Part shown: piece after piece, positions 1 to 35,640 of the stretch
How the letters are laid out: every line of letters begins with the position of its first letter
How positions within the stretch are numbered: position 1 is the first letter of the stretch
Virus record (IMG/VR): IMGVR_UViG_2740892107_000010
Coordinates: 1 to 35,640 of that record
Length of the DNA stretch: 35,640 nucleotides
Reading direction: 5' to 3' (one strand)
DNA from: a virus
Taxonomy: Duplodnaviria > Heunggongvirae > Uroviricota > Caudoviricetes
Made by a program: the position numbers and the translations under genes
Notes under the pieces: model-generated
The model's input: only the letters and a program-made list of their open reading frames with translations
Databases searched by the model: none
What the model was told of the DNA's origin: nothing

Positions 1-57
1 GGTATCCGTTCTGCTGAAGTGTCATGGCGTTGATTTTACGGTGACTCTTCGACAGTG

Positions 58-83
58 AAAAGAAAAAAGGCCGCAGAGCGGCC
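58..83 (-). terminator. Rho-independent terminator downstream of the int-adjacent gene
   Basis: Perfect 6-bp stem ggccgc / gcggcc with 3-nt loop (69-83), followed on the minus strand by a T-run (plus-strand A6 at 63-68). Confidence 0.5.
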
Positions 84-189
84 ATAAACACAAACAAAAA
101 TCAATAAGTTAGATAATTATCAAAGACTTACAGACACACAAAAACACAGCCAACCACAACAAATAACAGGGATGTGGTCACTTTGTGGA

Positions 190-606
190 TCATTCGCTCC
201 CCTCTTTTTCCTTATTTCGTTGAACGCCAATTGCGACACACGTACTAAGCAAATCTTTACATTTCTCTACATCTTCAGACTTACGCAATTTGATGCTTTT
301 TACAGACTGCGGGCTACTGTCCGTAGCACGATACATCGTTATTTCAATATCATTTCGGTCTAAGAGTCCCATAATGGCTTTTGCAACCTCCACACCCTTC
401 TTCGCGAAATCAAAGAACAGAGCAAGTTTATATGGATTTTCGACGGAAAAAACTTCAATTTTGCTAAAACCAACATCGTGTAGAGAAAAATATTGCTCAA
501 CCTCATCTCGAAGTTCTGGATCGCATACAATGTCTATTCTCCAGTACTGACCTAAATGCAAATCGCTATTAACTGTTTTTTCCACAACATCCTCCTTACC
601 CAGCAA
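190..606 (-). CDS. Hypothetical protein, AT-rich cargo gene downstream of integrase
   Basis: 138-aa ORF whose start overlaps the integrase stop region; visibly lower GC than the phage core; acidic/lysine-rich; no motif I recognise. Confidence 0.5.
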   Translation of the reverse strand: MLGKEDVVEKTVNSDLHLGQYWRIDIVCDPELRDEVEQYFSLHDVGFSKIEVFSVENPYKLALFFDFAKKGVEVAKAIMGLLDRNDIEITMYRATDSSPQSVKSIKLRKSEDVEKCKDLLSTCVAIGVQRNKEKEGSE

Positions 607-1570
607 TAGGATTAAATCTCACCGCATCCTGCAAGTAATCCGGCGCAAGATGGGCATAAATCATCGTTGTCTGAATCTTTGCGTGCCCCAGAATTTTCTG
701 GAGCGTCAGAATATTGCCGCCGTTCATCATGAAATGACTGGCGAAGGTGTGGCGCAGCGCATGAACAGCCTGGCCGTCAGGAACATCAGGTGCGACCGTT
801 TTGATGACATCGCGAACCAATGGATAATCCAGCGTCGGAAACACCAGTTTCCCGCCCCGTTTTTTGATCTTTTCAAACAGGCTTTCAGAAATAGGAACGG
901 TACGGTTTTTGCTGTTCTTCGTTTTTGAAAAAGTGATTCGACAATGAAGAACACGGCGCTGCTCCAGTGCCGCTACCTCGCCCCATCGCGCCCCGGTCGA
1001 CAGAAGGATTTCGACAGCCAGCCGTTCATCGGGATTTTCAGCCAGTGCATCCAGCAACTGAACACATTCAGACTTACTCAGATATCCCATTTCGCGCTCG
1101 TTAACCTTCATTCCTTTAAGGCCTTGAACGGGGTTATCGTTAAGAAAATGGCCGGATGAGATGAGTGCGGTAAACATCGCGCTTAACGCCCCAATCTCTC
1201 GATTAATGGTGCTGGGCTGTATCCCCTGCTCTATCCTGGACACACGTAGCTCGGTGAGCATCGTTGTATTAAGTTTATGCACACACGGGTCATCCATTGC
1301 CTCACTCAAGCGCAGCAATTTAAGGCGCGTGTTATGCCCTGACTTCATTAGCTGGCCGTGGTATTTCCACCACAAGTCAATAAGCACCGACAGCGGACGG
1401 CGATCAATGGAGTTTCCTTTCCACTCATTGTTATGCTGTTGCGCCAGCACCCACCGCTCATATAAAACTGCATCCGATTTCGTTTTAAATTTTTTTCGAA
1501 TGCGTTTGCCTTTACGCCCCTCTGGACGCATGTCAAGAAGATACCCTCCCGGAATTGATTTTATGCTCAT
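596..1570 (-). CDS. int: Tyrosine recombinase / phage integrase (186-type)
   Basis: N-terminus MSIKSIPGGYLLDMRPEGRKGKRIRKKF resembles the 186-family integrase N-terminus as I recall it; C-terminal HxLRHT...Y catalytic region (HALRHTFASHF...IYAHL). Start placed at the internal Met rather than the longer ORF start at 1720. Confidence 0.9.
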   Translation of the reverse strand: MSIKSIPGGYLLDMRPEGRKGKRIRKKFKTKSDAVLYERWVLAQQHNNEWKGNSIDRRPLSVLIDLWWKYHGQLMKSGHNTRLKLLRLSEAMDDPCVHKLNTTMLTELRVSRIEQGIQPSTINREIGALSAMFTALISSGHFLNDNPVQGLKGMKVNEREMGYLSKSECVQLLDALAENPDERLAVEILLSTGARWGEVAALEQRRVLHCRITFSKTKNSKNRTVPISESLFEKIKKRGGKLVFPTLDYPLVRDVIKTVAPDVPDGQAVHALRHTFASHFMMNGGNILTLQKILGHAKIQTTMIYAHLAPDYLQDAVRFNPIAG

Positions 1571-1619
1571 TCGTGAAACCCCAGCGTTACAAGACCACCA
1601 TGCCCCCAGCGCTCCATGA

Positions 1620-1928
1620 TTAGTCGGGCTGTGTGCCAGTTTTGCGGGATTTTTGAGAAGACGATGTGTTTTCTGGCCCATCAGGGGAGAGAGAGGGACT
1701 GATCTGCCCAGCAGCCTCATTTGTTTTTCCCGTCATAAGCCAATTCATGTACTTAAAAAAGCGAGGGTGATTAACAATCTTGATAAGCACTTCGCCCCCT
1801 ATGTTTTCAATCCGCCCCGTTTCATAACGACGCAAAGTGCCGATAGGCACATCAATCAGGCCGCAAAATTCTTCGCGCGTTAAATCCTCTGATTCACGAA
1901 TCACTCTAATTTTTTCACCGATAAGCAT
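1620..1928 (-). CDS. C: Immunity repressor, P2 C-like helix-turn-helix protein
   Basis: 102 aa, HTH-like N-terminus, C-terminal FFKYMNWLMTGK...GQISPSL pattern similar to P2 C as I recall it; leftward from a divergent promoter next to int. Confidence 0.75.
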   Translation of the reverse strand: MLIGEKIRVIRESEDLTREEFCGLIDVPIGTLRRYETGRIENIGGEVLIKIVNHPRFFKYMNWLMTGKTNEAAGQISPSLSPDGPENTSSSQKSRKTGTQPD

Positions 1929-1990
1929 TGACAGTGTTCCTATAAGTACACTAAGCTTGCGCGCAAGGTGTACTTATAAGTACACCAAGT
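1929..1990. promoter_or_regulatory. Divergent early/repressor promoter region with operator palindromes
   Basis: Perfect 18-bp palindrome gtgtacttataagtacac at 1968-1985 plus a half-site copy tataagtacac at 1941-1951; TTGACA at 1929-1934; lies between the divergent C and cox-like genes. Confidence 0.6.
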
Positions 1991-2024
1991 CACAAACAAC
2001 CACAGATAGCGCAGGTTATCACAC

Positions 2025-2303
2025 ATGGCAAAAGTCCTGAACACACACGAACAGGCAGACTTTGAGCGTTTAGCAGCGTTCTATCCCTACCGCGATGAGC
2101 ATGGGTTACCAGTACTTGAAGAAAGCCTGAAAGATTACGCAAAGCGTACCAACCAAGCTGTTAACACAGTGAAAAGACAGGCTGACAGAGGTTCAATTCC
2201 CATCAACCAGGATGAAAAGAACTCAAGACGCACAGTAAATCTCTTCGCTCTTTTCCTGAAAACAATCAGGAGCGCAGAAAAATACGTGCAGATGACAAAA
2301 TAA
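2025..2303 (+). CDS. Cox/Apl-position early protein (putative excision/immunity regulator)
   Basis: 92-aa first gene of the rightward early operon, divergent from the repressor; assigned by position and size only. Confidence 0.5.
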   Translation: MAKVLNTHEQADFERLAAFYPYRDEHGLPVLEESLKDYAKRTNQAVNTVKRQADRGSIPINQDEKNSRRTVNLFALFLKTIRSAEKYVQMTK

Positions 2304-2317
2304 CGAGGTGTCATTTT

Positions 2318-2656
2318 ATGCTGAAGCAACGCCGTAATTTTCGTACCGGAACAGAACGCCACGCTAACCGTTTCACTACCAGTGCATCACGCAGCAACAT
2401 CCGCTACAGCCTGAGTGATACACACGCAACGCCGGATGGCTACCCAGTAAAACAAATCGGCGAGCACGCCTGGCTGATTGAGAAAGCTGGAATCGTGATC
2501 CACAAATGCCCACGCAATCCGTTTACCGGAAACCGCATTTTTGCATTGAGCTGTGGTGACAATCAGTTCGGGCAGGATTTCACATTATACGAAGCACTTC
2601 GCACGGTTGATCGTCTGCTTCGCGGGCAAAGTTTTATTAAACAGGCTGATTTATAA
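2318..2656 (+). CDS. Hypothetical early protein
   Basis: 112-aa ORF with GAGGTG ribosome-binding site; in the early operon. Confidence 0.55.
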   Translation: MLKQRRNFRTGTERHANRFTTSASRSNIRYSLSDTHATPDGYPVKQIGEHAWLIEKAGIVIHKCPRNPFTGNRIFALSCGDNQFGQDFTLYEALRTVDRLLRGQSFIKQADL

Positions 2657-2667
2657 CAGGTGCTTTA

Positions 2668-2954
2668 TGACCAAAGACCATGCACAAGGTGTATTTATCC
2701 GTTTTATTGATTTTCGCGGTGAACTGTTATTACGTGCATCCGCTATTGACGGAGTGACTCCGGCGGGTAAAAACGGAGCCGACGAAGCCACTTACGTTTA
2801 TCTGAACGGCACGCGACTGCTTGTGGAACTTCCGTACCAGGCCGTACGAGAAATCATTAGCGAAGCTGAAAAGGCACGCCAAGTTAATGGCGATGAACCC
2901 TATATCGAAATTATTTGTATGGATTCAGAAGCTGAAATACAGAAAGCAGATTAA
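2668..2954 (+). CDS. Hypothetical early protein
   Basis: ATG at 2668 preceded by AGGTG; 95 aa. Confidence 0.5.
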
Positions 2955-2965
2955 AGGGCGTTGTG

Positions 2966-3208
2966 ATGGGCAAAGAATATAAAACTCTCATTAACAAAGC
3001 ACTTGAGCGTTTTTATTTTCGCTTAAGTGCATCAGGCGCTCATGCTGAACGTGCGGCCCGTGACTCATTGACCAGAGCAATCCGAAGTCTGTATGACGTG
3101 GCTTTTTACGCTGATGATCTGGATGCACTTAACGAACTTTCCGAGCTGATCTGTGCCGCAGAATGCGGGGAACATATTGAACCGTATAAGCTGGGAAATA
3201 TCGCATGA
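2966..3208 (+). CDS. Hypothetical early protein
   Basis: 80-81 aa ORF; start at GTG 2963 or ATG 2966. Confidence 0.5.
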   Translation: MGKEYKTLINKALERFYFRLSASGAHAERAARDSLTRAIRSLYDVAFYADDLDALNELSELICAAECGEHIEPYKLGNIA

Positions 3209-3318
3209 GTATATTTATCTCATGGCTTGTTCTGATTATTTCGGTGGTCTGCGCCATTGGGATTATGCGAATTATTCATTCAGTAAAAAAGATTGAACGC
3301 TTTTTCACTGACGAATAA
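3205..3318 (+). CDS. Small hydrophobic peptide (single predicted transmembrane helix)
   Basis: 37-aa ORF MSIFISWLVLIISVVCAIGIMRIIHSVKKIERFFTDE, start overlapping the upstream stop (ATGA); below the ORF-track threshold. Confidence 0.3.
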   Translation: MSIFISWLVLIISVVCAIGIMRIIHSVKKIERFFTDE

Positions 3319-3410
3319 CAGCTTAAACAAAAAACCAGATTAAACCCGAAAACCTGAAAACTATCCGCATTCGCGGAGGTATTCGCACACGTAAATAACG
3401 GAGATATAAA

Positions 3411-3827
3411 ATGAACGCAAAAGAAGAAGGCATTATCGACACATTAAAAAAAATATCAGAAGCGGAAGATGAAATGGCTAAAGATGCCGTGAAGCGTAGC
3501 CAACATATGGTAGCACTTCACGCACTGACCATTGCAAAAATCACCGCTGACGCAGCCAAAATTATTGAGGAACAGGGCAAAGAAATCGACACTCTTAAAA
3601 CACAGTCAACAGTTGCAGCCATGAATCCGTCCAGCATTGGACGCTGCATTTATATTCTTGGTTCAGCAATGATGCTGCAATACACCATTATTGCCGAACT
3701 GCACGGCAAATACCTGATAACGCCTTACCACACAAAAGAGTCAGAGCTTCTGACAAATCTCCGCCTGATAGAACGCTCTCAAGCTGTATTCATTGATGAC
3801 GCGCAACGTGCCGTATTTAACGCATAG
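3411..3827 (+). CDS. Hypothetical early protein
   Basis: 138-aa ORF with GGAG ribosome-binding site. Confidence 0.55.
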   Translation: MNAKEEGIIDTLKKISEAEDEMAKDAVKRSQHMVALHALTIAKITADAAKIIEEQGKEIDTLKTQSTVAAMNPSSIGRCIYILGSAMMLQYTIIAELHGKYLITPYHTKESELLTNLRLIERSQAVFIDDAQRAVFNA

Positions 3828-3850
3828 GGTTACTGGACAAAGGGGGCGCA

Positions 3851-4054
3851 ATGGCAATTAAGCATTTTCCCGTCGTTCGCTTTACCTCCAGAGGGCGCGA
3901 ATACGAGGTCGACGAACGCCTGATTACCACTATCGACAAACATCGTTCGGAAAAGGATGCACACCACATCTACCTCACTGACGGCACTTACTTCTGCGCC
4001 ACCAACGTGGCGCGGGTAAACCTTATCCGACAGGTACAGGAGCAGCGTAAATGA
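3851..4054 (+). CDS. Hypothetical small protein
   Basis: 67-aa ORF with AGGGGG ribosome-binding site. Confidence 0.5.
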   Translation: MAIKHFPVVRFTSRGREYEVDERLITTIDKHRSEKDAHHIYLTDGTYFCATNVARVNLIRQVQEQRK

Positions 4055-4224
4055 GCAGAAGGCGAATCACACGCAGGCATCGCCGCACACACATGAATTC
4101 CTTACCGACGCTGAAAGAACTCATTCAACGCGAGATCGCTGATTTCTGCGCAACGCTGGGGGTCGCCTGGCGAACCGGAAACACCGGAAGCAATACAGCG
4201 CGAGTTATCACAACGCATCAATAA
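4051..4224 (+). CDS. Hypothetical small basic protein
   Basis: 57-aa ORF starting MSRRRITRRHRRTH, ATG overlapping the upstream stop; not in the ORF track. Confidence 0.3.
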   Translation: MSRRRITRRHRRTHMNSLPTLKELIQREIADFCATLGVAWRTGNTGSNTARVITTHQ

Positions 4225-4266
4225 CGTTTTTGATTTTTTTCCTTAACCAGTAGGGAGCAAATCACA

Positions 4267-4818
4267 ATGAAACTCAAACCCATGGGCATCCCCGGTCAGG
4301 CACCAAGACACGTTAAACAATGGACGAAACAGGAAGATGCGTTGCTGATAAGCATGTACCCGAAACACAGCATCAGGGAAATGACATCCAGACTTAATCG
4401 CTCATTTCATGCAACGGGGCAGCGCCTTATCACCTTGCGCAAGCGAGGGCTGATTGGGCGGAAACGCCAGCGGCTGGATGAAAAGGCAATAGCAGAAATA
4501 ATCAGCAACCGCCACCGAAAAAGTAAGAGGGATATGGCGCGGGAAATGAAATGTAGCAAATGCACCATACAAAAAATACTCCGCGATCGTGGTTACAGCG
4601 CAATGAAGTGTGGAGGCATACATCATGCTGCTAAATACGACGATCATATTGTTCATCTGGTAACTGAATTGCGTGATGGGCACGGCATGCCATTCAGGGA
4701 AATAAGCAGACATATACACAAAATCACAGGGATACAGGTGGCATACAGCACAGTATGGTGGCTTTACAACCGCCGAACCGCCGCCGACGCCGTGCTGTAC
4801 GAGCTATTACCAAACTGA
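4267..4818 (+). CDS. Hypothetical early protein, basic, possibly DNA-binding
   Basis: 183-aa ORF with GGGAG ribosome-binding site; lysine/arginine-rich. Confidence 0.55.
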   Translation: MKLKPMGIPGQAPRHVKQWTKQEDALLISMYPKHSIREMTSRLNRSFHATGQRLITLRKRGLIGRKRQRLDEKAIAEIISNRHRKSKRDMAREMKCSKCTIQKILRDRGYSAMKCGGIHHAAKYDDHIVHLVTELRDGHGMPFREISRHIHKITGIQVAYSTVWWLYNRRTAADAVLYELLPN

Positions 4819-4937
4819 GTAATCATCATGCACACACAAAAAAACCGCTTGCCATGCCGCAATCAGTCAGGTTACATTTCCGCTGCACCTCATAAAACGG
4901 GTGCCGGGATTTCCACCCCGCTGACAACTACAGCGCA

Positions 4938-4959
4938 CAACCGCGCCAGCGGTTTTTTT
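4938..4959 (+). terminator. Rho-independent terminator
   Basis: Stem aaccgc / gcggtt with loop gcca, followed by T7 (4952-4959), downstream of the 4267-4818 gene. Confidence 0.55.
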
Positions 4960-5138
4960 GTGCGTACTGTATCGCCACGTCTTTTTCGCACACGAATTAT
5001 GGTGGGGCGTACGGGGCCGACTTCGGTCGGGCCGGGTTCTGTAGTTGCCGGTTGTGGAAACCCTGTACGTCTCACCACCCCGAGTTTTCCACCTCTGGAT
5101 GGTGAGTTTTCAAAACTTGCAACTACAGAGGCCACACC

Positions 5139-5369
5139 ATGGCAAACCGCAAACAGCACCGCGCTATCGCGGAGCGTCGTCACATCCAGACTGAAATCAA
5201 CCGCAGACTTTTCCGCGCATCACGCGTCGCGCAAATCATGCACATCAATATGCTGCATGAGCGCAGCCACGCACTATCAAACATTTATTCCGCCTCTGTT
5301 TTCAGCTATCTGGCGGATGATCTGCACGAGCTTCAACAGCTCATCCAGCAGCAAAACAAACTCCATTAA
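5139..5369 (+). CDS. Hypothetical small protein
   Basis: 76-aa ORF with GAGG ribosome-binding site. Confidence 0.5.
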   Translation: MANRKQHRAIAERRHIQTEINRRLFRASRVAQIMHINMLHERSHALSNIYSASVFSYLADDLHELQQLIQQQNKLH

Positions 5370-5441
5370 TTCCTGTTCCGGGCCTTTCCTGCACCTTGCG
5401 GCGGGAGGCCTTCGCACATCTGTAACAAGAGGATTGCCGCA

Positions 5442-5807
5442 ATGATTCTCGCCGACGACTTTCTTGAATACCTGCTCAACACAGAACGTGATCTTGCCGC
5501 TCGCGTGCGTGATCGTTATGACATGTACCTGAAATCCCTGCCTGTACCGCAGCTCGCTGACGGAAAGATTGTTATTGATGGTCGCTACATGATTGACAGC
5601 CACGAGGGAAATTACAGGCTTTACCGCATTGAAGGTGGCACCCCGTCCGTTATTGGCATTTACCAGCGCCCATCCTCTGCAATCGTCGATGTGATTGCCG
5701 ACAGCATCCGCATCACACATCGCCATGCCGACACAGAAGACACCGTGCTGGAAATTCAGTGGCTGGCTACAGTCTGCCGCGACACCCTGAATGGCATGAC
5801 GAAGTAA
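5442..5807 (+). CDS. Hypothetical protein immediately upstream of A
   Basis: 121-aa ORF with AGAGGA ribosome-binding site. Confidence 0.55.
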   Translation: MILADDFLEYLLNTERDLAARVRDRYDMYLKSLPVPQLADGKIVIDGRYMIDSHEGNYRLYRIEGGTPSVIGIYQRPSSAIVDVIADSIRITHRHADTEDTVLEIQWLATVCRDTLNGMTK

Positions 5808-5813
5808 ATCACT

Positions 5814-8621
5814 ATGACGGCAGAGTACATCAGGGACTGGCAACAACCGCGCCACGCAGTGGGGCGTGAAGGAACGGGGATCCCCGCTCCTGAATCCGCG
5901 CTTTCCTCCTGGCTGGATGCCTACCGGGTAGAGAACGAGCGCCGCCAGGAAATAGCTGATGCGGCGTTCTCCGCCACGCCGCTGGGCAACCTGATTAATA
6001 AAAGCCTGGACGCACAGGAAAAACAGGACAAAACCATCACACTGGCAGGAGACGCCAGAAAGCAGGCACGCGGCGCGGTGGATGAAGCCATGGCCTCGCT
6101 GCGCCTGCTGCCGTCCTATCTGCGCGATCCGCTTATTCGCCACCTCTCCTTCCTGCGCAAAAAACAGGAAGCCGATCGCCGGAAAGGCAAAAAGAGCTGG
6201 CAGGCGGAACGCTATGCACGCGGAACCCTACGCAAAATATTCGAACGTCTGGATCGCACTGACGGACGCTGGCTGACACCGTGTTATTGCTCCCTTGCCG
6301 GACGCGAACGCCTGGACGATTTGCTTTACCTGCCGCAGCTCAACAAACACCAGATACAGACGCTGGCCACCATGACGGCGGCGATGTTCAGCAGCACTTT
6401 CGAAACACTCTGCGATGGCTTTGGTGCCAGAGATGGCGAGCTGACCATGGATGTAATGTTGAAGGCTTACCGGATGCTGGCTCGTATCGCATTATGCCTG
6501 CATATCATGCCGCCACATTACGAAGCCCTGAACAAGAGCGAACCGGATACGGAACTGCTGCCGGGCGCAATCCTTCGCCTGACCTGTGCGGAATGGTGGA
6601 AACGCAAACTGTGGCTTTTACGTTGCGAGTGGAGAGAAGAACAACTCCGCGCCGCCTGTCTGGTTTCCAGAAAAACATCACCCTATCTGAGCCAGGACGC
6701 GTTAAGCGAGTTTCGCGCACAGCGCGAGAAAACACGCGATTTCCTGAAAAGTTTCATGCTGGAAAACGAAGACGGGTTCACGATTGATCTCGAGACAGTG
6801 TATTACGCGGGAGTAAGTAACCCGGTTCACCGTAAGGCAGAAATGATGGCCACCATGAAGGGACTGGAACTTCTGGCCGAAGCCCGTGGCGACAAAGCGG
6901 TGTTTCTGACTGTCACCTGCCCGTCAAAATACCACGCTACAACAGAGAACGGTCATCCGAATCCCAAATGGAACGGGGCCACCATGCGCGACTCCAGCGA
7001 TTACCTGGTTAACACGTTTTTTGCGGCGGTCCGCAAGAAACTGAACCGCGACGGTCTGCGCTGGTATGGCATCCGCACGGTGGAGCCTCATCATGACGGC
7101 ACTGTGCACTGGCATATGATGGTCTTTGCTCATCCGGAAGAAATCGACAGCATCGTGGCCATCACCCGCGATATTGCCATTCAGGAAGACCGCCACGAAC
7201 TGGGCAATGATATTACTCCGCGCTTTAAGGCGGAGTACGTCGACGGCTCAAAAGGCACGCCAACCAGCTATATCGCGACCTACATCGGAAAGAACCTGGA
7301 CAGCCGCGCCGTGGATGGAATCGACCCGAAAACGGGCAAACCACGCGTTGACCACGAAACCGGAAAATCAATGGCCGAGAGCGTGGAGCGCGCCATCGGC
7401 TGGGCGCGCCTTCATCGGGTCCGCCAGTTCCAGTTCTTTGGCATCCCCTCCCGTCAGGTGTGGCGTGAACTGCGCCGCCTTGCCAGCCAGATGGCACGCA
7501 ACCCGGAAGGCCCGCAACGGCTGAAGGATGACGCAATGGATGCGGTACTCGCTGCCGCCGATGCCGGGTGTTTTGCCTCCTACATTGAAAAACAGGGCGG
7601 CGTACTTGTTCCACGTAAAGACTACCTGATTCGCACCGCCTACGACCTCGCAGATGAGCTGAACGATTACGGCGAGCAGAGTGTACAGATTTACGGGATC
7701 TGGTCGCCGCTCATCGGGGAGTCTTCCCGCGTGTGCACGCACCCGGATAACTGGAAGCTGGTAAGACGTAAACCGGAAGCGGAAGACAGCGCCCGCGAAA
7801 ATGGTTTTGACCTTCAGGGCGGCCCTGCCGCCCCTTGGACTCGTGGCAATAACTGTCCCCGTGTACAGGAAACGAGCAACAACGGAACAGAACAGCCGGA
7901 AGAACGGCCAGCACCGTGGCCGCAGCTTCCTGACGGCGTTGAAGTAAATGAATGGATGCGCTCACTGAAACGGCACGAACGCCGGGCGCTGATGCGTTCG
8001 CTTCGTGACAAACAGGCAAAAAACAGCAGCGATGAAATGCAGAACTGGACACAGAGCCGCAAACAGCCGCGACCTTTGCCTGATAACCACGAGTTACTCG
8101 CTAAAGAATGGCGGGAGTCTGCCGAATCTCTCGGCCTGCATATCGGTGAACAACAGATGCTGCACCTGTTACGGGGCGGCAGTCTGTACGTTGACGGCAG
8201 CATCATTGCACCGCAGGGATTTGAAATTGTACGCAAACCAGATACCCGACCGGACAGCCGAATCACGCAGCTCTGGCAGCGCCTGAGCCGTAATCACGGC
8301 GTAAGCAGCACGGAGATCCGCCATAACCCGGTCGCCAGCTATCTGGAACAGCTAGGGGCATCAGACCCCGAAGCCGCCGCACGCCTGGCATCCACACTTC
8401 AGCAGGACCAGAACACCATGAAGACACCCGTTACCGTGCTTTCTGACATGCTGCGCGCCATCCGTGACGCAGAGCACGCACAGAGAATCAGTGAAACCAC
8501 TGAACGCGCCCACCGCAAAGCAGACCTGCTGCGGGGTGGCCTGACCCGTGGGAACAAAAAACAGACAGAAACGGGATTCACAAATCCCGTAAATGAGCAA
8601 AAAAAGCGCCGCGAAATATGA
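5814..8621 (+). CDS. A: Rolling-circle replication initiator (P2 gpA family endonuclease)
   Basis: 935 aa; HUH-type motif VHWHMMVFA near residue 430; position after the early operon as in P2/186. Confidence 0.85.
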   Translation: MTAEYIRDWQQPRHAVGREGTGIPAPESALSSWLDAYRVENERRQEIADAAFSATPLGNLINKSLDAQEKQDKTITLAGDARKQARGAVDEAMASLRLLPSYLRDPLIRHLSFLRKKQEADRRKGKKSWQAERYARGTLRKIFERLDRTDGRWLTPCYCSLAGRERLDDLLYLPQLNKHQIQTLATMTAAMFSSTFETLCDGFGARDGELTMDVMLKAYRMLARIALCLHIMPPHYEALNKSEPDTELLPGAILRLTCAEWWKRKLWLLRCEWREEQLRAACLVSRKTSPYLSQDALSEFRAQREKTRDFLKSFMLENEDGFTIDLETVYYAGVSNPVHRKAEMMATMKGLELLAEARGDKAVFLTVTCPSKYHATTENGHPNPKWNGATMRDSSDYLVNTFFAAVRKKLNRDGLRWYGIRTVEPHHDGTVHWHMMVFAHPEEIDSIVAITRDIAIQEDRHELGNDITPRFKAEYVDGSKGTPTSYIATYIGKNLDSRAVDGIDPKTGKPRVDHETGKSMAESVERAIGWARLHRVRQFQFFGIPSRQVWRELRRLASQMARNPEGPQRLKDDAMDAVLAAADAGCFASYIEKQGGVLVPRKDYLIRTAYDLADELNDYGEQSVQIYGIWSPLIGESSRVCTHPDNWKLVRRKPEAEDSARENGFDLQGGPAAPWTRGNNCPRVQETSNNGTEQPEERPAPWPQLPDGVEVNEWMRSLKRHERRALMRSLRDKQAKNSSDEMQNWTQSRKQPRPLPDNHELLAKEWRESAESLGLHIGEQQMLHLLRGGSLYVDGSIIAPQGFEIVRKPDTRPDSRITQLWQRLSRNHGVSSTEIRHNPVASYLEQLGASDPEAAARLASTLQQDQNTMKTPVTVLSDMLRAIRDAEHAQRISETTERAHRKADLLRGGLTRGNKKQTETGFTNPVNEQKKRREI

Positions 8622-8661
8622 AGCGCGCACAAAACAGGCAAAAGCGGGATTTCAGAATCCC
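8573..8661. repeat. Two copies of a 16-bp palindrome gggatt-N4-aatccc, each followed by gtaa
   Basis: gggattcacaaatccc at 8573-8588 (inside the 3-prime end of A) and gggatttcagaatccc at 8646-8661 (just upstream of the parM-like start). Confidence 0.6.
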
Positions 8662-8697
8662 GTAACCGATTAATTAATCAATATAAGGAAAATCGAC

Positions 8698-9657
8698 ATG
8701 AAAATTTGTATCGACGACGGCTCCACCAACATCAAGCTGGCATGGACTGAGAACGGCGAACGCCGCAACGCCATCAGCCCGAACAGCTTCAAGTCGGAAT
8801 GGTCTGCGCCGTTCGGTGGCACGCATCCCGCGAACTACATGCTTGATGGCGTGCGCTATGGCTTTGATCCGGTCAGCGATCGCTTTGTCCAGACGACTGA
8901 CACGCAATACCAGTACAGCGATGTGAATGTAATCGCCATTCATCACGCGCTGGTCAAATCAGGCATCACACCACAGGAAGTGGATGTGGTTGTCACCCTG
9001 CCACTGAGTGAGTATTTCGACACAAACGCACAGCCGGACATGGCCAACATCAACCGCAAAAAAGCGAACGTCATGCGCCCGGTGGAGTACCAGAACGGCG
9101 AAGCATTCACTATCCGTAACGTACGGGTTATGCCTGAATCCATTCCGGCTGGCTTTAAAGCACTGGCTGACATGAGTCCGTTTGAATCCCTGCTGATTGT
9201 GGATTTAGGCGGAACCACGCTGGATGTGGCAAAGGTTCAGGGACAACTGGCAGGTATCAGCCAGGTGTTTTGCGATCCACACGTAGGCGTTTCCCTGATG
9301 GCCGATGCCGTACTGTCGGTGATGGCCACTAACGGTATGCGTACCAGTCACCACATCGCCAATACCATTATCGAACATCGCCATGATGAAGCCTGGCTGC
9401 GCCAGCACATCCACAATGACGCGCATTACGCCAGCCTGATGGCGGTTATTCGTGAAAAGGAAGAAACACTGAAACAACGCGTGATCCGCGCGCTGGCGGG
9501 TTTTTCGGGTTACGGGCGGGTGATGGTTGTCGGTGGCGGGGCGGAGATTGTGGCACCCGCTATCCGCGAAGCCTGCGGAGTTAATGCGACTTTCATCGCG
9601 GACGGGGTGCCACAGTTTGCTCTGGTTAATGGGCTGTACGCAATGGACAAGGAGTAA
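8698..9657 (+). CDS. parM: ParM/StbA-like actin-family ATPase
   Basis: N-terminus MKICIDDGSTNIKLAW...ISPNSFKSEW...YQYSDVNVIAIHHALVKSGI closely resembles plasmid R1 ParM as I recall it (MLVFIDDGSTNIKLQW...). Confidence 0.8.
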   Translation: MKICIDDGSTNIKLAWTENGERRNAISPNSFKSEWSAPFGGTHPANYMLDGVRYGFDPVSDRFVQTTDTQYQYSDVNVIAIHHALVKSGITPQEVDVVVTLPLSEYFDTNAQPDMANINRKKANVMRPVEYQNGEAFTIRNVRVMPESIPAGFKALADMSPFESLLIVDLGGTTLDVAKVQGQLAGISQVFCDPHVGVSLMADAVLSVMATNGMRTSHHIANTIIEHRHDEAWLRQHIHNDAHYASLMAVIREKEETLKQRVIRALAGFSGYGRVMVVGGGAEIVAPAIREACGVNATFIADGVPQFALVNGLYAMDKE

Positions 9658-9660
9658 ACC

Positions 9661-9973
9661 AATGACGACACCAACCAGACGAATAAGTTTCTATCTGAAG
9701 CCTGCCGCCGTCAAGAACGAAGGCGAAGCATGCGCCTGGCTGGACAGCCTTACACCAGAAGCCCGTAAAAACGGCCAACGCGTGGCTTTTCTGGCTGGTC
9801 TGGCGCTTCTGAAAATGAATCCGGCAGAGGCTTACCGACTGGCAGCATGGGCTGACGATGAGGCGTTATCAGTGACACAAACCAGGACAGAACGCCCCCT
9901 GTCACAGCCAGTACCAACCGCACAGATAACCAGTCAGATGGCCGGAAATATCAGGGCATTATTTCCTGAATAA
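9661..9973 (+). CDS. parR: ParR-like adaptor protein
   Basis: 104 aa directly after parM; RISFYLKP...LDSLTPEARK...AFLAGLALLKMNP...ALFPE resembles R1 ParR as I recall it; AGGAG ribosome-binding site. Confidence 0.6.
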
Positions 9974-10036
9974 CACAACGTCAGGGCGAGTTCGCCCTGA
10001 TCTCCATCTCAGAACATAAACAAGAAGAGCGACTTA

Positions 10037-10420
10037 ATGAGCAAAATCAACTATCAGGCATTACGTGAACGTTATTCACCTGCACCAGTACCAAAATGCC
10101 CTATTTGCGGCGAAGAAATGTCAATTCAGCGAATATCTGGAGCACTGGTTGTTTATGGCTGCTCCGGTTATGGTGATGATGGAGATTTCAAAATTGGTCG
10201 AACTCTTGCCGACGAACATTATGAAAAATCACGCGTAACAGTGTTGGATGTCGGGGATCCTGAAGTATTGGCGCTACTTGATTGGCTGGAAACCAAAGAC
10301 AACCGAATCGCTGAACTGGAAAAAATCGCCACTGACTATGCACTTAAATTCCAGAAAGCACAGGACGCATTAAAGTACGCCGCTTTGCTGCATAGCAGGA
10401 CAGTGCAGCTACAAGACTAA
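10037..10420 (+). CDS. Hypothetical protein with N-terminal CxxC zinc-ribbon-like motif
   Basis: 127 aa; CPICGEE ... YGCSGYG; helical C-terminal half. Confidence 0.55.
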   Translation: MSKINYQALRERYSPAPVPKCPICGEEMSIQRISGALVVYGCSGYGDDGDFKIGRTLADEHYEKSRVTVLDVGDPEVLALLDWLETKDNRIAELEKIATDYALKFQKAQDALKYAALLHSRTVQLQD

Positions 10421-10510
10421 CTTAAAGCGGAAGATTAATACATGGTGAGTCGGGGTAATTTGTTTTTATCCCGACAAATAAACAAAAAAGTGGACTATCT
10501 CTGTAGTATC

Positions 10511-11042
10511 TTATTCAGCATCGTCTCGTGCAGTCTGTGCATACGTCACAACAACGCCCAATGCATTAGTTTTCTTTTCAACATAGATAATATTGTCATA
10601 TTCATAGTTACCATACGGATAGCAAATAAGAATATTTTTATGCAGATCGGGATCATCAACAAACGCTCCGGAACAGCTTCTTGAACTACCGGATGTATAC
10701 TCATACGGTGCAACATATGATGATGTTACTCCTGGTAAAAAATAAGTCACCATCATAAGAGGGATAATCAGGAATATCCCTGTAAGAATGCAAGAGCCAG
10801 CATAAACCTTCAGGTATTCCGACAGTCCTTTCCAGCCACTTTGCTTCACTACCCCCCCTCTTCACCAGAAACAAGGAGAAGAAAAAGGACATACCCATAC
10901 TACACAAGATGTAATAATTGGATATACGCGAATTAAGATATGTAATCCTGTAGATATCTGCCCTCCACCAGTAAAAGAGGAAAATAATCCCTAGCACTGA
11001 AACAGTCATGCAAATCAAATAAGGATATGAATCTTTCTTCAT
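10511..11042 (-). CDS. AT-rich membrane protein gene, split into two overlapping frames at a C7/G7 tract
   Basis: ORF 10701-11042 (two hydrophobic segments) and ORF 10511-10849 (one hydrophobic segment) overlap in different frames; removing one base from the C7 run at 10852-10858 fuses them into about 175 aa. Confidence 0.5.
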
Positions 11043-11519
11043 GTCTTGCGCTCATTAAAATTTCCCTGCTACGAACAAATTTACCATCCGTTTTTTGCGC
11101 AGAAAACAGCACGATGCACACTGCACGATAGTGCACAAATTTGCACAATTTTTTTGAACGACTTTTTACCCTTCCGGCCAGCATGGCGGCTGGATCCGTC
11201 AAGGATCCGTGCGTGCACAAAAAAACGCGCTTTTTCTGCGCGCAGGTGACGGGGGAACAGCCCGCGTTTCAGGGGGTAAATAGCATTCCCTGAACGATGT
11301 CGCAGCGACACAACAGAATGGCTGTATTTCTCACACTGAGCGTGAAAAAGACGTGAGGGCTTTTGATTTGATGGGGTGACAGACAAGGCCGTCAAAATCG
11401 CACTGAGGCGGCAAGAACATGCAGTCGACGCGGTGGGATTGCGTAAGAGCCTGACCGTCGATGATGGCGATAAGCTGGAAGACGTCGTGAAATTATCTGA
11501 TTGATACAGGAGCTGGAGA

Positions 11520-11548
11520 GTCGGGGCATAAATTTTTTATGCCCCGGC
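11520..11548 (-). terminator. Hairpin downstream of portal gene
   Basis: Inverted repeat ggggcataaa / tttatgcccc at 11523-11545, immediately 3-prime of the Q stop on the minus strand. Confidence 0.4.
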
Positions 11549-11572
11549 GAAGCAGCAGACAAGCGAAGCGCG

Positions 11573-12619
11573 TCAGGATGTGGGCTGAGTGTCCAGCAGT
11601 GCGTAAGGGTTAAAGCGGATCACCTCTTCGCCAAGCCAGTCATTGATATGCTTCATGGCCTCCATTACGGGCATCAGCTCGTTAATTGCGTAAACCCGCG
11701 CTGCCTTCTCCACATCACCAAACGCACTTTTTTCGCCCGGCATCGCCCCCATCAGTTGCGGCGGAACGCGGTGCGCAGCCAGCACATCATCACGGGATGC
11801 CGCCTTAACATTCATGAACTCATCTTTTGCGGTGATCTGCTGGAACGGCAAAATTTGCACCCCCTCTTTGCCCCCGTTGGGCGCGTGAATGAGCACGTTT
11901 TTAAACGCACCACCACCACGTGCACCCTGTAGCGTTTCCTTCAGGGAGTCCATGCTTTCGCGGTTTACCTGCGCTGCACCGATGTAGATGATGCACCCGG
12001 CGTGGGATCCGTTGTCGTAATACAGTTTTCTGAACATGTCCGCCGAATGAGACAGGCTGGCCGAGAGTAATGCGCCGAGATATTCCGGCATGCCGTAGAT
12101 TTCCTGGTTAATGTCAGGATTCATCAGGTGGCACACTTTGCCAGAGCGAAACTGAAACGCGTCCTTGCCATCCTGCACATACCACCATGATTCAAGATCG
12201 CTTCCGCGTCGCATGTATTTCGCCAGGGCGTGCCGTAATTTAAGCGGTTCGCCGAGCATATTGCTTCGAAGCTCAAGGAATGCGTTACCGAACACAAACC
12301 AGTCCAGCGCCAGCGCCGAGAAATCCTGCCGGGAAAGCAGCGGATGCGGAATATAGCAGCCGAGCAATACATTACGCTTAAAGTAAAGCGCAGACTGATG
12401 CCAGGACGTTTGCCGGGCAGCTCTTGCCAGACCGTACCAGTCCACCGGGGTTTCATACCACCGCCCGTTATCAGCACAGTACATATTGTCCAGCAGGTCA
12501 TGCCCGGTCAGGCGGTAAGGACCATCAAATGTGAATGCACTGAGCGACGATTCTTTCCTGAGCGCATCAGCGAGATCAATGCGTGAACTCATGCGCACTT
12601 TTTTATTTTTTCTGCTCAT
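11573..12619 (-). CDS. Q: Portal protein (P2 gpQ family)
   Basis: 348 aa, size and position match P2 Q; start overlaps the terminase stop (ATGA). Confidence 0.85.
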   Translation of the reverse strand: MSRKNKKVRMSSRIDLADALRKESSLSAFTFDGPYRLTGHDLLDNMYCADNGRWYETPVDWYGLARAARQTSWHQSALYFKRNVLLGCYIPHPLLSRQDFSALALDWFVFGNAFLELRSNMLGEPLKLRHALAKYMRRGSDLESWWYVQDGKDAFQFRSGKVCHLMNPDINQEIYGMPEYLGALLSASLSHSADMFRKLYYDNGSHAGCIIYIGAAQVNRESMDSLKETLQGARGGGAFKNVLIHAPNGGKEGVQILPFQQITAKDEFMNVKAASRDDVLAAHRVPPQLMGAMPGEKSAFGDVEKAARVYAINELMPVMEAMKHINDWLGEEVIRFNPYALLDTQPTS

Positions 12620-14370
12620 CAGAACTCCATAACCGTGAAACGCTCGTTTTCTCCTTCGCCGCCAATTGGTTCGTTAATGACAGCAAGCATGGTTGCCCAC
12701 GCAAGGTCGCCGTGGCTGATCCCCCTCGCGCGGTCCGTTTCGTAAGTGATAAAGCCACCCGGTGTTTTCACCTTACGCACGGCGTTAAAGGCCGCGACCA
12801 GCTCGCGTTCGGCGCGATCGTATTCCCACCGCCCGGCACGCATTATTTGCAGCATTTTCAGTACCAGCGACCGTTTTGATGACAGCGTGAAGGTGTACGG
12901 AATAGCAGCAGGGAAAAACCGTTTCACTATCTGATAAACAGCCTCCCCGTTCCCGCCCGTCACATCAATGCCGATGTGTTCCACGTTGTAGCGACACGTG
13001 AACTCTTCAATGACTCTGGCCTGTTCTTCAAACTCCAGCCCCTGAACGCGTCGCGTCTCCACCGTTCGAAAACGGCCACCAGGAACAGCCGGAGGAACCA
13101 CCACGGACACAGCGCCGCTGTCGCCGTTTCCACTGCTGCCGTTTGCGTCATAACCAATCCATACCGGACGATTCCCCATCGGGCGGGGAGCAAAAGGTTT
13201 CCAGTCTTTCCAGTCGTCGTATCCGTCAACACCGCAGCCAATCAGGATATTCAGGTTAAATGCCGATTCCCCTTCGCGGACAAACTCACACATATAGAGA
13301 TTGCGGAACTCGTCTTCGGTGTTTTCATCACGAATTTCGTCGATATCGGTGTGTTTCCAGCCGTGATTAACCACATCTTCCAGCGTGACAATTTGCCGCC
13401 ACGTCCGGTCAGGGCAGATAAGCCCGTTATGCAGCGTTTTCCAGTCCACAGAAAAACGCTGGCGTTTATGCGTGGCCTTTTTCTCGTTCCAGCGGTCGCC
13501 GTTCCAGTAGGCGTATGCCTCGTGCGTTTCGGTGGATGGCGTGGAGAAGTAGGTGCGCCGCAGTCCGCTGAGGGTTGCCATAGCGCCAGCCACCTTGCGC
13601 AGTTCAGCAAAGCGGCTGACCCAGAAAAATTCATCAAAATAAAAATTGCCAGTATAGGACTGTGCCGACGCAGCAGAAGTGCCGAGGAAATGCAGCTCTG
13701 CGCCGTTGGAGAGGATGATTTTATCACCCCCTTTCAGCTCCACATCAACTTCAGCCGCGGCCTTCTGAATAATGCTTTTAAACTGGAACGCCTGACGACG
13801 CGACGCAGACAAAAAAATCTGGTTACGCTGGTAAGGTTGCGCCACATCGTCACGCAGCGCCATCAACAGTGCTTCCTGTGCAAAATACCAGGTCGCCCCA
13901 ATCTGTCGGGATTTCAGGATCATCCTGTTACGTATCCCGGCTTCCCTGCAAAGGGTCAGGGCGTCAAACCAGCCCCGCTGATGCCACTCCAGCCTGCTGA
14001 TGATTTTTTCCCGCAGTGCGGCAATCTGTTCCGGCGTGAAATGATTTTTAAGTTTTTTCGCCCGGCTTTTCTTTCCTGTGGCCGTCGCATCCGGCTGGTC
14101 ATTATGCAGTTTTTTAAGCTGCCGGGTCAGCAGGTCTATTTCCTTGAAGTCACCACCTGTTTTATTCTGTTTTTCAGTAAGCTGGATGAGGCGCGCATCG
14201 ATGGACTGCGTGACACGCTGCACGGGTGGCGTTTCATCCCACTGATCGCGTTTTTTCCACGCATAAATCGTGTTCGGGTTTATTCCCATCAGACGTGATA
14301 TTTCTGCGGGCGGATAACCCTGCCAGTAAAGTTGTCGCGCACGCTGGCGCACAAAAGCGTCCTGAATCAT
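12619..14370 (-). CDS. P: Terminase large subunit (P2 gpP family)
   Basis: 583 aa; divergent from O across a late promoter region, as in P2. Confidence 0.9.
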   Translation of the reverse strand: MIQDAFVRQRARQLYWQGYPPAEISRLMGINPNTIYAWKKRDQWDETPPVQRVTQSIDARLIQLTEKQNKTGGDFKEIDLLTRQLKKLHNDQPDATATGKKSRAKKLKNHFTPEQIAALREKIISRLEWHQRGWFDALTLCREAGIRNRMILKSRQIGATWYFAQEALLMALRDDVAQPYQRNQIFLSASRRQAFQFKSIIQKAAAEVDVELKGGDKIILSNGAELHFLGTSAASAQSYTGNFYFDEFFWVSRFAELRKVAGAMATLSGLRRTYFSTPSTETHEAYAYWNGDRWNEKKATHKRQRFSVDWKTLHNGLICPDRTWRQIVTLEDVVNHGWKHTDIDEIRDENTEDEFRNLYMCEFVREGESAFNLNILIGCGVDGYDDWKDWKPFAPRPMGNRPVWIGYDANGSSGNGDSGAVSVVVPPAVPGGRFRTVETRRVQGLEFEEQARVIEEFTCRYNVEHIGIDVTGGNGEAVYQIVKRFFPAAIPYTFTLSSKRSLVLKMLQIMRAGRWEYDRAERELVAAFNAVRKVKTPGGFITYETDRARGISHGDLAWATMLAVINEPIGGEGENERFTVMEF

Positions 14371-14523
14371 TGCTCCCCCTGAGTAATTACAGGAAGATTA
14401 CCCGCGCGCGAAACCGTTCTCCTTAACCCCCTGTTCTGGCTGTTTTCTTACAACAAAAGCCCTTTGTATCAGCCTGTTACGCTTTGCCATCATGACTGAA
14501 GAACCAGTCAGAGGGGCAAAACT

Positions 14524-15360
14524 ATGGCTAATGAAAAAAAGACATCCCGCAAAAAGTTTCGCGTGGCTGTCTCTGGATCAACTGTTGATGGACGCGAAAT
14601 CAGCCCGGTGCATCTGCGTGAAGCCGCCGAGAACTTCAACCCGGATGTTTACGCTGCCCGCGTGAACGTTGAGCACTATCTCTCGCCATGCCCGTCAAGC
14701 GAATTTTCCGCAATGGGCGATGTCACCGCACTGAGTACGGAAGATATTACGGAAGGCCCGCTGGCCGGACGTACTGCGTTGTATGCAGAAATCGAACCGA
14801 CCGAGCGCATGAAGCAGCTTGTCGCTGACGGCAAGAAAATCTATTCCAGTATCGAACTGCACCCGCAGTTCTCCGTTAACGGGCGCGCCTATCTGGTCGG
14901 GCTGGCGATGACCGACACCCCGGCAAGCCTGGGCACTGAGCGCCTGAAATTCACGGCACAGCAACGTCAGGCAGTAATGACGTTCAACAGTGTCCAGGGT
15001 GAGGCACCGCTCATTTCCGAAGCCATCGAGTCTGAAATCATCGAAATGGCAGAACAACGCCAGGAAGAAGGCACCCAGTGGTTTAACCGCGTAATGGGGA
15101 TTATTGGTCGTGGCCGCAAAGCGGATGACGCCAGTTTCTCCCGTATTCAGGAAGCGGTGGAAGGCGTCGCAACGTCACAGGCCGACATTATCGACCGTTT
15201 TAATGTGCTGGAAACCCGCCATCAGCAGGACCGCCAGAAAATCACGTCACTGACCACAGAGCTGGCAGCACTGAAGGAAAAACTGCGCACGCAGGACGGC
15301 GATCCGCAGAACCGCTTCACCGCAACGGGCGCAGCCTCCGACCAGCTGGCTGACTTCTGA
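14524..15360 (+). CDS. O: Capsid scaffolding protein (P2 gpO family)
   Basis: 278 aa, first gene of the rightward late capsid operon. Confidence 0.85.
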   Translation: MANEKKTSRKKFRVAVSGSTVDGREISPVHLREAAENFNPDVYAARVNVEHYLSPCPSSEFSAMGDVTALSTEDITEGPLAGRTALYAEIEPTERMKQLVADGKKIYSSIELHPQFSVNGRAYLVGLAMTDTPASLGTERLKFTAQQRQAVMTFNSVQGEAPLISEAIESEIIEMAEQRQEEGTQWFNRVMGIIGRGRKADDASFSRIQEAVEGVATSQADIIDRFNVLETRHQQDRQKITSLTTELAALKEKLRTQDGDPQNRFTATGAASDQLADF

Positions 15361-15383
15361 TAAGACAAAGGAGCAAATTTTTT

Positions 15384-16436
15384 ATGAATCTGGTGATGTC
15401 AGATATTACCCGCAACAAGCTGGGTTGCTATATGGCGCAGCAGGCGTCGCTTAACAACATCCCGGTATCTGCACTGGTATCGCGATTTACCGTGGAACCC
15501 TCGGTGCAGCAGCGTTTTGAAAACGCAGTAAAGGAGAGCACTGAATTTACAAAAAAAATTAACGTGTTCGGTGTAACCGACCAGAAAGGCGAAAAAATCC
15601 TCCTGGACACCACCGGGCCGATTGCGCGCACGAATACCAGTTATGACGGCACAAAACGCCGTAACCCGAATAACGTGGTTGATCTGAAAAACCGCAAATA
15701 CCAGTGCGAACAGGTGAACTACGACACGTTTATTTCGTATCCGCAGCTTGATGCCTGGGCGGCACACCCTGATTTTCAGTCCCGCGTCAGCACACAGATT
15801 GCCCGGCAGGTGGCGCTTGACCGCATCATGATCGGTTTCAACGGCACGTCTCACGCAGATGAGTCCAACTTCAGCACCAACAAGCTGCTTCAGGACGTTA
15901 ACGTGGGATGGCTGGAGCACATCAGAACCGACGCCAGCGAGCGCGTAATGAATGACGTGACGCTGACCTCCCGCAACATGGACAACACCGTGGCGCACGC
16001 GGGTAAGTATGCGAACGCTGATGCACTGGTACAGGACGCGCGCTCATCCCTGCTGGATGAATGGCACAAGGAAGCTGACGACCTCGTGGTGATTATGGGG
16101 CGCAACCTGTTTAACTCGCTGCGTCTGCCCGTGCTGAACAGCATCAGCGGCCAGAATCCCAATGCGGAATTACTTGCCGGACAGCTCATCCTGTCATCGC
16201 GCGCCATTGGCGGACTGGATGTATTCCTTGCGCCGTTCTTCCCGGATTCAACGATGCTGATCACCTCGTTCAACAACCTGTCGATTTACTGGCAGAAAGG
16301 AACAATGCGTCGCCTGATGAAAGACGAGCCGGAATACAACCGCATCGCCACCTACCAGTCCATCAATGACGCTTATGTCGTTGAAGACTATGGCAAGTGC
16401 GCGATGGTCACTGGCCTGAAGTTCGCCGACAGCTAA
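15384..16436 (+). CDS. N: Major capsid protein (P2 gpN family)
   Basis: 350 aa after the scaffold gene. Confidence 0.9.
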   Translation: MNLVMSDITRNKLGCYMAQQASLNNIPVSALVSRFTVEPSVQQRFENAVKESTEFTKKINVFGVTDQKGEKILLDTTGPIARTNTSYDGTKRRNPNNVVDLKNRKYQCEQVNYDTFISYPQLDAWAAHPDFQSRVSTQIARQVALDRIMIGFNGTSHADESNFSTNKLLQDVNVGWLEHIRTDASERVMNDVTLTSRNMDNTVAHAGKYANADALVQDARSSLLDEWHKEADDLVVIMGRNLFNSLRLPVLNSISGQNPNAELLAGQLILSSRAIGGLDVFLAPFFPDSTMLITSFNNLSIYWQKGTMRRLMKDEPEYNRIATYQSINDAYVVEDYGKCAMVTGLKFADS

Positions 16437-16481
16437 TCAACTCACGGCGGGCATCATGCCCGCCTGTAACGGAGAGAAAAA

Positions 16482-17282
16482 ATGATTACTCCTGCACAGC
16501 AACACTGGCAGAACGTGATGGCACAGCGCGCAGGCCGGGCGAATGAAGGCGTGGACCACGCCGCGCGTACCGCGCATGAAGAGGTGCTGTATCGTCTGCG
16601 TCTGGCACAGGCCCGACTTAAGGGCGTACAGGCCAGAAGCGCGAAAGCCGCCATCAAAAAAGAGTTGTTGCCGGACTTTTCCGGCTGGATTGAGGGAACG
16701 CTGGAGGCTGACGGCGGGCAGCAGGATGAAGTGATTGCCACGCTGATGGTGTGGGCAATTGACTGCGGCGATCTTCCGCTGGCGCTGCGTATTGGTGCGT
16801 ATGTGGTCCATCACAACCTCATCATGCCGGATAACTTTGGCCGTACTGCTGCCACGGTACTGACCGAAGAAATCTGTAATCCGGTACTGACGCAGGCCGG
16901 GACGGATGCCGACGCGGATTTGTCCGCCTTTATCGAACCACTGGACACCCTCCGGGAGATTGTCACCGACCAGGACATGCCGGACGAAGTGCGCGCCAAA
17001 TTATGCAAGGCGTGCGCCTTTGCCCGCCGTGGCCTGAGCGACGCGGACAGCATGGCCCTGTCACTGAAGCTGCTGCGCGAAGCGATGCACCTGAACCCGA
17101 ACGCAGGTGTGAAACGCGAGATTGCAACCCTTTCCCGCGCCCTGAAAAAAGCCGATTCCGCAGCCGCCCCAGATGACGCCAGCGCACAGCAGGCGCAGGA
17201 CGAAAGCAGCAAAAGTAAAAAGACAACGCGGAAGCCTGCAATACGAAAAACCACCGCGACGCAGAAGGCGAAGCGCGTTTAA
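16482..17282 (+). CDS. M: Terminase small subunit (P2 gpM family)
   Basis: 266 aa after the capsid gene. Confidence 0.85.
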   Translation: MITPAQQHWQNVMAQRAGRANEGVDHAARTAHEEVLYRLRLAQARLKGVQARSAKAAIKKELLPDFSGWIEGTLEADGGQQDEVIATLMVWAIDCGDLPLALRIGAYVVHHNLIMPDNFGRTAATVLTEEICNPVLTQAGTDADADLSAFIEPLDTLREIVTDQDMPDEVRAKLCKACAFARRGLSDADSMALSLKLLREAMHLNPNAGVKREIATLSRALKKADSAAAPDDASAQQAQDESSKSKKTTRKPAIRKTTATQKAKRV

Positions 17283-17383
17283 CGACTGACCCCGTCAGCG
17301 GGCGGCGTGCACGGTGTTCCGGTTTGACTCCGTGACCGTTTACACCGCGCACCCACCGCCCGATTTTTTCAGGAGTGAACCCC

Positions 17384-17878
17384 ATGAGTATGGTTGCCAG
17401 AACTGACCCCAGACCCGCAGAGGACGACATCACCGATACCGATGATGGCGACACTCGCATTTCAGCGGGCGCATTCTGGCCGGATATTGTGCTGCGAGAT
17501 CTGCGTCTGGCGGTACGACTGCCGGGGCGTGTGACCACCTCCCGCCTGCTGCATACCGCCACCGGGGCCGTGGCACACGTTATCCGCGAGCTGGAAGCGT
17601 GGCAGCAGGAACAGCAGGCGGCTGGCCATCAGACGCTGGCCGATGTTCCGGCACCCGTAATTAACGGAGAAAGCGTCAATCTCTGGCACTGGCGTAATGC
17701 CGTTTATACCGCCACACGCGCCCTGATTCTGGAGCGTTACCGCGATGCGGACACAACGGATAAAGGCGAGCGCCGGGCAGACGCACTGGACGCACAGGCT
17801 GCGGATCTGTGGCGCGATGTGAGCTGGGCCATCTCTGACATTCTGGGACGACCGCGAATCTTTGCGGAGTTGTGCTGA
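17384..17878 (+). CDS. L: Head completion protein (P2 gpL family)
   Basis: About 164 aa; ATG at 17384 is 10 nt after AGGAG. Confidence 0.8.
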   Translation: MSMVARTDPRPAEDDITDTDDGDTRISAGAFWPDIVLRDLRLAVRLPGRVTTSRLLHTATGAVAHVIRELEAWQQEQQAAGHQTLADVPAPVINGESVNLWHWRNAVYTATRALILERYRDADTTDKGERRADALDAQAADLWRDVSWAISDILGRPRIFAELC

Positions 17879-18078
17879 TGAAAGTGAAGGCACTGGAAGG
17901 CGACACCGTGGATTCGCTCTGTTTCCGGTACTACGGCACGACGCAGGGCGTCACCGAAAAGGTGCTGGATGCCAACCCCGGACTCTGCCAGCAGGTATTT
18001 CTGGACGCCGGGCAGGAAGTGGAGATGCCAGAGCCGGAGAAGAAGAAACGAGAAATGATTCAGTTGTGGGGGGAGTAG
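17878..18078 (+). CDS. X: Tail protein X (P2 gpX family)
   Basis: 66 aa, ATG overlapping the L stop (TGATG). Confidence 0.75.
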   Translation: MKVKALEGDTVDSLCFRYYGTTQGVTEKVLDANPGLCQQVFLDAGQEVEMPEPEKKKREMIQLWGE

Positions 18079-18080
18079 CA

Positions 18081-18404
18081 GTGAGCACCATTCAAACAGG
18101 GATCACAGAGCAGGTTATTGCGTGGCTCTTTGACCACCTGCCAACGGTGTATGCAGTAGGCGCGGCGGTCAGCATTTCCGCGCTGATGAGTCTTTATGAC
18201 GGACGAACACTGGTTCAGACCGTAACGGGATCGCTGGCGTGCGGCGTTCTTGCCATGGCCGTGGCCGGGTCGTTGCGCTTCTTCGGGTTTCCTGAAGATG
18301 CCGTGACGTTTATCGGCGCATCAATCGGTTTTATGGGTGCAGAGAAAGCACGCGACAAGGTTATTGCGGCCTTTAATCGCAGGGTGAAGGAGAAGGACGA
18401 ATGA
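18081..18404 (+). CDS. Holin
   Basis: About 107 aa from GTG 18081 with G-rich ribosome-binding site; two to three hydrophobic helices; immediately upstream of endolysin. Confidence 0.7.
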   Translation: MSTIQTGITEQVIAWLFDHLPTVYAVGAAVSISALMSLYDGRTLVQTVTGSLACGVLAMAVAGSLRFFGFPEDAVTFIGASIGFMGAEKARDKVIAAFNRRVKEKDE

Positions 18405-18793
18405 GCAACACATTTAAATTCAGCAGCCGGAGCGAAAAGAATTTGCAGGGCGTAAACCCTGATCTGGTGAAAGTGACCCGACGGGCACTGGAAATCTCGG
18501 AAGTGGATTTTGGTATCACCGAAGGATTGCGCAGCCGTTACCGCCAGAAGCAACTTGTGGCCACAGGTAAGAGCCAGACCATGAACAGCCGCCACCTTAC
18601 GGGACATGCCGTGGATGTTGTGGCTTATGTCGGCAGCCAGGTGTCATGGGAATGGCCGCTGTACGAAAAAATCGCAGCAGCATTCAGACAGGCCAGCCGG
18701 GAGCTGAATATTCCGGTGGAATGGGGCGGCGACTGGAAGACCCTGAAAGACGGACCGCATTTTCAGTTACCACACGGAGCCTATCCGGCATGA
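18401..18793 (+). CDS. Endolysin, peptidase M15-type (L-alanyl-D-glutamate endopeptidase)
   Basis: 130 aa with SRHLTGHAVDV and EWGGDW motifs typical of zinc D-Ala/L-Ala-D-Glu peptidases; start overlaps holin stop. Confidence 0.75.
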   Translation: MSNTFKFSSRSEKNLQGVNPDLVKVTRRALEISEVDFGITEGLRSRYRQKQLVATGKSQTMNSRHLTGHAVDVVAYVGSQVSWEWPLYEKIAAAFRQASRELNIPVEWGGDWKTLKDGPHFQLPHGAYPA

Positions 18794-19197
18794 AGCTCTG
18801 GCCCACGCTGGGTGTCGCTTTCCTTCTGATTGCCGCATGGGGAACATCCATGCGTCTGTCGTGGTCGCTGGGTCGGGAGAACACCAGAAACGAAGCGCAG
18901 GCCAGCACCCTGAAAAGTACCGTCGACACACTGAATATCATCAGCGCCGGAGTACAGGATATGCAGCAGGTGCTGGCACAACTCCGCGCGGAAAATCAGC
19001 AACGCAATCAGGACGGAGAGGCCAGACGTGAACAGCTACGCAACGATATTGCAAAAGATGAATGCGCCCACGCTTTGCCTGACGTTCGTTTTACTGACAG
19101 GTTGCGCAGGCACGCAGAACGCGCCACGGCCAGCACCGTCAGTCCGGCTTATACCGCAGACGCTGACCATACCGGTAACGCCGCCTCCCTTCCCTGA
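18790..19197 (+). CDS. Rz-like inner-membrane spanin
   Basis: ATG overlapping endolysin stop; N-terminal helix LWPTLGVAFLLIAAWG then coiled-coil-like region. Confidence 0.7.
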   Translation: MKLWPTLGVAFLLIAAWGTSMRLSWSLGRENTRNEAQASTLKSTVDTLNIISAGVQDMQQVLAQLRAENQQRNQDGEARREQLRNDIAKDECAHALPDVRFTDRLRRHAERATASTVSPAYTADADHTGNAASLP

Positions 19198-19348
19198 TAC
19201 TCCCACATGGGGAAATCTCGGTATATGGGGCGACCGCCTTCTGGATGCACTGGAAACCTGTAACGCGGATAAACGGGCCATTGAATTACTGGAACAGCGC
19301 AGGCTGCAACGACTGAACAACGAGGACAACAACCATGCTGAAAACTGA
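19058..19348 (+). CDS. Rz1-like outer-membrane lipoprotein spanin
   Basis: Starts inside Rz in another frame; lipobox LLTGC after a signal peptide; proline-rich. Confidence 0.65.
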   Translation: MNAPTLCLTFVLLTGCAGTQNAPRPAPSVRLIPQTLTIPVTPPPFPDTPTWGNLGIWGDRLLDALETCNADKRAIELLEQRRLQRLNNEDNNHAEN

Positions 19349-19802
19349 TTCCCTGCGTGAAGCCATGACCCGTTCATGCCGATGGTGTCAGGCCAACCCG
19401 GAAAAATTCACCATTTTCGTGGAGAGCGGCAACATTGAAACGACCGGAGAAACTCCATCGTTTGTTTACCGCTATCAGATGGTGATGTTTGTCATGGATT
19501 ACGCCGGGGAGCTGGACGACCTCACGCTGCCGTTACTGGCGTGGTTATCCGAAAATCAGCCACAGTTGTTGCTCAACCCTGAGCGTAATCAGGACATCAA
19601 ATTCTCTGCCGTTATTAATGACGATGACAGCGCCGATCTCCTGTTTACGCTTCCCCTGCGGGAACGTGTTCGCATCACGCGCAGCAGTCAGGGCACACCG
19701 CAGGCAGAACACCTTCCGGAGCCAAAACCCCGCCTGCCATCTTCCGAAGGCGACTGGTCGCATGTATTCCAGGATGTGACGTGGGGGGAAAGCGATGGAT
19801 AA
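19335..19802 (+). CDS. R: Tail completion protein R (P2 gpR family)
   Basis: 155 aa, same size as P2 R, follows the lysis genes. Confidence 0.8.
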   Translation: MLKTDSLREAMTRSCRWCQANPEKFTIFVESGNIETTGETPSFVYRYQMVMFVMDYAGELDDLTLPLLAWLSENQPQLLLNPERNQDIKFSAVINDDDSADLLFTLPLRERVRITRSSQGTPQAEHLPEPKPRLPSSEGDWSHVFQDVTWGESDG

Positions 19803-20430
19803 GGCATTCATTCGCGTGGATGAAACTTTTGAGGCCATCCGCGACAGCCTGAATCAGCAGGCCATCAATAACATCGCCAGAAAGCTGGCACAGGATTTAC
19901 GCCGCGCCCAGCAGGCGCGTATCCGGTCACAGAAAGCGCCGGACGGGACCGCGTGGACACCACGCAGACGCCGCGTAACCCGGATACAGGAGCGCATTCG
20001 CTTTATCTGGAATAACGAAACACGCACGCTGAAAAACTGGCATCACGACACGGGGAAATACGGGCGAACCATTACCGGGTGGGATGAGGATAAAAACAAT
20101 ATCCGCACGTTTTACCGGGATGACATCGACCGTTTTCTGGAAATACGCACCCGGCGTATCAACCAGGACAGCACAAAGCACGTCCCCATGTTCGTGAAAC
20201 TGCGCACCACCCGTTACCTGAAAGCCCGCGCGGATGCCTCCGGTGTGACGGTGGGTTACAGCGGCGTGGCCGCACGTATTGCACGCGTTCATCAGTTCGG
20301 CGAGCGCGATCAGGTTGCGCCGGGCATTTTCACCGATTACCCGGTACGTGAGCTGTTGGGTATCAGCCAGGCAGATGAGCGCCTGATTTATAACACGGTG
20401 CTGGGCCGGATTGCGGAGGCTGTACGGTGA
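19795..20430 (+). CDS. S: Tail completion / virion morphogenesis protein S (P2 gpS family)
   Basis: 211 aa after R. Confidence 0.75.
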   Translation: MDKAFIRVDETFEAIRDSLNQQAINNIARKLAQDLRRAQQARIRSQKAPDGTAWTPRRRRVTRIQERIRFIWNNETRTLKNWHHDTGKYGRTITGWDEDKNNIRTFYRDDIDRFLEIRTRRINQDSTKHVPMFVKLRTTRYLKARADASGVTVGYSGVAARIARVHQFGERDQVAPGIFTDYPVRELLGISQADERLIYNTVLGRIAEAVR

Positions 20431-21008
20431 GCGCAGAACTCATGCGACTGCTGAGCAACATCATCCGCACCGGGATCATCTCTGAAGTTGACGAGGAATC
20501 CTGGTGCGTGCGCGTTCGCAGCGGCGAACTGGAAACAGGCTGGCTGCGCTGGAACACCACACGCGCGGGAGCCTTCAACGTGTGGCTTCCGCCATCACCA
20601 GGCGAACAGGTGGCAATTGCCTGCATCGGCGGCAACCCGGAAACCGCCATGATAATCGGCAGCCTGTGGAGTGATGCCATCCCGGCCCCCGGCAAAAGCC
20701 TGAACGAAATCGTGATCAGCGCGCCGGACGGCGCGGTGTTCCGCTACGACGCGGACGCAGGCGCACTGAGCGCCAGCGGCATGAAAACGGCCACTTTACA
20801 GGCATCCGTCAGCGTGAAACTGGACACGCCTGTCGTGGAATGCACAGACCTTCTGAGAACAGCGACGCTTGACGTCACAAAAGGGGGAAAGATGAGCGGC
20901 AATATCACGCACAGCGGCGGCGATTTCACCTCAAACGGCATCACAGTGCATACGCATAAGCACGGTGGCGTTAAAGGTGGTAGCGATTCGACAGGAGGCC
21001 CGCAGTGA
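20427..21008 (+). CDS. V: Baseplate spike protein V (P2 gpV family)
   Basis: 193 aa, GTG start after GCGGAGG. Confidence 0.8.
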   Translation: MSAELMRLLSNIIRTGIISEVDEESWCVRVRSGELETGWLRWNTTRAGAFNVWLPPSPGEQVAIACIGGNPETAMIIGSLWSDAIPAPGKSLNEIVISAPDGAVFRYDADAGALSASGMKTATLQASVSVKLDTPVVECTDLLRTATLDVTKGGKMSGNITHSGGDFTSNGITVHTHKHGGVKGGSDSTGGPQ

Positions 21009-21355
21009 CAACCCGCTACACAGGAATGAATCCGGACGGGACGGGAAACCTGAACGATATGGAGCACCTGAAACAGTCAGTCAGGGACATCCTGACCACC
21101 CCGCTGGCAAGCCGGGTTATGCGACGGGAATATGGCAGCCTTGTGCCTGATTTGATTGACGAACCCATGAATAACACCACGCGTCTGCAATGCATGAGTG
21201 CTGCCGTGATTGCGCTGACACGATGGGAACCCCGCATTGCCCTGGACGCCATCGACGTTGTCTGGAAGGCAGGAGGCCGCGCCGGGGTGACGCTGTCGGG
21301 CACTGTCATGCAGACCATGCAGAATGTTGAATTAACCATCACGCTGAGGGAGTAA
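21005..21355 (+). CDS. W: Baseplate protein W (P2 gpW family)
   Basis: 116 aa; AGGAGG upstream. Confidence 0.85.
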   Translation: MTTRYTGMNPDGTGNLNDMEHLKQSVRDILTTPLASRVMRREYGSLVPDLIDEPMNNTTRLQCMSAAVIALTRWEPRIALDAIDVVWKAGGRAGVTLSGTVMQTMQNVELTITLRE

Positions 21356-21357
21356 TC

Positions 21358-22254
21358 ATGCCTGCCGTTGACCTTTCCCAGTTACCGGAACCCGCCATCA
21401 TCGCGGAGCCTGATTTTGAGGCAATTCTGGCTGACACAAAGGCCATGATGATTGCAGCTTATCCCGCCGAACAGCGTGAAGCCGTCTCCGCCGCGCTGGA
21501 GCTGGAATCGGAACCCCTGAACGTTATCGCCCAGACAACAGCGTTTCGTGAAATGCTGTTACGCCAGCGGGTCAATGAGGGTGCACGCGCCTGCATGTTA
21601 AGCCACAGCGCCGGGACAGACCTGGACAACCTCGCGGGCAATATGAACACAAAGCGCCTGGTTATCACTCCGGCAACGGATACCACCGACGCGGTGATGG
21701 AGAGCGACACCTCGCTGAGACTGCGGGCGCAGCGGGCGTACGACGGCCTGAGTGTTGCTGGCCCGTCAGGTGCATACGAGTATTTTGCCCGCAGCGCCAG
21801 TGGTCTGGTGCGTGATGCGCGGGCTATCAGTCCGTCTCCGGCAAATGTGACGGTTTCCATTCTGTCCACTGAAGGCGACGGCACAGCAACGGAGGCGTTG
21901 CTTAATACCGTTCGCGCCGTTCTGAATGCAGAGGATACCCGCCCGGTGGCCGACCGCCTGACCGTACAGAGCGCCAGAATCGTGACATGGCGGCTGAATG
22001 CAAAACTGTACTTCTACCCCGGCCCGGAATCCGAACCTATTCTGGCCGCGGCTGAATCGTCGTTCAGGAAGTGGCTGGCTGAGCAGGGGCTTATCGGTCA
22101 GGACGTGGCGTTGTCCGCCATTGCTGCCGCACTGCATGTGCACGGTGTGCAACGCGTGGAGATAATCGAACCCACACAGAATATGGCCATCAGCGACATA
22201 CAGGCGGCGCGCTGTGAGTCATTCACCATCAGCGAAGGTGGGCGCAATGAGTAA
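21358..22254 (+). CDS. J: Baseplate protein J (P2 gpJ family)
   Basis: 298 aa. Confidence 0.85.
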   Translation: MPAVDLSQLPEPAIIAEPDFEAILADTKAMMIAAYPAEQREAVSAALELESEPLNVIAQTTAFREMLLRQRVNEGARACMLSHSAGTDLDNLAGNMNTKRLVITPATDTTDAVMESDTSLRLRAQRAYDGLSVAGPSGAYEYFARSASGLVRDARAISPSPANVTVSILSTEGDGTATEALLNTVRAVLNAEDTRPVADRLTVQSARIVTWRLNAKLYFYPGPESEPILAAAESSFRKWLAEQGLIGQDVALSAIAAALHVHGVQRVEIIEPTQNMAISDIQAARCESFTISEGGRNE

Positions 22255-22774
22255 TTCACTGTTACCACCATCAGCCAGCAATTTCATGCGTTGTGCCGAA
22301 GCCGTCGGAGCGCGCATTACAGACATTCCGGTAGACCTCAACACGCTGTGGTCGCCGGACACCTGCCCGGCGCATCTGCTGCCTTATCTCGCCTGGGCGT
22401 TTTCCGTTGACCGCTGGGATCGCAACTGGCCGGAAGAGACAAAGCGACAGGTGATTCGTGATGCATGGCTGATACACCGACACAAAGGAACCATCAGCGC
22501 CCTGCGACGAGCCATTGAACCGCTGGGATACCTCATTCGCGTGTCTGAGTGGTGGGAGTTCGACGGCGAACCCGGAACATTCAAGGTTGATGTTGGCACG
22601 CTGGACAGTGGTGTGACCGAGGAAATGTATCTGGAAATGGAACGGCTGATTGCCGATGCCAAACCCGCAAGTCGCCACCTTATCGGTCTGAACATTATCC
22701 AGGACATTCCCGGCTGTCTGTATACAGGCGGTGTGGTCTGTGATGGTGATGTTATTACTGTTTATCCCGGATAA
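22247..22774 (+). CDS. I: Baseplate protein I (P2 gpI family)
   Basis: 175 aa from ATG 22247, overlapping the J stop. Confidence 0.8.
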   Translation: MSNSLLPPSASNFMRCAEAVGARITDIPVDLNTLWSPDTCPAHLLPYLAWAFSVDRWDRNWPEETKRQVIRDAWLIHRHKGTISALRRAIEPLGYLIRVSEWWEFDGEPGTFKVDVGTLDSGVTEEMYLEMERLIADAKPASRHLIGLNIIQDIPGCLYTGGVVCDGDVITVYPG

Positions 22775-22784
22775 GTGAGAAACA

Positions 22785-25403
22785 ATGAGCACGAAATTTA
22801 AAACCGTTATCACTACTGCCGGAGCCGCAAAGCTGGCTGCCGCCACTGTCCCCGGCGGGAAAAAAGTAAACCTGTCTGCAATGGCCGTGGGTGACGGTAA
22901 TGGCAAATTACCGGTGCCGGATGCCGGTCAGACGAAACTGGTGCATGAGGTCTGGCGTCACGCTCTGAATAAAGTCAGTGTGGATAATAAGAATAAAAAC
23001 TATATTGTGGCTGAACTGGTTGTTCCGCCAGAAGTGGGCGGCTTCTGGATGCGTGAGCTTGGTCTGTATGACGATGCCGGAACACTGATTGCGGTATCCA
23101 ACATGGCAGAAAGCTATAAGCCAGAACTGGCTGAAGGCTCCGGACGTGCGCAGACCTGCCGCATGGTTATTATTCTCAGCAACGTGGCGTCCGTTGAGCT
23201 GAGTATTGATGCCAGCACAGTGATGGCGACGCAGGATTACGTCGATGACAAAATCGCAGAGCATGAGCAGTCCCGCCGCCATCCTGACGCCACGCTGACA
23301 GAAAAAGGTTTTACTCAGTTAAGCAGTGCAACAAACAGCACCAGTGAAAAGCTGGCGGCAACGCCAAAAGCGGTCAAGGCTGCGAATGACAACGCAAATT
23401 CACGTCTGGCGAAAAATCAGAACGGTGCAGATATCCAGGATAAATCAGCTTTTCTGGACAATGTTGGCGTTACCAGCCTGACGTTTATGAAAAACAATGG
23501 CGAAATGCCGCTTGATGCTGATCTGAATACGTTTGGTCCTGTTAAGGCTTATTCAGGTATCTGGTCTAAAGCAACATCCACCAACGCAACACTGGAGAAA
23601 AATTTCCCGGAAGATAATGCTGTCGGTGTGCTTGAGGTTTTTGCTGCCGGCAATTTTGCAGGTACGCAACGCTTTACCACGAGAGACGGCAATGTATACA
23701 TGCGTAAACTCGCCAATAAGTGGAATGGCACTGATGGTCCGTGGGGCGTATGGCGTCACACTCAATCTGCTACCCGCCCTTTGAGTACGACTATAGACCT
23801 GAATACGCTTGGAGCCGCCGAGCATCTTGGTTTATGGCGTAACAGTAGCTCAGCTATAGCTTCATATGAACGCAATTATCCAGAGGAAGGCGGCTTTGCT
23901 CAGGGGATGCTTGAGATCCTCGAAGGCGGAAATTATGGAAGAACGCAACGTTATACCACTCGCCGTGGAAATATGTATGTCCGCTGTCTTGCGGCAAGCT
24001 GGGATGCATCAAATCCGCAGTGGGAACCGTGGTTAAGAGTCGGTCATCAGTCAGAGAGTCGTTATTACGAAGGTGATTTAAATGTTCTAACCGACCCCGG
24101 TATTTACAGTGTTACAGGAAAGGCAACAAACGGTCCGATGCTGGACACCGTTGGCGCGACACTACTTGGGATACTGGAAGTAATCAGACGTTTTGATGGT
24201 GTGTCTGTCTGGCAGCGTTACACAACCACAGGGAAATCAGAAACCACACAGGGACGCACTTTTGAGCGCGTCTACGCCGGGAGCAAATGGACCGAATGGC
24301 GAGAAGTATATAACTCCTTTTCGTTGCCTCTGAATCTGGGCATCGGTGGCGCAGTGGCAAAACTATCCAGTCTGGACTGGCAGACCTACGATTTTGTGCC
24401 GGGCAGTCTGATAACCGTGCGGCTTGATAACATGACCAACATTCCCGACGGTATGGACTGGGGCGTCATTGATGGCAACCTGATAAACATCGCAGTTGGT
24501 CCGAGTGATGATTCCGGTACGGGGCGCTCAATGCATGTATGGCGCAGCACTGTAAGTAAAGCGAACTACCGCTTTTTTATGGTGCGTATTTCAGGAAATC
24601 CGGGAAGCCGCACGATTACAGCAAGACGAGTACCAATCATTGACGAAGCCCAGACATGGGGCGCGAAACAGACATTCAGTGCTGGCCTTTCTGGTGAGCT
24701 GTCAGGCAATGCTGCTACAGCAACAAAGCTGAAAACGGCAAGGACAATTAACGGCGTAAAATTTGACGGCTCAGCAAATATTGAAGCGTTTCCGCCAGGT
24801 GTTCCGCTGCCGTGGCCATCAGATACACCACCTGCAGGCTATGCAATTATGCAGGGGCAGACGTTTGATAAGGCAGCATATCCGAAACTGGCTGTTGCCT
24901 ATCCTTCAGGTGTTATTCCTGATATGCGCGGCTGGACAATCAAGGGCAAACCCGCCAGTGGGCGTGCCGTATTGTCACAGGAGCAGGACGGGATTAAATC
25001 GCATACTCACAGCGCCAGTGCGTCAAATACGGACTTAGGAACGAAAACGACCAGTTCATTTGATTACGGGACAAAAACAGTCAGTACGTTTAACCACGGC
25101 ACAAAATCAACCAATACTTCTGGCAATCATACACATACCGTCGGTTTTGCTGTGAGCGTGCAATCAGGCGGTGCAGATTATGGTGTTCCGCGAAGTGATA
25201 AAGGTGCTACGACTACAAGTTCATCAGGCAATCATGCACATACAGTCAACATTGGAGCACATAACCATACTGTTGGTATTGGTGCACATTCACACACGGT
25301 TGCTATTGGCTCACACGGGCACTCTATTACCGTTAATGCTACAGGTAATACAGAAAATACCGTAAAAAACATCGCATTTAACTATATTGTGAGGCTTGCA
25401 TAA
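22785..25403 (+). CDS. H: Tail fiber protein (P2 gpH family)
   Basis: 872 aa; conserved fiber N-terminus; three internal repeated segments; C-terminus rich in H-x-H repeats. Confidence 0.9.
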
Positions 25404-25978
25404 TGGCTTTCAGAATGAGTGCAGAAGCACAAACTATCCGCGTATTTAATTTACTTGATGGAACCAATGAATTTATTGGGGAAAGTGAAGCGTATATTCC
25501 ACCGTATACAGGTCTGCCAGCAAACAGTACAGATATTGCACCACCTGATATTCCTGCTGGTTATGCAGCCGTTTTCAATGCAGATGAAATGAAATGGGAA
25601 CTGATGGAAGACCATCGCGGAAAGACCGTCTATGAAACGAAAACAGGAGCAGCCATTTATATTTCTGAACTTGGCGCATTACCTCCAGACGTGACAGCCA
25701 TTTCCCCGGAGGGGGATTATCAGAAATGGAACGGAAATGCGTGGGTGAATGATGAGAATGCAGAGCGTGATGCACTTGTCAGAGCCGCCGAATCTCAGAA
25801 GAGAGAACAAATCGCTTATGCGAGTAAGATCATTGCTACTTTGCAGGACGCTGTTGATTTAGATATAGCGACAGAAGACGAAAAGATAAACTTGACACGC
25901 TGGAAGAAGTACCGTGTATTGGTGAATCGTATTCAACCAGAAAATACCACCGATATTGATTGGCCAGAGCAACCATGA
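25403..25978 (+). CDS. G: Tail fiber assembly chaperone (P2 gpG family)
   Basis: 191 aa immediately after H. Confidence 0.8.
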
Positions 25979-25982
25979 AAAA

Positions 25983-26006
25983 AGGCGCTTACTGCGCCTT
26001 TTTTTG
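25983..26006. terminator. Bidirectional rho-independent terminator
   Basis: Stem aggcgc / gcgcct with loop ttact, A-run before and T7 after; overlaps the last codons of the convergent acetyltransferase gene. Confidence 0.65.
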
Positions 26007-26531
26007 TCTTATAACAGGAGTTATTTCGTTTATATATATTGAGTTGGAAGGAATAGATTTTGTTACCAGAGCATGAGCACCTATCGTAACGTTATCACCG
26101 ATATTAACTTGCCCACCAAGGATAGATGAATTGCAACCTATATCAACATTATCTCCAATAGTAATCATTGCCTCATTGGAAGGGGTTCTTAGACCAATAG
26201 TAACACCTTGCTTTATATGTAGATTTCTCCCTATCACACAGTTTTCTGTAATAACAATACCTGATAAGTGAGCAATATCTAAGCCTGGCCCTATACTCAC
26301 TGTTAAAGGAATCTCAACATTATAATCGCGATGAAGGTTTGCTCCGATGCGTTTGCCCACCCGGCGCATGAACCCTCCTCTGCTGTATAGATAGCTGGCC
26401 ACTCGCCACCAAAACATAAAGTGTTTTCGCCTATTGCGTCTGGTGCGAGTTAAAGCTTTTCTCCATGAAAACTCATGGTTTCCGCCTATAACTTCTATTT
26501 TTATACACTCCTTTAATGTTTTTATATCCAT
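25989..26531 (-). CDS. Hexapeptide-repeat (left-handed beta-helix) acetyltransferase, AT-rich cargo gene
   Basis: 180 aa with repeated [LIV]-G-x4 hexads (IGDNVDIG, VNIGDNVTIG, VIGRNLHIKQGVTIG); AT-rich; convergent with the tail-fiber operon. Confidence 0.75.
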   Translation of the reverse strand: MDIKTLKECIKIEVIGGNHEFSWRKALTRTRRNRRKHFMFWWRVASYLYSRGGFMRRVGKRIGANLHRDYNVEIPLTVSIGPGLDIAHLSGIVITENCVIGRNLHIKQGVTIGLRTPSNEAMITIGDNVDIGCNSSILGGQVNIGDNVTIGAHALVTKSIPSNSIYINEITPVIRQKKAQ

Positions 26532-26712
26532 GAATTTAATCTCTGCATTATCACTTACAATGTAATGGGGTGTTAATCTGACTGGGTGTGTAATGAACTC
26601 TCAAGAAATTATATTGTGGCTACTGGATGTATTCAATAAGATGGAACCAACATGTAATGTGCTTGAATGGTCCGATATGTTACGGACCATTTATCACAAG
26701 AAATTAAACTCT

Positions 26713-27207
26713 TTAAAATAAACTATGAACTGAGTTAGCCACGCTATTTAAAGACGAGGTTACCTTATCTTTGAAGCCAGTCAGCATATCGCTGAACGAT
26801 GAGGATTGCAGGCGCTCCCGCAAATCCTCATCACAGCGGTCAAGGGTCAGTGAAAACTCTATCTTTTTTGCCTTGCCGTAGCGATCAAACTCGGAGCGGG
26901 TCGTACTTGTGTCAGTCAGAACATACATGCCGTAAATCTGCCCGACGCCATCAATCAGAGGCCAGGGGCGCCCTGTATACGCCTGCGTGGTCAGCAGCGA
27001 CAGGGACACTTCGCCACCTGTGATTTCAGGATAAAGCACACCAGAAAGAACGACGCGATCATCACCTGCACCGATATACTGCCAGCTTGCTGAACGGTTA
27101 ACGCGCTCATTTTTCACATGCCGCCAGCTTTTGTTTTGCTGTAACTGCTGATGCGGCAATGTGCGCAGCTCAAAAACAAACATGCCGTAGATCATCATCA
27201 TGACCAT
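26713..27207 (-). CDS. U: Tail protein U (P2 gpU family)
   Basis: 164 aa immediately downstream of the tape-measure gene. Confidence 0.75.
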   Translation of the reverse strand: MVMMMIYGMFVFELRTLPHQQLQQNKSWRHVKNERVNRSASWQYIGAGDDRVVLSGVLYPEITGGEVSLSLLTTQAYTGRPWPLIDGVGQIYGMYVLTDTSTTRSEFDRYGKAKKIEFSLTLDRCDEDLRERLQSSSFSDMLTGFKDKVTSSLNSVANSVHSLF

Positions 27208-27213
27208 GACTCC

Positions 27214-30030
27214 TCAATCTTTATCGTAAAAACTGCCACGCCCGGCACGGGTGCGCCGTTCTATTTCTGCCCTGACCATTTCACCGACCAGTTTCGCCAG
27301 TTCGCGGGGATTCTGCGTAACAACGTTATGCAGATGAACATGAATTTCACCGCCAAATCCGGAGGCAACAGGCTCCCGGTTACGGGAAGTTGCAGGAACT
27401 GATGCCACTGGCGATCGTATGGCCTCCTCCACTGGGCGGGAGCTGGCCGTAACAACAGGGACCAGCGCCGGAGGCAGCGGAGCCGGGACCACGGGTGTGA
27501 TCTTAATTGCGGGGGCAGGCTTACTGACCTGCGCAATCTTCCGCTCCTGCCACTCCCCACGAACAGCAAGTGCGCGGGGCAGGTTCTTAAAGACAATATC
27601 GCCAGGGCCAATGCGTTTTTTCGTCTCATCAACCAGCTTACCTGTGTTATCAGCAATCTTGCTGAGTCTGCGTAGCGTACCGGTATTGCTGTCTGTGAGC
27701 GGTTTGTTGTCTTTGGGTTTATCGCCTCCGGTGCCATTGCCATTTTCCGCAGACTTCGGCGGATTGATTTTCGCAATGTCTCCCTGAAACAGAGCAACCT
27801 TATCCTGAAGAATGGCCGCACGCTGTGCGTCTTCGATTTTCTTTCTCGCCCTTTCCGCTTCATCCGGAAGCACACCGAGTTTTTCAAGTATCCACGCCAG
27901 CGTATCCAGCAACATTTTTGCAGGCGTCAGAACAAGCTGTAACGCGCCACCAAGAACGTTACCGAATACCTCGCCAGCACTGGCACATTTATCCAGCGTT
28001 TCCTTGCTGGACTCCATCGGTGACAACAGCGATTTAAACCAGTTAAACACCTGGCTGATCCCGCTTCCGATTGCGTCAAAAACAGGGCCAAACCGTTCAA
28101 AGGTTTCGCGCAACGGGGTCAGCCTTTCCATAATTCCGCTGAACACCCCGGCAAAAAATGCCCTGATGGGATCCCAATATTTCCAGATAAGAATGGCTGC
28201 TCCGGCAAGCGCAGCCACGATAAGACCAACCGGACTGAACAGCGCCCCGATAGCACCTCCCAGCAAAGAAACGGAACCCGTCACCATTCCCCATAGTGCT
28301 GGCAGGAGCCTGACAGCATTCATTGATCCGGTCAGGAGGGAAAAAACAAGACGCAGTTTTGCCAGTGGGCCAGCAAGCACACCAAGAGCAAGCGACAACG
28401 AGCCTACGGTTGCAGTCACTGCCAGCAGCGCACCGCCTGCAATCAGTAGCTGGCGCGTCAGTACAGGATGGGCCTGCGCCAGTGCCGTCACCTTTGAGAC
28501 CACCCGCGTTAGCCACTGCGTGACAGAACGCAGCGGACCGTCAACCAGATCACTGATGCGAATACGAAGACCTTCCCATGCGCTGTCGAGATTTTTCAGG
28601 TCGCCATCAAGGTTGTCGGCCATAACCTTTGCCGTGCGTTCAGCCTCACCGCGTGCGCCCTCAAGTTCTTTTCTCAGTTTGGGTAAGGAACCGTCACCCG
28701 CCGCATCAACGAGTGCCATAAACGATGTGAAAGCCTCTTCCCCGGCGATGTCCTTAAAGAAGGATACCCGGTCAACTTCCCCGTATTTGCGGGTAGCTTT
28801 ATAAAGGTCAGCCAGCAGATCTTCCATCGGGCGCATTTTGCCCCCGGCATCCGAGACGGACACGCCCAGCTCTTTCAGAGCTTCTGCCGCCGCCTTTGGC
28901 GGTGATGCCAGACGAGCCAGGCTGGCACGCATTGCCGTCCCGGCATCACTCCCCCTGATGCCCATATTCGCCAGTACGCCCGCCATCGCTGCGGCCTGCT
29001 CCAGCGATATTCCCAGCTTACCCGCCACCGGACCTGCATATTTCATGGTTTCGCCCAGTGCGCGAAGGTCAGTGTTGGTACGGGTAAACGCTGCGGTGAG
29101 TGTGTCACCGACCCGATCCATCTGGTCAGCAGAAAGGCCGAACTGCGTCAGGATATTTGAGCCAATATCTGCCGTCTCGCCGAGCTCCATACCGCCAGCC
29201 GTTGCCATGCTCAGCACGCCCGGAAGCGCAGCCTGAATGGCCTGCGGTGTGAAGCCAGCCATTGCAAGAAATGCCTGTCCACTGGCGGCATCGCCTGCAG
29301 TGAACTGAGTTTCAGAGCCAAGTTTTAACGCCTGCTCACGCAGCGCCTTAAACTGCGGGCTGTTTTTGTCGATTCGCGTCAGTGCCTGAACGCGGGACAT
29401 CTCTTTCCCGAACCCGATCGCAGGCTGCAAAAAACGCCCGGCAGCATAGCCGCCCGCCGCTGCCGCACCAATTGCCAGCGCACCACCTGTTTTCAGTTTT
29501 CCCGCAGTTTCCTGCGCGCGTGAATACCGCTCACGCGCCCGCGTTACACGCGCAAGCGCCTGCCGTTCGCGTTCAAGCTGGTTGTTGTACTGTTCGGTGC
29601 GTCTGATGGCCTGCTGGATGGTGTTATCGCTGCCTGTCAGGGAAATGCCGTGGCGTTTCAGCTCTCCGCCAAGCTCCCGCATTTTCTGAATTTCCCGTGC
29701 GCGCGATTCATTCAGGCGTTCAAGCCGGGTGCTTAACTGCTGCATCAGCTTTTGTTGTTTTTCGCTGAGCACTGTACCCGTGCGTTGTAACTGATTAAGG
29801 GCGTTAAGCTGGCGTCGTGCTTTCAATATGCCAGCATCCGCTTTACTGACAGCGTCACGGGCGCGCTCAAATGAACGCGCCTGACGCTCGAGATTTTTGA
29901 TCGCCCCCTGCGTTCGCTGGATGGAGTCACCAAACTGCCCCATCAGGCGGCGGGCGTTTTCGGCAGGCCGGGTCAGCCTGTCAACGGCGCTGAAAGCGAC
30001 CCGGATATCAAGAGTCTTCATTGTCTGCAT
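27214..30030 (-). CDS. T: Tail tape measure protein (P2 gpT family)
   Basis: About 940 aa, alanine/glycine-rich with hydrophobic central stretches; start uncertain among GTG 30057, ATG 30030, ATG 30021. Confidence 0.85.
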   Translation of the reverse strand: MQTMKTLDIRVAFSAVDRLTRPAENARRLMGQFGDSIQRTQGAIKNLERQARSFERARDAVSKADAGILKARRQLNALNQLQRTGTVLSEKQQKLMQQLSTRLERLNESRAREIQKMRELGGELKRHGISLTGSDNTIQQAIRRTEQYNNQLERERQALARVTRARERYSRAQETAGKLKTGGALAIGAAAAGGYAAGRFLQPAIGFGKEMSRVQALTRIDKNSPQFKALREQALKLGSETQFTAGDAASGQAFLAMAGFTPQAIQAALPGVLSMATAGGMELGETADIGSNILTQFGLSADQMDRVGDTLTAAFTRTNTDLRALGETMKYAGPVAGKLGISLEQAAAMAGVLANMGIRGSDAGTAMRASLARLASPPKAAAEALKELGVSVSDAGGKMRPMEDLLADLYKATRKYGEVDRVSFFKDIAGEEAFTSFMALVDAAGDGSLPKLRKELEGARGEAERTAKVMADNLDGDLKNLDSAWEGLRIRISDLVDGPLRSVTQWLTRVVSKVTALAQAHPVLTRQLLIAGGALLAVTATVGSLSLALGVLAGPLAKLRLVFSLLTGSMNAVRLLPALWGMVTGSVSLLGGAIGALFSPVGLIVAALAGAAILIWKYWDPIRAFFAGVFSGIMERLTPLRETFERFGPVFDAIGSGISQVFNWFKSLLSPMESSKETLDKCASAGEVFGNVLGGALQLVLTPAKMLLDTLAWILEKLGVLPDEAERARKKIEDAQRAAILQDKVALFQGDIAKINPPKSAENGNGTGGDKPKDNKPLTDSNTGTLRRLSKIADNTGKLVDETKKRIGPGDIVFKNLPRALAVRGEWQERKIAQVSKPAPAIKITPVVPAPLPPALVPVVTASSRPVEEAIRSPVASVPATSRNREPVASGFGGEIHVHLHNVVTQNPRELAKLVGEMVRAEIERRTRAGRGSFYDKD

Positions 30031-30537
30031 TCCCGCTGCGAAGTGCCGCCCGCTCACGCCAGCTAACCACTTCGCCGGGCGTCATCATGAAGATTTCGGC
30101 GGGCGACCAGTTAAAAATAACGGCAATATCTGCCACAAAGTCTTCTATGTGCTCAAAGCACACAACCGTGATCAGGCTTCCGTCGCCTGTTCGTTCTTCC
30201 CGCCAGAGTCCGCACCGCTCAAAAAATTTACGGCAACCACACATAACTGAATAAAGTCACGGGATGCCATTTTTTTGATCGTCACTTCATCCAGTCGCGG
30301 TGATGTCACGCGTGACAGCAGCGTAAACATGGATTCCGCTTTCAGATTCAGCACATCAGACAGCGACAAATCTCGCAGAGATCCAGCCTGCTCAATAGCC
30401 CCGGAGATCTCCACATACGTGATTTTTTCGCCGCCTCGCTCAATTGGTTGGGTAAGTTTTACGCCACGCTCACTGGTTTCTTTCACAGTGTCAGCAACTA
30501 CCGTGTTTTCGGTATCGATGTTTTTCGTCTCTTTCAT
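30008..30537 (-). CDS. Frameshift-extended tail chaperone E+E' (-1 programmed frameshift)
   Basis: The -1 frame is open from the slippery site (plus 30221-30227) to a stop at 30008; same arrangement as P2 E/E+E'. Confidence 0.65.
30172..30537 (-). CDS. E: Tail assembly chaperone E (P2 gpE family)
   Basis: 121 aa between the tube and tape-measure genes; contains in-frame slippery heptamer T-TTT-TTG. Confidence 0.75.
   Translation of the reverse strand: MKETKNIDTENTVVADTVKETSERGVKLTQPIERGGEKITYVEISGAIEQAGSLRDLSLSDVLNLKAESMFTLLSRVTSPRLDEVTIKKMASRDFIQLCVVAVNFLSGADSGGKNEQATEA
30221..30227 (-). other. Programmed -1 ribosomal frameshift slippery heptamer T_TTT_TTG
   Basis: Minus-strand sequence gta-aaT-TTT-TTG-agc phased as X-XXY-YYZ in the E frame. 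Confidence 0.65.
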
Positions 30538-30591
30538 CAGGAAACTCCTTTCAGTCAGAGGCGACGCACTGCGCCGCCTGCATATTACTTA

Positions 30592-31104
30592 TCAGCCAAG
30601 CCCAAGCGCGGAACGGATGCGATCGGGCACAATGTCCTTGCCGTCCTTCCGGTAAATGAAGTTCAGCAGGTCAATCTCCCACAACGGGCGATCGTTAACG
30701 CTCAGCTTGTAGTAGGTGTTTTTAATGGCGTAAGTGTGTGATGTGGCTTCGCCCTGTTTGGCTTCCCCCATATCAATTTCCGTCACACGTCCGCGCATTT
30801 CGACTTCATACAGGTCGCTTTCTGCATCGGTGTAGTATTCACCCGCAAAACGCAGCAGCGTGCCGTCAATCGTGCCGCCATACTTAAGGAACAGCTCACG
30901 AACTGCGCCCCCCATGACAAAGCTCGCATCAAGCGCGGAGTCGTCCAGGCCGAGATCAATACTTACCGCCCCCATCATGCCACCACCCCGGTAGCTGTCG
31001 GTTTTGCGCGTCAGCTTAGGCAGAGTGACGGACGTCACCTTACCCACTTCGTTTTCGCCATCCACAAACAGCGTAAAAAAGCGAAGATGTTTTGGCACAG
31101 CCAT
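30592..31104 (-). CDS. FII: Tail tube protein (P2 gpFII family)
   Basis: 170 aa directly after the sheath gene. Confidence 0.85.
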   Translation of the reverse strand: MAVPKHLRFFTLFVDGENEVGKVTSVTLPKLTRKTDSYRGGGMMGAVSIDLGLDDSALDASFVMGGAVRELFLKYGGTIDGTLLRFAGEYYTDAESDLYEVEMRGRVTEIDMGEAKQGEATSHTYAIKNTYYKLSVNDRPLWEIDLLNFIYRKDGKDIVPDRIRSALGLG

Positions 31105-32288
31105 CAGGCACCTCCCAGCACCGCAAATGCGGGTTCAAAGTATTCATCAGTAAACGTCTGGTAAAGCTCCATGTCTTCCAGTGGCGGAACGGGCGTATAT
31201 TTGTAGCGAATACGCACACGCCCCTGACGTAAATCCGTGGTGCTGTTATCCACCACGTCATACCAGCACTCCGCGCCAATCAGTTTCCCGGCAGTAACCA
31301 GTGAATCCAGTTTTGCCCTGACGGCACTGATAACATCCTTCACGTTCGCGGGTGTTAATGGACTGTCGATGGTTTCAAACTGCGCTTCCGCAATCGTGTC
31401 AGCCAGTACCTGTGCGGTACGGGTATACACCTCAAAGATGTAGGCGTTCGTTTCCGGTGTGCGGTTGCCCCAGAAACGGAACCCGTTGCGACGAATAATG
31501 GTCGTGATTTCTTTGTTGTTGAGGCTGTTGGCATCGCTGTCTTCGGCCTGTAACGACCAGAACACATGCCTGGACATCCCCAGCACATTTTTAACCGGAA
31601 CGTTGGACAGCGATTTGTGCCAGCCCTGCTCATGGTCAATGTACGCACGAAGGCCGCACGCATAGGCAGGCGCGGGGAACGTTTCGTTTTCGCCACTTTT
31701 CGGGTTGTAGGCGATGAAGTCCGGCCACAAGAGCATCACTTCACGTTCGTTGAATTTCTGGCGGTAGGTAATCGCTTCAGCCATCGTGTTACAGCCGTGA
31801 CATGAGGCATACACAAACGCGCGCAGTTTACCCGCTATCACGCACAGGGATTTTATTACCGCCTCCGTGTCCAGCTCCGGCGCGGCCAGAATACGCGGAC
31901 GGTATCCGATGCTTTCATCCTGCTCTGCAACAAGCAGCGCATACATCCCCGTATAGCTGCCGTCATCCTCAGAACCACCGATAACCAGTTGATCCTGCGT
32001 CTTTCCGTCTTCTTCTTTGTGTTCAGCCACGCGAACGACGATCACCTTTGTGCTCACCTGGTCTGCGATGGCCTTAAGCGCACGATAAAGCGTCCCCGTT
32101 GTCCCGCATTTTCCCAGCACGTCATTGACGCGGGTCAGCAGTGTAGGCTTGTTCAGCGGGAACAGCTTCGCGTCCGCATCATCCGCCGTTGCCACGATAC
32201 CGATAACGCTGGAATCAACATCGTTAATCGCTGTTACCAGGTCGGTATTTTCCGTAACACGGGCACCATGAAAACGAGTTTCACTCAT
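31104..32288 (-). CDS. FI: Tail sheath protein (P2 gpFI family)
   Basis: 394 aa, size and neighbours match P2 FI. Confidence 0.9.
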   Translation of the reverse strand: MSETRFHGARVTENTDLVTAINDVDSSVIGIVATADDADAKLFPLNKPTLLTRVNDVLGKCGTTGTLYRALKAIADQVSTKVIVVRVAEHKEEDGKTQDQLVIGGSEDDGSYTGMYALLVAEQDESIGYRPRILAAPELDTEAVIKSLCVIAGKLRAFVYASCHGCNTMAEAITYRQKFNEREVMLLWPDFIAYNPKSGENETFPAPAYACGLRAYIDHEQGWHKSLSNVPVKNVLGMSRHVFWSLQAEDSDANSLNNKEITTIIRRNGFRFWGNRTPETNAYIFEVYTRTAQVLADTIAEAQFETIDSPLTPANVKDVISAVRAKLDSLVTAGKLIGAECWYDVVDNSTTDLRQGRVRIRYKYTPVPPLEDMELYQTFTDEYFEPAFAVLGGA

Positions 32289-32445
32289 AGCTTCAGCCCC
32301 TTGTATCCGTTAAATGATTCGGCAACAATCATCACCCACCACGCGCGTAATCTCACCCCTGCGCCGTTCTCCCGCCACGGCGACAACAAAAAGCAGTAAC
32401 CCCCTCCGCACGCACATGCGACCATGCTGCACAGGGAGGGAGCAG

Positions 32446-33555
32446 ATGACCGACACCACCATGCAATTGCTCAGTCAGAGCACAGACCCCGTAAAAATGC
32501 CGGATTTTGATATTCTCGCGGAGGGTAAAACGCTGTCCGGCGTGGCAGAGCGCCTGATGAGCCTGTCGCTGACCGACAACCGGGGATTTGAGGCAGACCA
32601 GCTCACCATCACGCTGGATGATGCGGATGGTCAGTTGCAGCTACCGCCACGGGGCGCGCGCCTGACGGTTCTCATTGGCTGGAAAGGCGAACCGCTGACA
32701 GAAAAAGGGTCTTACATTGTTGATGAAATCGCACACGAAGGACCGCCAGACAGGCTGACTGTTTCAGCCAGAAGCGCAGATTTTCGGGATGAATTTAACG
32801 TTAAACGTGAAGTGTCCTGGCATGATGTGACCGTTGAGCGCGTGGTATCCGCCATCGCTCATCGGTATGGTCTGAAACCGCAAATCAGCGAAATGCTGAT
32901 GGATATTGAAATCGACCACGCCGACCAGACCGAAGAAAGCGACATGTCCTTCCTTACGCGCATGGCGGAAATGCTGGGCGCAATCACTACGGTAAAAAGC
33001 GGTAATCTGTTATTCATCATGCCAGGTGGTGGCGTGAACGCACAGGGCCAGCCGTTGCCCTCGTTCGCCATTACACGCAGCAGCGGCGATCGCCATCAGT
33101 TCCGTATTGCTGACCGCGAGGCGTATACGGGGGTACGCGCCTACTGGCTTGATCTTAATTACGGGAAAAAGAAAAAAGTCAGCGTGAAACGCCGTAAACC
33201 GCCAAAACCCAAAAAGGAGAAAAGCAGCAGCCGTGAAGGTGATTATATGGAAGGCGCGGAAGGCAATGTGTTTGTGTTACGCAAGACTTATCAGAACGAG
33301 CAGGCAGCAAGACGCGCAGCGGCGGCAAAGTGGCAGCAACTACAACGCGGAGCCGCATCATTCTCCATCACGCTGGCGCGTGGACGTGCAGAACTCTATC
33401 CCGAAATGCATGGCACGGTGACAGGCTTCAAAAGTGACATCGACAATCAGGACTGGATTATTGCAAAAGCCGAGCACACCATTGATAACAGCGGCTTTAC
33501 CACGCAGCTTGAGCTTGAGGCAAAAATCCCGGAATGGATAGCAGAAACAGCGTGA
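32446..33555 (+). CDS. D: Tail protein D (P2 late control gene D family)
   Basis: About 369 aa from ATG 32446 with GGGAGGG ribosome-binding site; the longer upstream ORF start at 32314 looks like an artefact. Confidence 0.8.
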   Translation: MTDTTMQLLSQSTDPVKMPDFDILAEGKTLSGVAERLMSLSLTDNRGFEADQLTITLDDADGQLQLPPRGARLTVLIGWKGEPLTEKGSYIVDEIAHEGPPDRLTVSARSADFRDEFNVKREVSWHDVTVERVVSAIAHRYGLKPQISEMLMDIEIDHADQTEESDMSFLTRMAEMLGAITTVKSGNLLFIMPGGGVNAQGQPLPSFAITRSSGDRHQFRIADREAYTGVRAYWLDLNYGKKKKVSVKRRKPPKPKKEKSSSREGDYMEGAEGNVFVLRKTYQNEQAARRAAAAKWQQLQRGAASFSITLARGRAELYPEMHGTVTGFKSDIDNQDWIIAKAEHTIDNSGFTTQLELEAKIPEWIAETA

Positions 33556-33646
33556 ATGTCTTAAATGTATTAGTTCAGATATGTACTAGCAATAAACATA
33601 GTTAGAAAGGCCGCTAACGCGGCCATATTAATTAAAACTCCAGTTA

Positions 33647-34816
33647 CTAATATTGAGAAAGATAATCAGCGACTCCATCTGCAGGGTTTCGCCCACCAGT
33701 ATAAATTGTGCCTAATTCTTGAGGTGTAACATATGTTGTAGGCCAAATGGCCATATTTTTAAAATAGTTATCTATTTTTATTCTTTGAAGTTCTTTAAAG
33801 AGATAATCTTCTAAGTCATTTCTTTTTAGACAGTTAACATAATAAGCAGCCGCACTTGCTACTATATCTACAATTTGTAATTGAGGATACTCTTGTGATG
33901 AATGGAATGTCAAAGAACGAGCTTTAATTGGCAATTCAAATTTTCTTCGATCATAACCATATGCCTCCGTAATTTTTGATATATCCATAAATTTATCAAA
34001 AATATCTTTCTTCTCTGTAATAGCTTTGGAATCGTCATGCTTAATATAAAAACCATTAGGGTATAATTTACCCCATTCTACACAGTGTCTAAAGAGGCTT
34101 GGTATAGATGGATCTAATGTGCTTTTCTCAACACCTTCCAATATATCATCAATATCGCTTCTGGTAATACTAATTCTGTTTATTATATCTGTGAATATCT
34201 TATCACTTGAGCATATCTTTAACTCATCAATTACCCTGTAAAATTCATCAATTGACTCAGTCGATTGGCTTCTGATCATATTCATAAAACACTGATACAT
34301 TACCTCTGTTTTTTCCTCCCCACAGAAAGCAGGGAAACAGAAATAGTAAACATTAGACAGAGCTAGATTCTGTCCATTTATATAAAGATCTATTCCTCTA
34401 TTAGAGCACCACGTCTCGATCAAAATATCAACAATCTTTGCTGTTAGCATGTATTTTTTATCGACCAAGTATATTTTAACATTCTCTTCATTGACATATT
34501 TGCTTTCAAGAAGCCTAATGATGCCATCCTGACCAGATTTTCTACGTCTAAGAGTTTTAAAGTGGGCTTCTGTTGGAGACTTGCTTCCGGTTAGTTCTAA
34601 TGCCTTAAGCGCATCCTGTTTACTAATACTACTTGAACTTAAGGTAAAAACAGGTTGCAATGGATCGAGTAAATTTCCGCCAGTATTACCTGATTCATCA
34701 AAAAATATATCAGGCTTTATATACAACATTTTATTTATCTTTGCCGCTAAGTTTCTTTTTTTCTCATTTTCTCGCTTAATTTTATTATCTCGCCTACGTT
34801 GACTATTCTTTCCCAT
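33647..34816 (-). CDS. AT-rich 389-aa cargo protein of unknown function (DUF3800-like N-terminal motif, tentative)
   Basis: Low GC; GAGG ribosome-binding site 5 nt upstream of ATG 34816; N-terminal IFFDESGNTG motif that I recall as typical of the DUF3800 family; inserted between D and ogr on the opposite strand. Confidence 0.7.
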   Translation of the reverse strand: MGKNSQRRRDNKIKRENEKKRNLAAKINKMLYIKPDIFFDESGNTGGNLLDPLQPVFTLSSSSISKQDALKALELTGSKSPTEAHFKTLRRRKSGQDGIIRLLESKYVNEENVKIYLVDKKYMLTAKIVDILIETWCSNRGIDLYINGQNLALSNVYYFCFPAFCGEEKTEVMYQCFMNMIRSQSTESIDEFYRVIDELKICSSDKIFTDIINRISITRSDIDDILEGVEKSTLDPSIPSLFRHCVEWGKLYPNGFYIKHDDSKAITEKKDIFDKFMDISKITEAYGYDRRKFELPIKARSLTFHSSQEYPQLQIVDIVASAAAYYVNCLKRNDLEDYLFKELQRIKIDNYFKNMAIWPTTYVTPQELGTIYTGGRNPADGVADYLSQY

Positions 34817-35048
34817 AAATACCTCACAATCTGAATTAGATATCCCAATTTAACGCATTAATAACATAATGTTATGATATCACACAATCAAAATAACGTG
34901 CTGATTTTAATGTATCAGGTTTGACTAGCTATTCTTTGATAAGCGAATAATAAGAATGTCAGCCCCTCAACTCAAAGCGGTTTAGTCAGTTGGAATCGGA
35001 GCTAGTAGAACTTAAAATAACAGAAGCACCACGTTAAGGGAGGTCTCT

Positions 35049-35309
35049 ATGTTCCGTTGTCCGCTTTGTGGCGCATCTGCCCGTATCCGCACAAGTCGTC
35101 CGGAAAATGATTCAAACACCGTGCGGCAAAAGTATTACCAGTGTAACAACCTGGAATGCGGCGTATGCTTCTCAACACTGGAAGCCTTCCATAAATTCAC
35201 ATCAAAACACGCCTCCGCCGTTCACTCTTCAGAAGGTATCCCGTGGCATGAGCTGCCAGCTTCACACAGGGGAAACAATCAGATGAGTTTGCCTTTACCT
35301 CAGAACTAA
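35049..35309 (+). CDS. ogr: Ogr/Delta-family zinc-finger late transcription activator
   Basis: 86 aa; MFRCPLCG...QCNNLEC gives a C-x2-C-x22-C-x4-C finger like P2 Ogr; GGGAGG ribosome-binding site. Confidence 0.85.
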   Translation: MFRCPLCGASARIRTSRPENDSNTVRQKYYQCNNLECGVCFSTLEAFHKFTSKHASAVHSSEGIPWHELPASHRGNNQMSLPLPQN

Positions 35310-35499
35310 CAGGCAGAATTGCCGGATTAACAAAAAAGCGATAGATTACGCGCGGGTGCCTTTCGGCTGATGGTCGGAGGGAATACCTGAAGGCCAGATG
35401 TGGAAAGGCCCCGGAAAACATTTTTGTTTAACCGAGGCCCTAACCGTCTACCCTAAGCAAGTGATAGGTTAGCGCCTCCCCGAAAAAGGAGCAAGCGCT

Positions 35500-35640
35500 A
35501 TGTCGCAAAAATCGCTTACGGCCATCACGTTCTGCGTGACGGCAATCCTCATCATCTGGATGCTGCACGGTTCGCTGTGCGAAATACGGATGAGCTTCTG
35601 GGGAGCGGAGTTTGCGGCGTTCTTACAGTGTAAGCAGTAA
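35500..35640 (+). CDS. hok: Hok/Gef-family type I toxin (HokA-like)
   Basis: 46 aa MSQKSLTAITFCVTAILIIWMLHGSLCEIRMSFWGAEFAAFLQCKQ: single transmembrane helix followed by the SLCE[IL] and AAFL motifs of Hok proteins; AGGAG ribosome-binding site; stop is the last codon of the window. Confidence 0.7.
   Translation: MSQKSLTAITFCVTAILIIWMLHGSLCEIRMSFWGAEFAAFLQCKQ

What the first reader, a model, noticed from the sequence alone, without database searches (positions are those of the whole stretch)
190..606. AT-rich gene translationally coupled to the integrase 3-prime end
A 138-aa acidic protein with no recognisable motif starts within the last codons of int and is followed by a clean terminator. 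Its low GC suggests cargo acquired between int and the attachment site.
Basis: inference. Interest (0 to 1): 0.5.

Follow-up and report, generated by a model that had tools for sequence, protein, structure and literature searches.

The report
Swappable prophage gene beside integrase
A small, AT-rich gene of unknown function sits in an exchangeable slot between the integrase gene and the attachment site of a P2-like E. coli prophage: a real accessory gene in a known variable spot, but nothing yet shows what it does.

Summary
The gene is real, but its start needs correcting. The conserved start is GTG at 585 (131 aa, RefSeq WP_000416304.1, PHROG 14142), 10 nt after the int stop. Its Shine-Dalgarno sequence overlaps that stop.

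The window is a P2-like prophage inserted between btuC and ihfA of E. coli. Comparison with an empty site and with attR puts the 25-nt att core at 59-83. P2-type Int arm repeats lie at 173-192. The gene is therefore phage cargo, not a host gene.

Bases ~194-608 form an exchangeable cassette. Of 306 complete E. coli genomes with this att arm, 159 carry this gene, 86 carry an unrelated two-gene cassette and 39 a DUF1640 cassette.

The gene is under purifying selection (dN/dS 0.17-0.32). Its family is small and confined to Enterobacterales. Distant homologues occupy the slot on the other side of attP in other P2-like prophages and remnants.

Best guess, inferred only: a lysogen-expressed accessory protein acting in phage-phage conflict. 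A 2026 paper already describes the int-att region of P2-like phages as a minor defence hotspot. Modest interest.

The parts
59..83 (.). attL core (25 nt, AAAGAAAAAAGGCCGCAGAGCGGCC). It is identical in attL, in attR of the E2348/69 relative, and in the empty attB of K-12.
58..83 (-). Intrinsic terminator (stem GGCCGCTCTGCGGCC plus TTTTTTCTTT). This is the host ihfA terminator, rebuilt at attL. It is the only terminator-like site downstream of the C-int-ORF genes.
84..172 (.). Spacer on the P' side of attP. In P2 the Cox-binding sites occupy this position. It is conserved at 96-100% in nearly all of the 306 E. coli genomes that match the 84-189 query, whatever their cargo.
173..192 (+). P' arm: two direct arm-type Int-binding repeats (TGTGGTCA ctt TGTGGATCA) with an 11-nt period, as in P2. 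The stop codon of the ORF (192-190) lies inside the second repeat.
190..585 (-). The gene: 131 aa, GTG start, WP_000416304.1, PHROG 14142, function unknown.
194..608 (.). Exchangeable cassette. Sequence conservation among sibling prophages stops at 193 and resumes at 609, so the last 3-4 codons of int are swapped along with the cargo.
591..597 (-). Shine-Dalgarno sequence AAGGAGG of the gene. It overlaps the int stop codon TAA (598-596).
   Evidence: read directly from the sequence
596..1570 (-). Tyrosine integrase of P2 type (Int_N plus Phage_integrase domains).
1620..1928 (-). C-type immunity repressor (HTH). It is the first gene of the presumed C-int-ORF lysogenic operon.
   Evidence: operon inferred by analogy with the P2 annotation

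Best explanation
The gene is an accessory ('moron'-type) cargo gene of a P2-like prophage. It sits in a ~415-bp exchangeable slot between the integrase stop codon and the P' arm of attP.

Shown:
- It lies inside the prophage.
- It is one of at least four alternative cassettes at this slot.
- It is protein-coding and under purifying selection.
- Its relatives occupy att-proximal slots of other P2-like prophages.

Inferred (about 0.7): it has no promoter of its own and is transcribed with C and int from the lysogenic promoter Pc. The Shine-Dalgarno sequence overlaps the int stop, no terminator intervenes, and the transcript would end at the att-core hairpin. The protein would therefore be made in lysogens.

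Inferred (about 0.35-0.4): the 15-kDa cytoplasmic alpha/beta protein has no catalytic motif. It would act by binding a partner, probably a protein or nucleic acid of an incoming phage or satellite, and so give exclusion or defence, as other P2 hotspot cargo does (old, tin, fun).
For: Position:
- The empty site matches only window 1-83. The 25-nt core is shared by attL, attR and attB.
- P2-type arm repeats lie at 173-192 and on the attR side, with P2-like spacing.

Cassette polymorphism, in 5426 complete E. coli genomes:
- The att arm is in 306 genomes and the int in 299. This gene is in 159, a 145+120-aa cassette in 86, a DUF1640 cassette in 39, and there are others.
- The breakpoints are at 193/194 and 608/609.
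- Every alternative cassette also starts 2-10 nt after the int stop or overlaps it.

Real gene:
- dN/dS is 0.17-0.32, the length of 131 aa is conserved, and the start is conserved.
- PHROG 14142, E 8.6e-70.

Independence from int:
- Homologues sit on the ogr side of attP, or in remnants that lack int, at three other integration sites: the cyaR 3' end, raiA, and a beta-ketoacyl synthase gene.

Operon:
- There is no terminator-like site on the minus strand between 84 and 2100.
- The gaps are 49 nt (C-int) and 10 nt (int-ORF).
- P2 transcribes C and int from Pc; the Pc promoter is annotated.

Literature:
- The int-att region of P2-like phages holds 3% of their recognisable defence systems and is proposed as a defence hotspot (PMC13586616).
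- A third P2 hotspot between a tail protein gene and the CI regulator gene is reported in bioRxiv 10.1101/2024.10.15.618418.
Against: - There is no direct evidence of any function.
- No PADLOC, Pfam, NCBIfam or PDB relative was found.
- None of the alternative cassettes is a recognised defence system either.
- The simple promoter scan did not even detect Pc, so neither an internal promoter nor its absence is established.
- 131 aa is small for an autonomous defence effector.
- A mildly acidic small protein would fit an inhibitor (anti-defence) just as well.
- The gene has stayed linked with this int from E. coli to Salmonella phages (ORF 60-62% identical, int 82-83%). It is therefore not a recent, fast-turnover acquisition in this lineage.
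Confidence: 0.45

Rival explanations
1. Counter-defence protein. A small, mildly acidic inhibitor made from Pc early after infection, while lysogeny is being established, and in the lysogen. It would block a host or rival-element immune system, or a satellite.
For: - The protein is small and mildly acidic (pI 5.15), with no catalytic motif.
- It sits in a phage variable region.
- A few anti-RM and anti-CRISPR genes are reported in P2-like prophages (PMC13586616).
Against: - That paper found anti-defence genes in only 28 P2 elements.
- It found no anti-defence genes in P4.
- Homologues are kept in remnants without int, and in a prophage region widespread in Salmonella. That suits a host-beneficial gene better than one needed only during infection.
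- No similarity to any known inhibitor was found.
Confidence: 0.15
2. Lysogenic-conversion factor acting on host physiology. For example, a small ligand-binding or regulatory protein of ACT/PII-like type, unrelated to phage conflict.
For: - The best fold matches are regulatory alpha/beta sandwiches: ACT, PII-like, CutA.
- The gene is retained next to host genes in remnants.
- It occurs in pathogenic lineages such as EPEC E2348/69, O104:H4, O111, O26 and O55:H7.
Against: - The topology (b-a-b-a-b-b-a-b) is not the canonical b-a-b-b-a-b.
- No sequence or profile match supports it.
- There is no signal peptide or secretion signal.
Confidence: 0.15
3. Accessory factor of site-specific recombination: a partner or modulator of Int, encoded directly after int and next to the P' arm.
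For: - The gene is immediately downstream of int with a coupled ribosome-binding site.
- Its stop codon lies inside the P' arm repeat.
- It has co-diverged with this int between E. coli and Salmonella prophages.
Against: - About half of the prophages with an int that is at least 98% identical, and the same att, lack the gene and carry unrelated cargo.
- Homologues occur without int and beside other att sites.
- The protein is acidic and has no DNA-binding motif.
- P2-type phages use Cox and IHF, and a cox-position gene is present at 2025-2303.
Confidence: 0.05
4. Host gene or non-functional ORF. Either the att site lies between int and the ORF, or the ORF is a chance reading frame in AT-rich DNA.
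For: Only the low GC content and the lack of annotation.
Against: - All 5426 E. coli genomes share window 1-83, but only 159 have the ORF.
- The K-12 empty site has 100 nt between btuC and ihfA and no such gene.
- The core and the arm sites lie beyond the ORF.
- dN/dS is 0.17-0.32 across saturated synonymous divergence.
Confidence: 0.01

Closest known systems
Accessory-gene hotspots of P2-like phages: old/tin between gpA and gpQ, Z/fun in the tail region, and the minor int-att hotspot (Rousset 2022, PMC9122126; PMC13586616; bioRxiv 10.1101/2024.10.15.618418)
   Same: - A variable cassette between conserved flanks.
- Alternative unrelated cargo in sibling prophages.
- AT-rich composition.
- Carried inside the att-delimited phage genome.
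- The int-att location is explicitly described in PMC13586616.
   Different: - This cargo matches no known defence or anti-defence family.
- The slot is tiny (~415 bp to ~1.1 kb), and its right breakpoint lies inside the last codons of int.
- The cargo seems to depend on the C-int transcript and on the att-core terminator, rather than being a self-contained unit.
Phage P2 attP / int region (NC_001895)
   Same: - The same order: ogr, P arm, core, spacer, P' arm, int.
- The same arm-repeat motif (TGTGGnCA twice, 11-nt period) and similar spacings.
- A C-int arrangement facing a cox-type gene.
   Different: - In P2 the P' arm lies inside the 3' end of int, with no room for cargo.
- Here int ends ~400 nt further away, and the ORF's 3' end takes the place next to the P' arm.
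- The core sequence and the integration site differ: here the ihfA terminator between ihfA and btuC.
Morons in the Hendrix sense: extra genes between conserved phage genes, expressed from the prophage (recalled from general knowledge)
   Same: - Presence/absence polymorphism between otherwise collinear phages.
- Deviant base composition.
- Probable expression in the lysogen.
- Distant homologues on the ogr side are flanked by hairpins on both sides.
   Different: - No promoter of its own was detected for the window copy.
- Its terminator is the att core.
- It behaves as the last cistron of the immunity-integrase operon.
ACT / PII-like / CutA ferredoxin-like alpha/beta sandwich domains
   Different: - There is no sequence or profile similarity.
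- The secondary-structure order differs.
- Foldseek gave no significant hit.
- This is resemblance at fold level only.

Membership tests
P2-like (Peduoviridae) prophage | C repressor and P2-type tyrosine integrase transcribed together, facing a cox-type early operon; gpA replication protein; Q-P / O-N-M-L capsid genes; P2 tail genes; ogr | tested here: met
   - Int_N plus Phage_integrase domains, and an HTH repressor.
- RefSeq annotation of the near-identical E2348/69 prophage lists all of these modules.
- ogr and gpD ORFs are present in the window.
P2-type attP | Core flanked by arm-type Int sites, each two direct repeats (TGTGGnCA) 11 nt apart. P arm about 36-63 nt from the core, P' arm about 87-113 nt from the core. 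| tested here: met
   - P2 annotation and sequence.
- Window 173-188 is the only match in 35.6 kb, 90-109 nt from the core.
- L002 4040-4055 is the only match in 7 kb, 41-56 nt from the core.
- Binding by Int was not tested.
Prophage cargo (inside the mobile element) | Absent from the empty attB, and located between attL and attR | tested here: met
   - The empty site matches only 1-83.
- The 25-nt core is duplicated at the far end of the E2348/69 relative.
- attR lies outside the window itself.
Hotspot cassette | Unrelated alternative genes at the same position between conserved flanks in related elements | tested here: met
   - At least four cassettes were found.
- Counts are 159, 86 and 39 of 306.
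- The breakpoints are sharp.
Known anti-phage defence system | Match to a described defence protein family | tested here: not met
   PADLOC-DB v2.0.0 gave 0 families at E <= 10. DefenseFinder models were not available.
Known anti-phage defence system | Reduces plating or burst of a challenging phage | not testable with these tools
   This needs a wet-lab phage challenge.
Moron (autonomous transcription unit) | Own promoter upstream and own terminator downstream | tested here: inconclusive
   - No sigma-70-like site was found on the minus strand in 600-2100, but the scan also missed Pc.
- The terminator is present, but it is the att core.
Translationally coupled gene pair | Overlapping or abutting stop and start codons (such as ATGA or TAATG), so that terminating ribosomes re-initiate | tested here: inconclusive
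   - The conserved start is 10 nt after the int stop, with the Shine-Dalgarno sequence over the stop codon.
- The overlapping TTG at 606 is not supported by homologues.
- Coupling itself was not tested.
ACT / PII-like ferredoxin-fold regulators | b-a-b-b-a-b topology with family sequence signatures and a ligand-binding loop | tested here: not met
   - The model order is b-a-b-a-b-b-a-b.
- There is no Pfam or PDB profile match.
PD-(D/E)XK nuclease (the name one source gives to a Citrobacter homologue) | Conserved D ... (D/E)xK catalytic motif on an a-b-b-b-a-b core | tested here: not met
   - The invariant columns contain no (D/E)xK.
- There is no Pfam or NCBIfam hit.
- The name appears once among the listed cluster members.
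Excisionase / recombination directionality factor | Small, basic, DNA-binding (winged-helix or HTH) protein required with a given Int | tested here: not met
   - The protein is acidic (pI 5.15) and has no HTH match.
- It is absent from about half of the prophages with the same int.

The most novel reading that the evidence does not exclude
The protein founds a new single-gene family of prophage conflict proteins (defence, exclusion or anti-defence) with no detectable relative. It is expressed as the last cistron of the immunity-integrase operon.

The family also keeps one orientation relative to attP in both flanking slots. It always lies downstream of int in the circular phage. In the ogr-side slot it ends up downstream of a host gene once the phage integrates. 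Its expression could therefore depend on the integration state.
Probability: 0.25. Interest if true: 0.55.

Novelty: new member of a known kind. Interest (0 to 1): 0.3.

Why it matters
P2-like prophages are among the richest known sources of new anti-phage systems, and the int-att slot has only recently been recognised as a minor hotspot.

This locus gives a precisely bounded, very small slot: ~415 bp to ~1.1 kb, with breakpoints in the last int codons and at the P' arm. It holds at least four uncharacterised alternative cassettes, present in about 5.6% of complete E. coli genomes.

If the 131-aa protein or its alternatives prove to be defence or counter-defence factors, they would be compact new tools. 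They would also show that the lysogenic C-int transcript is used to express conflict genes.

If not, this is simply a well-delimited example of ordinary prophage cargo.

Tried and rejected
Searches that found nothing useful:
- Sequence-family searches of the protein against Pfam, NCBIfam and PADLOC. The only hit was a meaningless L23 match at E 0.14.
- Pfam scans of nine family members run individually.
- A PDB profile search, best E 0.16.
- tblastn against 50,697 phage records, no match.
- A word-indexed protein search (11 clusters) and an exhaustive HMM search of 1.84 billion representatives (16 hits, of which 11 at E <= 1e-10 are family members or fragments and the weaker ones are mostly long repetitive proteins). 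The family is small, and no remote homologue gives a function.
- A literature search for WP_000416304 (0 papers).

Fold searches on the AlphaFold model (pLDDT 74.9, pTM 0.70):
- Foldseek against PDB and BFVD gave no hit at E <= 0.001.
- The AFDB library was unavailable.

Alternative cassettes:
- I looked for known defence domains to support guilt by association. I found only coiled-coil noise, zinc-ribbon hints and a sub-threshold HEPN match at E 0.04.

Ideas rejected:
- Host-gene status.
- The TTG-606 start.
- An RDF or Int-accessory role, because the gene is absent from half of the same-int prophages and is present without int elsewhere.
- The 'PDDEXK nuclease' label given to one homologue.

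Other:
- The simple sigma-70 scan found no promoter for the gene in any context. It also missed Pc, so it is uninformative.
- The search for related loci with the nine-sequence alignment failed because no stretch was conserved enough. A four-sequence alignment gave two loci.

Full report
**Observation**

The minus strand carries an ORF at 190-606 (TTG, 138 aa). It lies directly downstream of a P2-type tyrosine integrase at 596-1570 (Int_N and Phage_integrase domains) and an HTH repressor at 1620-1928.

The ORF is AT-rich: GC 39.4% against 49.2% for int and 51.9% for the window, and GC3 34.8% against 53.2%.

- PHROG 14142 aligns residues 8-135 of the 138-aa translation to profile positions 1-128 of 128, E 8.6e-70.
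- RefSeq annotates 190-585 as WP_000416304.1.
- The Salmonella homologues have ATG exactly where the window has GTG at 585.

The protein is therefore 131 aa, with pI 5.15. Its GTG lies 10 nt after the int TAA (598-596), and an AAGGAGG Shine-Dalgarno sequence (597-591) overlaps that stop codon.

**Where the attachment site is**

The first 700 bases are 100% identical to E. coli E2348/69. There the window starts right after btuC.

All 5426 complete E. coli genomes match window 1-83, but only 159 match most of 1-700. In an empty site (K-12 RP437), btuC and ihfA are 100 nt apart and homology to the window ends at base 83.

The far end of the E2348/69 prophage, next to ihfA, repeats 25 nt exactly: AAAGAAAAAAGGCCGCAGAGCGGCC. 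This is window 59-83, L002 4096-4120 and attB L004 1559-1583.

This core is the ihfA terminator hairpin. On the minus strand it reads GGCCGCTCTGCGGCC followed by TTTTTTCTTT, and it is the only terminator-like site on that strand in 1-2100.

**attP anatomy**

The annotated P2 genome has this order: ogr, terminator, P arm (Int), IHF site, core, Cox sites, P' arm (Int). Its arm sites are two TGTGGnCA repeats 11 nt apart, and its P' arm lies inside the 3' end of int.

The window has the same motif, TGTGGTCActtTGTGGATCA, at 173-192. That is 90-109 nt from the core and is the only match in the 35.6-kb window. The attR side has TGTGGACgcaTCGTGG 41-56 nt from the core, the only match in 7 kb.

The ORF's stop codon (192-190) lies inside the second P' repeat. 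Compared with P2, about 400 bp carrying this ORF separates int from the P' arm. The gene is therefore inside the phage and outside the minimal attP.

**An exchangeable slot**

Counts in the 5426 genomes:

| Feature | Genomes |
|---|---|
| P'-side arm (84-189) | 306 |
| This int | 299 |
| This ORF | 159 |
| Cassette of 145 aa + 120 aa | 86 |
| DUF1640 protein, with or without a 166-aa zinc-ribbon-like protein | 39 (23 full length) |

- The ORF is always single-copy and chromosomal. In 158 genomes it is at least 95% identical, and in one it is 77.5% identical.
- At least one further cassette exists, of 257 aa + 125 aa.
- The counts for the alternative cassettes were not each checked to lie at this locus, but all are single-copy and chromosomal.

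Alignments show conservation ending at window 193 and resuming at 609. The last 3-4 codons of int are therefore exchanged together with the cargo. Every alternative cassette also begins 2-10 nt after the int stop or overlaps it. None of the alternative proteins belongs to a known defence family. The searches returned only coiled-coil noise, zinc-ribbon hints and a sub-threshold HEPN match.

**The gene family**

The family is small: 11 clusters in the word-indexed search and 16 hits among 1.84 billion representatives. It has no match in 50,697 deposited phage genomes.

Close relatives in Salmonella are 60-63% identical and have the same int-ORF-btuC arrangement. Between the window and the GF60 and Salmonella copies the ORF is 60-71% identical, while int is 82-83% identical. 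dS is saturated (about 1-1.5) and dN/dS is 0.17-0.27, with no indels; the two Salmonella copies compared with each other give 0.32. This is a functional gene that has been associated with this int module for a long time.

Distant relatives (30-36% identity) lie on the other side of attP:
- In a metagenomic P2-like prophage the order is: beta-ketoacyl synthase, att, arm repeats, hairpin, ORF, terminator, then convergent ogr and gpD.
- In Enterobacter soli the homologue sits alone in a 762-bp segment flanked by a 20-nt direct repeat. That repeat is the CyaR sRNA 3' end, and there is no int.
- In many Salmonella and Citrobacter genomes it follows raiA at the edge of a phage tail-gene region. The same IHF-like and arm-repeat sequences are present there.
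- A truncated copy in Symbiopectobacterium abuts ogr.

The family is thus an att-proximal cargo of P2-like phages, and it does not depend on any particular integrase.

In all these cases the ORF points the same way relative to attP, downstream of int in the circular form. Once integrated, the ogr-side copies lie downstream of the host gene, in the same orientation.

**The protein**

It has no Pfam, NCBIfam or PADLOC match and no PDB profile match.

The AlphaFold2 model (7-sequence alignment, pLDDT 74.9, pTM 0.70) is a two-layer alpha/beta sandwich with the order b-a-b-a-b-b-a-b.

The most conserved stretch is IMGLLxRNDIEI, at the end of helix 2 and in strand 3. I could not identify a catalytic or metal-binding motif. 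One database entry calls a homologue a 'PDDEXK nuclease', but nothing supports that label.

**How it most likely works**

Shown: the gene is phage cargo in a swappable slot.

Inferred (about 0.7): it is the last cistron of the C-int lysogenic operon.
- The gaps are 49 nt and 10 nt.
- No terminator lies between the genes.
- The Shine-Dalgarno sequence overlaps the int stop.
- Termination would occur at the att-core hairpin, which is intact in both attP and attL because the T-run is part of the core.
- By analogy with P2, where Pc drives C and int (plus general knowledge of P2), the protein would be made in lysogens.

Inferred (about 0.35-0.4): it serves inter-phage conflict by binding a partner, not by catalysis. 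The grounds are the hotspot location, the alternative cassettes, and published evidence that the int-att region of P2-like phages carries defence systems (PMC13586616; bioRxiv 10.1101/2024.10.15.618418).

Rivals:
- A counter-defence inhibitor (0.15).
- A host-physiology conversion factor (0.15).
- An Int accessory factor (0.05). This is contradicted by the gene's absence from half of the same-int prophages and by its presence without int elsewhere.
- A host gene or chance ORF (refuted).

**Comparison and novelty**

The locus type is known. P2 hotspots are well described (PMC9122126), and the int-att slot is named as a minor defence hotspot in a 2026 paper.

What is added here:
- The exact anatomy of one such slot: its breakpoints, its use of the att core as terminator, and the SD-over-stop design.
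- A census of its cassettes.
- The finding that this uncharacterised family occupies both att-flanking slots.

I file it as a new member of a known kind. Interest is modest: it is a reasonable candidate for a phage-challenge experiment, but nothing about it is surprising to a specialist yet.

**Caveats**

- The window itself does not contain attR. attR was taken from the E2348/69 relative, which is mosaic with the window (94-99% identical blocks) but identical over the first 700 bases.
- The promoter scan is too crude to locate Pc or to exclude an internal promoter.
- The structure model rests on a shallow alignment.

Noticed in passing
window 35500-35640 (+): A Hok/Gef-family toxin gene (46 aa, PF01848, E 4e-7) sits after ogr, in the ogr-att slot on the other side of attP. 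In the circular phage it would converge on the studied gene across attP. No Sok-like RNA was looked for.
   Followed up: partly
window 33647-34816 (-): An AT-rich 389-aa DUF3800 protein (PF12686, E 3.5e-10) lies between gpD and ogr. It has no PADLOC hit. The E2348/69 relative has a different gene there. This is another variable slot in the region between the tail genes and the repressor.
   Followed up: partly
window 4885-5082 (+): Rfam matches above the gathering scores to isrK (4885-4959, 63.6 bits) and C4 antisense RNA (4995-5082, 80.5 bits), just downstream of an HTH protein gene (4267-4818). The E2348/69 relative lacks most of 3391-5327. This looks like a P1/P7/P4-type antisense immunity module inside a P2-like early region.
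   Followed up: no
window 8698-10420 (+): The gpA-gpQ (old/tin) hotspot carries ParM (8698-9657), a Plasmid_stab_B/ParR-like protein (9527-9973) and an Ead/Ea22-like protein (10037-10420), rather than a recognisable defence system. The E2348/69 relative has in addition an AAA ATPase plus an S8 peptidase pair there.
   Followed up: partly
L009 1558-2407 (Enterobacter soli): A 762-bp segment is flanked by a 20-nt direct repeat of the CyaR sRNA 3' end. It contains only a 128-aa homologue of the studied gene and P2-type arm/IHF-like sequences. It appears to be a minimal prophage remnant that kept just this gene.
   Followed up: partly
L021 5843-7421 (Salmonella enterica), also L019, L022-L025: A 128-aa homologue (30% identity to the window protein) directly follows raiA at the edge of a phage tail-gene region. 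The exact sequence is indexed in more than 2000 blocks of the collection, so it is widespread in Salmonella. About 1 kb with no called gene follows it, rich in GTGACGG/GTGATG repeats.
   Followed up: no
L003 4193-5231, L006 2626-3422, L007 3088-4228: These are the alternative cassettes at the same int-att slot. They are DUF1640/CCDC90-like coiled-coil protein plus a 166-aa zinc-ribbon-like protein, a 145-aa coiled-coil protein plus a 120-aa protein, and a 257-aa protein plus a 125-aa protein with a sub-threshold HEPN match (E 0.04). All are uncharacterised and are candidate two-gene systems.
   Followed up: partly
window 609-620 versus L003, L006, L011: The integrase C-terminus varies with the cassette (...FNPIAG*, ...FNPLGGM*). 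In GF60 the int stop is lost, which extends int by about 10 residues over the start of the cargo gene. Cassette exchange therefore rewrites the last int codons.
   Followed up: partly

Follow-up and report, generated by a model that had tools for sequence, protein, structure and literature searches.

The window, the whole stretch of 35,640 nt that was analyzed, is a P88-like (Xuanwuvirus, P2-like) prophage, and P2-like phages form an integrating, rolling-circle-replicating family. The genes of interest lie in the order A (5814-8621), parM and parR (Table 1), and the parM-parR pair is an actin-type plasmid-partition cassette, carried as cargo directly 3' of the replication gene A. The stop codon of A (8619-8621) is separated from the ATG of parM (8698) by a gap of 76 bp. 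The parM gene, which has the PHROG annotation "partition protein", is intact, and its translation contains DDGSTN, DLGGTTLD and GGGAE motifs. A pN/pS of approximately 0.07 over 94 alleles indicates strong purifying selection on parM. For ParR, a family profile that includes the parR product matches the pB171 StbB/ParR structure 2JD3 (E=9e-17), which is that of a ribbon-helix-helix protein. A single-sequence search of the PDB with ParR and a comparison with NCBIfam gave no match. The AF2 model of the ParR monomer, a coil followed by two helices, is of low confidence (pLDDT 58.8), and a PDB fold search with this model returned nothing informative. The C-terminal tail of ParR that binds ParM (NIRALFPE) is conserved, and, from their sequences, both ParM and ParR look functional.

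Table 1. Features of the parMR region of the prophage, in window coordinates.
Feature	Positions	Strand	Evidence or remark
Left edge of the exchangeable par module	8510..8571	+	final stretch of the A frame before site 1; absent from A genes without parMR
Repeat unit 1 (38 nt): A-rich flank CAAAAAACAGACAGAAA, site 1 and TAA	8555..8592	+	repeat search, family D1
Site 1: 18-bp palindrome CGGGATTCACAAATCCCG, GGG-N10-CCC core at 8573-8588	8572..8589		within the last codons of A
Inter-site spacer (55 bp) with the A stop codon and a GC-rich GCGC...GCGCGC segment	8590..8644		poorly conserved
Repeat unit 2 (38 nt): A-rich flank CACAAAACAGGCAAAAG, site 2 and TAA	8628..8665	+	repeat search
Site 2: 18-bp palindrome CGGGATTTCAGAATCCCG, core at 8646-8661	8645..8662		A-parM gap
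AT-rich box GATTAATTAATCAA	8668..8681		three-lineage alignment; low divergence (0.024)
parM, actin-like segregation ATPase, 319 aa	8698..9657	+	Pfam StbA_N (3e-82) and ParM C-terminal domain (1e-68)
parR, StbB-family adaptor, 103 aa, proposed binder of sites 1 and 2	9662..9973	+	Pfam Plasmid_stab_B (PF10784), 5e-24

Of 5426 complete E. coli genomes, 1373 (about a quarter) have this prophage junction, O157:H7 and ST131 strains among them, and the location of the prophage is chromosomal in 1533 of the 1535 places in which it was found. A resident prophage is known in which site 2 and parMR are deleted, which indicates that the par system is dispensable for chromosomal residence. The left boundary of the exchangeable module is revealed by another E. 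coli prophage (L185), which carries different cargo after A: its homology to the window stops at approximately position 8509, its A tail differs, and it has no parMR, no site 1 and no equivalent of the final ~110 nt of A. A scan of genome contigs found three near-identical loci only, and searches of viral contigs with the Hafnia and Plesiomonas ParM proteins as queries gave almost no matches. In a literature search, no paper was found on the P88-type par locus or its centromere, nor on why an integrating P2-like phage retains a partition machine under purifying selection.

The motif GGGATTNNNNAATCCC (GGGATT-N4-AATCCC) has exactly two matches in the 35,640 bases; they lie at 8573-8588 and 8646-8661 with a spacing of 73 bp, in agreement with the sequence-only reading, which had also placed one copy inside A and the other just before parM; the former lies in the 3' end of A and the latter in the 76-bp gap, where the start of site 2 is 53 bp (its core 52 bp) before the parM ATG. 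With one mismatch allowed, the window contains no further copy, and 0.09 are expected from shuffled sequences. The "gtaa" that had been noticed after each copy is accounted for by an extension of both copies to 18-bp palindromes, CGGGATT-N4-AATCCCG, each ending in CCCG and followed by TAA. Each palindrome is enclosed in a 38-nt direct repeat with an A-rich left flank, and the two repeat units are 79% identical at a spacing of 73. The flank of repeat unit 1 is kept within the P88-like group and not in Hafnia or Plesiomonas. Downstream of site 2, the core of the AT-rich box, ATTAATCAA (8673-8681), is shared by each of the three lineages with the site pair, and a variant altered on both sides, GGTTAATTAACC, occurs in 10 of 105 loci. 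The bare GGG-N10-CCC motif is not rare in the window (6 occurrences versus 7.2 expected); when each 160-nt upstream region was shuffled 200,000 times, a pair of such motifs spaced by 70-75 bp arose no more than twice. Of 104 distinct P88-like loci, 100 have a spacing of 73 bp, and spacings of 72 and 74 bp occur in two loci each. Consistently, the top self-match lag upstream of parM is 73, 72 and 73 in E. coli, Hafnia and Plesiomonas, respectively (z of 4.9, 3.6 and 3.4). The palindrome pair is real, non-random and conserved.

A comparison of the prophages of E. coli, Hafnia and Plesiomonas reveals GGG-N10-CCC pairs, 72-73 bp apart, at -52 to -59 and -125 to -131 from the parM ATG, even though the ParM identity is merely 62-63%. 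At the same distance from parM, the counterparts of site 1 are GGGATTGAGGAAACCC in Hafnia and GGGACAACAAAAACCC in Plesiomonas. The coding sequence upstream is non-homologous among the three lineages, and just the outer GGG and CCC are retained. The expectation that the palindromes would be conserved in homologous loci is thus borne out for the paired cores and their spacing, whereas the palindromes as such are lost outside E. coli. Among the P88-like loci, the arms of site 1 diverge from the window by 0.049 (left) and 0.016 (right), versus 0.076 for parM synonymous sites, and those of site 2 by 0.006 and 0.030; with a divergence of 0.188, the central 4 nt of site 2 appear unconstrained. Over both sites, the arms diverge by 0.025, approximately three times slower than parM synonymous sites, which the spacer (0.080 over 8590-8627) resembles. 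These substitution rates show constraint on the sites within the loci aligned.

The same data bear on the possibility that the repeat is a scar of recombination or duplication at the junction of a cargo module, to which nothing specific binds, or that some other factor of the host or phage binds it. The sites do lie at the border of a module, and the position after A is a known hot-spot for cargo; the flanks of the two copies are alike within each lineage, as a duplication predicts. However, the cores and the 72-73-bp spacing survive where synonymous sites are saturated and the spacer has diverged, and the arms change about three times more slowly than synonymous sites. Additionally, parM and parR are the only genes consistently linked to the sites, and ParR is the DNA-binding adaptor of its family. 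This explanation is decidedly unlikely.

The palindromes could also act as nucleic acid hairpins, either as intrinsic terminators on the minus strand or as stem-loops that stabilize or process an A-parM mRNA. Both form hairpins of 7-8 bp, with energies of -10.7 and -11.0 kcal/mol as RNA (z of -4.0 and -3.4) and of -8.1 and -7.3 kcal/mol as DNA; on the minus strand, T-rich tracts follow both, and a consensus scan scores both as terminator-like. The RNA forms of the two copies can, in addition, anneal to one another (-38 kcal/mol, z of -5.8). The T tracts are interrupted, however, no minus-strand gene reads into the region and no minus-strand unit ends there, and a strong terminator at 11243-11225 already serves the late minus-strand operon. 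An Rfam search of the region gave no family match. The variation within E. coli also argues against a hairpin, in that the common variants are one-sided (GGGACT in 24 of 95 copies of site 1 and ..CCT in 17 of ~100 copies of site 2) and no double compensatory changes are seen. In Hafnia and Plesiomonas, the inner palindrome is lost together with its folding energy (-1 to -3.2 versus -7.3 to -8.1 kcal/mol), which favors a double-stranded site for protein binding and leaves the hairpin explanation highly unlikely.

The gene neighborhoods indicate which partner the sites belong to. In Hafnia, the A protein is 33% identical, and an unrelated ORF of 167 aa lies between A and the sites; in Plesiomonas, the C-terminus of A cannot be aligned. 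Pairs of full palindromes in viral contigs adjoin parM in 39 of 39 cases, and where the par module is swapped for other cargo, the site pair is absent. Across lineages, parM and parR are the sole genes with a consistent linkage to the sites, and in the loci compared the sites travel with parMR and not with A. The sequence-only reading had offered, as another role, a part of the A-dependent origin; accessory sites at which A binds or loads would be one form of such a role. Site 1 is inside A, as is the origin of P2 (annotated rep_origin, NC_001895), but the nick-site block of P2, GCGCCTCGGAGTCCTGTCAATAACTGT (nick annotated at NC_001895:29892), has its homologue GCCCCTTGGACTCGTGGCAATAACTGT at 7830-7856, ~720 bp upstream of the palindromes, and this block is conserved in the A genes of Plesiomonas and Hafnia. 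Moreover, the sites stay with parMR in Hafnia in spite of the diverged A and the intervening ORF, the A gene of L185, of the same family but with no parMR after it, has no site 1, and P2 A itself lacks such a tail. An origin function is therefore largely refuted and extremely improbable.

A second element of the sequence-only reading, a promoter of the parM-like gene next to site 2, found no support. A sigma-70 consensus scan, which weak or atypical promoters could escape, detected none in 8200-10200 or in the whole of 7120-11600, and the alignment of the three lineages shows no -35/-10 pair that is conserved. Candidates picked by hand (TATAAG at 8682-8687 and ATTAAT boxes) were rejected because they overlap the Shine-Dalgarno sequence or miss key bases, and they are not conserved. 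A programmed -1 frameshift at CAA AAA AAG (8597-8605) with a GC stem was also discarded as a conserved feature, since the A7 run occurs in only 3 of 100 loci; most loci have A6 followed by C, out of register. Because parMR has neither a detectable promoter of its own nor a detectable upstream terminator, it is probably transcribed together with A from the early operon, and the system would then act on the phage genome in its circular form, excised or infecting, and not on the prophage while it is integrated.

The proposed partner of the sites is ParR. Its N-terminal strand reads TRR(I/V)SFYL in all three lineages with the site pair, whereas a sister clade (Serratia, Enterobacter) has NRKISFYL together with a different repeat layout that includes a 20-nt inverted repeat. 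Across these two clades, the site layout matches the N-terminal type of ParR; the link is one split between two clades and counts as a single evolutionary event. Among E. coli alleles that are otherwise 52-94% identical, residues 1-50 of ParR are near-invariant, the C-terminal half is variable and the sites are unchanged. With an invariant DNA-binding half, the E. coli ParR alleles offer no variation with which the sites could covary. The site pair lies directly upstream of parM-parR, which is the position of parC in type II loci, and the plasmid homologues are arranged alike. In light of these observations, the site pair is best explained as a reduced, parC-like putative docking site for ParR that consists of four half-sites rather than iteron arrays, to which we assign a probability of roughly 0.6. 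Of the earlier suggestion of a reduced centromere or operator for the ParR-like protein, the centromere part is favored by the position, the linkage to parMR and the ParR type, whereas the lack of a detected promoter renders the operator part doubtful.

By analogy with R1, pB171 and SXT/R391, ParR would be a dimer with an N-terminal ribbon-helix-helix domain, and such dimers may read GGGA/TCCC half-sites on double-stranded DNA, two in each palindrome and four in total. The separation of 73 bp corresponds to approximately seven helical turns, so that both palindromes would face the same side of the helix. With its conserved C-terminal tail, DNA-bound ParR might then capture the ends of ParM filaments, which would move or position the circular phage DNA. 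It is from these analogies that we infer ParR binding, its stoichiometry, the capture of filaments and the timing. There are only four half-sites and no 10-11-bp iteron periodicity, versus approximately ten direct iterons in the characterized parC sites of the R1 family, so a two-site complex may be too small for the capping of a ParM filament.

This low number also favors an explanation in which ParR or another protein binds the sites purely for regulation, as a roadblock or attenuator that sets the expression of parMR relative to A, in a par locus that has decayed or been repurposed. Partition is unneeded on the chromosome, where the prophage almost always resides, and the sites are inside the likely A-parM transcript. 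A purely regulatory role is nevertheless unlikely: no promoter was detected at the sites for it to regulate, parM is under strong purifying selection, and the ParM-binding tail of ParR is conserved. Additionally, no fewer than three diverged lineages of phages have retained the whole cassette, as would be expected of a working system of ParM, ParR and DNA.

If the docking site is accepted, a further step can be proposed tentatively, and we consider it possible though well short of an even chance: that a P2-like phage uses a plasmid-type actin segregation machine with a minimal centromere of four half-sites to position its own circular genomes, or to separate them, when it infects or is induced. 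Type II partition is understood mainly from plasmids with long iteron-array centromeres. Here, the same proteins are found with a cis region cut down to two palindromes 73 bp apart, which would be a minimal centromere if ParR binding is confirmed, and the locus would then lend itself well to the question of how many ParR dimers it takes to cap a ParM filament. If the proposal is true, this would be the smallest known functional type II centromere, with part of it inside a protein-coding tail; AlpAC of CGP3 and PhuZ of jumbo phages would be parallels of the machine. With the cis sites located, the role of a partition machine in a P2-like phage becomes directly testable.

Among known systems, the closest in gene content is that of R1 and pB171 par2, with which the window shares the order of cis site, parM and parR. 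ParM is 47-52% identical to the R1 and plasmid proteins, and ParR belongs to the same Pfam family as the R1 and pB171 proteins, in addition to its profile match to 2JD3. In R1-type loci, too, the cis site is directly upstream of parM and consists of two blocks, and the in-phase offsets between blocks include 72-73 bp. The parC of R1 itself spans 159 bp, with 2 x 5 direct iterons of 11 bp either side of the par promoter (PMC2241845), whereas the window has two 18-bp palindromes (four half-sites), no 10-11-bp periodicity and no detected promoter, and its site 1 falls within the final coding stretch of the gene before it. In the plasmid controls, the self-match lags are 10-11 and 20-22, versus a top lag of 73 in the window, and a search of the 150-bp region for hidden iterons or A-tract phasing gave no 10-11-bp signal. 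None of six plasmid and D6 homologues contains the GGGATT palindrome; all carry direct iteron arrays. A combination of CCC and a subsequent A-run does recur in R1-type sites, and the right half of site 1 in Hafnia, AAACCCAAAAAC, equals an R1-type iteron 12-mer in the locus L089. This match is merely suggestive because the sequence is of low complexity, and it is not relied on, as the ParR residues presumed from their position in the strand to face the DNA also differ (T, R, S and Y in the window versus R, T, A and K in R1). The host element differs as well, being an integrating P2-like phage and not a plasmid.

The StbA/StbB of the plasmid-prophage D6 are homologous to ParM and ParR (ParM 48% identical), but the D6 locus has arrays of TCTCAAA-type direct repeats in an intergenic gap of 266 bp. 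The cassette of the P2-like prophages of Serratia and Enterobacter, the sister clade, occupies the same place after A and has a ParM that is 54-58% identical. Its left repeat has the string CAAAAACGGGA in common with the window repeats, and ACAGGCAAAAACGGGA of repeat unit 2 is present too. In contrast to the window, this type has one 20-nt inverted repeat, GGGAACGATATAGAAAAAT...ATTTTTCTGTTTCGTTCCC, over 66 nt, in addition to the palindrome GCCGTTTAAACGGC, and its ParR begins with NRKISFYL.

The srpMRC locus of SXT/R391 resembles the window in that a type II-like system resides on a normally chromosome-integrated element, with a proposed role in the transient circular form. Its cis site, srpC, consists of four direct and inverted repeats upstream of srpM, which are bound pairwise by SrpR, single half-sites being bound poorly, and its function has been shown experimentally (PMC4489591). 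The location in the leader 5' of the M gene and the four short repeats, both direct and inverted, are thus similar. However, the srpC repeats are of 13 bp and have another sequence and layout, and the function of the window sites is proposed by comparison. SrpR has no homology to known ParR proteins according to the authors of that study (PMC4489591), whereas the window ParR is a clear member of the StbB family.

In the Corynebacterium glutamicum prophage CGP3, AlpA, AlpC and alpS form an early-induced system that supports the replication of the excised phage DNA (PMC4446434). The adaptor gene comes first in that operon, the 24 short alpS repeats (TTAAnnG) stand in place of two palindromes, and the proteins, from a different phage type in a Gram-positive host, are not close to R1-type ParM and ParR. 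As in the window, genes for an actin-like filament protein and a DNA-binding adaptor are carried by a prophage that sits in the chromosome; in CGP3 the adaptor binds repeats beside its own operon, and AlpAC is a model for the job that ParMR might perform in the P88-like prophage.

The sequence-only reading had described two copies of GGGATT-N4-AATCCC, one within the phage replication gene A and the other before parM, which encodes an actin-like partition ATPase. Both number and placement are borne out: the motif occurs at 8573-8588 and 8646-8661, exactly twice in the 35,640 bases, and with one mismatch permitted no third match is found in the window (chance expectation 0.09). Each copy is in full an 18-bp palindrome, CGGGATT-N4-AATCCCG, directly followed by TAA, and is the 3' portion of a 38-nt direct repeat (8555-8592 and 8628-8665; 79% identity, spacing 73) whose left flank is A-rich. 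In a self-match lag analysis, 73 is the sole strong lag of the window (z = 4.9) and its upstream region has no 10-11-bp periodicity; lags of 10-11 and 20-22 were recovered in plasmid controls.

Features of the par region and its surroundings, in window coordinates unless another reference is given
Feature	Position	Strand	Remarks
Integrase and HTH repressor	left end	minus	
A	5814-8621	plus	in long early-gene run; Pfam Phage_GPA, 8e-130
Predicted A nick site/origin, GCCCCTTGGACTCGTGGCAATAACTGT	7830-7856		homologous to annotated P2 ori nick block
Site 1 (palindrome copy 1)	8572-8589		inside last codons of A
Site 2 (palindrome copy 2)	8645-8662		in 76-bp gap ahead of parM ATG at 8698
12-bp palindrome, GATTAATTAATC	8668-8681		just 5' of parM ribosome-binding site
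parM	8698-9657	plus	StbA_N, 3e-82; ParM C-terminal domain, 1e-68
parR (StbB-family adaptor)	9662-9973	plus	Plasmid_stab_B, 5e-24
Portal and terminase genes	beyond early run	minus	
Sister-cassette inverted repeat (L095, L097, L101, L103-L105)	~40-125 bp 5' of parM		Serratia and Enterobacter P2-like prophages

As a P88-like prophage, the window falls among the P2-like Peduoviridae (genus Xuanwuvirus), and the region is 96-97% identical to matches in 14 phage records. Of 5426 complete E. coli genomes, 1373 carry the A-parM junction, at 1533 chromosomal places versus 2 on plasmids, and parM is under strong purifying selection (pN/pS ~0.07, 94 alleles). GenBank and RefSeq records of the locus annotate proteins only, and literature searches found no paper on this parMR cassette or its centromere. 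The same enterobacterial junction, with a 98% identical ParM, stands on a contig labelled Vagococcus sp., a Gram-positive genus (L083, NZ_JBQPOM010000071.1); contamination of the assembly or a wrong label is the probable cause.

The protein search gave ParM homologues at intermediate identity, each encoded immediately downstream of A in another P2-like prophage, from Hafnia (62%, L091), Plesiomonas (63%, L094), Serratia (57-58%, L095 and L101) and Enterobacter (54%, L097). A GGG-N10-CCC pair is found in Hafnia (GGGATTGAGGAAACCC and GGGTTCATTAAATCCC) and Plesiomonas (GGGACAACAAAAACCC and GGGACAACACTAACCC) at the distances from the parM ATG seen in E. coli (-125..-131 and -52..-59), and the spacing of 72-73 bp is common to all three. 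The top self-match lag is 73 in Hafnia and 72 in Plesiomonas, and shuffles of each upstream region yield a pair at such spacing in 0-2 of 200,000 cases. Conservation in homologous loci is partial, in that the paired outer GGG/CCC and the spacing are kept in these two lineages whereas the inner palindrome is not. The remaining upstream sequence has diverged, save for the ribosome-binding site and a box, ATTAATCAA, ~20-30 bp 5' of the ATG, which is the core of the 12-bp palindrome. The latter is replaced by GGTTAATTAACC, altered on both sides with the palindrome retained, in 10 of 105 distinct loci, and by other variants in seven, six of them one-sided; it may serve as another protein site or as a signal for translation.

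Both window copies fold well as RNA (-10.7 and -11.0 kcal/mol) and as DNA (-8.1 and -7.3 kcal/mol) and are terminator-like on the minus strand, but several results argue against a role as hairpins. The Hafnia and Plesiomonas sites, which keep the outer GGG/CCC only, fold at the level of shuffles (-1.0 to -3.2 kcal/mol), Rfam gives no match to the region, and a strong terminator at 11243-11225 already ends the minus-strand late operon. The frequent variants among ~95 distinct P88-like loci alter one side only: GGGACT, which creates a C·A mismatch, is found in 24 copies of site 1 and ..CCT in 17 of site 2, and no compensatory double change is seen. Measured from the window within the P88-like population, divergence is 0.025 for the four palindrome arms and 0.020 for the GGGA/TCCC cores, against 0.076 at parM synonymous sites, 0.080 in the spacer 8590-8627 and 0.188 in the central 4 nt of site 2. 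Since the outer half-sites are conserved, the centre is free, the spacing is fixed and pairing is not selected, these patterns agree with a site at which a protein binds double-stranded DNA symmetrically.

The paired sites belong to the par module and not to A. The Hafnia A protein is only 33% identical to that of the window, and an unrelated 167-aa ORF lies between A and parM there, with both sites at its 3' end; the Plesiomonas A is alignable over residues 1-691 only, and its last codons still contain site 1 although the C-terminal part is unrelated. E. coli and Plesiomonas read site 1 in one frame and Hafnia reads it in another; two lineages have site 2 in non-coding sequence. Two natural variants emerge from a comparison with window 8500-10040. 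L185 (NZ_CP104592.1), an E. coli prophage, is homologous to the window only as far as ~8509, after which A has a different tail; it lacks site 1 and parMR, and from ~8510 on an AAA ATPase and an S8 peptidase, which may form a defence system, take the place of the module. In the other prophage, L184 (NZ_CP115358.1), site 2, parM and parR have been cleanly deleted, and the A tail is joined to an Ead/Ea22-like gene. The segment that follows A behaves like a hot-spot for cargo. In viral contigs, two-copy full-palindrome loci are all upstream of parM (39/39), and the ~40 isolated copies occur in unrelated contexts at about the chance number for the collection size.

The palindromes had also been considered as part of an A-dependent origin, a reading that is rejected here. 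In the P2 record the A nick site is annotated at 29892, within GCGCCTCGGAGTCCTGTCAATAACTGT; the homologous block of the window codes for the conserved motif AAPWTRGNNC and is kept in the Plesiomonas and Hafnia A genes as well, which places the predicted origin elsewhere in A, ~720 bp upstream of the palindromes. Separately, the C-terminal ~245 residues of the 935-aa A (~692-935, window 7886-8621) are without counterpart in the Plesiomonas A (789 aa), they align with P2 A (761 aa) over a short stretch only, to ~residue 739, and no Pfam match is found beyond residue 498; this part appears to be an extra domain. An in-frame dnaX-like slippery heptamer, CAA AAA AAG, with a GC-rich stem (GCGCCGCG...GCGCGC) directly after it, precedes the A stop (8597-8628), and a -1 shift would lengthen A to the TAA at 8663-8665. 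A programmed frameshift was rejected as a conserved feature: the A7 run is present in just 3 of 100 related loci and most have A6, so that run-length variation is the probable explanation.

The only genes linked to the sites in every lineage are parM and parR. ParR is the DNA-binding adaptor of the ParMR family, and a profile built from ParR homologues, the window protein among them, matches the solved pB171 StbB/ParR (2JD3, E = 9e-17), which has an N-terminal ribbon-helix-helix domain; for the window ParR itself, AF2 gives a pLDDT of 58.8 and the fold search no meaningful matches. The N-terminal strand reads TRRISFYL in E. coli and Plesiomonas, TRRVSFYL in Hafnia, and NRKISFYL in every member of a sister clade (Serratia, Enterobacter and two viral contigs), whose cis layout differs: a 20-nt inverted repeat, GGGAACGATATAGAAAAAT...ATTTTTCTGTTTCGTTCCC, spans 66 nt and is accompanied by GCCGTTTAAACGGC. 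The arms of this repeat vary independently, without compensation, and its ATTTTTCT core resembles the parC iterons of an IncL/M plasmid (L085) whose ParR begins NRKCSFYI, so that both ParR types begin NRK.SFY. That site layout goes together with ParR type is compatible with a ParR that reads the sites; as it reflects a single evolutionary split, the match is supportive rather than conclusive.

The ParR alleles of E. coli P88-like prophages (P0121-P0203) range from 94% down to 52% identity, with all variation in the C-terminal half (window 9812-9973); residues 1-50 and the last eight residues, NI(R/Q)ALFPE, are kept. The sites are unchanged beside the 52%-identity allele, and the adjoining ParM proteins are at least 98% identical. 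Such a pattern suggests either that the right edge of the cassette is exchanged in mosaic fashion or that the linker is under diversifying selection. Eight bp past the parR stop comes TCAGGGCGAGTTCGCCCTGA (9981-10000), a GC-rich hairpin of 8 bp that is terminator-like on the minus strand in the scan; it may mark the right edge of the par module or be a weak terminator.

The proposed parM-like promoter is unsupported, as a consensus scan predicts no sigma-70-like promoter in 7120-11600. On the plus strand from A to 11131 the only terminator-like matches in the scan are two weak 5-pair ones, both within parM, and for these two reasons parMR is probably read through from A. The suggestion of a reduced centromere or operator for the ParR-like protein is accordingly retained in part: with no predicted promoter the operator is unsupported, whereas linkage to par, constraint and the ParR-type match indirectly favour the paired sites as the candidate centromere of parMR, with a probability of roughly 0.6. 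ParR dimers would bind four GGGA/TCCC half-sites, two per palindrome, with centres ~12 bp apart; the 73 bp between palindromes, ~seven helical turns, would place them on the same helix side. As in R1-type systems, ParR on the DNA could then offer its conserved C-terminal tail to the ends of ParM filaments. Because the element usually sits in the chromosome and the cassette is apparently transcribed as part of the early operon, the circular phage genome following infection or excision would most likely be the target. This candidate centromere, compact and testable, belongs to a prophage that is very common in E. coli.

Among plasmids, the nearest ParM proteins share 47-52% identity with that of the window; one of them (L089) matches the R1 ParM sequence except at one residue. 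These plasmids and the plasmid-prophage D6 have ~130-410-bp gaps 5' of parM with 10-11-bp direct iterons in two blocks, in agreement with the published R1 parC, the centromere of a type II locus, whose 159 bp comprise two sets of five 11-bp iterons and a promoter spacer of 39 bp (PMC2241845). Judged by its proteins and gene order, the phage locus is a member of the ParMRC family; unlike its plasmid relatives, however, the P88-like prophage is without a classical parC region, and its cis region departs from textbook parC in both the iteron array and the embedded promoter. Known parallels are AlpA/AlpC/alpS of prophage CGP3 (PMC4446434) and srpMRC of the SXT/R391 elements, in which srpC likewise consists of just four repeats, direct and inverted, that are bound in pairs (PMC4489591).

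Follow-up and report, generated by a model that had tools for sequence, protein, structure and literature searches.

What does a partition module of the kind carried by plasmid R1 do in a prophage that integrates into the chromosome? The question is raised by a stretch of 35,640 nucleotides (here called the window, and meaning the whole of the DNA that was analyzed), in which a reading of the sequence alone had placed an actin-like segregation ATPase and its adaptor at positions 8698-9973, immediately after replication gene A. The window consists almost entirely of one integrated P2-like prophage of E. coli, of the P88 type, with the P2-type genes A, portal, terminase, gpD, and ogr. This gene content, together with near-identity to P88 across the module, places the prophage among the P88-like phages (genus Xuanwuvirus, Peduoviridae). 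A rightward early region lies to the right of the integrase and a repressor-like gene, and its terminal gene is A; from there the order is parM, parR, a short low-GC cargo stretch, and portal gene Q (Table 1). Neither a match to the P2 cos sequence, with up to three mismatches allowed, nor a direct repeat of at least 12 nt common to both ends of the window, as sought for attL/attR, was found.

Table 1. Positions in the 35,640-nt window of the partition genes, the candidate site, and the surrounding prophage features
Feature	Position (nt)	Strand	Remarks
Integrase	596-1720	minus	Int_N and Phage_integrase
Helix-turn-helix repressor-like gene	1620-1928	minus	
Replication initiator gene A	5814-8621	plus	P2-type; Phage_GPA, 8e-130
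Candidate parC repeat unit 1	8555-8592	plus	38 nt; direct repeat; within the 3' end of gene A
Palindrome of unit 1	8572-8589		CGGGATTCACAAATCCCG; 18 bp
Candidate parC repeat unit 2	8628-8665	plus	38 nt; 79% identical to unit 1; 73 bp downstream
Palindrome of unit 2	8645-8662		CGGGATTTCAGAATCCCG; end 36 bp before the parM start codon
parM	8698-9657	plus	Actin-like segregation ATPase; 319 aa; full-length
parR	9662-9973	plus	Ribbon-helix-helix-type adaptor; 103 aa
GC-rich hairpin	9981-10000		TCAGGGCGAGTTCGCCCTGA; just 3' of parR; terminator-like on the minus strand only
Portal gene Q	11573-12619	minus	
Portal and terminase	11573-14370	minus	Structural genes beyond
gpD	32314-33555		
ogr	35049-35309		
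hok/gef gene	35500-35640		Right edge of window and prophage

Both genes are where the sequence-only reading put them, and comparisons with Pfam, the PDB, and plasmid R100 agree on their nature; with the integrase matches added, they bear out its description of a pair of R1 type, located between A and cos/portal in a P2-like prophage that has an integrase. ParM matches the Pfam families StbA_N (3.4e-82) and ParM C-terminal domain (1.3e-68), aligns through residues 2-316 with the R1 ParM structures in the PDB (1MWM/1MWK; E = 1.6e-92), and has 46.5% identity with its R100 counterpart across 318 aa (E = 1.5e-109). All four nucleotide motifs of the actin fold are present and are letter for letter those of R100 ParM: DDGSTNIK (phosphate-1), MPESIPAG (with E148), DLGGTTLD (phosphate-2, with D170), and GGGAE (of which GGGA is the adenosine motif). 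Residues E148 and D170 function in nucleotide binding and hydrolysis in R1 ParM. Four distant relatives among phages retain these motifs as well.

ParR is a different matter, and here the claim that the pair is strongly similar to that of R1 has to be divided: it holds for ParM, over the full length of the protein, whereas the similarity of ParR is moderate and limited to its N-terminal domain and to a short motif at the C terminus. The parR start codon, an ATG 4 nt past the parM stop, is preceded by an AAGGAG ribosome-binding site, and the product matches PF10784 (Plasmid_stab_B) at 2.3e-24. A sequence search of the PDB with ParR returned nothing at E values up to 1, and tblastn with the phage ParR found no true plasmid ParR at E < 1e-3. 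In direct comparison with R100 ParR, which was taken from PLSDB, identity is 35% over the N-terminal 55 aa, and hhalign of a phage ParR profile against the same protein gives a probability of 97.6% (E = 3.8e-12). Alignments of ParR variants reveal a three-part layout, in which nearly invariant residues 1-63, including the RRISFYLKP strand region, are followed by a hypervariable linker (approximately residues 65-90) and a conserved C-terminal tip, QMAGNIRALFPE. The tip has the consensus NI(R/Q)A(L/F)FPE, and its invariant residues N96 and L100 align with KKNAMKLIN at the extreme C terminus of R100 ParR. The extreme C terminus is the ParM-binding part of R1 ParR, and by this alignment the tip of the prophage protein would likewise bind ParM. 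Obligate dimerization is expected of ParR, and AlphaFold modeled the monomer, from an 11-sequence alignment, with low confidence (mean pLDDT 56.6). Judged by homology, the protein is an R1-type adaptor with a homologous N-terminal DNA-binding domain, and the pair is by its sequence a complete type II (ParMRC-type) module of the R1-type ParM/ParR family, with a candidate centromere and a predicted activity.

The occurrence of such a module in an integrating prophage, which had been called unexpected, is less so in view of existing annotation and literature. The pair is already known: it appears in the RefSeq entry for P88 as “plasmid segregation protein ParM” and “partition protein,” is annotated by PGAP in more than 1000 genomes (some 1300 complete E. 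coli genomes), and is represented in PHROGs by “partition protein” families for both ParM and ParR. According to Rousset et al. (2022), a putative partition system is present at this locus in about a quarter of the P2-like phages; they also described the interval between gpA and gpQ as a hotspot for anti-phage systems and suggested the idea of a plasmid lifestyle. Our count of complete E. coli genomes is in agreement with their quarter, with the module present in 1308 of 5426 (~24%), carried in P88-like prophages and thus very common. A search of the accessible literature turned up no expression, binding, or phenotype study of the module in any P2-like phage. What the present analysis adds is the status of the pair as part of the phage backbone, its retention across distant P2-like lineages, the three-part layout of ParR with its conserved tip, a specific candidate for the centromere, and a chromosomal distribution that argues against plasmid lysogeny.

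The candidate centromere consists of two direct repeats upstream of parM, each containing a palindrome. The pattern CGGGATT-N4-AATCCCG has two matches in the 35.6-kb window, where 0.11 would be expected, and none of 100 shuffles reached two; there are no matches in the window beyond those in the repeats. Among P88-like phages, the arms of the palindromes are kept and the loops are variable, and at two loci (L002 and L014) one arm is changed with no compensating change in the other. The palindromes were considered as RNA hairpins or terminators, and this was rejected: they are flagged on the minus strand only, and the arm change is uncompensated. For the same two reasons, a role in protein binding fits them better. 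Upstream of parM, paired repeats are present in four distant relatives too, within approximately 150 bp of the gene, with sequences unlike those of the window. At locus L008 the upstream repeats are direct 26-mers lying 72 bp apart, whereas those of L009 and L010 are inverted, with lengths of 14 and 20 nt. Differing paired repeats of this kind are what a co-evolving ParR-binding site would be expected to look like, and we regard the repeats at 8555-8665 as a candidate centromere and the putative target of ParR. The R1 parC is much larger and of another build, with ten direct 11-bp iterons arranged as two sets of five flanking the promoter; because the prophage candidate has just two repeat units, it may be merely an operator or something unrelated. 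Inspection by eye also picked out CAnAA motifs at 11-bp phasing in the repeats, reminiscent of the R1 iterons, and, upstream of parM at locus L012, two GGG-N10-CCC palindromes.

The position of the pair gives an indication of when it would be expressed. The parM gene begins 76 bp downstream of A on the same strand; a consensus scan gave no plus-strand terminator-like site between the two, and a scan of positions 8300-10500 with the strict sigma-70 consensus gave no promoter. We infer that parMR forms the distal end of an early replication operon with A, in which case it would be switched on upon infection or induction and be silent in the lysogen. A weak internal promoter near parM is possible, and with one the pair could be expressed in lysogens. 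The hairpin that follows parR may end the early transcript, or it may terminate leftward transcripts of the cargo genes. Early-operon wiring of this kind would match that of two known analogues, namely the early-induced alpAC genes of the corynebacterial prophage CGP3 and the srpMR genes of the SXT/R391 elements, which are under the control of the activator SetCD.

The sequence-only reading had offered an episomal phase, intracellular positioning of DNA, and a repurposed cargo function as explanations of the pair, and these have proved to be the right candidates. The reading that we prefer, at a probability of roughly 60%, is that the module acts on the phage's own extrachromosomal, replicating circles after infection or induction, and not in stable plasmid lysogeny. 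It is favored by the homology of both proteins to the R1 system, the integrity of the nucleotide motifs, the place of the pair beside A, purifying selection, and carriage that is almost exclusively in the integrated state. In P2-type phages, A-dependent rolling-circle replication yields monomeric circles, and these are the substrate for packaging. In the scheme that we envisage, parM and parR would be transcribed together with A, at the distal end of its operon, and ParR dimers would bind the repeat pair that precedes parM. The conserved ParR tip would, as its alignment with R1 ParR suggests, capture filaments of ATP-bound ParM, and the growth of these filaments would push ParR-bound circles apart, dispersing the monomers that arise from rolling-circle replication. 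Dispersed circles might in turn be better placed for replication, late transcription, and packaging, and, if the cell were to divide before integration or lysis, each daughter would receive a copy. Since P2, 186, and most of their P2-like relatives have no ParMR and yet replicate well, any benefit to lytic growth must be a conditional one.

Comparison with R1 and R100 brings out both the likeness and the difference in circumstances. In the plasmid locus (parMRC, also called the parA locus), parM likewise precedes parR, with repeats upstream of parM, and the two proteins correspond to those of the prophage in the ways described above. The plasmid system, however, resides on a low-copy, theta-replicating plasmid, whereas the prophage pair belongs to an integrating phage and follows a rolling-circle initiator, probably within the operon of that gene. 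The prophage ParR is also the shorter, at 103 aa compared with 116 aa for that of R100, and the linkers of the two are unrelated.

For the circumstances of the prophage, closer precedents are provided by two other systems. In the integrated prophage CGP3 of Corynebacterium glutamicum, an actin-like ATPase, AlpC, operates with a DNA-binding adaptor, AlpA, and a site, alpS (PMC4446434, PMC5539076). The alpAC genes are induced early, AlpA binds repeats upstream of its own operon, and the system couples the circular DNA of the phage to filaments, without which that DNA is not replicated efficiently (PMC4446434). The effect is only twofold, with loss of AlpAC halving the phage DNA copy number (PMC4446434). 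The likeness that we draw is one of function. The adaptor gene comes first in CGP3, and AlpC is a distant member of the actin-like proteins, outside the R1-type ParMs; the prophage is moreover cryptic and its host Gram-positive. The second precedent is SrpMRC, a ParMRC-like module of the SXT/R391 elements, which are normally integrated; it is expressed only on activation of the element, through the dependence of srpMR on SetCD, and stabilizes the excised form as this replicates by rolling circle (PMC4489591). SXT/R391 differ in being conjugative elements, SrpM is distant from ParM, and SrpR has no recognizable domain. SrpMRC, moreover, shares an operon with int, whereas the prophage pair would share one with the replication initiator. 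If the preferred reading is right, the AlpAC and SrpMRC precedents would be extended by an actin segregation machine of R1 type, the first shown to work for an integrating phage of Gram-negative bacteria, with a bearing on the efficiency of lysogenization and on prophage stability. P88 and the Citrobacter phage phiSM are inducible and genetically tractable, and the role is therefore directly testable.

A more literal interpretation of the homology is that the prophage is a facultative plasmid, in which ParMRC, perhaps with hok, keeps low-copy episomes instead of integration or before it. In favor of this, the module is an intact one of the plasmid type, and the hok/gef gene at the right edge means that homologues of both R1 stability loci are found in a single prophage. 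In a collection of cultured phages, the only close ParM outside the P88 group is the StbA-type partition protein of D6, a P1-like plasmid prophage, although at 47.8% identity to the prophage protein it is no closer than R1 ParM. D6 is maintained as a plasmid and is not known to integrate into the chromosome. PLSDB, furthermore, holds a phage-sized “plasmid” of strain Z1323PEC0009 (NZ_CP148288.1), a circle of 34,461 bp in which int adjoins the ogr/hok end, as it would in an excised circle. This record could equally be an assembly of induced phage DNA, however, and the same phage is found integrated in another strain, at 99.9% identity; it is also the one phage-sized circle among the 72,556 plasmids of PLSDB. 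Carriage of the module is almost wholly chromosomal, at 1454 of the 1456 copies counted in complete E. coli genomes, and every example examined has kept its integrase and P2-type rolling-circle initiator, with a plasmid replicon in none. On these features of integrase, chromosomal copies, and initiator A, the prophage falls outside the phage-plasmids of the P1/D6, N15, and SSU5 types. The chromosomal location, the universal presence of the integrase, and the integration elsewhere of the one phage seen as a circle together make a plasmid lifestyle unlikely as the main role. Were it true after all, P88-like phages would have two lifestyles, integrating or else lasting over generations as low-copy episomes that are partitioned by ParMRC and guarded against loss by hok. 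It would mean an unrecognized carrier state in a very common prophage group, found in roughly one E. coli genome in four.

Another possibility is that the pair is accessory cargo directed at other elements, where it might disturb how competing plasmids or related phages are partitioned (incompatibility or exclusion), or be of some other help to the host. Its location in the gpA-gpQ interval, the anti-phage hotspot of Rousset et al. (2022), is in keeping with this, as is the listing of the gene as a “fitness” factor in the phiSM paper, and the resemblance of the ParR tip to that of R1 ParR makes cross-talk conceivable. The sequence-only reading had noted that the pair occupies the interval in which P2 has the exclusion genes tin and old; as interchangeable cargo of that type, however, the pair does not qualify. 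PADLOC gave no match for either ParM or ParR, and the pair is a constant block beside A, with the variable cargo lying downstream: loci that share an identical ParM also share one ParR, but at least four different sets of genes follow it, comprising DUF4760, Ead/Ea22 with a 176-aa ORF, an HTH/Gp49 pair, and none at all. ParMR thus forms a fixed border to the gpA-gpQ hotspot, as part of the backbone and not of the exchangeable cargo. The same is seen across the P88 group, where the 1.5-kb module is 94-97% identical at the DNA level to those of 14 phage records, all of them P88-like and including inducible P88 and phiSM. P88 (NC_026014), P884B11, 520873, phiSM, and other members of Xuanwuvirus have it in the same position, with ParM 99% identical and no essential difference from the window, and isolates vary in their downstream cargo and in their alleles of the ParR linker.

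Retention of the pair extends well beyond this group. The scan of genome contigs with a single ParM retrieved only near-identical loci, and the more distant relatives were reached by protein search and inspection of the contigs concerned. ParMs 54-63% identical to that of the window occur in P2-like prophages of Plesiomonas, Serratia, Enterobacter, and Hafnia, and in all four genera the gene occupies the position that it has in the window, immediately behind A and ahead of the portal gene. These are deeply diverged phages, in which A is 31-56% and the portal protein 30-46% identical to its counterpart in the window. Conservation across such distances makes it very likely that the module does something for the phage, and the pair has its own cis-repeats directly upstream, as would be expected of a system acting on its own DNA. 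We accordingly consider a primary role as cargo against other elements quite improbable. That the pair is a functionless hitch-hiker, or serves in regulation only, with ParR as a repressor of a local promoter and ParM dispensable, is less credible still: relics are frequent in prophages and the two-unit site looks more like an operator than like the R1 centromere, but parM is under strong purifying selection (dN/dS of 0.02-0.16 against the window, with 0.09-0.24 for parR), its ATPase motifs are every one identical to those of R1, it is intact in 80 of 80 IMG/VR contigs and parR in 77 of 78 loci (in a scan of viral contigs by ParM alignment, whose retained matches were all 99-100% identical), and the ParM-binding type of ParR tip is conserved beside a linker that varies freely.

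As to the relationships of the phage proteins, the phage ParMs cluster together in a neighbor-joining tree calculated without bootstrap. The ParMs of L009 and L010, however, are about equally close to R100 ParM and to the ParM of the window, and for both reasons a single clade of phage ParMs is a tentative reading. Three ParMs examined at 49-52% identity are found in plasmid or conjugative-element contexts.

A Hok/Gef-family toxin ORF occupies the right end of the prophage, directly past ogr, so that homologues of both of the classical stability loci of plasmid R1 are present in the same prophage: parMR, corresponding to R1 parA, and hok, corresponding to R1 parB. No Sok RNA was returned by Rfam at the gathering threshold. 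The coordinates of this ORF and of the other features considered here are collected in the table.

Features of the prophage, with positions in the window
Feature	Position	Strand	Evidence or description
ORF overlapped by isrK and C4 RNAs	4828-5445		Phage_ASH match, weak
isrK Hfq-binding RNA	4885-4959	+	Rfam 63.6 bits
C4 antisense RNA	4995-5082	+	Rfam 80.5 bits
Gene A	5814-8621		product of 935 aa
ParR linker (residues ~65-90)	9854-9931		hypervariable
Variable cargo downstream of parR	10037-11042		
Ead/Ea22-like ORF	10037-10420		Pfam 1.1e-28
Low-GC ORF	10511-10849	-	overlaps the next ORF
Low-GC ORF	10701-11042	-	overlaps the preceding ORF
DUF3800 protein, 389 aa	33647-34816	-	Pfam 3.5e-10
Hok/Gef-family toxin ORF, 46 aa	35500-35640	+	Pfam HOK_GEF 4.1e-07, 29.9 bits (cutoff 22)

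The adjacency of hok and ogr is also found in NZ_CP148288.1, a circular record of 34,461 bp that is listed as a 'plasmid' of E. coli Z1323PEC0009 and constitutes a complete P88-like phage genome. In this record, int and the ogr/hok end neighbour each other, as they do in an excised circle. Strain Z1323HEC0067 carries the same phage, at 99.9% identity, integrated into its chromosome. The circle may represent either a real episome or induced phage DNA that was assembled.

Between phages with 99% identical ParM proteins, the linker of ParR is hypervariable, with at least a dozen variants among 80 IMG/VR loci, whereas neither the DNA-binding domain nor the C-terminal tip varies. The ParR alleles fall into two main classes that are ~52% identical overall. 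NZ_JBQPOM010000071.1, a contig of 226 kb under the label Vagococcus sp. WN89Y, encodes a ParM that shares 98% identity with its counterpart from the E. coli phage, which probably reflects contamination or a mislabelled assembly.

In close relatives, the gene A product is 940-946 aa in length. The alignment of the 935-aa product with the Plesiomonas and Hafnia homologues ends near residue 690 and its Pfam match is restricted to residues 179-498; the C-terminal ~245 aa are therefore left with no domain assigned. The coding region for this stretch overlaps the first candidate parC repeat. On the other side of the partition genes, the two minus-strand ORFs of the cargo are annotated as a single frameshifted gene in a near-identical RefSeq locus, and none of the cargo ORFs has a match in PADLOC.

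In the early region, the isrK and C4 RNAs overlap the 5' portion of an ORF, and the segment that they span (4885-5082) looks, from its sequence, like a P1/P4-type antisense immunity element within a P2-like phage. Towards the right end, the DUF3800 gene sits in an island of ~33% GC, flanked by gpD on one side and ogr on the other, which is likely to be a moron or a defence-type insertion.

What the first reader, a model, noticed from the sequence alone, without database searches (positions are those of the whole stretch)
10037..10420. Zinc-ribbon protein of unknown function in the A-to-cos cargo interval
A 127-aa protein with an N-terminal CxxC motif and a helical C-terminus sits between the ParMR-like pair and an AT-rich membrane gene, convergent with the latter. 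It is not a recognisable P2 core gene, and its position makes it a candidate component of an accessory or defence module.
Basis: inference. Interest (0 to 1): 0.55.

Follow-up and report, generated by a model that had tools for sequence, protein, structure and literature searches.

The report
Truncated Ea22-like phage gene remnant
The 127-residue "zinc-ribbon protein" is the front two-thirds of a known phage gene family (Ead/Ea22-like) whose tail end was cut off when a small foreign DNA cassette was swapped into a variable spot of a P2-like prophage, so it is ordinary rather than a new defence component.

Summary
It is not of unknown family. It matches Pfam PF13935 (Ead/Ea22-like) at E=1e-28, and RefSeq annotates the same locus as [quoted passage not shown]. 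Sibling P2-like phages, including the sequenced phage Xuanwuvirus P88_4B11, carry a 196-aa version in the same slot (A–ParM–ParR–Ea22-like–cos). In the window a ~712-bp AT-rich cassette (10409..11120) replaced the last 72 codons. That cassette carries the oppositely oriented membrane-protein gene. The ORF ends three codons into the cassette.

What remains is a conserved N-terminal module plus about four heptads of coiled coil. The module has invariant C21, C24, C42 and H61 (C-x2-C-x17-C-x18-H), which suggests zinc binding. The variable C-terminal domain is gone.

The two neighbours are not a co-inherited pair, and neither matches a defence-system model. In this window the membrane gene is also broken by a +1 frameshift in a C7 run. 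That C7 version was found in none of 5,426 complete E. coli genomes.

Verdict: known family, recombination remnant in the documented P2 gpA–gpQ hotspot. Residual function is uncertain. Low interest.

The parts
10037..10420 (+). 3'-truncated ead/Ea22-like ORF (127 aa). Codons 1-124 are homologous to 196-aa relatives. Codons 125-127 (LQD) and the stop come from the inserted cassette.
   Evidence: PGAP 'incomplete; missing C-terminus'
10037..10069 (+). N-terminal family motif MSKINYQALRE (residues 1-11). This is the only stretch shared with lambda Ea22 and 933W Ea22.
10073..10246 (+). CCCH zinc-ribbon-like module (residues 13-70). Invariant Y13, P19, C21, C24, C42, G54, R55, D59, H61, Y62, S65. 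Beta-hairpin 29-33/37-41, short helix 60-65, strand 67-70.
   Evidence: only weak, non-significant zinc-ribbon similarities
10259..10408 (+). Junction helix (DPEVLALLDWLE) and coiled-coil stalk, residues 75-124, about four heptads. The truncation falls at its C-terminal end.
10409..11120 (.). About 712-bp AT-rich replacement cassette. Relative to the full-length locus L002 it replaces 72 codons, the stop and about 38 bp downstream.
   Evidence: distribution
10511..11042 (-). Cassette cargo: a gene for a 176-aa membrane protein with hydrophobic, apparently membrane-spanning segments in its N-terminal part (PHROG 1416, unknown function). It is split here by a +1 frameshift into ORFs 10701..11042 and 10511..10849.
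10852..10858 (.). C7 homopolymer (G7 on the coding strand) that carries the extra base. Siblings have C6 and an intact gene.

Best explanation
The ORF is the 5' 124 codons of an ead/Ea22-like gene (Pfam PF13935). In sibling P2-like phages a full 196-aa copy is the last gene before cos, downstream of gene A and a parMR pair. A cassette swap at this known recombination hotspot replaced the gene's last 72 codons and about 38 bp downstream with a ~712-bp AT-rich segment. That segment carries an oppositely oriented membrane-protein gene. The right crossover lay in conserved cos-proximal DNA. The left crossover lay inside the gene, at the boundary between the coiled coil and the C-terminal domain.

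The resulting product keeps the family's N-terminal motif, a CCCH (C21, C24, C42, H61) zinc-ribbon-like head and a coiled-coil stalk of about four heptads. It lacks the variable C-terminal domain.

Inferred mechanism: intact family members act as early-expressed, oligomeric coiled-coil scaffolds that present an interchangeable C-terminal domain to a host or phage partner. In lambda and Phi24B they bias the lysis-lysogeny decision towards lysogeny. Without that domain, this copy is most likely a recombination remnant with little or no independent function (about 55-60%). It is less likely to be an active protein.

Shown here: family membership, the truncation, the breakpoints, the conserved CCCH residues, and the lack of linkage to the neighbour. 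Inferred: zinc binding, oligomerisation, and loss of function.
For: Family: PF13935 E=1.1e-28, residues 2-116 against profile positions 1-110 of 139. PHROGs 368, 1138, 250 and 1667 also match.

Truncation: 283 homologues were found. The closest are 196 aa, 94% identical over residues 1-124, and then continue for 72 more residues. The full-length gene sits in the same slot in L002 and in phage P88_4B11. The DNA alignment shows identity up to about 10408 and again from 11121. PGAP flags the same ORF as incomplete in three genomes.

Right crossover: a cassette homologue in a prophage remnant is followed by P2 cos-like sequence.

Counts in complete E. coli genomes: 134 with the full-length form and 62 with the truncated form plus cassette.

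CCCH conservation. Models: pLDDT 76 for the whole protein and 84.5 for the head domain.

Literature: Ea22 consists of an N-terminal region, a tetrameric coiled coil and a variable C-terminal domain, and is pro-lysogenic (PMC10834534, PMC7093339). The 933W ea22 gene is likewise split by an insertion (PMC8614690). Unknown-function pseudogenes and recombination remnants are common in P2 hotspots (PMC13586616).
Against: The truncated ORF is still open in all four truncated copies aligned here (window, L001, L003, L005), and the truncated arrangement occurs in at least 62 genomes. A recombinant allele (P0007, 88% identical, 127 aa, same LQD end) is also open. pN/pS between truncated alleles is 0.44, based on only 4 synonymous and 6 non-synonymous changes, so it neither shows nor excludes constraint. 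The cut falls exactly at a module boundary, so the product could fold and oligomerise. The experimental data on function come from lambda and Phi24B-type proteins, which lack the CCCH module. Functional inference for this subfamily is therefore indirect. The direction of the event (full-length to truncated) is inferred from family architecture, not from a rooted phylogeny.
Confidence: 0.8

Rival explanations
1. It is a functional stand-alone Ea22 variant without the C-terminal domain. The CCCH head plus coiled coil is an active unit that still oligomerises. It either keeps a head-domain activity (for example nucleic-acid or protein binding by the zinc module) or co-assembles with Ea22 proteins of co-resident lambdoid phages.
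For: The ORF is intact in the four truncated copies aligned here and in a recombinant allele, and the arrangement recurs in 62 genomes. The truncation lies exactly at the end of the coiled coil. The head domain is strongly conserved across 293 clusters and is always N-terminal to variable tails. Family lengths range from 82 to 223 aa in the 120 closest relatives, and up to 363 aa among distant representatives. The lambda C-terminal domain alone is inactive, so the N-terminal and coiled-coil parts matter (PMC10834534).
Against: PGAP treats it as a pseudogene. The lost domain is the presumed partner-binding part. No consensus promoter was found nearby. pN/pS of 0.44 on 10 substitutions is uninformative. 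The 62 copies are at least 98% identical, so their persistence may only reflect recent common descent.
Confidence: 0.3
2. One reading: the zinc-ribbon protein and the convergent membrane protein form a two-gene accessory or defence module in the P2 hotspot.
For: The location is the documented gpA-gpQ defence hotspot. The pair recurs together in 62 genomes. A small membrane protein is a common type of exclusion effector (general knowledge).
Against: PADLOC gives no hits for either protein. The full-length ea22-like gene occurs without the membrane gene in 134 genomes and in phage P88_4B11. The membrane gene's homologue is present in 83 genomes, and in the one locus examined (strain D7) it has no ea22 beside it. 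The junction destroys the ea22-like C-terminus. The membrane gene is frameshifted in this window.
Confidence: 0.04
3. The ORF is spurious: non-coding DNA that happens to be open.
For: None beyond its short length and the absence of a consensus promoter.
Against: Pfam E=1e-28 and hundreds of homologues with conserved residues.
Confidence: 0.01

Closest known systems
Ead/Ea22-like family (Pfam PF13935 / InterPro IPR025153), CCCH-type members such as the 196-aa protein of Xuanwuvirus P88_4B11 (YP_009877445) and ES18 gp41 (similar to P22 eaD)
   Same: 94-95% identical over residues 1-124 to the P88_4B11-type protein. Same genomic slot after gene A, ParM and ParR. Same N-terminal motif, CCCH module and coiled coil.
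   Different: Lacks the C-terminal 72 residues and ends in three cassette-derived codons. ES18 gp41 lies in the early-left 'ea' region of a P22-like phage, not in a P2 hotspot.
[quoted passage not shown]
   Same: Same Pfam family, same first 11-16 residues (MSEINxQALRE), and a central coiled coil. Mosaic, module-swapping evolution. The 933W gene is also split by an insertion.
   Different: Lambda has no inserted N-terminal module. 933W has a different 63-aa module without the CCCH residues. Their C-terminal domains, which end in K/R-G-E, are absent here. Their genomic context is exo-xis, not gpA-gpQ.
Small zinc-ribbon DNA-binding modules: the E. coli topoisomerase I C-terminal Zn ribbons, the Zf-GRF domain of APE2, and the zinc beta-ribbon of serine recombinases
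   Same: A CxxC knuckle followed by a beta-hairpin. The best (weak) sequence and structure matches are all to this class.
P2 old/tin and other cargo of the P2 gpA-gpQ hotspot
   Same: Same genomic position, and the same swap-by-recombination dynamics that leave remnants (PMC9122126, PMC13586616).
   Different: No sequence similarity to any known defence protein, and no evidence of anti-phage activity.

Membership tests
Ead/Ea22-like (PF13935) | Match to the family HMM above the curated gathering score | tested here: met
   100.9 bits against a cut-off of 27, E=1.1e-28, residues 2-116. 125 of 133 distant relatives also match.
Ead/Ea22-like (PF13935) | N-terminal motif shared with the founding members (lambda Ea22, 933W Ea22) | tested here: met
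   MSKINYQALRE against MSEINSQALRE (9 of 11 identical) and against 933W (11 of 16 identical).
Ead/Ea22-like (PF13935) | Central coiled-coil region | tested here: met
   AF2 helix over residues 75-126 with pLDDT 87-94. Heptad pattern I91/L94/A98/Y101/F105/A108/L112/A115 read from the sequence. This is a prediction only.
Ead/Ea22-like (PF13935) | Variable C-terminal domain, commonly ending in a K/R-G-E motif | tested here: not met
   Absent. The ORF stops three codons after residue 124, while relatives continue for 30-100 residues. This is why it counts as a truncated member.
Ead/Ea22-like (PF13935) | Location in the early-left (exo-xis / 'ea') region of lambdoid or P22-like phages | tested here: not met
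   Here and in P88_4B11 it lies between parR and cos of a P2-like phage. The ES18 homologue is in the classical position.
Ead/Ea22-like (PF13935) | Tetrameric assembly and a pro-lysogenic phenotype | not testable with these tools
   Known only for lambda, Phi24B and P27 proteins (PMC10834534, PMC7093339).
Zinc ribbon (Zn_ribbon_Top1 PF01396, Zn_ribbon_recom PF13408, Zf-GRF) | Four zinc ligands arranged in two knuckles | tested here: inconclusive
   C21-x2-C24 forms knuckle 1. C42 and H61 are invariant but do not form a CxxC-type second knuckle. A fourth Cys occurs in only 4 of 120 relatives.
Zinc ribbon (Zn_ribbon_Top1 PF01396, Zn_ribbon_recom PF13408, Zf-GRF) | HMM or structural match at a significant level | tested here: not met
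Zinc ribbon (Zn_ribbon_Top1 PF01396, Zn_ribbon_recom PF13408, Zf-GRF) | Zinc actually bound | not testable with these tools
   Needs metal analysis of purified protein.
Known anti-phage defence systems (PADLOC-DB) | Match to a defence-protein model | tested here: not met
   No hits at E<=1 for the ORF, its full-length relative, ParM, ParR or the membrane protein.
Two-gene module with the membrane neighbour | Conserved co-occurrence of the two genes across genomes | tested here: not met
   Full-length ea22-like gene without the neighbour in 134 genomes. The neighbour's 78% homologue is in 83 genomes, and the one locus examined (strain D7) has no ea22 beside it. They occur together only in the 62-genome truncated lineage.
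   The only family hits are PF13935 and unknown-function PHROGs.

The most novel reading that the evidence does not exclude
The truncated product (zinc head plus coiled coil, no C-terminal domain) is retained because it co-assembles through its coiled coil with Ea22 proteins of co-resident or superinfecting lambdoid phages. It would then act as a dominant-negative decoy. A P2-like prophage would thereby tamper with a competitor's lysis-lysogeny decision from its cos-proximal hotspot.
Probability: 0.05. Interest if true: 0.55.

Novelty: already known. Interest (0 to 1): 0.15.

Why it matters
It matters mostly as a negative result. This hotspot ORF, which looked like an orphan zinc-ribbon gene, is a known family member that RefSeq already annotates as an incomplete ead/Ea22-like gene. 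It should not be pursued as a defence candidate.

Two small points may be useful to specialists:
1. A large subfamily of PF13935 carries a strictly conserved CCCH module (C-x2-C-x17-C-x18-H). This module is absent from lambda and 933W Ea22, the only members studied experimentally. In the Ea22 papers I could read, 'zinc' is used only for other exo-xis proteins (Ea8.5, Orf73), never for Ea22, and the two papers I searched for 'cysteine' do not use the word.
2. The locus is a clean example of a cassette swap at the P2 gpA-gpQ hotspot. One crossover lay in cos-proximal DNA and the other inside a gene, at a protein-module boundary.

Tried and rejected
1. Defence annotation: PADLOC on the ORF, its full-length relative and all neighbours gave nothing.
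2. NCBIfam gave only a sub-threshold topoisomerase I zinc-ribbon hit.
3. Solved-structure searches by sequence found nothing for the 196-aa relative. A domain profile matched only a generic zinc knuckle of LysW.
7. Selection test on truncated alleles: too few substitutions to decide.
8. Promoter scan: no sigma-70 consensus site between 8500 and 11700. Expression therefore remains unknown.
9. Rfam scan of 9500..11700: one sub-threshold hit only.
10. Repeats at the breakpoints: none convincing.
11. The ACS Omega 2020 Ea22 domain-deletion paper (PMC7271347) is not held in the library.

Full report
**Observation.** The window is a P2-like prophage of E. coli. The order of genes here is replication gene A (5814..8621), ParM (8698..9657), a ParR/StbB-like gene (ends 9973), the ORF in question, then cos-proximal DNA, portal (11573..12619, minus strand) and terminase. 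The ORF 10037..10420 (+) encodes 127 aa. It has C21-x2-C24 and a predicted long C-terminal helix. It is convergent with an AT-rich minus-strand gene. GC is about 0.40-0.43 over 10001-11000, against 0.52-0.59 in the flanking phage genes. The description is therefore accurate.

**Identity.** The protein matches Pfam PF13935 (Ead/Ea22-like) at E=1.1e-28 over residues 2-116. It also matches several unknown-function PHROGs. It matches nothing in PADLOC and nothing significant in NCBIfam. In complete E. coli genomes the same DNA is annotated by PGAP as 'ead/Ea22-like family protein; incomplete; missing C-terminus'.

**Truncation.**
- A search of 5.8 billion proteins returned 283 homologues. The closest (P0001, a cluster of 486 sequences) are 196 aa. 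They are 94% identical over residues 1-124 and then continue for 72 residues.
- The contig encoding P0001 (L002) and the sequenced phage Xuanwuvirus P88_4B11 show the same arrangement, A-ParM-ParR-Ea22-like(196 aa)-cos, with no minus-strand gene.
- The DNA alignment of the window with L002 is collinear up to about 10408 (codon 124) and again from 11121. Between these points the window has about 712 bp. L002 has 257 bp there: 72 codons, the stop, and about 38 bp.
- The last three codons (LQD) and the stop of the window ORF therefore belong to the inserted segment.
- The break coincides with the end of the predicted coiled coil. This is also the point where family members diverge from each other.

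**The cassette and the neighbour.**
- The inserted segment carries a gene for a 176-aa membrane protein (PHROG 1416, no Pfam or PADLOC match). Its N-terminal part is hydrophobic and looks membrane-spanning (read from the sequence).
- The gene is intact in sibling genomes. PGAP nevertheless labels it 'frameshifted' there.
- In the window one extra C in a homopolymer (C7 at 10852-10858, against C6 in siblings) splits it into 10701..11042 and 10511..10849.
- A 46-nt probe spanning the C7 run matched none of 5,426 complete E. coli genomes. The C6 control matched 62. The frameshift is therefore private to this sequence or a homopolymer sequencing error.
- A 78%-identical copy of the cassette is present in 83 genomes. 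In the one examined (strain D7) it lies in a prophage remnant beside torI/dsdC, has no ea22 next to it, and is followed by P2 cos-like sequence.
- This fits a swap in which the right crossover used conserved cos-proximal DNA and the left crossover fell inside the ea22-like gene.
- The gpA-gpQ interval is the documented P2 hotspot. There, cassettes are swapped rapidly, and unknown-function pseudogenes and remnants are common (PMC9122126, PMC13586616).
- Among complete E. coli genomes, 134 carry the full-length form and 62 carry the truncated form plus cassette.

**What remains of the protein.**
- I searched residues 1-75 against 1.84 billion cluster representatives. This found 293 clusters, and the domain almost always sits at the N-terminus of proteins of 100-360 aa with unrelated tails.
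- Across 144 representatives, and in a curated set of 30 diverse sequences, these residues are invariant or nearly so: P19, C21, C24, C42, G54, R55, D59, H61, Y62, S65.
- A fourth cysteine occurs in only 4 of 120 close relatives.
- The most economical reading is a Cys3-His metal site, C-x2-C-x17-C-x18-H. This is inferred and not tested.
- AlphaFold2 models the head with pLDDT 84.5: a helix, a beta-hairpin, a short helix and a strand.
- 'Zinc ribbon' is therefore acceptable as a fold class, but not as membership of any named zinc-ribbon family.

**Relation to the studied Ea22 proteins.**
- Lambda Ea22 and 933W Ea22 share only the first 11-16 residues with this protein. Lambda has no inserted N-terminal module, and 933W has a different 63-aa module.
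- In ES18 the CCCH-type gene ('similar to P22 eaD') lies in the classical early-left region between the recombination genes and xis/int.
- Published work describes Ea22 as an N-terminal region, a tetrameric coiled coil and a variable C-terminal domain. It is expressed early and favours lysogeny. The genes are mosaic, and the 933W gene is itself split by an insertion (PMC10834534, PMC7093339, PMC8614690).
- None of the Ea22 papers I could read applies 'zinc' to Ea22 itself, and the two I searched for 'cysteine' lack the word. The domain-deletion paper (PMC7271347) was not available.

**Function.** The mechanism I commit to is as follows. Intact family members are oligomeric coiled-coil scaffolds with an N-terminal module and an exchangeable C-terminal partner-binding domain. 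This copy has lost that domain through a hotspot swap. It is most likely a remnant with little or no independent role (about 55-60%). A residual role for the zinc head plus coiled coil remains possible (about 30%). The evidence for that is: the ORF is open in all four truncated copies I aligned and in a recombinant allele (P0007), the arrangement recurs in 62 genomes, and the cut is at a module boundary. pN/pS between truncated alleles is 0.44, but on only ten substitutions. No consensus promoter was found. A two-gene module with the membrane neighbour is not supported, because the genes are not co-inherited and the junction is the truncation scar.

**Verdict.** This is a known family, already annotated as an incomplete gene at this locus. 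Novelty: already known. Interest: low.

Noticed in passing
window 10852-10858 (within the minus-strand gene 10511..11042): A C7 homopolymer carries one base more than in all sibling prophages (C6), which frameshifts the 176-aa membrane-protein gene. The C7 context was found in 0 of 5,426 complete E. coli genomes and the C6 context in 62. It is either a private mutation or a homopolymer sequencing error.
   Followed up: yes
L001 12912-13487 and L003 2592-3167 (equivalent to window 10511-11086): PGAP labels the membrane-protein gene 'frameshifted' in sibling genomes, although a clean 176-aa ORF with an ATG start exists there. The pseudogene call probably comes from alignment to a longer reference and may be an annotation artefact.
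   Followed up: partly
window 8698-9973: A complete ParM/ParR (StbA/StbB-type) plasmid partition pair sits between gene A and the cos-proximal hotspot of this P2-like phage. It is also present in phage P88_4B11. No centromere-like iteron array was identified. Whether this phage can be maintained as a plasmid was not examined.
   Followed up: no
window 8555-8592 and 8628-8665: Two 38-nt direct repeats (79% identical), each containing a CGGGATT...AATCCCG hairpin, bracket the stop codon of gene A just upstream of parM (also listed as terminator-like). They may be terminators or part of a parC-like site.
   Followed up: no
window 10443-10472 and 11514-11543: The hairpin between the truncated ea22-like ORF and the membrane gene (GTCGGG...CCCGAC, 10449-10475) resembles the hairpin downstream of the portal gene: 73% over 30 nt (family D2). 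This could be chance, or a hint that the cassette came from a cos/portal-proximal site of another element.
   Followed up: no
L004 3060-3800 (E. coli D7, beside torI/dsdC): A 78%-identical copy of the membrane-gene cassette lies in a degraded prophage remnant. It is followed by sequence resembling the P2 cos-proximal region (GGGGTAAATAG...ACACAACAGAATGG) and flanked by a YqaJ pseudogene and an IS4 transposase pseudogene.
   Followed up: partly
L007 4103-4876 (933W ea22) compared with window 10073-10246: PF13935 proteins carry at least three alternative states between the conserved MSEINxQALRE start and the '...VLALLDE' junction: none (lambda), a cysteine-poor 63-aa module (933W), or the CCCH module seen here. 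This amounts to N-terminal module shuffling in addition to the known C-terminal shuffling.
   Followed up: partly
window 33500-35000 and 25000-27000: Further low-GC segments (0.33-0.35 and 0.40-0.46). They include a 389-aa minus-strand ORF at 33647..34816 near the end of the prophage, and ORFs downstream of the tail-fibre gene. They are likely other cargo or hotspot regions and were not examined.
   Followed up: no
window 5814-8621 and 596-1720: The gene A product is 935 aa here, against 946 aa in L001 and L002. The integrase ORF (374 aa) differs from that of L001 (975-nt gene). The window prophage is therefore mosaic relative to its closest hotspot siblings.
   Followed up: no

Follow-up and report, generated by a model that had tools for sequence, protein, structure and literature searches.

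Between gpA and gpQ, close to cos, P2-like phages carry a described defence hotspot (Rousset et al. 2022, PMC9122126). Another point of comparison is SieA of phage P22, an inner-membrane superinfection-exclusion protein of 162-164 amino acids (Leavitt et al. 2024, PMC10883804). The sequence analysed here, referred to as the window, is the whole 35,640-nucleotide stretch of IMG/VR record IMGVR_UViG_2740892107_000010, and in this hotspot it holds a small membrane-protein gene that is interrupted at a run of seven G. As for runs of this kind, classical G/C contingency tracts are usually at least 8 nucleotides long, and phase variation through simple repeats is rare in mismatch-repair-proficient E. 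coli. Our explanation, which we consider fairly probable as a whole, is that the locus is a slippage-inactivated single-gene cargo cassette in a P2-like prophage of E. coli.

The run, C7 on the + strand (...CACTACCCCCCCTCTTC...) and G7 on the coding strand, parts two overlapping minus-strand ORFs in different frames, the downstream one being +1 relative to the upstream one (Table 1). The first-pass annotation had pointed to this run and these ORFs, which are indeed present, and had expected that deletion of one base would give a membrane protein of about 175 amino acids with about three helices. Removal of one base from C7 does produce a fused ORF, of 176 amino acids, and three helices are predicted for it, with hydrophobic segments by hydropathy at about residues 5-27, 42-61 and 77-107. 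In the G6 form the tract is made up by the codons AAG AGG GGG GTA, within Arg62-Gly63-Val64, and it falls in the predicted cytoplasmic loop between the second and third transmembrane segments (TM2 and TM3).

Table 1. Coordinates of the membrane gene, its homopolymer run and the surrounding features in the window.
Feature	Coordinates	Strand	Remarks
gpA	5814..8621		
ParM	8698..9657		
Ead/Ea22-like gene	10037..10420		
Shared cassette, 757 bp	10423..11179	.	about 76% identity to lambdoid phages 434, mEp332 and 2B8
Disrupted CDS, 176-aa prophage cargo protein	10511..11042	-	native ATG at 11042, stop ends at 10511
Downstream ORF, internal GTG, 112 aa	10511..10849	-	loop, TM3 and beta domain
Upstream ORF, ATG, 113 aa	10701..11042	-	about 63 native residues (TM1-TM2) and an out-of-frame tail of about 49 aa
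G7 run on the coding strand (C7 on the + strand)	10852..10858	-	G6 with one inserted G
Tract with immediate flanks, coding sense			GGTGAAGA-G(n)-TAGTGAAG
TGGTAAATT, extended -10-like element, putative own promoter	11078..11086	-	in a block conserved between P2-type and 434-type alleles (alignment)
Terminator-like GC hairpin followed by T7	11215..11243	-	between the portal gene and the cassette
Portal gene	11573..12619		

C7 is the sole G/C run of at least 7 in the window, the 14 other runs of this length being all A/T. About four G/C runs of 7 are expected in 35.6 kb under an iid estimate, so the run alone is not improbable. What goes beyond chance is its place, exactly at the frame junction of ORFs that jointly match one conserved protein end to end. 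An SD-like GAGGGG (10855-10860) overlaps the tract, 7 nt upstream of the internal in-frame GTG. Phage 434 has GTA in its place, and one Salmonella allele has ATA, so this GTG is not conserved. The exact 113-aa product of the G7 form is absent from approximately 15 billion database proteins, and gene callers skip that ORF even on G7 DNA.

The family evidence argues for one gene. The repaired product matches a 176-aa E. coli protein (P0001) with 99% identity (E=9e-112, 100% coverage). Matches in the family are restricted to E. coli, Shigella, Salmonella and Enterobacter, with no functional name on any of them. A profile search of 1.84 billion representatives (50% identity clustering) returned 58 clusters only, whose full-length members have 166-189 amino acids and are aligned over positions 1-170. 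Conservation runs uninterrupted over the junction in the family alignments (...VK(K/R)G(I/V)VKQSGWK...). Distant members, at 51-66% identity, share the MKK/MKN start and have 173-176 amino acids. In Salmonella and Enterobacter, the homologues (55-66% identity) consist of one ORF of 173-176 amino acids each, in the same gpQ-gpA slot and orientation. Comparison with the allele of phage 434 gives a dN/dS of 0.10 overall, 0.13 in the N half (upstream of the tract) and 0.09 in the C half (downstream), which points to purifying selection on both halves in one frame.

On these alignments, positions 10511 to 11042 are a single gene and not two, and descent from one reading frame is evident. This agrees with the core of the first-pass annotation, a membrane-protein gene interrupted by a single-base change in homopolymer length. 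It had also named beforehand what would speak against such a gene, namely two ORFs conserved as separate genes or no intact fused homologue in any relative. Relatives as a rule have an intact fused homologue, and the two ORFs are not conserved separately.

Comparison of tract length in related prophages, which had been proposed as a check, gave a G6 baseline with an intact 176-aa ORF. Complete E. coli genomes were searched with an 81-nt query centred on the tract. All 62 matching records lie in the 95-99% identity band, so that none of them is G7, and the 60 rows listed among the 62 all span 80 nt, which corresponds to G6. A gapped tract pattern accepting 4-12 bases was used on viral and metagenome contigs and found 7 IMG/VR and 5 metagenome loci, all G6 (12/12), with the 176-aa ORF intact where the locus is complete. 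A scan of genome contigs with the tract pattern gave no match. Sampling through the neighbouring Ead/Ea22-like protein is independent of how the membrane gene was called, and here the 176-aa form is present in 23 of 24 contigs, four of which (L028, L029, L031, L032) were checked directly and are G6.

The one exception among these 24 contigs (L030; GCA_001637845.1, LSEL01000142.1) carries G7 and matches the window without a difference over 3,384 nt. The Logan re-assembly of SRR3143615 (L019) is also G7, identical over 3,311 nt. More than 90 copies were sampled, and G7 was found in these two only, both very probably from the window's own isolate, to which the +1 event (G6 to G7) is confined. Among the G6 relatives, the nearest are 2-3 substitutions away in approximately 3.3 kb, and one of these represents 18 near-identical contigs. 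Such near identity makes the +1 event very recent, within a clone.

A shorter tract, G5, was found in three samples (L020, L023 and L026, covering ERR11861388, ERR11749506 and ERR1190965), which, like L019, were retrieved through the exact 112-aa gene call and are thus a sample biased towards broken alleles. The three G5 backgrounds are distinct, and on each the closer neighbour is a G6 copy and not one of the other two G5 copies: L023 has 2-3 mismatches from G6 loci and 35 from L026, and the flanks of L020 are highly divergent. When each G5 assembly is compared to its nearest G6 neighbour, the tract is the sole homopolymer indel. Outside the tract, the gene is free of frameshifts in all loci, and its only other lesion is a deletion in L013. 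With at least three -1 events on separate backgrounds and one +1 event, all independent, the run is a hot spot at which slippage has occurred at least four times. Off-length alleles probably make up no more than a few percent of copies.

The L013 copy, on the food metagenome contig UOYY01004067, is G6 and has an in-frame deletion of 44 amino acids that removes most of the beta domain, leaving a product of 132 amino acids. In the Ead/Ea22-like gene, positions 10253-10256 are G4 in the window and G3 in L010 and L014, a second length polymorphism of a short G run within this cargo block, which would frameshift those two copies. PGAP reports this gene as an incomplete pseudogene.

The first-pass annotation had left open a sequencing error, a decayed gene or a slipped-strand phase-variable switch. 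We favour a slippage mutation, and it is quite probable that G7 is real, meaning a freshly broken gene. Along approximately 18 kb compared with relatives, no further homopolymer indel falls in coding sequence of the window. Recurrent single-base length differences are limited to two, the tract and 14518-14521, with the remaining indels being compensating pairs in divergent segments. All structural genes of the window are intact. It is on the lack of another coding indel, the intact structural genes and the agreement of two assemblers that G7 is rated a real mutation.

An error of sequencing or assembly, with the isolate truly G6 and the extra G a homopolymer miscall, appears improbable. Such a miscall would fit the restriction of G7 to one isolate among the copies sampled, and homopolymers are the classic place for indel errors. 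The NCBI draft and the Logan assembly may also rest on one read set, there is a second window-specific homopolymer difference (the non-coding one at 14518-14521), and some Logan-derived family members (P0056, P0061) have multiple frame changes, as from error-prone reads. However, G7 was obtained by two different assemblers with the rest of the sequence identical, and there is no further coding frameshift in 35 kb. Moreover, G5 occurs in three unrelated samples, and the freedom of those assemblies from other homopolymer indels indicates that the tract does slip in nature. We infer a real allele instead of a read error from two G7 assemblies that are probably one isolate and possibly the same reads.

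The run at 14518-14521 is A4 in the window and A5 in all seven aligned relatives. The spacer that contains it separates the start codon of the gpO scaffold gene (ATG at 14524) from an SD-like GAGGGG.

The phase-variable option stands as far as the mutational hot spot is concerned and falls as an evolved switch. We consider it very improbable that the tract is a slipped-strand contingency locus, kept by selection for frequent ON/OFF toggling. A switch of this type would be expected to show several tract lengths in nature, and G5, G6 and G7 all occur, while an envelope-type accessory gene in a defence hotspot belongs to a class that is often phase-variable and a slip back to G6 restores the exact wild-type protein. 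Nevertheless, the baseline tract is only G6, and even the G7 of the window falls below the length of 8. Samples unbiased towards broken alleles have the gene ON in 62/62, 12/12 and 23/24 copies. The tract is not conserved over alleles and orthologues either, with AGGGGA (AAG AAG GGG ATA) in the 434-type and G3-G4 in Salmonella and Enterobacter.

Since the G run is found only in the E. coli P2-type allele, it results incidentally from the codons used in a single lineage. The G6 baseline, with more than 95% of copies in frame, identifies the tract as a hot spot of mutation, not as a contingency tract that is maintained. As judged from these alleles, the tract is an ordinary slippage hot spot, not a dedicated genetic switch.

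Lastly, it is barely credible that the split state is functional, either with full length restored by programmed recoding (a +1 ribosomal slip on GGG GGG, or one G lost by transcriptional slippage) or with two separately made fragments working together (TM1-2, and a piece with TM3 and the beta domain that starts at the internal GTG). Exactly ...VKRGVVKQ... would be regained by a +1 slip on the G run, and the SD-like motif precedes a start that gene callers prefer, but the in-frame G6 is the norm, which rules out programmed frameshifting as a family property, the GTG is missing from other alleles, and no clade keeps the two-ORF arrangement.

In the preferred reading, that of slippage inactivation, codon choice in the E. 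coli P2-type allele creates the G6 run in the TM2-TM3 loop, and replication slippage in this isolate would have added one G. Translation from the native ATG would then leave the frame after about residue 63 and end as the 113-aa product. A frameshift in this cytoplasmic loop takes TM3 and the beta domain from the native product, and the gene would thereby be inactivated. The hot spot would knock out the gene repeatedly and, in principle, reversibly, at ordinary mutation rates.

Three intact G6 copies that we examined are called “frameshifted” pseudogenes of 576 nt by RefSeq/PGAP (L001 1582-2157, L002 1583-2158 and L017 21038-21613). The annotated pseudogene start corresponds to position 11087 of the window (ATGGTAAAT...) and is modelled on 434-type proteins of 188-223 amino acids. 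In the P2-type allele, the N-terminal extension (window 11043-11087) contains an in-frame TAA TGA. Together with the distant homologues that start at MKK, these stops suggest that the extension is probably untranslated regulatory DNA, and the intact copies would be flagged as frameshifted owing to reference models with a probably spurious N-terminal extension. Other gene callers often choose the internal GTG even on intact G6 DNA, and the 112-aa product is present in more than 1000 contigs. With these pseudogene flags, hotspot inventories built on proteins miss the gene and so have a concrete blind spot. The frameshift itself is a textbook slippage knock-out, and its recognition is a useful, if unsurprising, annotation correction.

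In terms of location, the gene order is gpA, ParM, StbB, Ead/Ea22-like, the membrane gene on the opposite strand, portal and terminase. The membrane gene has the location of hotspot cargo in a P2-like prophage, with gpA on one side and gpQ on the other. The first-pass annotation had put it where P2 carries tin and old, and this is correct, as it is found between the replication module and the portal gene, in the same way as on the P2 map. The same annotation described the region as the most AT-rich in the window, which does not hold: GC is 0.398 at the region, a value also seen in two other 500-nt bins (1-500 and 26001-26500), whereas 33501-35000 has 0.33-0.35. Relative to its flanks, with GC of 0.54-0.56, the membrane-gene region is nevertheless distinct at approximately 0.40.

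The truly most AT-rich part of the window contains a 389-aa DUF3800 ORF (33647-34816, minus strand), flanked by the tail gene D region and ogr, which is probably the cargo of another hotspot and has no PADLOC hit. A 180-aa hexapeptide-repeat (acyltransferase-like) ORF on the minus strand (25989-26531) follows the tail-fibre assembly gene, and the AT-rich patch in which it lies corresponds in position to the Z/fun hotspot of P2. Inside the P2-like hotspot, 8698-9973 encodes a plasmid-partition pair, ParM (StbA_N/ParM_N) and a StbB-like protein. Published hotspot tables contain hundreds of StbA-containing loci.

The cassette that the window shares with lambdoid phages starts 3 nt after the stop codon of the Ead/Ea22-like gene and includes approximately 137 bp upstream of the ATG. 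Its composition is unlike that of the backbone and it forms a discrete module common to unrelated phages. By these features, the membrane gene is a single-gene accessory cassette (“moron”) in the gpA-gpQ cargo hotspot.

The cassette may have its own promoter, with TGGTAAATT as an extended -10 element in the conserved upstream block. A consensus promoter scan gave no site upstream of the membrane gene. On the portal side, the terminator-like hairpin has a modest fold energy (-15.9 kcal/mol, z = -1.25). This putative terminator would shield the membrane gene from read-through of the late Q-P operon. The hairpin downstream of the membrane gene is without a U-tail.

A segment of 78 bp (11180-11257) is missing from the phage 434 version of the cassette upstream region. 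Within it lie a palindrome (GGATCCTTGACGGATCC) and, with T7 behind it, the terminator-like hairpin (GCGCGCAGAAAAAGCGCGT). From 11258 to 11320, weak homology to 434 is seen again.

In the Salmonella P2-like prophages (L036 and L038-L041), small unannotated ORFs are often found between the portal gene and the homologue. An 81-aa and a 119-aa ORF are both present in L036 and L039, one of the two in L038, L040 and L041, and L040 has in addition a 123-aa ORF. The homologue stands alone in L037 and in L042 (Enterobacter), so these small ORFs are not obligatory partners.

As for the cohesive end, next to which the first-pass annotation had placed the interrupted gene, the 19-mer of P2 (GGCGAGGCGGGGAAAGCAC) does not occur in the window, even with 3 mismatches, and the end junction of P2 (NC_001895) aligns only inside the portal gene of the window. 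The absence of the P2 19-mer suggests that this peduovirus uses a different cos sequence.

The protein architecture was modelled with AlphaFold on the 176-aa database protein P0001 (pLDDT 75, pTM 0.60). The model has helices at 5-32, 38-61 and 69-101 and five strands over 105-171, the latter forming a C-terminal beta domain of approximately 70 amino acids with pLDDT of 78-88. Two cysteines of this domain, C123 and C140, are invariant. These cysteines and the K/R-rich loop between TM2 and TM3 suggest an N-in/C-out topology, with a beta domain that would be periplasmic and is possibly disulfide-bonded. The protein was also considered as a lipoprotein and rejected, as YLIC is no lipobox and Cys11 is not conserved.

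Searches for a functional assignment by homology gave no Pfam or PADLOC hits, and fold searches were uninformative. There is a match to PHROG 1416 (E=1.6e-45, aa 90-175), a family with no known function whose profile has only 90 positions, which indicates that it was built from truncated gene calls. A PKD-repeat protein of 1,055 amino acids gave a marginal match to the beta domain only (E=4e-4), which we judged uninformative. In the published literature on mEp332 and phage 434, we found no characterisation of the gene.

Location, architecture and mobility are the grounds on which we tentatively suggest, as a possible role somewhat short of an even chance, that the intact protein serves in lysogenic conversion or superinfection exclusion at the inner membrane. 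Analogues for such a role are P22 SieA, HK97 gp15 and T4 Imm. A small uncharacterised family, found in the P2 defence hotspot of E. coli, Salmonella and Enterobacter and in lambdoid phages, can reasonably be put forward as a candidate for a new function in exclusion or defence. A more far-reaching proposal, which we regard as unlikely, is that the gene would be an unrecognised single-gene, envelope-acting exclusion or defence factor, moving between P2-like hotspots and lambdoid phages. It would have a low-rate ON/OFF polymorphism by G6 slippage, driven by fitness cost, and would have been missed through the RefSeq pseudogene flags.

When compared to known systems, the tract resembles the poly-G/C loci of Neisseria, Haemophilus and Campylobacter, in that a length change of a coding poly-G shifts the frame and more than one length is present among isolates. 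Unlike in those contingency loci, the tract is short (G6), the ON state is overwhelming and the tract is not conserved among alleles.

The likeness to old and tin of P2 lies in the gpA-gpQ slot, in transcription away from the portal/cos side, as in the P2 old-tin mRNA, in a composition that is AT-rich relative to the backbone, and in a presence that varies among related phages, with P88-like phages lacking the membrane gene. The membrane gene differs in having no similarity to Tin or Old and no PADLOC hit. Homology to either was rejected: with BLASTP, Tin gives E=1.9, and Old gives E=0.032 over 18 residues.

With SieA, the protein shares a comparable size, three transmembrane segments, as predicted by hydropathy and AlphaFold, and the state of a prophage-borne single gene without a partner. 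In contrast, the cysteine-containing beta domain is distinct to the 176-aa protein and no homology is detectable. As a SieA homologue it was rejected, with an hhalign probability of 0.15%, a BLASTP E=3.2 and the motif FxRYPxEAxxFNK absent.

Finally, the “putative membrane protein” of phages 434 (CPT_434_36), mEp332 and 2B8 is a true homologue, with 78% amino-acid identity, and the similarity at the nucleotide level includes the upstream region. These lambdoid versions are annotated with N-terminal extensions (188-200 amino acids) that are probably not translated, and have AGGGGA with no G6 run. They differ as well in their site, which is between xis and exo (ea/b region), antisense to the pL operon.

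Follow-up and report, generated by a model that had tools for sequence, protein, structure and literature searches.

Organization of the locus

The window, by which we mean the whole 35,640-nucleotide stretch of viral DNA analysed here, comes from an Escherichia prophage of the P2 family, with about 96% identity to phage P88. Between two of its tail genes lies an intact open reading frame on the minus strand (25989-26531), which starts with ATG and encodes a soluble, CysE-like left-handed beta-helix (LbetaH) protein of 180 residues that belongs to PHROG 2154 and carries the putative catalytic pair E73/H88. On one side, it faces the plus-strand gene G (25403-25978), encoding a tail-fibre assembly chaperone of the P2 gpG / lambda Tfa type (Pfam Caudo_TAP, E = 1.8e-37). 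On the other, it lies downstream of the minus-strand tail gene U (26713-27207; Pfam Phage_P2_GpU, E = 1.2e-38), from whose stop codon it is separated by an end-to-end gap of 181 nt. The original prediction described an opposite-strand gene at the junction of tail-fibre and sheath genes. The first half of this description holds relative to H and G, but T and U share the strand of the acetyltransferase; being co-directional with these late genes, it is not fully insulated as an opposite-strand unit. The second half is wrong for the P88-like lineage, where an inversion of the FI-to-U block makes U, rather than the sheath gene, the far neighbour.

The gene is embedded in cassette-specific DNA (about 25966-26727, no strand assigned), at the borders of which the similarity to P2/P88-like phages stops (~25965) and restarts (~26728, within the last five codons of U). 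The GC content is 37.8% across the cassette and 39.0% in the acetyltransferase gene versus 51.9% in the window, in line with the earlier description of the gene as AT-rich. Two phages that are otherwise ~96% identical lack the acetyltransferase: the slot is empty in PhiR44_2 and occupied by an invertible fibre segment and a DNA invertase in P88. The cassette DNA was not found in any of 5,426 complete RefSeq E. coli genomes; the exact protein is present in many draft Escherichia assemblies and recorded on 103 contigs, with the same T-U-acetyltransferase-chaperone-fibre context at every place returned by the look-up. We found no direct or inverted repeats flanking the cassette that would suggest a transposon or invertase site, and no tRNA at the locus. 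A search of the locus against Rfam yielded nothing above the gathering scores; below them, it returned IS009 within the chaperone gene as well as weak, terminator-like sRNA hits.

The acetyltransferase gene is prophage cargo in a variable slot after the tail-fibre chaperone gene. Its absence from near-identical phages, its deviant base composition and its own terminator agree with the proposal that it is a moron, while the promoter that would go with it is a consensus match only.

Transcription signals, start codon and a spurious reading frame

G (plus strand) and the acetyltransferase (minus strand) share a bidirectional intrinsic terminator at 25978-26004, as originally proposed. Its perfect 11-nt arms (25978-25988, AAAAAAGGCGC; 25994-26004, GCGCCTTTTTT) enclose a 5-nt loop, in which the stop codon of the acetyltransferase (25989-25991) is located. 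The hairpin folds with -18.0 kcal/mol on the plus strand (z = -6.1) and -15.1 kcal/mol on the minus strand (z = -4.6), a stability reached by none of 200 shuffled sequences, and is followed by a U-run on the acetyltransferase strand. A simple terminator scan overlooked this site, probably because the A/T runs pair with each other and thereby consume the T tail.

The second predicted hairpin, near 26667-26691, is likewise real. It spans 26666-26691 on the minus strand, 22-47 nt downstream of the U stop codon, and consists of a 9-bp stem (AATGGTCCG/CGGACCATT) with an 8-nt loop. It folds stably (-18.2 kcal/mol, z = -4.8 on the minus strand; -20.1 kcal/mol, z = -5.7 on the plus strand), but it has no U-run on either strand. 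P88 and PhiR44_2 possess a canonical terminator at the equivalent position.

The best promoter-like site for the acetyltransferase (26608-26636, minus strand; TTGAAT and TATAAT with a 17-nt spacing) matches the consensus at 10 of 12 positions, and a second consensus match (TTAACA, 18 nt, GATAAT) is found at 26547-26576 on the same strand. Overall, the five promoter-like sites in the region do not exceed the expectation from shuffled sequence (3.7 +/- 1.8). Within the gene, an internal ATG at Met55 (26367-26369, minus strand) is preceded by AGGAGG (26374-26379), and a start there results in the 126-residue form that many databases call. Since the N-terminal residues are invariant across the family, the full 180-residue form is supported. 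A frameshift as the origin of the 126-residue entries was rejected: their DNA is identical to the window, and they represent an alternative start call.

A 42-codon reading frame had also been placed between the acetyltransferase and U. This frame (26593-26721, plus strand) overlaps the last 9 nt of U, the hairpin and the promoter-like site. It has no match in Pfam, NCBIfam, PHROG or PADLOC, and its sole homologue among the compared loci is a near-identical copy of the same prophage. With 53 reading frames of at least 35 residues in 6.5 kb of the region, frames of this size are common noise. Having neither family matches nor independent homologues, it was rejected as a gene, and we judge it to be non-coding.

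Protein family, fold and active site

The window protein is a soluble hexapeptide-repeat (LbetaH) acetyltransferase, as its original classification had it. It matches Pfam Hexapep (PF00132) with 31.8 bits against a curated cutoff of 27, and the profile of PHROG 2154 over its full length (E = 3.1e-61, residues 2-178 of 180). This PHROG is listed as being of unknown function, while its members are annotated everywhere as "serine acetyltransferase". The suggested sub-classification by profile search thus arrives at PHROG 2154, with a Glu/His pair of the CysE type and scores far below the CysE cutoff. The best AlphaFold2 model (pLDDT 93.7) features four N-terminal helices followed by a beta-helix; it is the one confident model of five, the other four being of low confidence. 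CysE structures are the top Foldseek matches, with E-values down to 5e-10.

In a family-profile alignment, E73 and H88 coincide with the catalytic Asp and His of CysE, respectively. This (E/D, H) pair is kept in 44 of 55 family members and both residues are lost in the remaining 11; one subclade (e.g. P0036) has Thr/Tyr in place of the catalytic Glu/His. The N-terminal motif FSWRKAL...FWWR.A.YLY is specific to the family. A hydrophobic segment is absent (maximum Kyte-Doolittle mean over 19 residues, 1.46), and the protein has neither a match to acyltransferase-3 (PF01757) nor a multi-pass membrane domain. When we scanned the genome collection with the family alignment, the results were swamped by generic LbetaH proteins and contained three true family members; the distant matches were reused for the neighbourhood survey of cellular relatives described below.

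The gene is under strong purifying selection. Compared with relatives at 75% identity, the gene shows saturation at synonymous sites (pS 0.86-0.90) with a pN of 0.15, and dN/dS between the two 75% relatives is 0.045.

Distribution in phages and plasmids

The convergent arrangement with a chaperone gene extends well beyond the window. Of 76 IMG/VR loci in which a neighbour was called, 61 have a convergent downstream gene, and 23 of the 50 distinct downstream neighbours are Caudo_TAP proteins. Hafnia phage yong2 has the same layout, with the acetyltransferase convergent to the fibre chaperone gene, as do the two 75% relatives, which reside on different phage backbones. The layout is also found on about 289 plasmids, mostly of E. 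coli; the 15 listed plasmid records measure 90-102 kb, which is the size of P1-like phage-plasmids. Within P88-like prophages, the slot between G and U harbours at least three divergent acetyltransferase alleles that are 37-52% identical to each other's type, and Shiga-toxin-producing strains of serogroups O103, O45 and O121 carry related alleles in the same slot.

Divergence of the acetyltransferase is not mirrored by that of the chaperone. Acetyltransferases with 75% identity adjoin chaperones that are 19-32% identical to that of the window, and a 37%-identical acetyltransferase adjoins a 60%-identical chaperone. The overall Mantel correlation between the two proteins (r = 0.77) stems from redundancy among the E. 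coli loci. The idea that fibre, chaperone and acetyltransferase travel as one specificity module was therefore dropped, given that the nearest acetyltransferases occur beside widely differing chaperones, and the linkage may mean that the slot tolerates insertions rather than that the enzyme is functionally matched to a given fibre.

Relatives in glycan loci

Genes next to 14 cellular relatives (30-45% identity) mostly encode glycosyltransferases, Wzy_C proteins and nucleotide-sugar enzymes. A full-length family member in Leminorella grimontii (45% identity) shares the N-terminal motifs and the E/H pair. It is the last gene of a waa lipopolysaccharide-core operon, after WaaI, WaaY and WaaZ, and convergent with RfaL; WaaI, WaaZ and RfaL score above their NCBIfam cutoffs, and WaaY is a strong Pfam match. 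A distant WaaZ-like gene also follows the acetyltransferase in several viral loci (L140, L149, L156 and L157). In Proteus, at the border of the O-antigen locus, the family member and a GT2 glycosyltransferase apparently form an operon; Yu et al. detected this homologue in every one of 60 serotypes and questioned whether it takes part in O-antigen synthesis. Taken together, the genomic context speaks for a surface glycan rather than a small molecule as the substrate.

Proposed function and alternatives

On balance, we lean towards the view that the gene encodes a cytoplasmic O-acetyltransferase for a glycan, probably lipopolysaccharide, which serves lysogenic conversion or receptor masking. The enzyme would be a soluble, probably trimeric, acetyl-CoA-dependent protein of the CysE/WcaB-like LbetaH type, with the Glu73/His88 pair as its presumed general base. 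The original warning that sequence does not reveal the substrate was justified; from the context, we infer that it is most likely a sugar of a cell-envelope glycan intermediate, probably of the lipopolysaccharide core or O-unit, which would be acetylated while the glycan is assembled on the cytoplasmic face of the membrane. Expression might occur in the lysogen from the gene's own promoter, possibly supplemented by read-through from the T-U late genes, and the outcome would be an altered surface structure that is recognized by phages, of its own kind or others, and by the host.

Several other explanations deserve consideration. The enzyme could act in defence or counter-defence by modifying something other than a glycan, for example a part of an infecting phage, a signalling nucleotide or a host factor, and protect the lysogen as P2 fun(Z) does against T5. 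Its topology and slot are those of fun(Z), for which a block on T5 growth is annotated, the allele turnover in the G/U slot is typical of arms-race cargo, and P2-like phages are known to harbour defence-gene hotspots (PMC9122126). We nevertheless regard this reading as unlikely: the window protein has no match in PADLOC-DB at E <= 1 and no similarity to Fun(Z), and its cellular relatives are located in glycan loci rather than in defence islands. Moreover, neither of two publications on P2 defence hotspots names an acetyltransferase, and in 12 passages of the 2022 one the letters 'fun' belong to everyday words like 'function' and never to fun(Z).

Less probable still is a late-expressed helper that is co-transcribed with T-U in lytic growth and acetylates a component of the virion or fibre, or else modifies receptors on the dying cell such that progeny escape from debris. 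The gene's orientation and its distance from U would allow this, as would the hairpin between them, which lacks the U-run of a terminator while P88 and PhiR44_2 have a canonical one in its place; in addition, Streptococcus thermophilus phages have distant homologues that map to 16.6-17.6 kb in genomes of roughly 31-35 kb, which may be the tail module. In most other phages, however, the gene points towards the structural genes and follows accessory genes such as DinI, DoxX or RecA, and the existence of closely related viable phages without it indicates that it is dispensable for morphogenesis.

We give slimmer chances yet to the possibility that the database name is correct and the protein truly acetylates serine, or some other small molecule, and so enhances cysteine/thiol metabolism or serves to produce or export an acetylated metabolite. 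In its favour, the best NCBIfam matches are models of the EpsC/CysE type (E = 2.4e-23 and 6e-20), the nearest solved structures are those of CysE, and the Proteus homologue directly follows a true cysE gene. A small-molecule role is also hinted at by one subclade, in which the acetyltransferase shares a cassette with a flanking MFS transporter and an unknown 368-residue protein. The scores, however, remain far below the cutoffs for CysE, both for TIGR01172 (71.9 versus 210.65 bits) and for the full-length model NF008349 (42.2 versus 397). The window protein has no match to the SATase_N domain (PF06426), which the true Proteus CysE beside the family member does carry. According to the profile alignment with CysE structures, Ala87, adjoining the catalytic His, takes the position of the serine-binding Asp, and a non-conserved loop is found where the Arg-His motif 'DRHP' should be; we assume these residues to bind serine as in the E. 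coli and H. influenzae CysE structures. Finally, Proteus has a bona fide CysE (548 bits) alongside its family member, which argues for a different job of the latter. Judging by these sequence features, the window protein is not a real cysteine-pathway enzyme despite its database name; the publications found name the family's proteins only as a 'serine acetyltransferase' of unknown role.

Least probable of all is an inert or decaying passenger without current function: part of the cluster consists of split or truncated calls (59, 98 and 110-126 residues) and one family subclade lacks the catalytic pair, but the reading frame in the window is intact and strongly constrained, the 126-residue calls reflect the start choice of gene callers on identical DNA, and the exact protein recurs in one and the same context wherever the look-up returned a place.

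Returning to the glycan O-acetyltransferase that we favour, an acetyltransferase cargo beside tail-fibre genes is by itself an expected, ordinary prophage feature. If lipopolysaccharide is acetylated, a small and very common prophage gene would alter the surface chemistry of many E. coli lineages, which would be relevant to serotyping, phage host range, phage-therapy matching and immune recognition. It would also correct the systematic mis-annotation as "serine acetyltransferase", which has prompted authors to speculate about cysteine metabolism. A bolder generalization, which we put forward tentatively as possible rather than probable, is that PHROG 2154 represents a widespread, unrecognized class of lysogenic-conversion proteins in the prophages and phage-plasmids of Enterobacterales: soluble, CysE-like O-acetyltransferases that modify cytoplasmic intermediates of the lipopolysaccharide core or O-unit, some of them together with a phage-borne WaaZ-like transferase, and mask the receptors of P2-, P1- and lambda-type fibres. 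Their alleles would turn over fast in the slot after the chaperone gene, and the Thr/Tyr subclade might have a different chemistry or a non-catalytic role.

Comparison with known systems

A close parallel is NeuO, the polysialic-acid O-acetyltransferase from the E. coli K1 prophage CUS-3. Like the window protein, it is a prophage-encoded, soluble, acetyl-CoA-dependent LbetaH O-acetyltransferase with a catalytic His, and its gene also adjoins a phage receptor-binding gene, that of the endosialidase tailspike. The two proteins fall into separate LbetaH subfamilies: the best 60 of 124 profile matches of the window protein, which are of the CysE, GlmU, LacA/Maa and LpxD types, include no PDB chain named NeuO. 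Unlike the window gene, neuO has phase-variable heptanucleotide repeats at its 5' end that encode an N-terminal heptad domain; we found no tandem repeats in 25900-26800. The substrate of NeuO is known, namely the K1 capsule, a surface polysaccharide that is built by host genes and altered by the prophage enzyme (PMC3046976).

In architecture, the window protein resembles CysE and short CysE-like sugar acetyltransferases such as WcaB and EpsC, in which N-terminal helices likewise precede the LbetaH domain and the catalytic acidic residue and His align. It differs from CysE by its truncated N-terminal domain and the missing serine-binding residues, and it also misses the curated cutoffs for EpsC (82.7 versus 150) and WcaB (66 versus 196).

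In position, it resembles fun(Z) of P2, as the original prediction had pointed out: in both cases, G is followed by a terminator and a convergent cargo gene, which in P2 is non-essential and annotated as a lysogenic-conversion gene. The likeness is one of topology, as Fun(Z) has 528 residues and no sequence similarity to the window protein, and its far neighbour in P2 is the sheath gene FI instead of U.

Lastly, acetyltransferases of the Sf6 Oac type (acyltransferase-3) set a precedent for phage-borne acetylation of lipopolysaccharide that blocks adsorption, and phage genes for O-antigen acetyltransferases are often found in opposite orientation beside tail-fibre or tailspike genes, for instance in Serratia phage BZS1 (PMC7556043). 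While these acyltransferase-3 enzymes are integral membrane proteins that act after export, the window protein is soluble and has an LbetaH fold, and would thus have to act on cytoplasmic intermediates.

Genomic position of the acetyltransferase gene

The acetyltransferase cassette is a real feature of this P88-like prophage (genus Xuanwuvirus, family Peduoviridae), and on balance we favour the view that it encodes a soluble glycan O-acetyltransferase, most likely acting on lipopolysaccharide and giving lysogenic conversion or receptor masking. Positions 11000–35640 share 95–96.5% identity with the Escherichia phages PhiR44_2, Chuche and P88 across 78–85% of their length. The tail fibre gene H (22785–25403, + strand; ORF list and Pfam) is followed by the fibre assembly chaperone gene G (25403–25978, +; Caudo_TAP, E = 1.8e-37), the 180-residue acetyltransferase ORF (25989–26531, −; Hexapep above the Pfam cutoff), the tail gene U (26713–27207, −; Phage_P2_GpU, E = 1.2e-38), the tape measure gene T (27214–30057, −; ORF list and Pfam) and two ORFs matching P88-annotated genes, for the tail tube (30592–31104, −; labelled ‘head closure’ in P88) and the tail sheath (31104–32288, −). 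Compared with the P2 order (G, fun(Z), FI, FII, E, T, U, D), the block from FI to U is therefore inverted, and the acetyltransferase gene sits at the G/U junction, not at the fibre/sheath junction given in the original prediction. Its opposite orientation, also predicted, holds relative to H and G, whereas T and U run in the same direction. The inversion spans the entire FI-FII-E-T-U tail block (26713–32288) relative to P2 (comparison loci L189 and L190), both in this phage and in P88. At the D position, the ORF (32314–33555) lies on the + strand.

In P2, fun(Z) follows G, and a defence function of the fun(Z) type comes into question for the acetyltransferase; we regard it as unlikely, and the cargo found at this position in related phages is of several kinds. 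The G/U slot is variable in P88-like phages: it is empty in PhiR44_2, and in P88 (L002:2802-4950) it holds an alternative fibre C-terminus and chaperone (opposite strand) with a DNA invertase, an invertible Mu/P1-style host-range switch. Many STEC O103, O45 and O121 genomes carry a 190-residue acetyltransferase there, 37% identical to that of the window, and many IMG/VR prophages with U and T upstream carry a third allele, about 50% identical.

The consistent placement after a fibre chaperone gene across phage types is new here. Within a redundant, E. coli-dominated collection of 80 viral loci, the downstream neighbour is convergent in 61 of the 76 that have a called one. Caudo_TAP chaperones make up 23 of the 50 distinct downstream neighbours; as the redundant groups belong to this type, they cover most loci. 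The convergent layout, in which roughly 11 nt separate the chaperone and acetyltransferase genes, recurs elsewhere. Two relatives of 75% identity share it on quite different backbones (with DinI and an 89-residue ORF upstream in one, DoxX in the other), and so do Hafnia phage yong2 and about 289 plasmids, mostly of E. coli. Among the plasmid records listed (n = 15), sizes are 90–102 kb, as for P1-like phage-plasmids; the literature mentions an acetyltransferase gene, with no role assigned, in the P1-like JL22. Acetyltransferase and chaperone do not co-diverge, and we therefore dropped the notion of a co-inherited fibre specificity module; their link is positional only. A late-expressed helper strikes us as rather improbable. 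Separately, an identical acetyltransferase–chaperone cassette occurs with an 872- or a 595-residue H fibre in different assemblies (L173, L175 and L176 versus L172, L174 and L177), so the fibre body varies independently of the cassette.

Cassette borders and local signals

GC content falls from 51.9% in the window as a whole to 39.0% in the gene and 37.8% in the cassette, bearing out the predicted AT-richness. DNA similarity to other phages ends around 25965 and restarts around 26728, within the last five codons of U. With the right breakpoint inside this end of U (26713–26727), the U C-terminal tail differs from those of P88 and PhiR44_2.

The element AAAAAAGGCGC-TTACT-GCGCCTTTTTT (25978–26004) has folding energies of −18.0 (+ strand) and −15.1 kcal/mol (− strand), and none of 200 shuffles was equally stable. 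Since the acetyltransferase stop codon lies in its loop, it is a bidirectional terminator shared with the chaperone gene, in agreement with the original prediction. The hairpin anticipated between the acetyltransferase gene and U is also real (26666–26691, −18 to −20 kcal/mol, z about −5), with no U-run after it; in P88 and PhiR44_2, the equivalent place after U is taken by a canonical terminator. Between this hairpin and the acetyltransferase lies a near-consensus promoter-like site (TTGAAT, 17 nt, TATAAT; 26636–26608, −). Such sites show no excess over shuffled sequence in the region, and this candidate promoter is thus a lead rather than a result. A proposed 42-codon ORF (26593–26721, +) covers the promoter-like site and the hairpin and runs into the end of U; it has no family match, and its sole homologue is a copy in the same prophage, so we regard it as noise. 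Nothing of relevance came out of scans with Rfam or for tRNAs and tandem repeats. Within the coding sequence of the chaperone (25800–25944, +), a match to IS009 below the Rfam gathering threshold (34 bits versus 117, E = 5e-6) probably reflects likeness to a prophage chaperone-gene remnant and not an RNA gene.

Family, fold and active site

The assignment to the hexapeptide-repeat acetyltransferases holds, and profile searches place the protein over its full length in PHROG 2154 (E = 3e-61), which carries no assigned function. Its top NCBIfam matches, EpsC (82.7 bits, cutoff 150), CysE (71.9, cutoff 210.65) and WcaB (66, cutoff 196), are all far under their cutoffs. The best AlphaFold2 model (pLDDT 93.7; the remaining four, 63–73) starts with four helices at the N-terminus and continues as a left-handed beta-helix, and Foldseek matches it to CysE structures. 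Aligned to these with the family profile, E73 corresponds to the catalytic Asp and H88 to the catalytic His; Ala87 takes the place of the Asp beside the latter, and the Arg-His of the ‘DRHP’ motif is missing. In CysE, this Asp binds the amino group of serine and the Arg-His its carboxylate. With these residues absent, no SATase_N domain in a Pfam search and only sub-cutoff scores, the name ‘serine acetyltransferase’, used throughout the databases, is very probably wrong. This case against the CysE annotation is new, and despite the CysE-like fold we consider a true serine or small-molecule acetyltransferase quite improbable. The protein has no hydrophobic segment and should therefore be cytoplasmic.

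The first 54 residues hold the family-invariant E13, F21, W23, F40, W41 and R43, so the 180-residue form is real. Many databases list a 126-residue form starting at Met55 (183 contigs versus 103 for the 180-residue form, with identical DNA), owing to an internal ATG with a strong start signal, AGGAGG 6 nt upstream (26367–26379, −).

Compared with the two 75% relatives, pS is 0.86–0.90 (saturated) and pN 0.15, and dN/dS between those two is 0.045. The gene is under strong purifying selection, and an inert passenger is hardly credible.

Both residues of the putative catalytic pair are swapped in 11 of 55 full-length family members (E/D73 to T/K/I/V, H88 to Y; for example P0036 and L087-L123), in perfect covariation: 44 have E/D with H, 11 another residue with Y. 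This subclade without the catalytic pair, newly recognized here, includes the commonest E. coli allele (783 sequences in its cluster); in P88-like prophages, this allele too fills the G/U slot.

Distribution and genomic contexts of relatives

The exact protein is found on 103 contigs named E. coli or multispecies Escherichia, and every locus given by the look-up has the T-U-acetyltransferase-G-H context; its 90% cluster also includes sequences from E. marmotae and Escherichia sp. E4930. The cassette DNA is found in none of 5,426 complete RefSeq E. coli genomes. Clustering at 50% leaves only 11 representatives at E <= 1e-30, so the narrow family is small, and it is essentially restricted to Enterobacterales.

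A further new point is the link to lipopolysaccharide loci. The neighbours of 14 cellular homologues (30–45% identity) are mainly GT1, GT2 and GT4 glycosyltransferases, Wzy_C and nucleotide-sugar enzymes. On the class of substrate, three contexts tell the most. In Leminorella grimontii (L006:1502-7848), a full-length member of 45% identity, which keeps the N-terminal motifs and the E/H pair, comes last in a waa lipopolysaccharide-core operon, after genes for a WaaP-like kinase, a GT4 enzyme, WaaI, WaaY and WaaZ, and the O-antigen ligase gene RfaL runs towards it; WaaI, WaaZ and RfaL exceed their NCBIfam cutoffs. In Salmonella, this operon position is occupied by waaK. WaaZ is the Kdo III transferase of the lipopolysaccharide core, and in four viral loci (L140, L149, L156 and L157) a distant WaaZ-like gene follows the acetyltransferase on the same strand (L140:5585-6493; TIGR04437, E = 1.7e-22, below cutoff; 27–28% identical to Leminorella WaaZ), which suggests a two-gene core-modifying phage cassette.

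In Proteus mirabilis (L182:4177-6545), a 47% homologue lies at the secB edge of the O-antigen locus, in the order secB-gpsA-cysE-acetyltransferase-GT2, directly downstream of a genuine cysE. It corresponds to the second of the genes named ‘serine acetyltransferase’, which Yu et al. found in all 60 Proteus serotypes and thought to be unrelated to the O antigen (PMC5560731). There is, however, a counter-example: a subclade of 60% identity belongs to a chromosomal cassette with an MFS transporter and a 368-residue protein that has no family match (L184:3778-6855, Intestinirhabdus-type contigs; L186). On one such contig, the three-gene cassette directly adjoins a P2-like integrase.

Proposed function and comparison with known systems

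In the reading that we favour, the protein would be a soluble, acetyl-CoA-dependent O-acetyltransferase acting on a cytoplasmic glycan intermediate, with the lipopolysaccharide core or O-unit as the most likely acceptor. Its expression from the prophage would alter a surface structure, with conversion of the lysogen or masking of a receptor as the outcome. What the analysis shows is the fold, the catalytic pair, the selection on the gene, its status as cargo and its contexts; substrate, expression timing and phenotype are inferred. Databases already list the gene and its family, under what is very probably a wrong name, and papers mention them in passing. Likewise, left-handed beta-helix acetyltransferases are already known as a type of prophage cargo beside receptor-binding genes. 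The proposed role follows a logic analogous to that of NeuO of prophage CUS-3 (PMC3046976) and of the membrane Oac enzymes (PMC7556043).

Follow-up and report, generated by a model that had tools for sequence, protein, structure and literature searches.

How has a P2-family prophage come to carry the genes for its tail sheath, tube, chaperone and tape measure backwards, and does such an order mean damage, a switch, or simply another normal state of the family? The stretch of DNA analysed here, called the window below, is 35,640 nucleotides (35.6 kb) long, and the ORF listing and profile matches identify it as a P2-family prophage in its prophage gene order. The minus strand carries U, T, E/E', FII and FI (26713-32288), H, G and D are plus-strand genes, and D diverges from FI across 157 bp; these points, already made by a first-pass annotation from the letters alone, are borne out by the ORFs and by Pfam and PHROG matches. 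That annotation had also described the P2 genes FI to D as running in one direction with H and G within a single late operon. The common direction is right, since the P2 and 186 records both show FI to D co-directional with V to G, and the block in the window is indeed inverted relative to both phages. The single operon is not, because in P2 the genes H and G (V operon, promoter pV) and the genes FI to D (F operon, promoter pF) are transcribed separately from promoters of their own. The canonical order of P2 and 186, with FI-FII-E-T-U-D and V-W-J-I-H-G on one strand, is not found in the window.

Gene Content of the Prophage

Genes were identified from the ORF listing together with Pfam and PHROG matches, and identities to P2 proteins were obtained by comparison (Table 1). 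FI, FII, T, gpU and gpD are all present and intact, score above the Pfam gathering thresholds and are 33-49% identical to the P2 proteins, as a contractile tail module of the P2-like type (Peduoviridae). The E/E' pair also appears to be of this type: a -1 slippery heptamer, T TTT TTG, lies in the E frame upstream of T, the P2 record annotates the homologous -1 frameshift at E/E', and E' would be produced in the same way here. P2 (Peduovirus) and 186 (Eganvirus) have the same gene set, FI, FII, E/E' with T TTT TTG, T, U, D and ogr, and the proteins of the window are 26-84% identical to theirs, mostly 32-49%. What differs is the arrangement. In P2 and 186, FI to D form a single operon co-directional with V to G, in which U abuts or overlaps D, whereas in the window FI to U are inverted and D stands apart, oriented away from FI. 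The plus-strand late genes end with H and G, which converge on the inverted block, and between G and U there is a minus-strand ORF of 180 aa for an acetyltransferase that the first-pass annotation had missed.

Table 1. Features of the 35,640-nucleotide window, with positions counted from its first letter.
Feature	Position	Strand	Remarks
Integrase	596-1720	-	Early region
Replication gene A	5814-8621	+	Early region
Cargo region	8698-11400		Between A and Q
Portal Q	11573-12619	-	Head gene
Terminase P	12619-14370	-	Head gene
P-O divergent gap	14371-14523		153 bp
Second exact motif copy	14433-14456	-	In the P-O gap; comparator
O, N, M, L	after P		Head genes
Lysis genes	after the head genes	+
Two-mismatch motif copy	18859-18882	+	Inside Rz-like spanin gene
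R, S, V, W, J, I	before H	+	Tail/baseplate genes
Tail fibre H	22785-25403	+	N-terminus 84% identical to P2 H
Tail fibre assembly G	25403-25978	+	PF02413
Symmetrical hairpin	25975-26007		AAAAAAGGCGC-TTACT-GCGCCTTTTTTT; A-run on one side, T-run on the other
Hexapeptide O-acetyltransferase	25989-26531	-	180 aa; Pfam Hexapep
gpU	26713-27207	-	Last gene of inverted block; PF06995, E = 1e-38; 46% to P2 U
Tape measure T	27214-30057 (maximal ORF)	-	PF10145; likely start ATG at 30021, from length comparison with annotated P88
E' extension	30008-30244	-	phrog_1756
Slippery heptamer T TTT TTG	30226-30220	-	Upstream of T
Tail chaperone E	30172-30537	-	phrog_103
Tail tube FII	30592-31104	-	PF04985, E = 7e-47
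Tail sheath FI	31104-32288	-	First gene of inverted block; PF04984, PF17482, PF22671
FI-D divergent gap	32289-32445		157 bp; proposed bidirectional late-promoter region
Candidate Ogr-type activator site	32366-32389	-	TTGTTGT-N12-AGAAC; in the FI-D gap
gpD, baseplate hub/late control D	32446-33555	+	PF05954; 49% to P2 D over 375 residues
DUF3800 gene, low GC	33647-34816	-	PF12686
ogr, Ogr/Delta-type zinc-finger late activator	35049-35309	+	PF04606, E = 5e-14

The Same Order in Related Phages

Is the arrangement peculiar to this prophage? When positions 25000-34000 were searched by megablast against phage genomes, Escherichia phage P88 (Xuanwuvirus, Peduoviridae; NC_026014) was 96% identical over 26728-33555, and about ten further relatives followed at 94-96%, among them PhiR44_2, Citrobacter phiSM, P884B11, 500465-2, 520873, 503458 and Chuche. 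The sheath is 99% identical to that of the P88 group and only 46% identical to P2 FI. Over U-T-E-FII-FI-D, the P88 group and the window share 94-96% of their nucleotides, the strands are the same, and the divergent gap between FI and D is the same; both P88 and PhiR44_2 are annotated with U, T, E', E, FII and FI on one strand and with V to G and D on the other. With the comparison confined to 25000-34000, 76% of that stretch is covered at 96% identity by P88, and the ICTV guideline for a genus is about 70% nucleotide identity over the whole genome. Over the region compared, the prophage is a member of the P88-like group. The core of the P88 attP site, GCCACCCGAAGGTG, is absent from the window, which indicates that the integration site differs from that of P88 or falls outside the window.

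The same layout extends to more distant phages. In Novemvirus phiT5282H, Reginaelenavirus 3LV2017, and Senquatrovirus SEN4 and SEN5, from Enterobacter, Klebsiella and Salmonella salamae, FI to U are likewise inverted, D points away from FI, and the tail-fibre genes run towards U, with sheaths that are just 56-75% identical to that of the window. The layout of the window, with FI to U inverted, D diverging across about 155 bp and fibre genes converging on U, is identical in P88, PhiR44_2, phiT5282H, SEN5, 3LV2017 and 23 species loci.

It is to be asked, then, whether a phage with this order can live. One explanation of the locus is that the rearrangement disabled the prophage, leaving D an orphan and the element cryptic, and D does indeed lack the operon context that it has in P2. 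P88, which has the identical arrangement, is induced by mitomycin C and is plaque-forming; its burst size is about 65, and electron microscopy shows a contractile tail (PMC5285337). For phiSM of Citrobacter rodentium, likewise of identical arrangement, the description is that of a fully functional and spontaneously active temperate phage (PMC6456863). As phages of the same layout are viable and the tail genes of the window are all intact ORFs with full-length family matches, a crippled prophage is very improbable, and the conserved activator-type site upstream of D, described below, also speaks against it. The first-pass annotation had implied an unusual rearrangement, perhaps through misassembly or crippling, and had named an observation that would overturn this, namely functional relatives that carry the same orientation as their norm; P88 and phiSM are such relatives, and this part of its reading falls. 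The inverted block is the fixed and normal gene order of a large, working group of P2-like phages, P88 and its relatives. The order in itself is already known, since characterised phages that have it are published with annotated genomes, and literature searches found no paper that explicitly discusses the inversion.

Distribution of the Inversion Among Species and Genomes

How far does the inverted order reach, and how many times has it arisen? A survey was made of 80 species-representative loci with a sheath homologue, in which V, W, J, I, FI, FII, T, U and D were located by tblastn. At the 23 loci with a sheath of 58% identity or more to FI of the window, FI to U always lie opposite to D, and V-W-J-I, complete in 19 of these, are there also on the strand opposite to FI to U. 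Sheaths of 51% identity or less were found at 57 loci; D was located in 51 of them, and in every one of these it is co-directional and directly follows U. Such a clean split by identity suggests one old inversion, fixed in a lineage, and the inversion so marks a deep clade of Peduoviridae. The hosts of the 23 inverted loci are Salmonella, Citrobacter, Edwardsiella, Enterobacter, Kosakonia, Mixta, Pantoea, Symbiopectobacterium, Erwinia, Izhakiella, Trabulsiella, Klebsiella and Pectobacterium, with one record labelled Vagococcus. This last, a 226-kb contig of Vagococcus sp. WN89Y (NZ_JBQPOM010000071.1), is assigned to a Gram-positive genus and carries a tail block whose proteins are 96% identical to those of the window; the assembly is likely to be contaminated or mislabelled.

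The same survey, together with E. coli genomes, bears on the suspicion that the block was simply placed in the wrong orientation in the source assembly. A 1.2-kb probe across the FI-D junction, scored as contiguous at 80% coverage or more, had some match in 1385 of 5426 complete E. coli genomes, and in 1356 of these the junction was unbroken, at 95-99% identity. These counts exclude misassembly, and as the inverted order also recurs in independently sequenced phages of four genera and in the 23 species-level loci, the chance that remains for an artefact is negligible.

Could the block instead be a programmed invertible segment that flips the tail genes in the manner of Gin, Cin or Hin systems? 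The thought is not far-fetched, since in P88 an invertible tail-fibre cassette, together with a gene for a DNA invertase, adjoins the U end of the block. In the window, a search of 25300-33700 for inverted repeats gave only pairs at chance level: the best were 14-30 nt long with 73-93% complementarity and misplaced, the longest (30 nt at 73%) lay away from the block ends, and none brackets 26713-32288. An invertase ORF flanking the block was not seen either, the acetyltransferase being the sole ORF of at least 80 aa between G and U. Moreover, one orientation only occurs in the 23 clade loci and in the E. coli genomes examined, and the flipped state would part FI from its promoter. The absence of flanking repeats and the rejection of an invertible switch, both put forward in the first-pass annotation, hold up on these grounds, and a switch is hardly conceivable.

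It follows that P2 and 186 are not a template for every P2-like phage. The inverted block is standard in a large Enterobacterales branch of Peduoviridae, comprising at least four genera and present in about a quarter of complete E. coli genomes, and for annotators and for checks of prophage integrity the inverted order should not count as damage or misassembly.

A Candidate Late-Promoter Site in the FI-D Gap

If FI to U have been turned around and D has been left behind, from where are they transcribed? The FI-D gap contains TTGTTGT-N12-AGAAC, a candidate site for an Ogr-type activator, with 97 nt from its TGT to the downstream FI ATG. The motif became visible only when the P-O gap was compared directly with the FI-D gap. 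It has exactly two matches in the 35.6-kb window, one in each of these divergent gaps, and none in 100 shuffles, a statistic that is partly circular as the pattern was taken from the two sites themselves. The P-O gap (153 bp) and the FI-D gap (157 bp) align beyond the core as well, with a common CGCGCG element on the P or FI side.

The site of the window reads TGT-N12-AGA, one base off the textbook TGT-N12-ACA, and an Ogr homologue is encoded in the window. The strict textbook form has 9 matches in the window against 8.5 expected, with none in the P-O or FI-D gap, and upstream of FI it was found in 3 of 56 loci of the P2 order and is absent from P2 and 186 themselves. As it misses even these two phages, the textbook consensus is too strict, and position together with the GTTGT half-site was used in its place. 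In the experimentally mapped pF site of P2 and pJ site of 186, GTTGT stands at -91 and -90, respectively, counted from the start of the sheath gene, so that in both phages an activator site containing GTTGT precedes the sheath ATG by about 90 nt, as in the window. Within the clade, 20 of 22 loci keep TGT-N12-A[GC]A after a T-run at -87 to -97 relative to the FI ATG, even where the flanking sequence has diverged, and a similar element is found at the same place in most enterobacterial loci of the P2 order.

Besides these two exact copies, a copy with two mismatches (TCGTGGTCGCTGGGTCGGGAGAAC) lies inside the Rz-like spanin gene, with a spacer closely like that of the FI-D site of a Salmonella locus (L005); it might serve as an internal late promoter or be no more than a chance occurrence, and owing to its place within the spanin gene it was not counted as a promoter. 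R, S and V overlap without a gap, and a separate pV promoter of the P2 style is not evident.

Origin and Working of the Arrangement

How, then, did the block come to lie backwards? One way is module replacement, in which a foreign FI-to-U tail module was recombined into the prophage and happened to enter backwards. The sheaths of the inverted clade do form a distinct class, at least 56% identical to one another and at most 51% identical to those outside, as a replacement might leave. The genes around the block tell otherwise. The inverted genes are 46% (FI), 42% (FII), 32% (E), 33% (T) and 46% (U) identical to their P2 counterparts, and the late genes that were not inverted are mostly 36-49% identical to theirs: D 49%, V 46%, W 44%, Q 47%, P 44% and N 41%. 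The last six (41-49%) are thus as distant from P2 as the inverted FI, FII and U (42-46%), and since inverted and non-inverted genes have diverged from P2 to a like degree, an inversion in place fits better than a foreign module inserted backwards. In addition, D co-varies with FI across the clade in the species survey, and the spacing between the pF site and FI is the same as in P2 and 186. With the co-variation, the like distances and the kept spacing taken together, the whole virion module appears to have diverged as one, and replacement is unlikely, if somewhat less so than a crippled prophage.

The explanation that fits best overall, and that is held here with high confidence, is that the prophage is a P88-like (Xuanwuvirus-type) member of the P2 family in which pF and FI-FII-E/E'-T-U were inverted once, long ago, and the inverted state became fixed. 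The sequences compared point to a single old inversion in the lineage. One breakpoint would lie between U and D, and the other upstream of pF, beside the variable slot that follows G. The motif common to the gaps and its position upstream of the sheath, like that in P2 and 186, suggest that pF was carried along with the block, and FI to U are probably still transcribed from pF, now towards G. The transcript of H and G and the opposing transcript from the side of U and the acetyltransferase probably both end at the hairpin at 25975-26007. Its predicted fold has a free energy of -18 kcal/mol (z = -6.1), its ends carry an A-run and a T-run, respectively, and it is a probable terminator for both directions, even though a simple terminator scan flagged nothing at the G/U convergence. 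What set off the inversion is a more speculative matter: the invertase locus that P88 has at the U-side breakpoint might have caused it.

And what became of D? In P2 and 186, one annotated activator (Ogr/B) site serves both divergent operons P and O, while the sheath operon has its own. In the window, D is probably read divergently from the far side of the same Ogr-type site that serves FI, as P and O are in P2 and 186; we infer that the motif in the FI-D gap would bind the Ogr homologue and drive both genes. The inversion would then have rewired the late regulon, since D came to lie behind the pF site and a promoter that had worked one way would now, like pP/pO, work in both directions from a single Ogr-dependent site, as the second of its kind. 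We lean towards this reading by a narrow measure. The two ATG codons lie 88 nt (FI) and 70 nt (D) from the centre of the site at about 32376.5, and with the spacing known from P2 (about 55 nt) transcripts are predicted to start near 32321 on the minus strand and 32432 on the plus strand. With that spacing of 55 nt from the centre, the leader of D would be just about 14 nt long, which counts against a shared site. If the reading is true, D has gained a late transcription unit of its own, and the locus is a natural example of a promoter dependent on an upstream activator that was recruited by a gene stranded through rearrangement. The regulatory point, that D seems to have gained a promoter through the common pF activator site, is mildly interesting, and this shared-site divergent promoter for D, as we propose it, would be the sole modestly new idea to come from the locus.

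Accessory Genes and Variable Slots

The slot between G and U differs among close relatives: it holds an invertible tail-fibre cassette with an invertase in P88, nothing in PhiR44_2, and the acetyltransferase in the window. With such changing contents, the slot behaves as a cargo hotspot like Z/fun in P2. In P88 it is at 5802-7950, by the U end of the block, that the alternative tail-fibre cassette and the DNA invertase are found. The acetyltransferase of the window is CysE/WcaB/EpsC-like, with NCBIfam matches all below the cut-off, and its upstream region (26532-26712) has sigma-70-like promoter sites of its own at 26636-26608 and 26576-26547. It is a candidate lysogenic-conversion gene, which might for example acetylate a surface polysaccharide. 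Megablast of 25500-26727 gave no match in the complete E. coli genomes searched; the host may be a species other than E. coli, or the cargo may be a rare one. By blastn, neither 25989-26727 nor 33556-34970 matched anything in the loci compared in that search.

The DUF3800 gene between D and ogr was not seen at this position in P88, PhiR44_2 or the species loci compared in the blastn search. It lies in an island of 34% GC, on the strand opposite to its two neighbours, and its product of 389 aa matches PF12686 and phrog_12991 (E = 7e-187), a family of unknown function. PADLOC gave no match for the acetyltransferase, for the DUF3800 protein or for the ORFs between A and Q. The cargo region between A and Q corresponds to the position of old/tin in P2 and contains an ORF of 319 aa with weak similarity to ParM/actin-like proteins (NCBIfam, below the cut-off), as well as several small ORFs in a stretch of 41% GC.

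Follow-up and report, generated by a model that had tools for sequence, protein, structure and literature searches.

The window analysed here, the complete 35,640-nt stretch of the IMG/VR virus record IMGVR_UViG_2740892107_000010, carries an AT-rich gene between the tail gene D and ogr of a P2-related phage genome. This arrangement raises the questions of how the gene came to lie there, what kind of protein it encodes and whether it may protect the lysogen against other phages. The original prediction, made from the sequence, had taken it for a horizontally acquired gene and a candidate single-gene defence system and had pointed to a motif reminiscent of DUF3800 proteins.

An AT-rich gene under purifying selection between D and ogr of a P88-like prophage

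The window represents a P88-like prophage (Xuanwuvirus, Peduoviridae), the flanks of which match the phages P88, 520873, 500465-2 and others at 91–96%. Since the sheath, tube and tape-measure genes occupy the minus strand and D the plus strand, a layout also found in P88 itself, the prophage is to be regarded as P88-like and not as canonical P2. A prophage with an identical cargo region adjoins ihfA-pheT in E. coli O104:H4 and other strains. The distance from the stop of D to the start of ogr amounts to 1493 nt in the window as opposed to 42 nt in phage P88, and the gene in question lies within this interval, as had been proposed:

32314..33555, plus strand: tail / late-control gene D, given as the longest open reading frame; the start equivalent to that of P88 lies near 32446-32455
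33647..34816, minus strand: DUF3800 / RNase-H-fold coding sequence, 389 aa (open reading frame list, Pfam, 34-sequence alignment, structure model, Ka/Ks)
34822..34825, minus strand: ribosome-binding site GAGG, 5 nt before the ATG (sequence; (G)GAGG is kept in the Klebsiella, Enterobacter, Kosakonia and Pantoea copies)
35049..35309, plus strand: ogr, encoding the Ogr/Delta zinc-finger activator of late genes (open reading frame list, annotation)

The minus-strand reading frame spans 1170 nt and begins with ATG. Its GC content is 33.2% (26.2% at third codon positions) compared to 51.9% for the whole window, and a sliding analysis shows the GC fraction dropping from 0.52–0.57 in the tail genes to 0.31–0.37 exactly across positions 33500–35000. 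A GC content of 33% identifies the coding sequence as foreign, and an open frame of 1170 nt at such AT content is no chance event. The Ka/Ks ratio is 0.08 when compared to the Klebsiella orthologue and 0.11 for both the Yersinia and the Leclercia orthologues; hence, the reading frame is a real gene under strong purifying selection. Coordinates, base composition and the position of the GAGG sequence all agree with the earlier description of an AT-rich, opposite-strand reading frame with its own ribosome-binding site. The product is listed at NCBI as WP_000517778.1, 'DUF3800 domain-containing protein', an accession for which we found no mention in the literature. A hok/gef addiction gene is situated next to the DUF3800 gene in this prophage.

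The gene moves together with its leader and a terminator-like hairpin

Horizontal acquisition, which had likewise been suggested, is borne out by two observations. The segment 33606-34966 (1.36 kb) has counterparts of 80% nucleotide identity in islands outside prophages in Klebsiella, Enterobacter, Kosakonia and Pantoea, and of the 5426 complete E. coli genomes no more than 36 possess the DUF3800 gene, in each case within the prophage. The 1.36-kb unit consists of a 150-nt leader, the coding sequence and a GC-rich hairpin:

34817..34966, minus strand: leader / promoter region of 150 nt that moves with the gene (67–70% identity to the copies in other genera)
34947..34975, minus strand: predicted sigma-70-like promoter (TTGAGT-17-TATTAT, 9/12), the best match upstream of the DUF3800 gene
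33609..33624, no strand assigned: hairpin GGCCGC-taac-GCGGCC in the interval where D and the DUF3800 gene converge, also conserved 3' of the gene in other genera

The hairpin marks the 3' limit of the mobile unit at position 33606 and probably acts as a bidirectional terminator that also serves the convergent gene D. As the leader is 67–70% identical between genera, it is under mild constraint only; it folds no better than shuffled sequences (z = +1.0) and displays essentially no covariation. An inverted repeat of the Klebsiella-type leader was dropped as a feature because it is degraded in the window copy. Neither a second reading frame nor an antitoxin was found within the cassette, and a search for terminal repeats of the 1.36-kb unit gave none.

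The product is a DUF3800 protein with a predicted type-2 RNase H-like core

To assign the protein to a family, we employed profile searches, which turned the suspected DUF3800 membership into a clear match. The Pfam profile DUF3800 (PF12686) scores 41.2 bits (cut-off 21; E 3.5e-10), with profile positions 2–148 of 149 aligned to aa 37–325, and the spread of a 149-position profile across this range is indicative of a large insertion. DUF3800 is the sole Pfam match, so that no TPR domain is apparent by Pfam, and PHROG 12991, a family of unknown function, also matches the protein. A PADLOC v2.0.0 scan returned 0 families at E≤1 and an NCBIfam scan no match. None of these profile searches connected the protein to a housekeeping or structural family, an outcome that the original prediction had named as refuting.

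Full-length relatives of 355–400 aa form 154 clusters in a collection at 90% identity, and all close homologues carry a precomputed PF12686 match. A profile search among representatives at 50% identity yielded 1773 matches at E≤1e-3, 427 of them at E≤1e-30. Alignment of 34 homologues (42–85% identity) revealed D40, E41, D130, E134, H260, D261, S263, Q312, Q314 and D317 as invariant. The DUF3800 family is marked by an N-terminal DES and a C-terminal QxxD motif (PMC7736814), both of which are present (D40-E41-S42 and Q314-I-V-D317) and invariant in the 34 sequences; the D-E-S-G-N-T-G motif noticed at the outset corresponds to residues 40–46 and is equally invariant. Residues 1–33 form a K/R-rich N-terminal helix that is absent from most relatives and characterizes a gammaproteobacterial subclade. 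Its conservation (N4 and S5 at ≥90%) supports translation from the annotated ATG.

An AlphaFold2 model calculated from the 34-sequence alignment (pLDDT 85.5, pTM 0.83) exhibits an RNase H-like fold with type-2 topology. The nearest fold is that of RNase HII/HIII, with which Foldseek agrees in rank and not in significance. Since Foldseek retrieved nothing from the PDB at E≤0.001, a solved structure of a DUF3800 relative does not seem to be available; querying PDB sequences with the family profile likewise gave nothing meaningful, and among viral models Foldseek returned a weak match to two metagenomic siphovirus DUF3800-type proteins. The RNase_HII Pfam profile does not match the protein, and hhalign of the family against E. 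coli RnhB resulted in a probability of 0.3% and no relationship; hence, it is the fold that connects the protein to RNase H.

In the model, the core is interrupted by an inserted helical region of some 130 residues (approximately aa 120–251). Strand 1 terminates in D40-E41, D130 and E134 lie in the first core helix, which precedes the insertion, strand 4 terminates in H260-D261-D262-S263, and Q312, Q314 and D317 are found in the last core helix. The positions of the carboxylates on these modelled secondary structure elements fit those of a type-2 RNase H (D-E, D, D). Two strongly basic patches are invariant, EAHFKxLRRRKSGQD (E83-x-H-F-K-x-L-x-R-R-K-x-G-Q-D97) and GYDRR (G287-x-D-R-R291), and these patches probably hold nucleic acid together with the K/R-rich N-terminal helix. 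The helical insertion is probably a regulatory or sensing module.

Relatives reside in defence-rich neighbourhoods and keep no common partner

In 25 loci of different genera, we surveyed all reading frames up to 7 kb from the gene. No neighbour is conserved across these loci, which is in line with the proposed single-gene nature of the system; the largest cluster, a small integrase-type protein tied to type I restriction-modification (R-M) or integrase islands, occurs in 4 of the 25. An Aeromonas integrase island contains genes for a TIR protein, the DUF3800 protein, a CHAT-like protein and Hachiman, while a smpB-adjacent island in Klebsiella combines Shango and an AAA_15/21-HNH pair with the DUF3800 gene. 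The V. cholerae relative is located beside a type I R-M system, with only 22 nt to the upstream reading frame, and a Pseudomonas relative lies near a SEFIR/TIR protein. A conserved FRG-191aa-DUF3800 block is found in Yersinia in Tn3-type contexts, beside NA-iREase and RelA_SpoT genes. The Photorhabdus relative lies directly downstream of a 712-aa reading frame and an integrase-containing region; this locus may be another P2-like prophage, and Phage_GPA was found once in the pooled neighbour scan. When the 132 pooled neighbours were scanned with PADLOC and Pfam, type I MTase, HamB, SngC, integrases, TIR_2, PIN_12 and AAA_21 were the commonest families in a raw tally. Recurrence of the gene in defence islands and prophage hotspots is apparent from these loci, again as raw counts.

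More distant relatives extend this distribution to other sites of P2-like phages. A distant homologue of the same architecture (98.7% probability by hhalign, E 2e-16 across 286 columns) occupies the Z/fun hotspot in both the P2-like phage 899 and Yersinia phage GMG73, and 'StbA + DUF3800 + Plasmid_stab_B' has been listed among the cargo of the gpA-portal hotspot (Rousset 2022, Table S5A; PMC9122126).

The D-ogr junction is a cargo hotspot

We then compared the D-ogr interval across relatives. D/ogr flanks related to those of the window occur in about 1600–1640 of the 5426 complete E. coli genomes, from which alleles were sampled at even spacing down the match ranking. Among the 37 sampled alleles with both flanks, 17 are empty (one of them with IS600) and 20 contain cargo of at least nine kinds. 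The DUF3800 gene is thus not a constant part of the junction, whereas its presence in all relatives would have refuted the original prediction, and the D-ogr site is a cargo hotspot with cassettes of at least nine kinds and roughly half of its alleles empty. The cassettes that were fetched and scanned are the following:

the DUF3800 gene of this window
a 500-aa PIN_4 protein
a 379-aa SEC-C-motif protein
a PRTase with a PsyrT-like C-terminus plus a 185-aa protein
a DUF2971 protein matching the PADLOC candidate PDC-S31
a 340-aa protein with a weak HEPN_RiboL-PSP match
unannotated proteins of 132, 221, 384 and 465 aa

The borders of the cargo are conserved as well:

33556..33605, plus strand: left junction arm (…CTTAAATGTATTAGTTCAGA…), common to alleles with unrelated cargo and absent from the empty P88 allele
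34967..35048, plus strand: right junction arm (…GTCAGTTGGAATCGGAGCTAGTAGAACTTAAAATAA…) with the ribosome-binding site of ogr, common to cargo-bearing alleles
34990-35018, plus strand: predicted promoter-like site in the right arm, possibly for ogr
35002-35005: ISKpn26 insertion in the right junction arm of 2011 O104:H4 outbreak strains

Because unrelated cassettes share the same arms, we consider the arms a property of the D-ogr site and not of any cassette. An 8-nt direct repeat of the AACTTAGA type is found on both sides of the cargo and in a single copy in the empty allele.

Comparison to known DUF3800-containing systems and prophage morons

Since DUF3800 proteins are known from several immune contexts, we compared the gene to each of these. 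DUF3800 has been described as a fused or adjacent effector of type VII retrons and modelled on RNase H2 (Mestre et al. 2020, PMC7736814). The protein resembles this effector (DefenseFinder 'Retron_VII_2 DUF3800') in its PF12686 match, its N-terminal D-E and its predicted RNase H2-like fold, and both are found in anti-phage or mobile-element settings. The differences are nonetheless considerable. Whereas the type VII proteins lack the Q of QxxD (PMC7736814), Q312, Q314 and D317 are invariant here; owing to the helical insertion and the basic N-terminal helix, the protein is roughly double the size of the 149-position Pfam domain; the PADLOC models miss it; and neither a reverse transcriptase nor an msr/msd RNA adjoins the gene or the 25 related loci. 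More specifically, the cassette contains no reverse transcriptase reading frame, RVT is missing from the 25 Pfam families encountered most often in the 132 neighbours, and beside the gene no msr/msd RNA was found by Rfam, the leader having no stable or covarying structure.

DUF3800 nucleases with an RNase H fold are also accessories of some V-A2 and VI-F CRISPR loci (PMC10910872, PMC12669027), and a TPR-DUF3800 protein accompanies a branch of Cas12a2/Cas12a3 (PMC10910872, PMC12669027, bioRxiv 10.64898/2026.01.16.699850). The common denominator is a DUF3800 module of RNase H fold in an immune locus, the role of which is putative in the CRISPR loci too. In contrast to these, the protein stands alone, without TPR, cas genes or array, and is surrounded by D and ogr: no cas genes or CRISPR array were found in the window, and cas families are absent from the 25 most frequent Pfam families of the 132 neighbours.

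Eleven structured RNA motifs (DUF3800-I to -XI) as well as the drum and skipping-rope RNAs have been described as neighbours of DUF3800 genes (Weinberg et al. 2017, PMC5737381). Although the protein belongs to the same family, scanning the window together with four related loci at the gathering threshold detected none of these motifs, and an Rfam 15 scan of positions 33300–35400 at E≤10 gave only chance-level matches to unrelated families. This DUF3800 subfamily thus seems to work without such a structured RNA.

The closest parallels in gene organization are the single-gene defence morons of P2-like hotspots (old, tin, fun/Z, Rst_DUF4238 and others; Rousset et al. 2022, PMC9122126), which are likewise AT-rich and independently transcribed and occupy variable prophage sites where sister phages carry unrelated cassettes. 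They differ in site, gpA-portal or Z/fun instead of D-ogr, and in protein family. A validated stand-alone DUF3800 defence system was found neither in PADLOC nor in the literature searchable for DUF3800, where a full-text search turned up no experiment on such a protein, and in the DefensePredictor supplementary tables 'DUF3800 domain-containing protein' occurs in the feature and annotation tables only.

A putative stand-alone immune nuclease

Since the relatives adjoin Hachiman, Shango, type I R-M and TIR genes, and since DUF3800 recurs in type VII retrons and CRISPR loci, the gene is, by association, a candidate for a defence function. We favour the reading, to which we assign a probability of roughly 60%, that it encodes a self-contained nuclease of RNase H fold and serves as a prophage-encoded anti-phage or superinfection-exclusion gene. 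The gene would then represent a self-contained moron cassette in the variable D-ogr site, composed of promoter and leader, one coding sequence and a terminator. As the cassette runs against the phage late operon, we infer that it can be expressed during lysogeny, when the late genes are silent. Its product would be a nuclease with a type-2 RNase H-like core, for which D40/E41, D261(/D262) and D317 are the candidate active-site residues, D130 and E134 being invariant as well. Triggered by infection, the enzyme might cut an infection-specific nucleic acid such as RNA-DNA hybrids, R-loops or primers of replicating phage DNA, or alternatively an essential structured RNA, and thereby would either block phage replication or abort the infection. 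The enzyme would in effect be a retron-type effector that is equipped with its own sensing module and needs no retron.

Two other explanations are unlikely to about the same degree. According to the first, the protein is a counter-defence or phage-fitness nuclease that destroys immune nucleic acids of the host (retron msDNA, DRT cDNA, guide or signalling RNAs) or processes phage replication intermediates, so that the benefit would fall to the phage and not to the lysogen. The fold and the link of DUF3800 to retrons make RNA-DNA hybrids such as msDNA plausible substrates, anti-defence genes likewise cluster in variable regions of mobile elements, and the gene adjoins the late-gene activator ogr. 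However, an own leader and terminator in antisense orientation to the late operon is the layout typical of a lysogen-expressed moron and not that of early anti-defence genes, and a benefit for the phage makes little sense for those near-identical units which reside in chromosomal integrase islands and Tn3-type contexts without phage genes.

The second explanation holds that the gene is one part of a split system and depends on a partner encoded elsewhere, for instance a non-coding RNA, reverse transcriptase or Cas effector. In all published DUF3800 contexts, the protein does indeed have a nucleic acid or another protein as its partner, and the FRG-191aa-DUF3800 block is conserved in the Yersinia copies. 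Yet no partner is kept in the 25 loci and neither RVT nor cas families rank among the 25 top neighbour Pfam families. The lack of Rfam DUF3800 motifs, the unstructured leader (z = +1.0) without covariation and the distance of only 22 nt to the upstream reading frame in V. cholerae speak against an RNA or protein partner, too.

Less probable still is a selfish or addiction element, that is a toxic nuclease or homing-type cassette that promotes its own mobility or exerts post-segregational effects without any immune benefit. While the compact unit recurs across genera and element types, a hok/gef addiction gene is adjacent in the prophage, and conserved junction arms and the 8-nt direct repeat lie on both sides of the cargo, the unit itself contains neither an antitoxin reading frame or structured antisense RNA nor a transposase, recombinase or terminal repeats of its own. 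The arms are shared with unrelated cassettes and hence owned by the site, and the strong purifying selection across long divergence points to a function useful to the carrier.

A housekeeping-type paralogue of RNase H or a decaying, functionless gene is very improbable: although RNase HII/HIII is the closest fold, the gene is accessory and horizontal and not housekeeping (33% GC, 36 of 5426 E. coli genomes and always within the prophage), the protein shares 7–12% sequence identity and no profile match, RNase_HII Pfam included, with type 2 RNases H (RNase HII, HIII and eukaryotic H2A), it adds the 130-residue helical insertion, beta-hairpins (aa 283–305) and a basic tail, of which insertion and tail are absent from RNase HII, and decay is excluded by a Ka/Ks of ~0.1.

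Implications for phage defence and for the O104:H4 lineage

The annotation of the gene as DUF3800 is already known. A stand-alone DUF3800 subfamily with a helical insertion as defence candidate, the recurrence of DUF3800 in three different P2-type hotspots and the D-ogr junction as a rich cassette site, on the other hand, all appear to be undescribed so far. If the gene protects on its own, a DUF3800 nuclease of RNase H fold would constitute a complete defence system. This would provide a handle on a domain that is shared by type VII retrons and the Cas12a2/a3 and Cas13 loci and also accompanies 11 orphan RNA motifs, and an immune RNase H directed against RNA-DNA hybrids or structured RNAs would imply a distinct mode of self/non-self discrimination. 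We would go further only tentatively, at slightly less than even odds: the gene might found a widespread family of stand-alone immune nucleases (427 clusters) that combine an RNase HII-like core with a helical sensor domain of their own and attack RNA-DNA hybrids or structured RNA arising in phage infection, with D-ogr as the third and as yet little explored defence hotspot of the P2 family and its other cassettes (PIN, HEPN-like, SEC-C, the PRTase pair and several unknowns) as new defence genes. Screening could draw on at least nine further small cassettes at this site, the majority of them unannotated.

Because the gene is part of a prophage of the O104:H4 lineage and intact in the 2011 outbreak strains, it may shape the phage susceptibility of a clinically important clone. 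A disruption of the DUF3800 gene by ISKpn26 in the outbreak strains was considered and rejected, as the insertion at 35002-35005 is located upstream of ogr.

Cassettes and junction arms at the D-ogr site

Besides the DUF3800 gene, at least nine other cassettes, most of them without annotation, occupy the site between tail gene D and ogr in E. coli (L052-L059) and in the phage loci L002 and L003:

PIN_4 protein, 500 aa
SEC-C-motif protein, 379 aa
PRTase with a 185-aa protein
DUF2971 protein (PADLOC candidate PDC-S31)
HEPN-like protein, 340 aa
proteins of 132, 221, 384 and 465 aa, no family

By position, every one of these cassettes is a defence candidate. Independently of the cargo that they carry, the cargo-bearing alleles (L002, L003, L052, L054, L057 and L058) have conserved junction arms in common, which lie in the window as follows:

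33556-33605, left junction arm, AACTTAGATGYATTAGYYCAG
34967-35048, right junction arm, CAGTTGGARTC.GAG..AGTA.AACTTAGAATAG

The empty allele of phage P88 contains only one copy of AACTTAGAATAG, and the cassettes are therefore flanked by an 8-nt direct repeat. Taken together, the shared arms and the flanking repeat suggest that the D-ogr site underwent one ancestral insertion, after which cassettes were swapped between the arms.

In the 2011 O104:H4 outbreak strains (L063), an IS5-like element, ISKpn26, is inserted at CTAG (window 35002-35005), 43 nt before the start codon of ogr, and leaves the DUF3800 gene intact. This copy is absent from the 2009 strains and from the window. As the element splits a promoter-like site (TTGGAA-17-TAAAAT, 34990-35018), its insertion may cripple late-gene activation of the prophage.

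DUF3800 relatives in other contexts

Yersinia enterocolitica harbors DUF3800 copies of 70% identity (L060-L062, 5488-9170) within a conserved block of three genes encoding a 451-aa FRG-domain protein, a protein of 191-195 aa and the DUF3800 protein. This block recurs in three distinct settings, Tn3-type or plasmid, and may represent a multi-gene version of the DUF3800 system. A distant homologue of 348 aa (22% identity, hhalign probability 98.7%) is encoded by the P2-like Escherichia phage 899 (L064, 3483-4529) in the Z/fun hotspot, which is flanked here by the genes for tail-fibre assembly and for the sheath, and is accompanied by a 461-aa unknown protein; a homologue of this type is also present in Yersinia phage GMG73. 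The homologous gene of Oligella, of a Vibrio and of Halomonas eurihalina (L035, L036 and L038) is broken up as two ORFs; such split copies, probably pseudogenes, point to turnover of the DUF3800 family.

Further cargo, early-region RNAs and the prophage end

Further features of the window prophage are:

4828-5442, Ash-family ORF, which comes after the C4 RNA module
4885-4959, +, isrK (Rfam gathering-level match, 63.6 bits)
4995-5082, +, C4 antisense RNA (Rfam gathering-level match, 80.5 bits)
8698-10417, +, gpA-portal hotspot cargo: StbA/ParM, Plasmid_stab_B and an Ead/Ea22-like protein
25992-26531, -, hexapeptide-repeat transferase-like ORF, 180 aa
35500-35640, +, hok/gef-family toxin gene after ogr (also L001, 7945-8085)

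By their Rfam matches, isrK and the C4 RNA make up a C4 immunity RNA module of P1/P7 type, which this P2-family prophage carries in its early region. StbA/ParM is an actin-like segregation ATPase, and for sister phages the listing of the gpA-portal locus includes a DUF3800 protein, WP_000654460. The 180-aa ORF, possibly an acetyltransferase moron, lies on the opposite strand directly after the tail-fibre assembly gene, which is the Z/fun-type hotspot position. The hok/gef toxin gene sits at the prophage end adjoining ihfA and extends beyond the end of the window.
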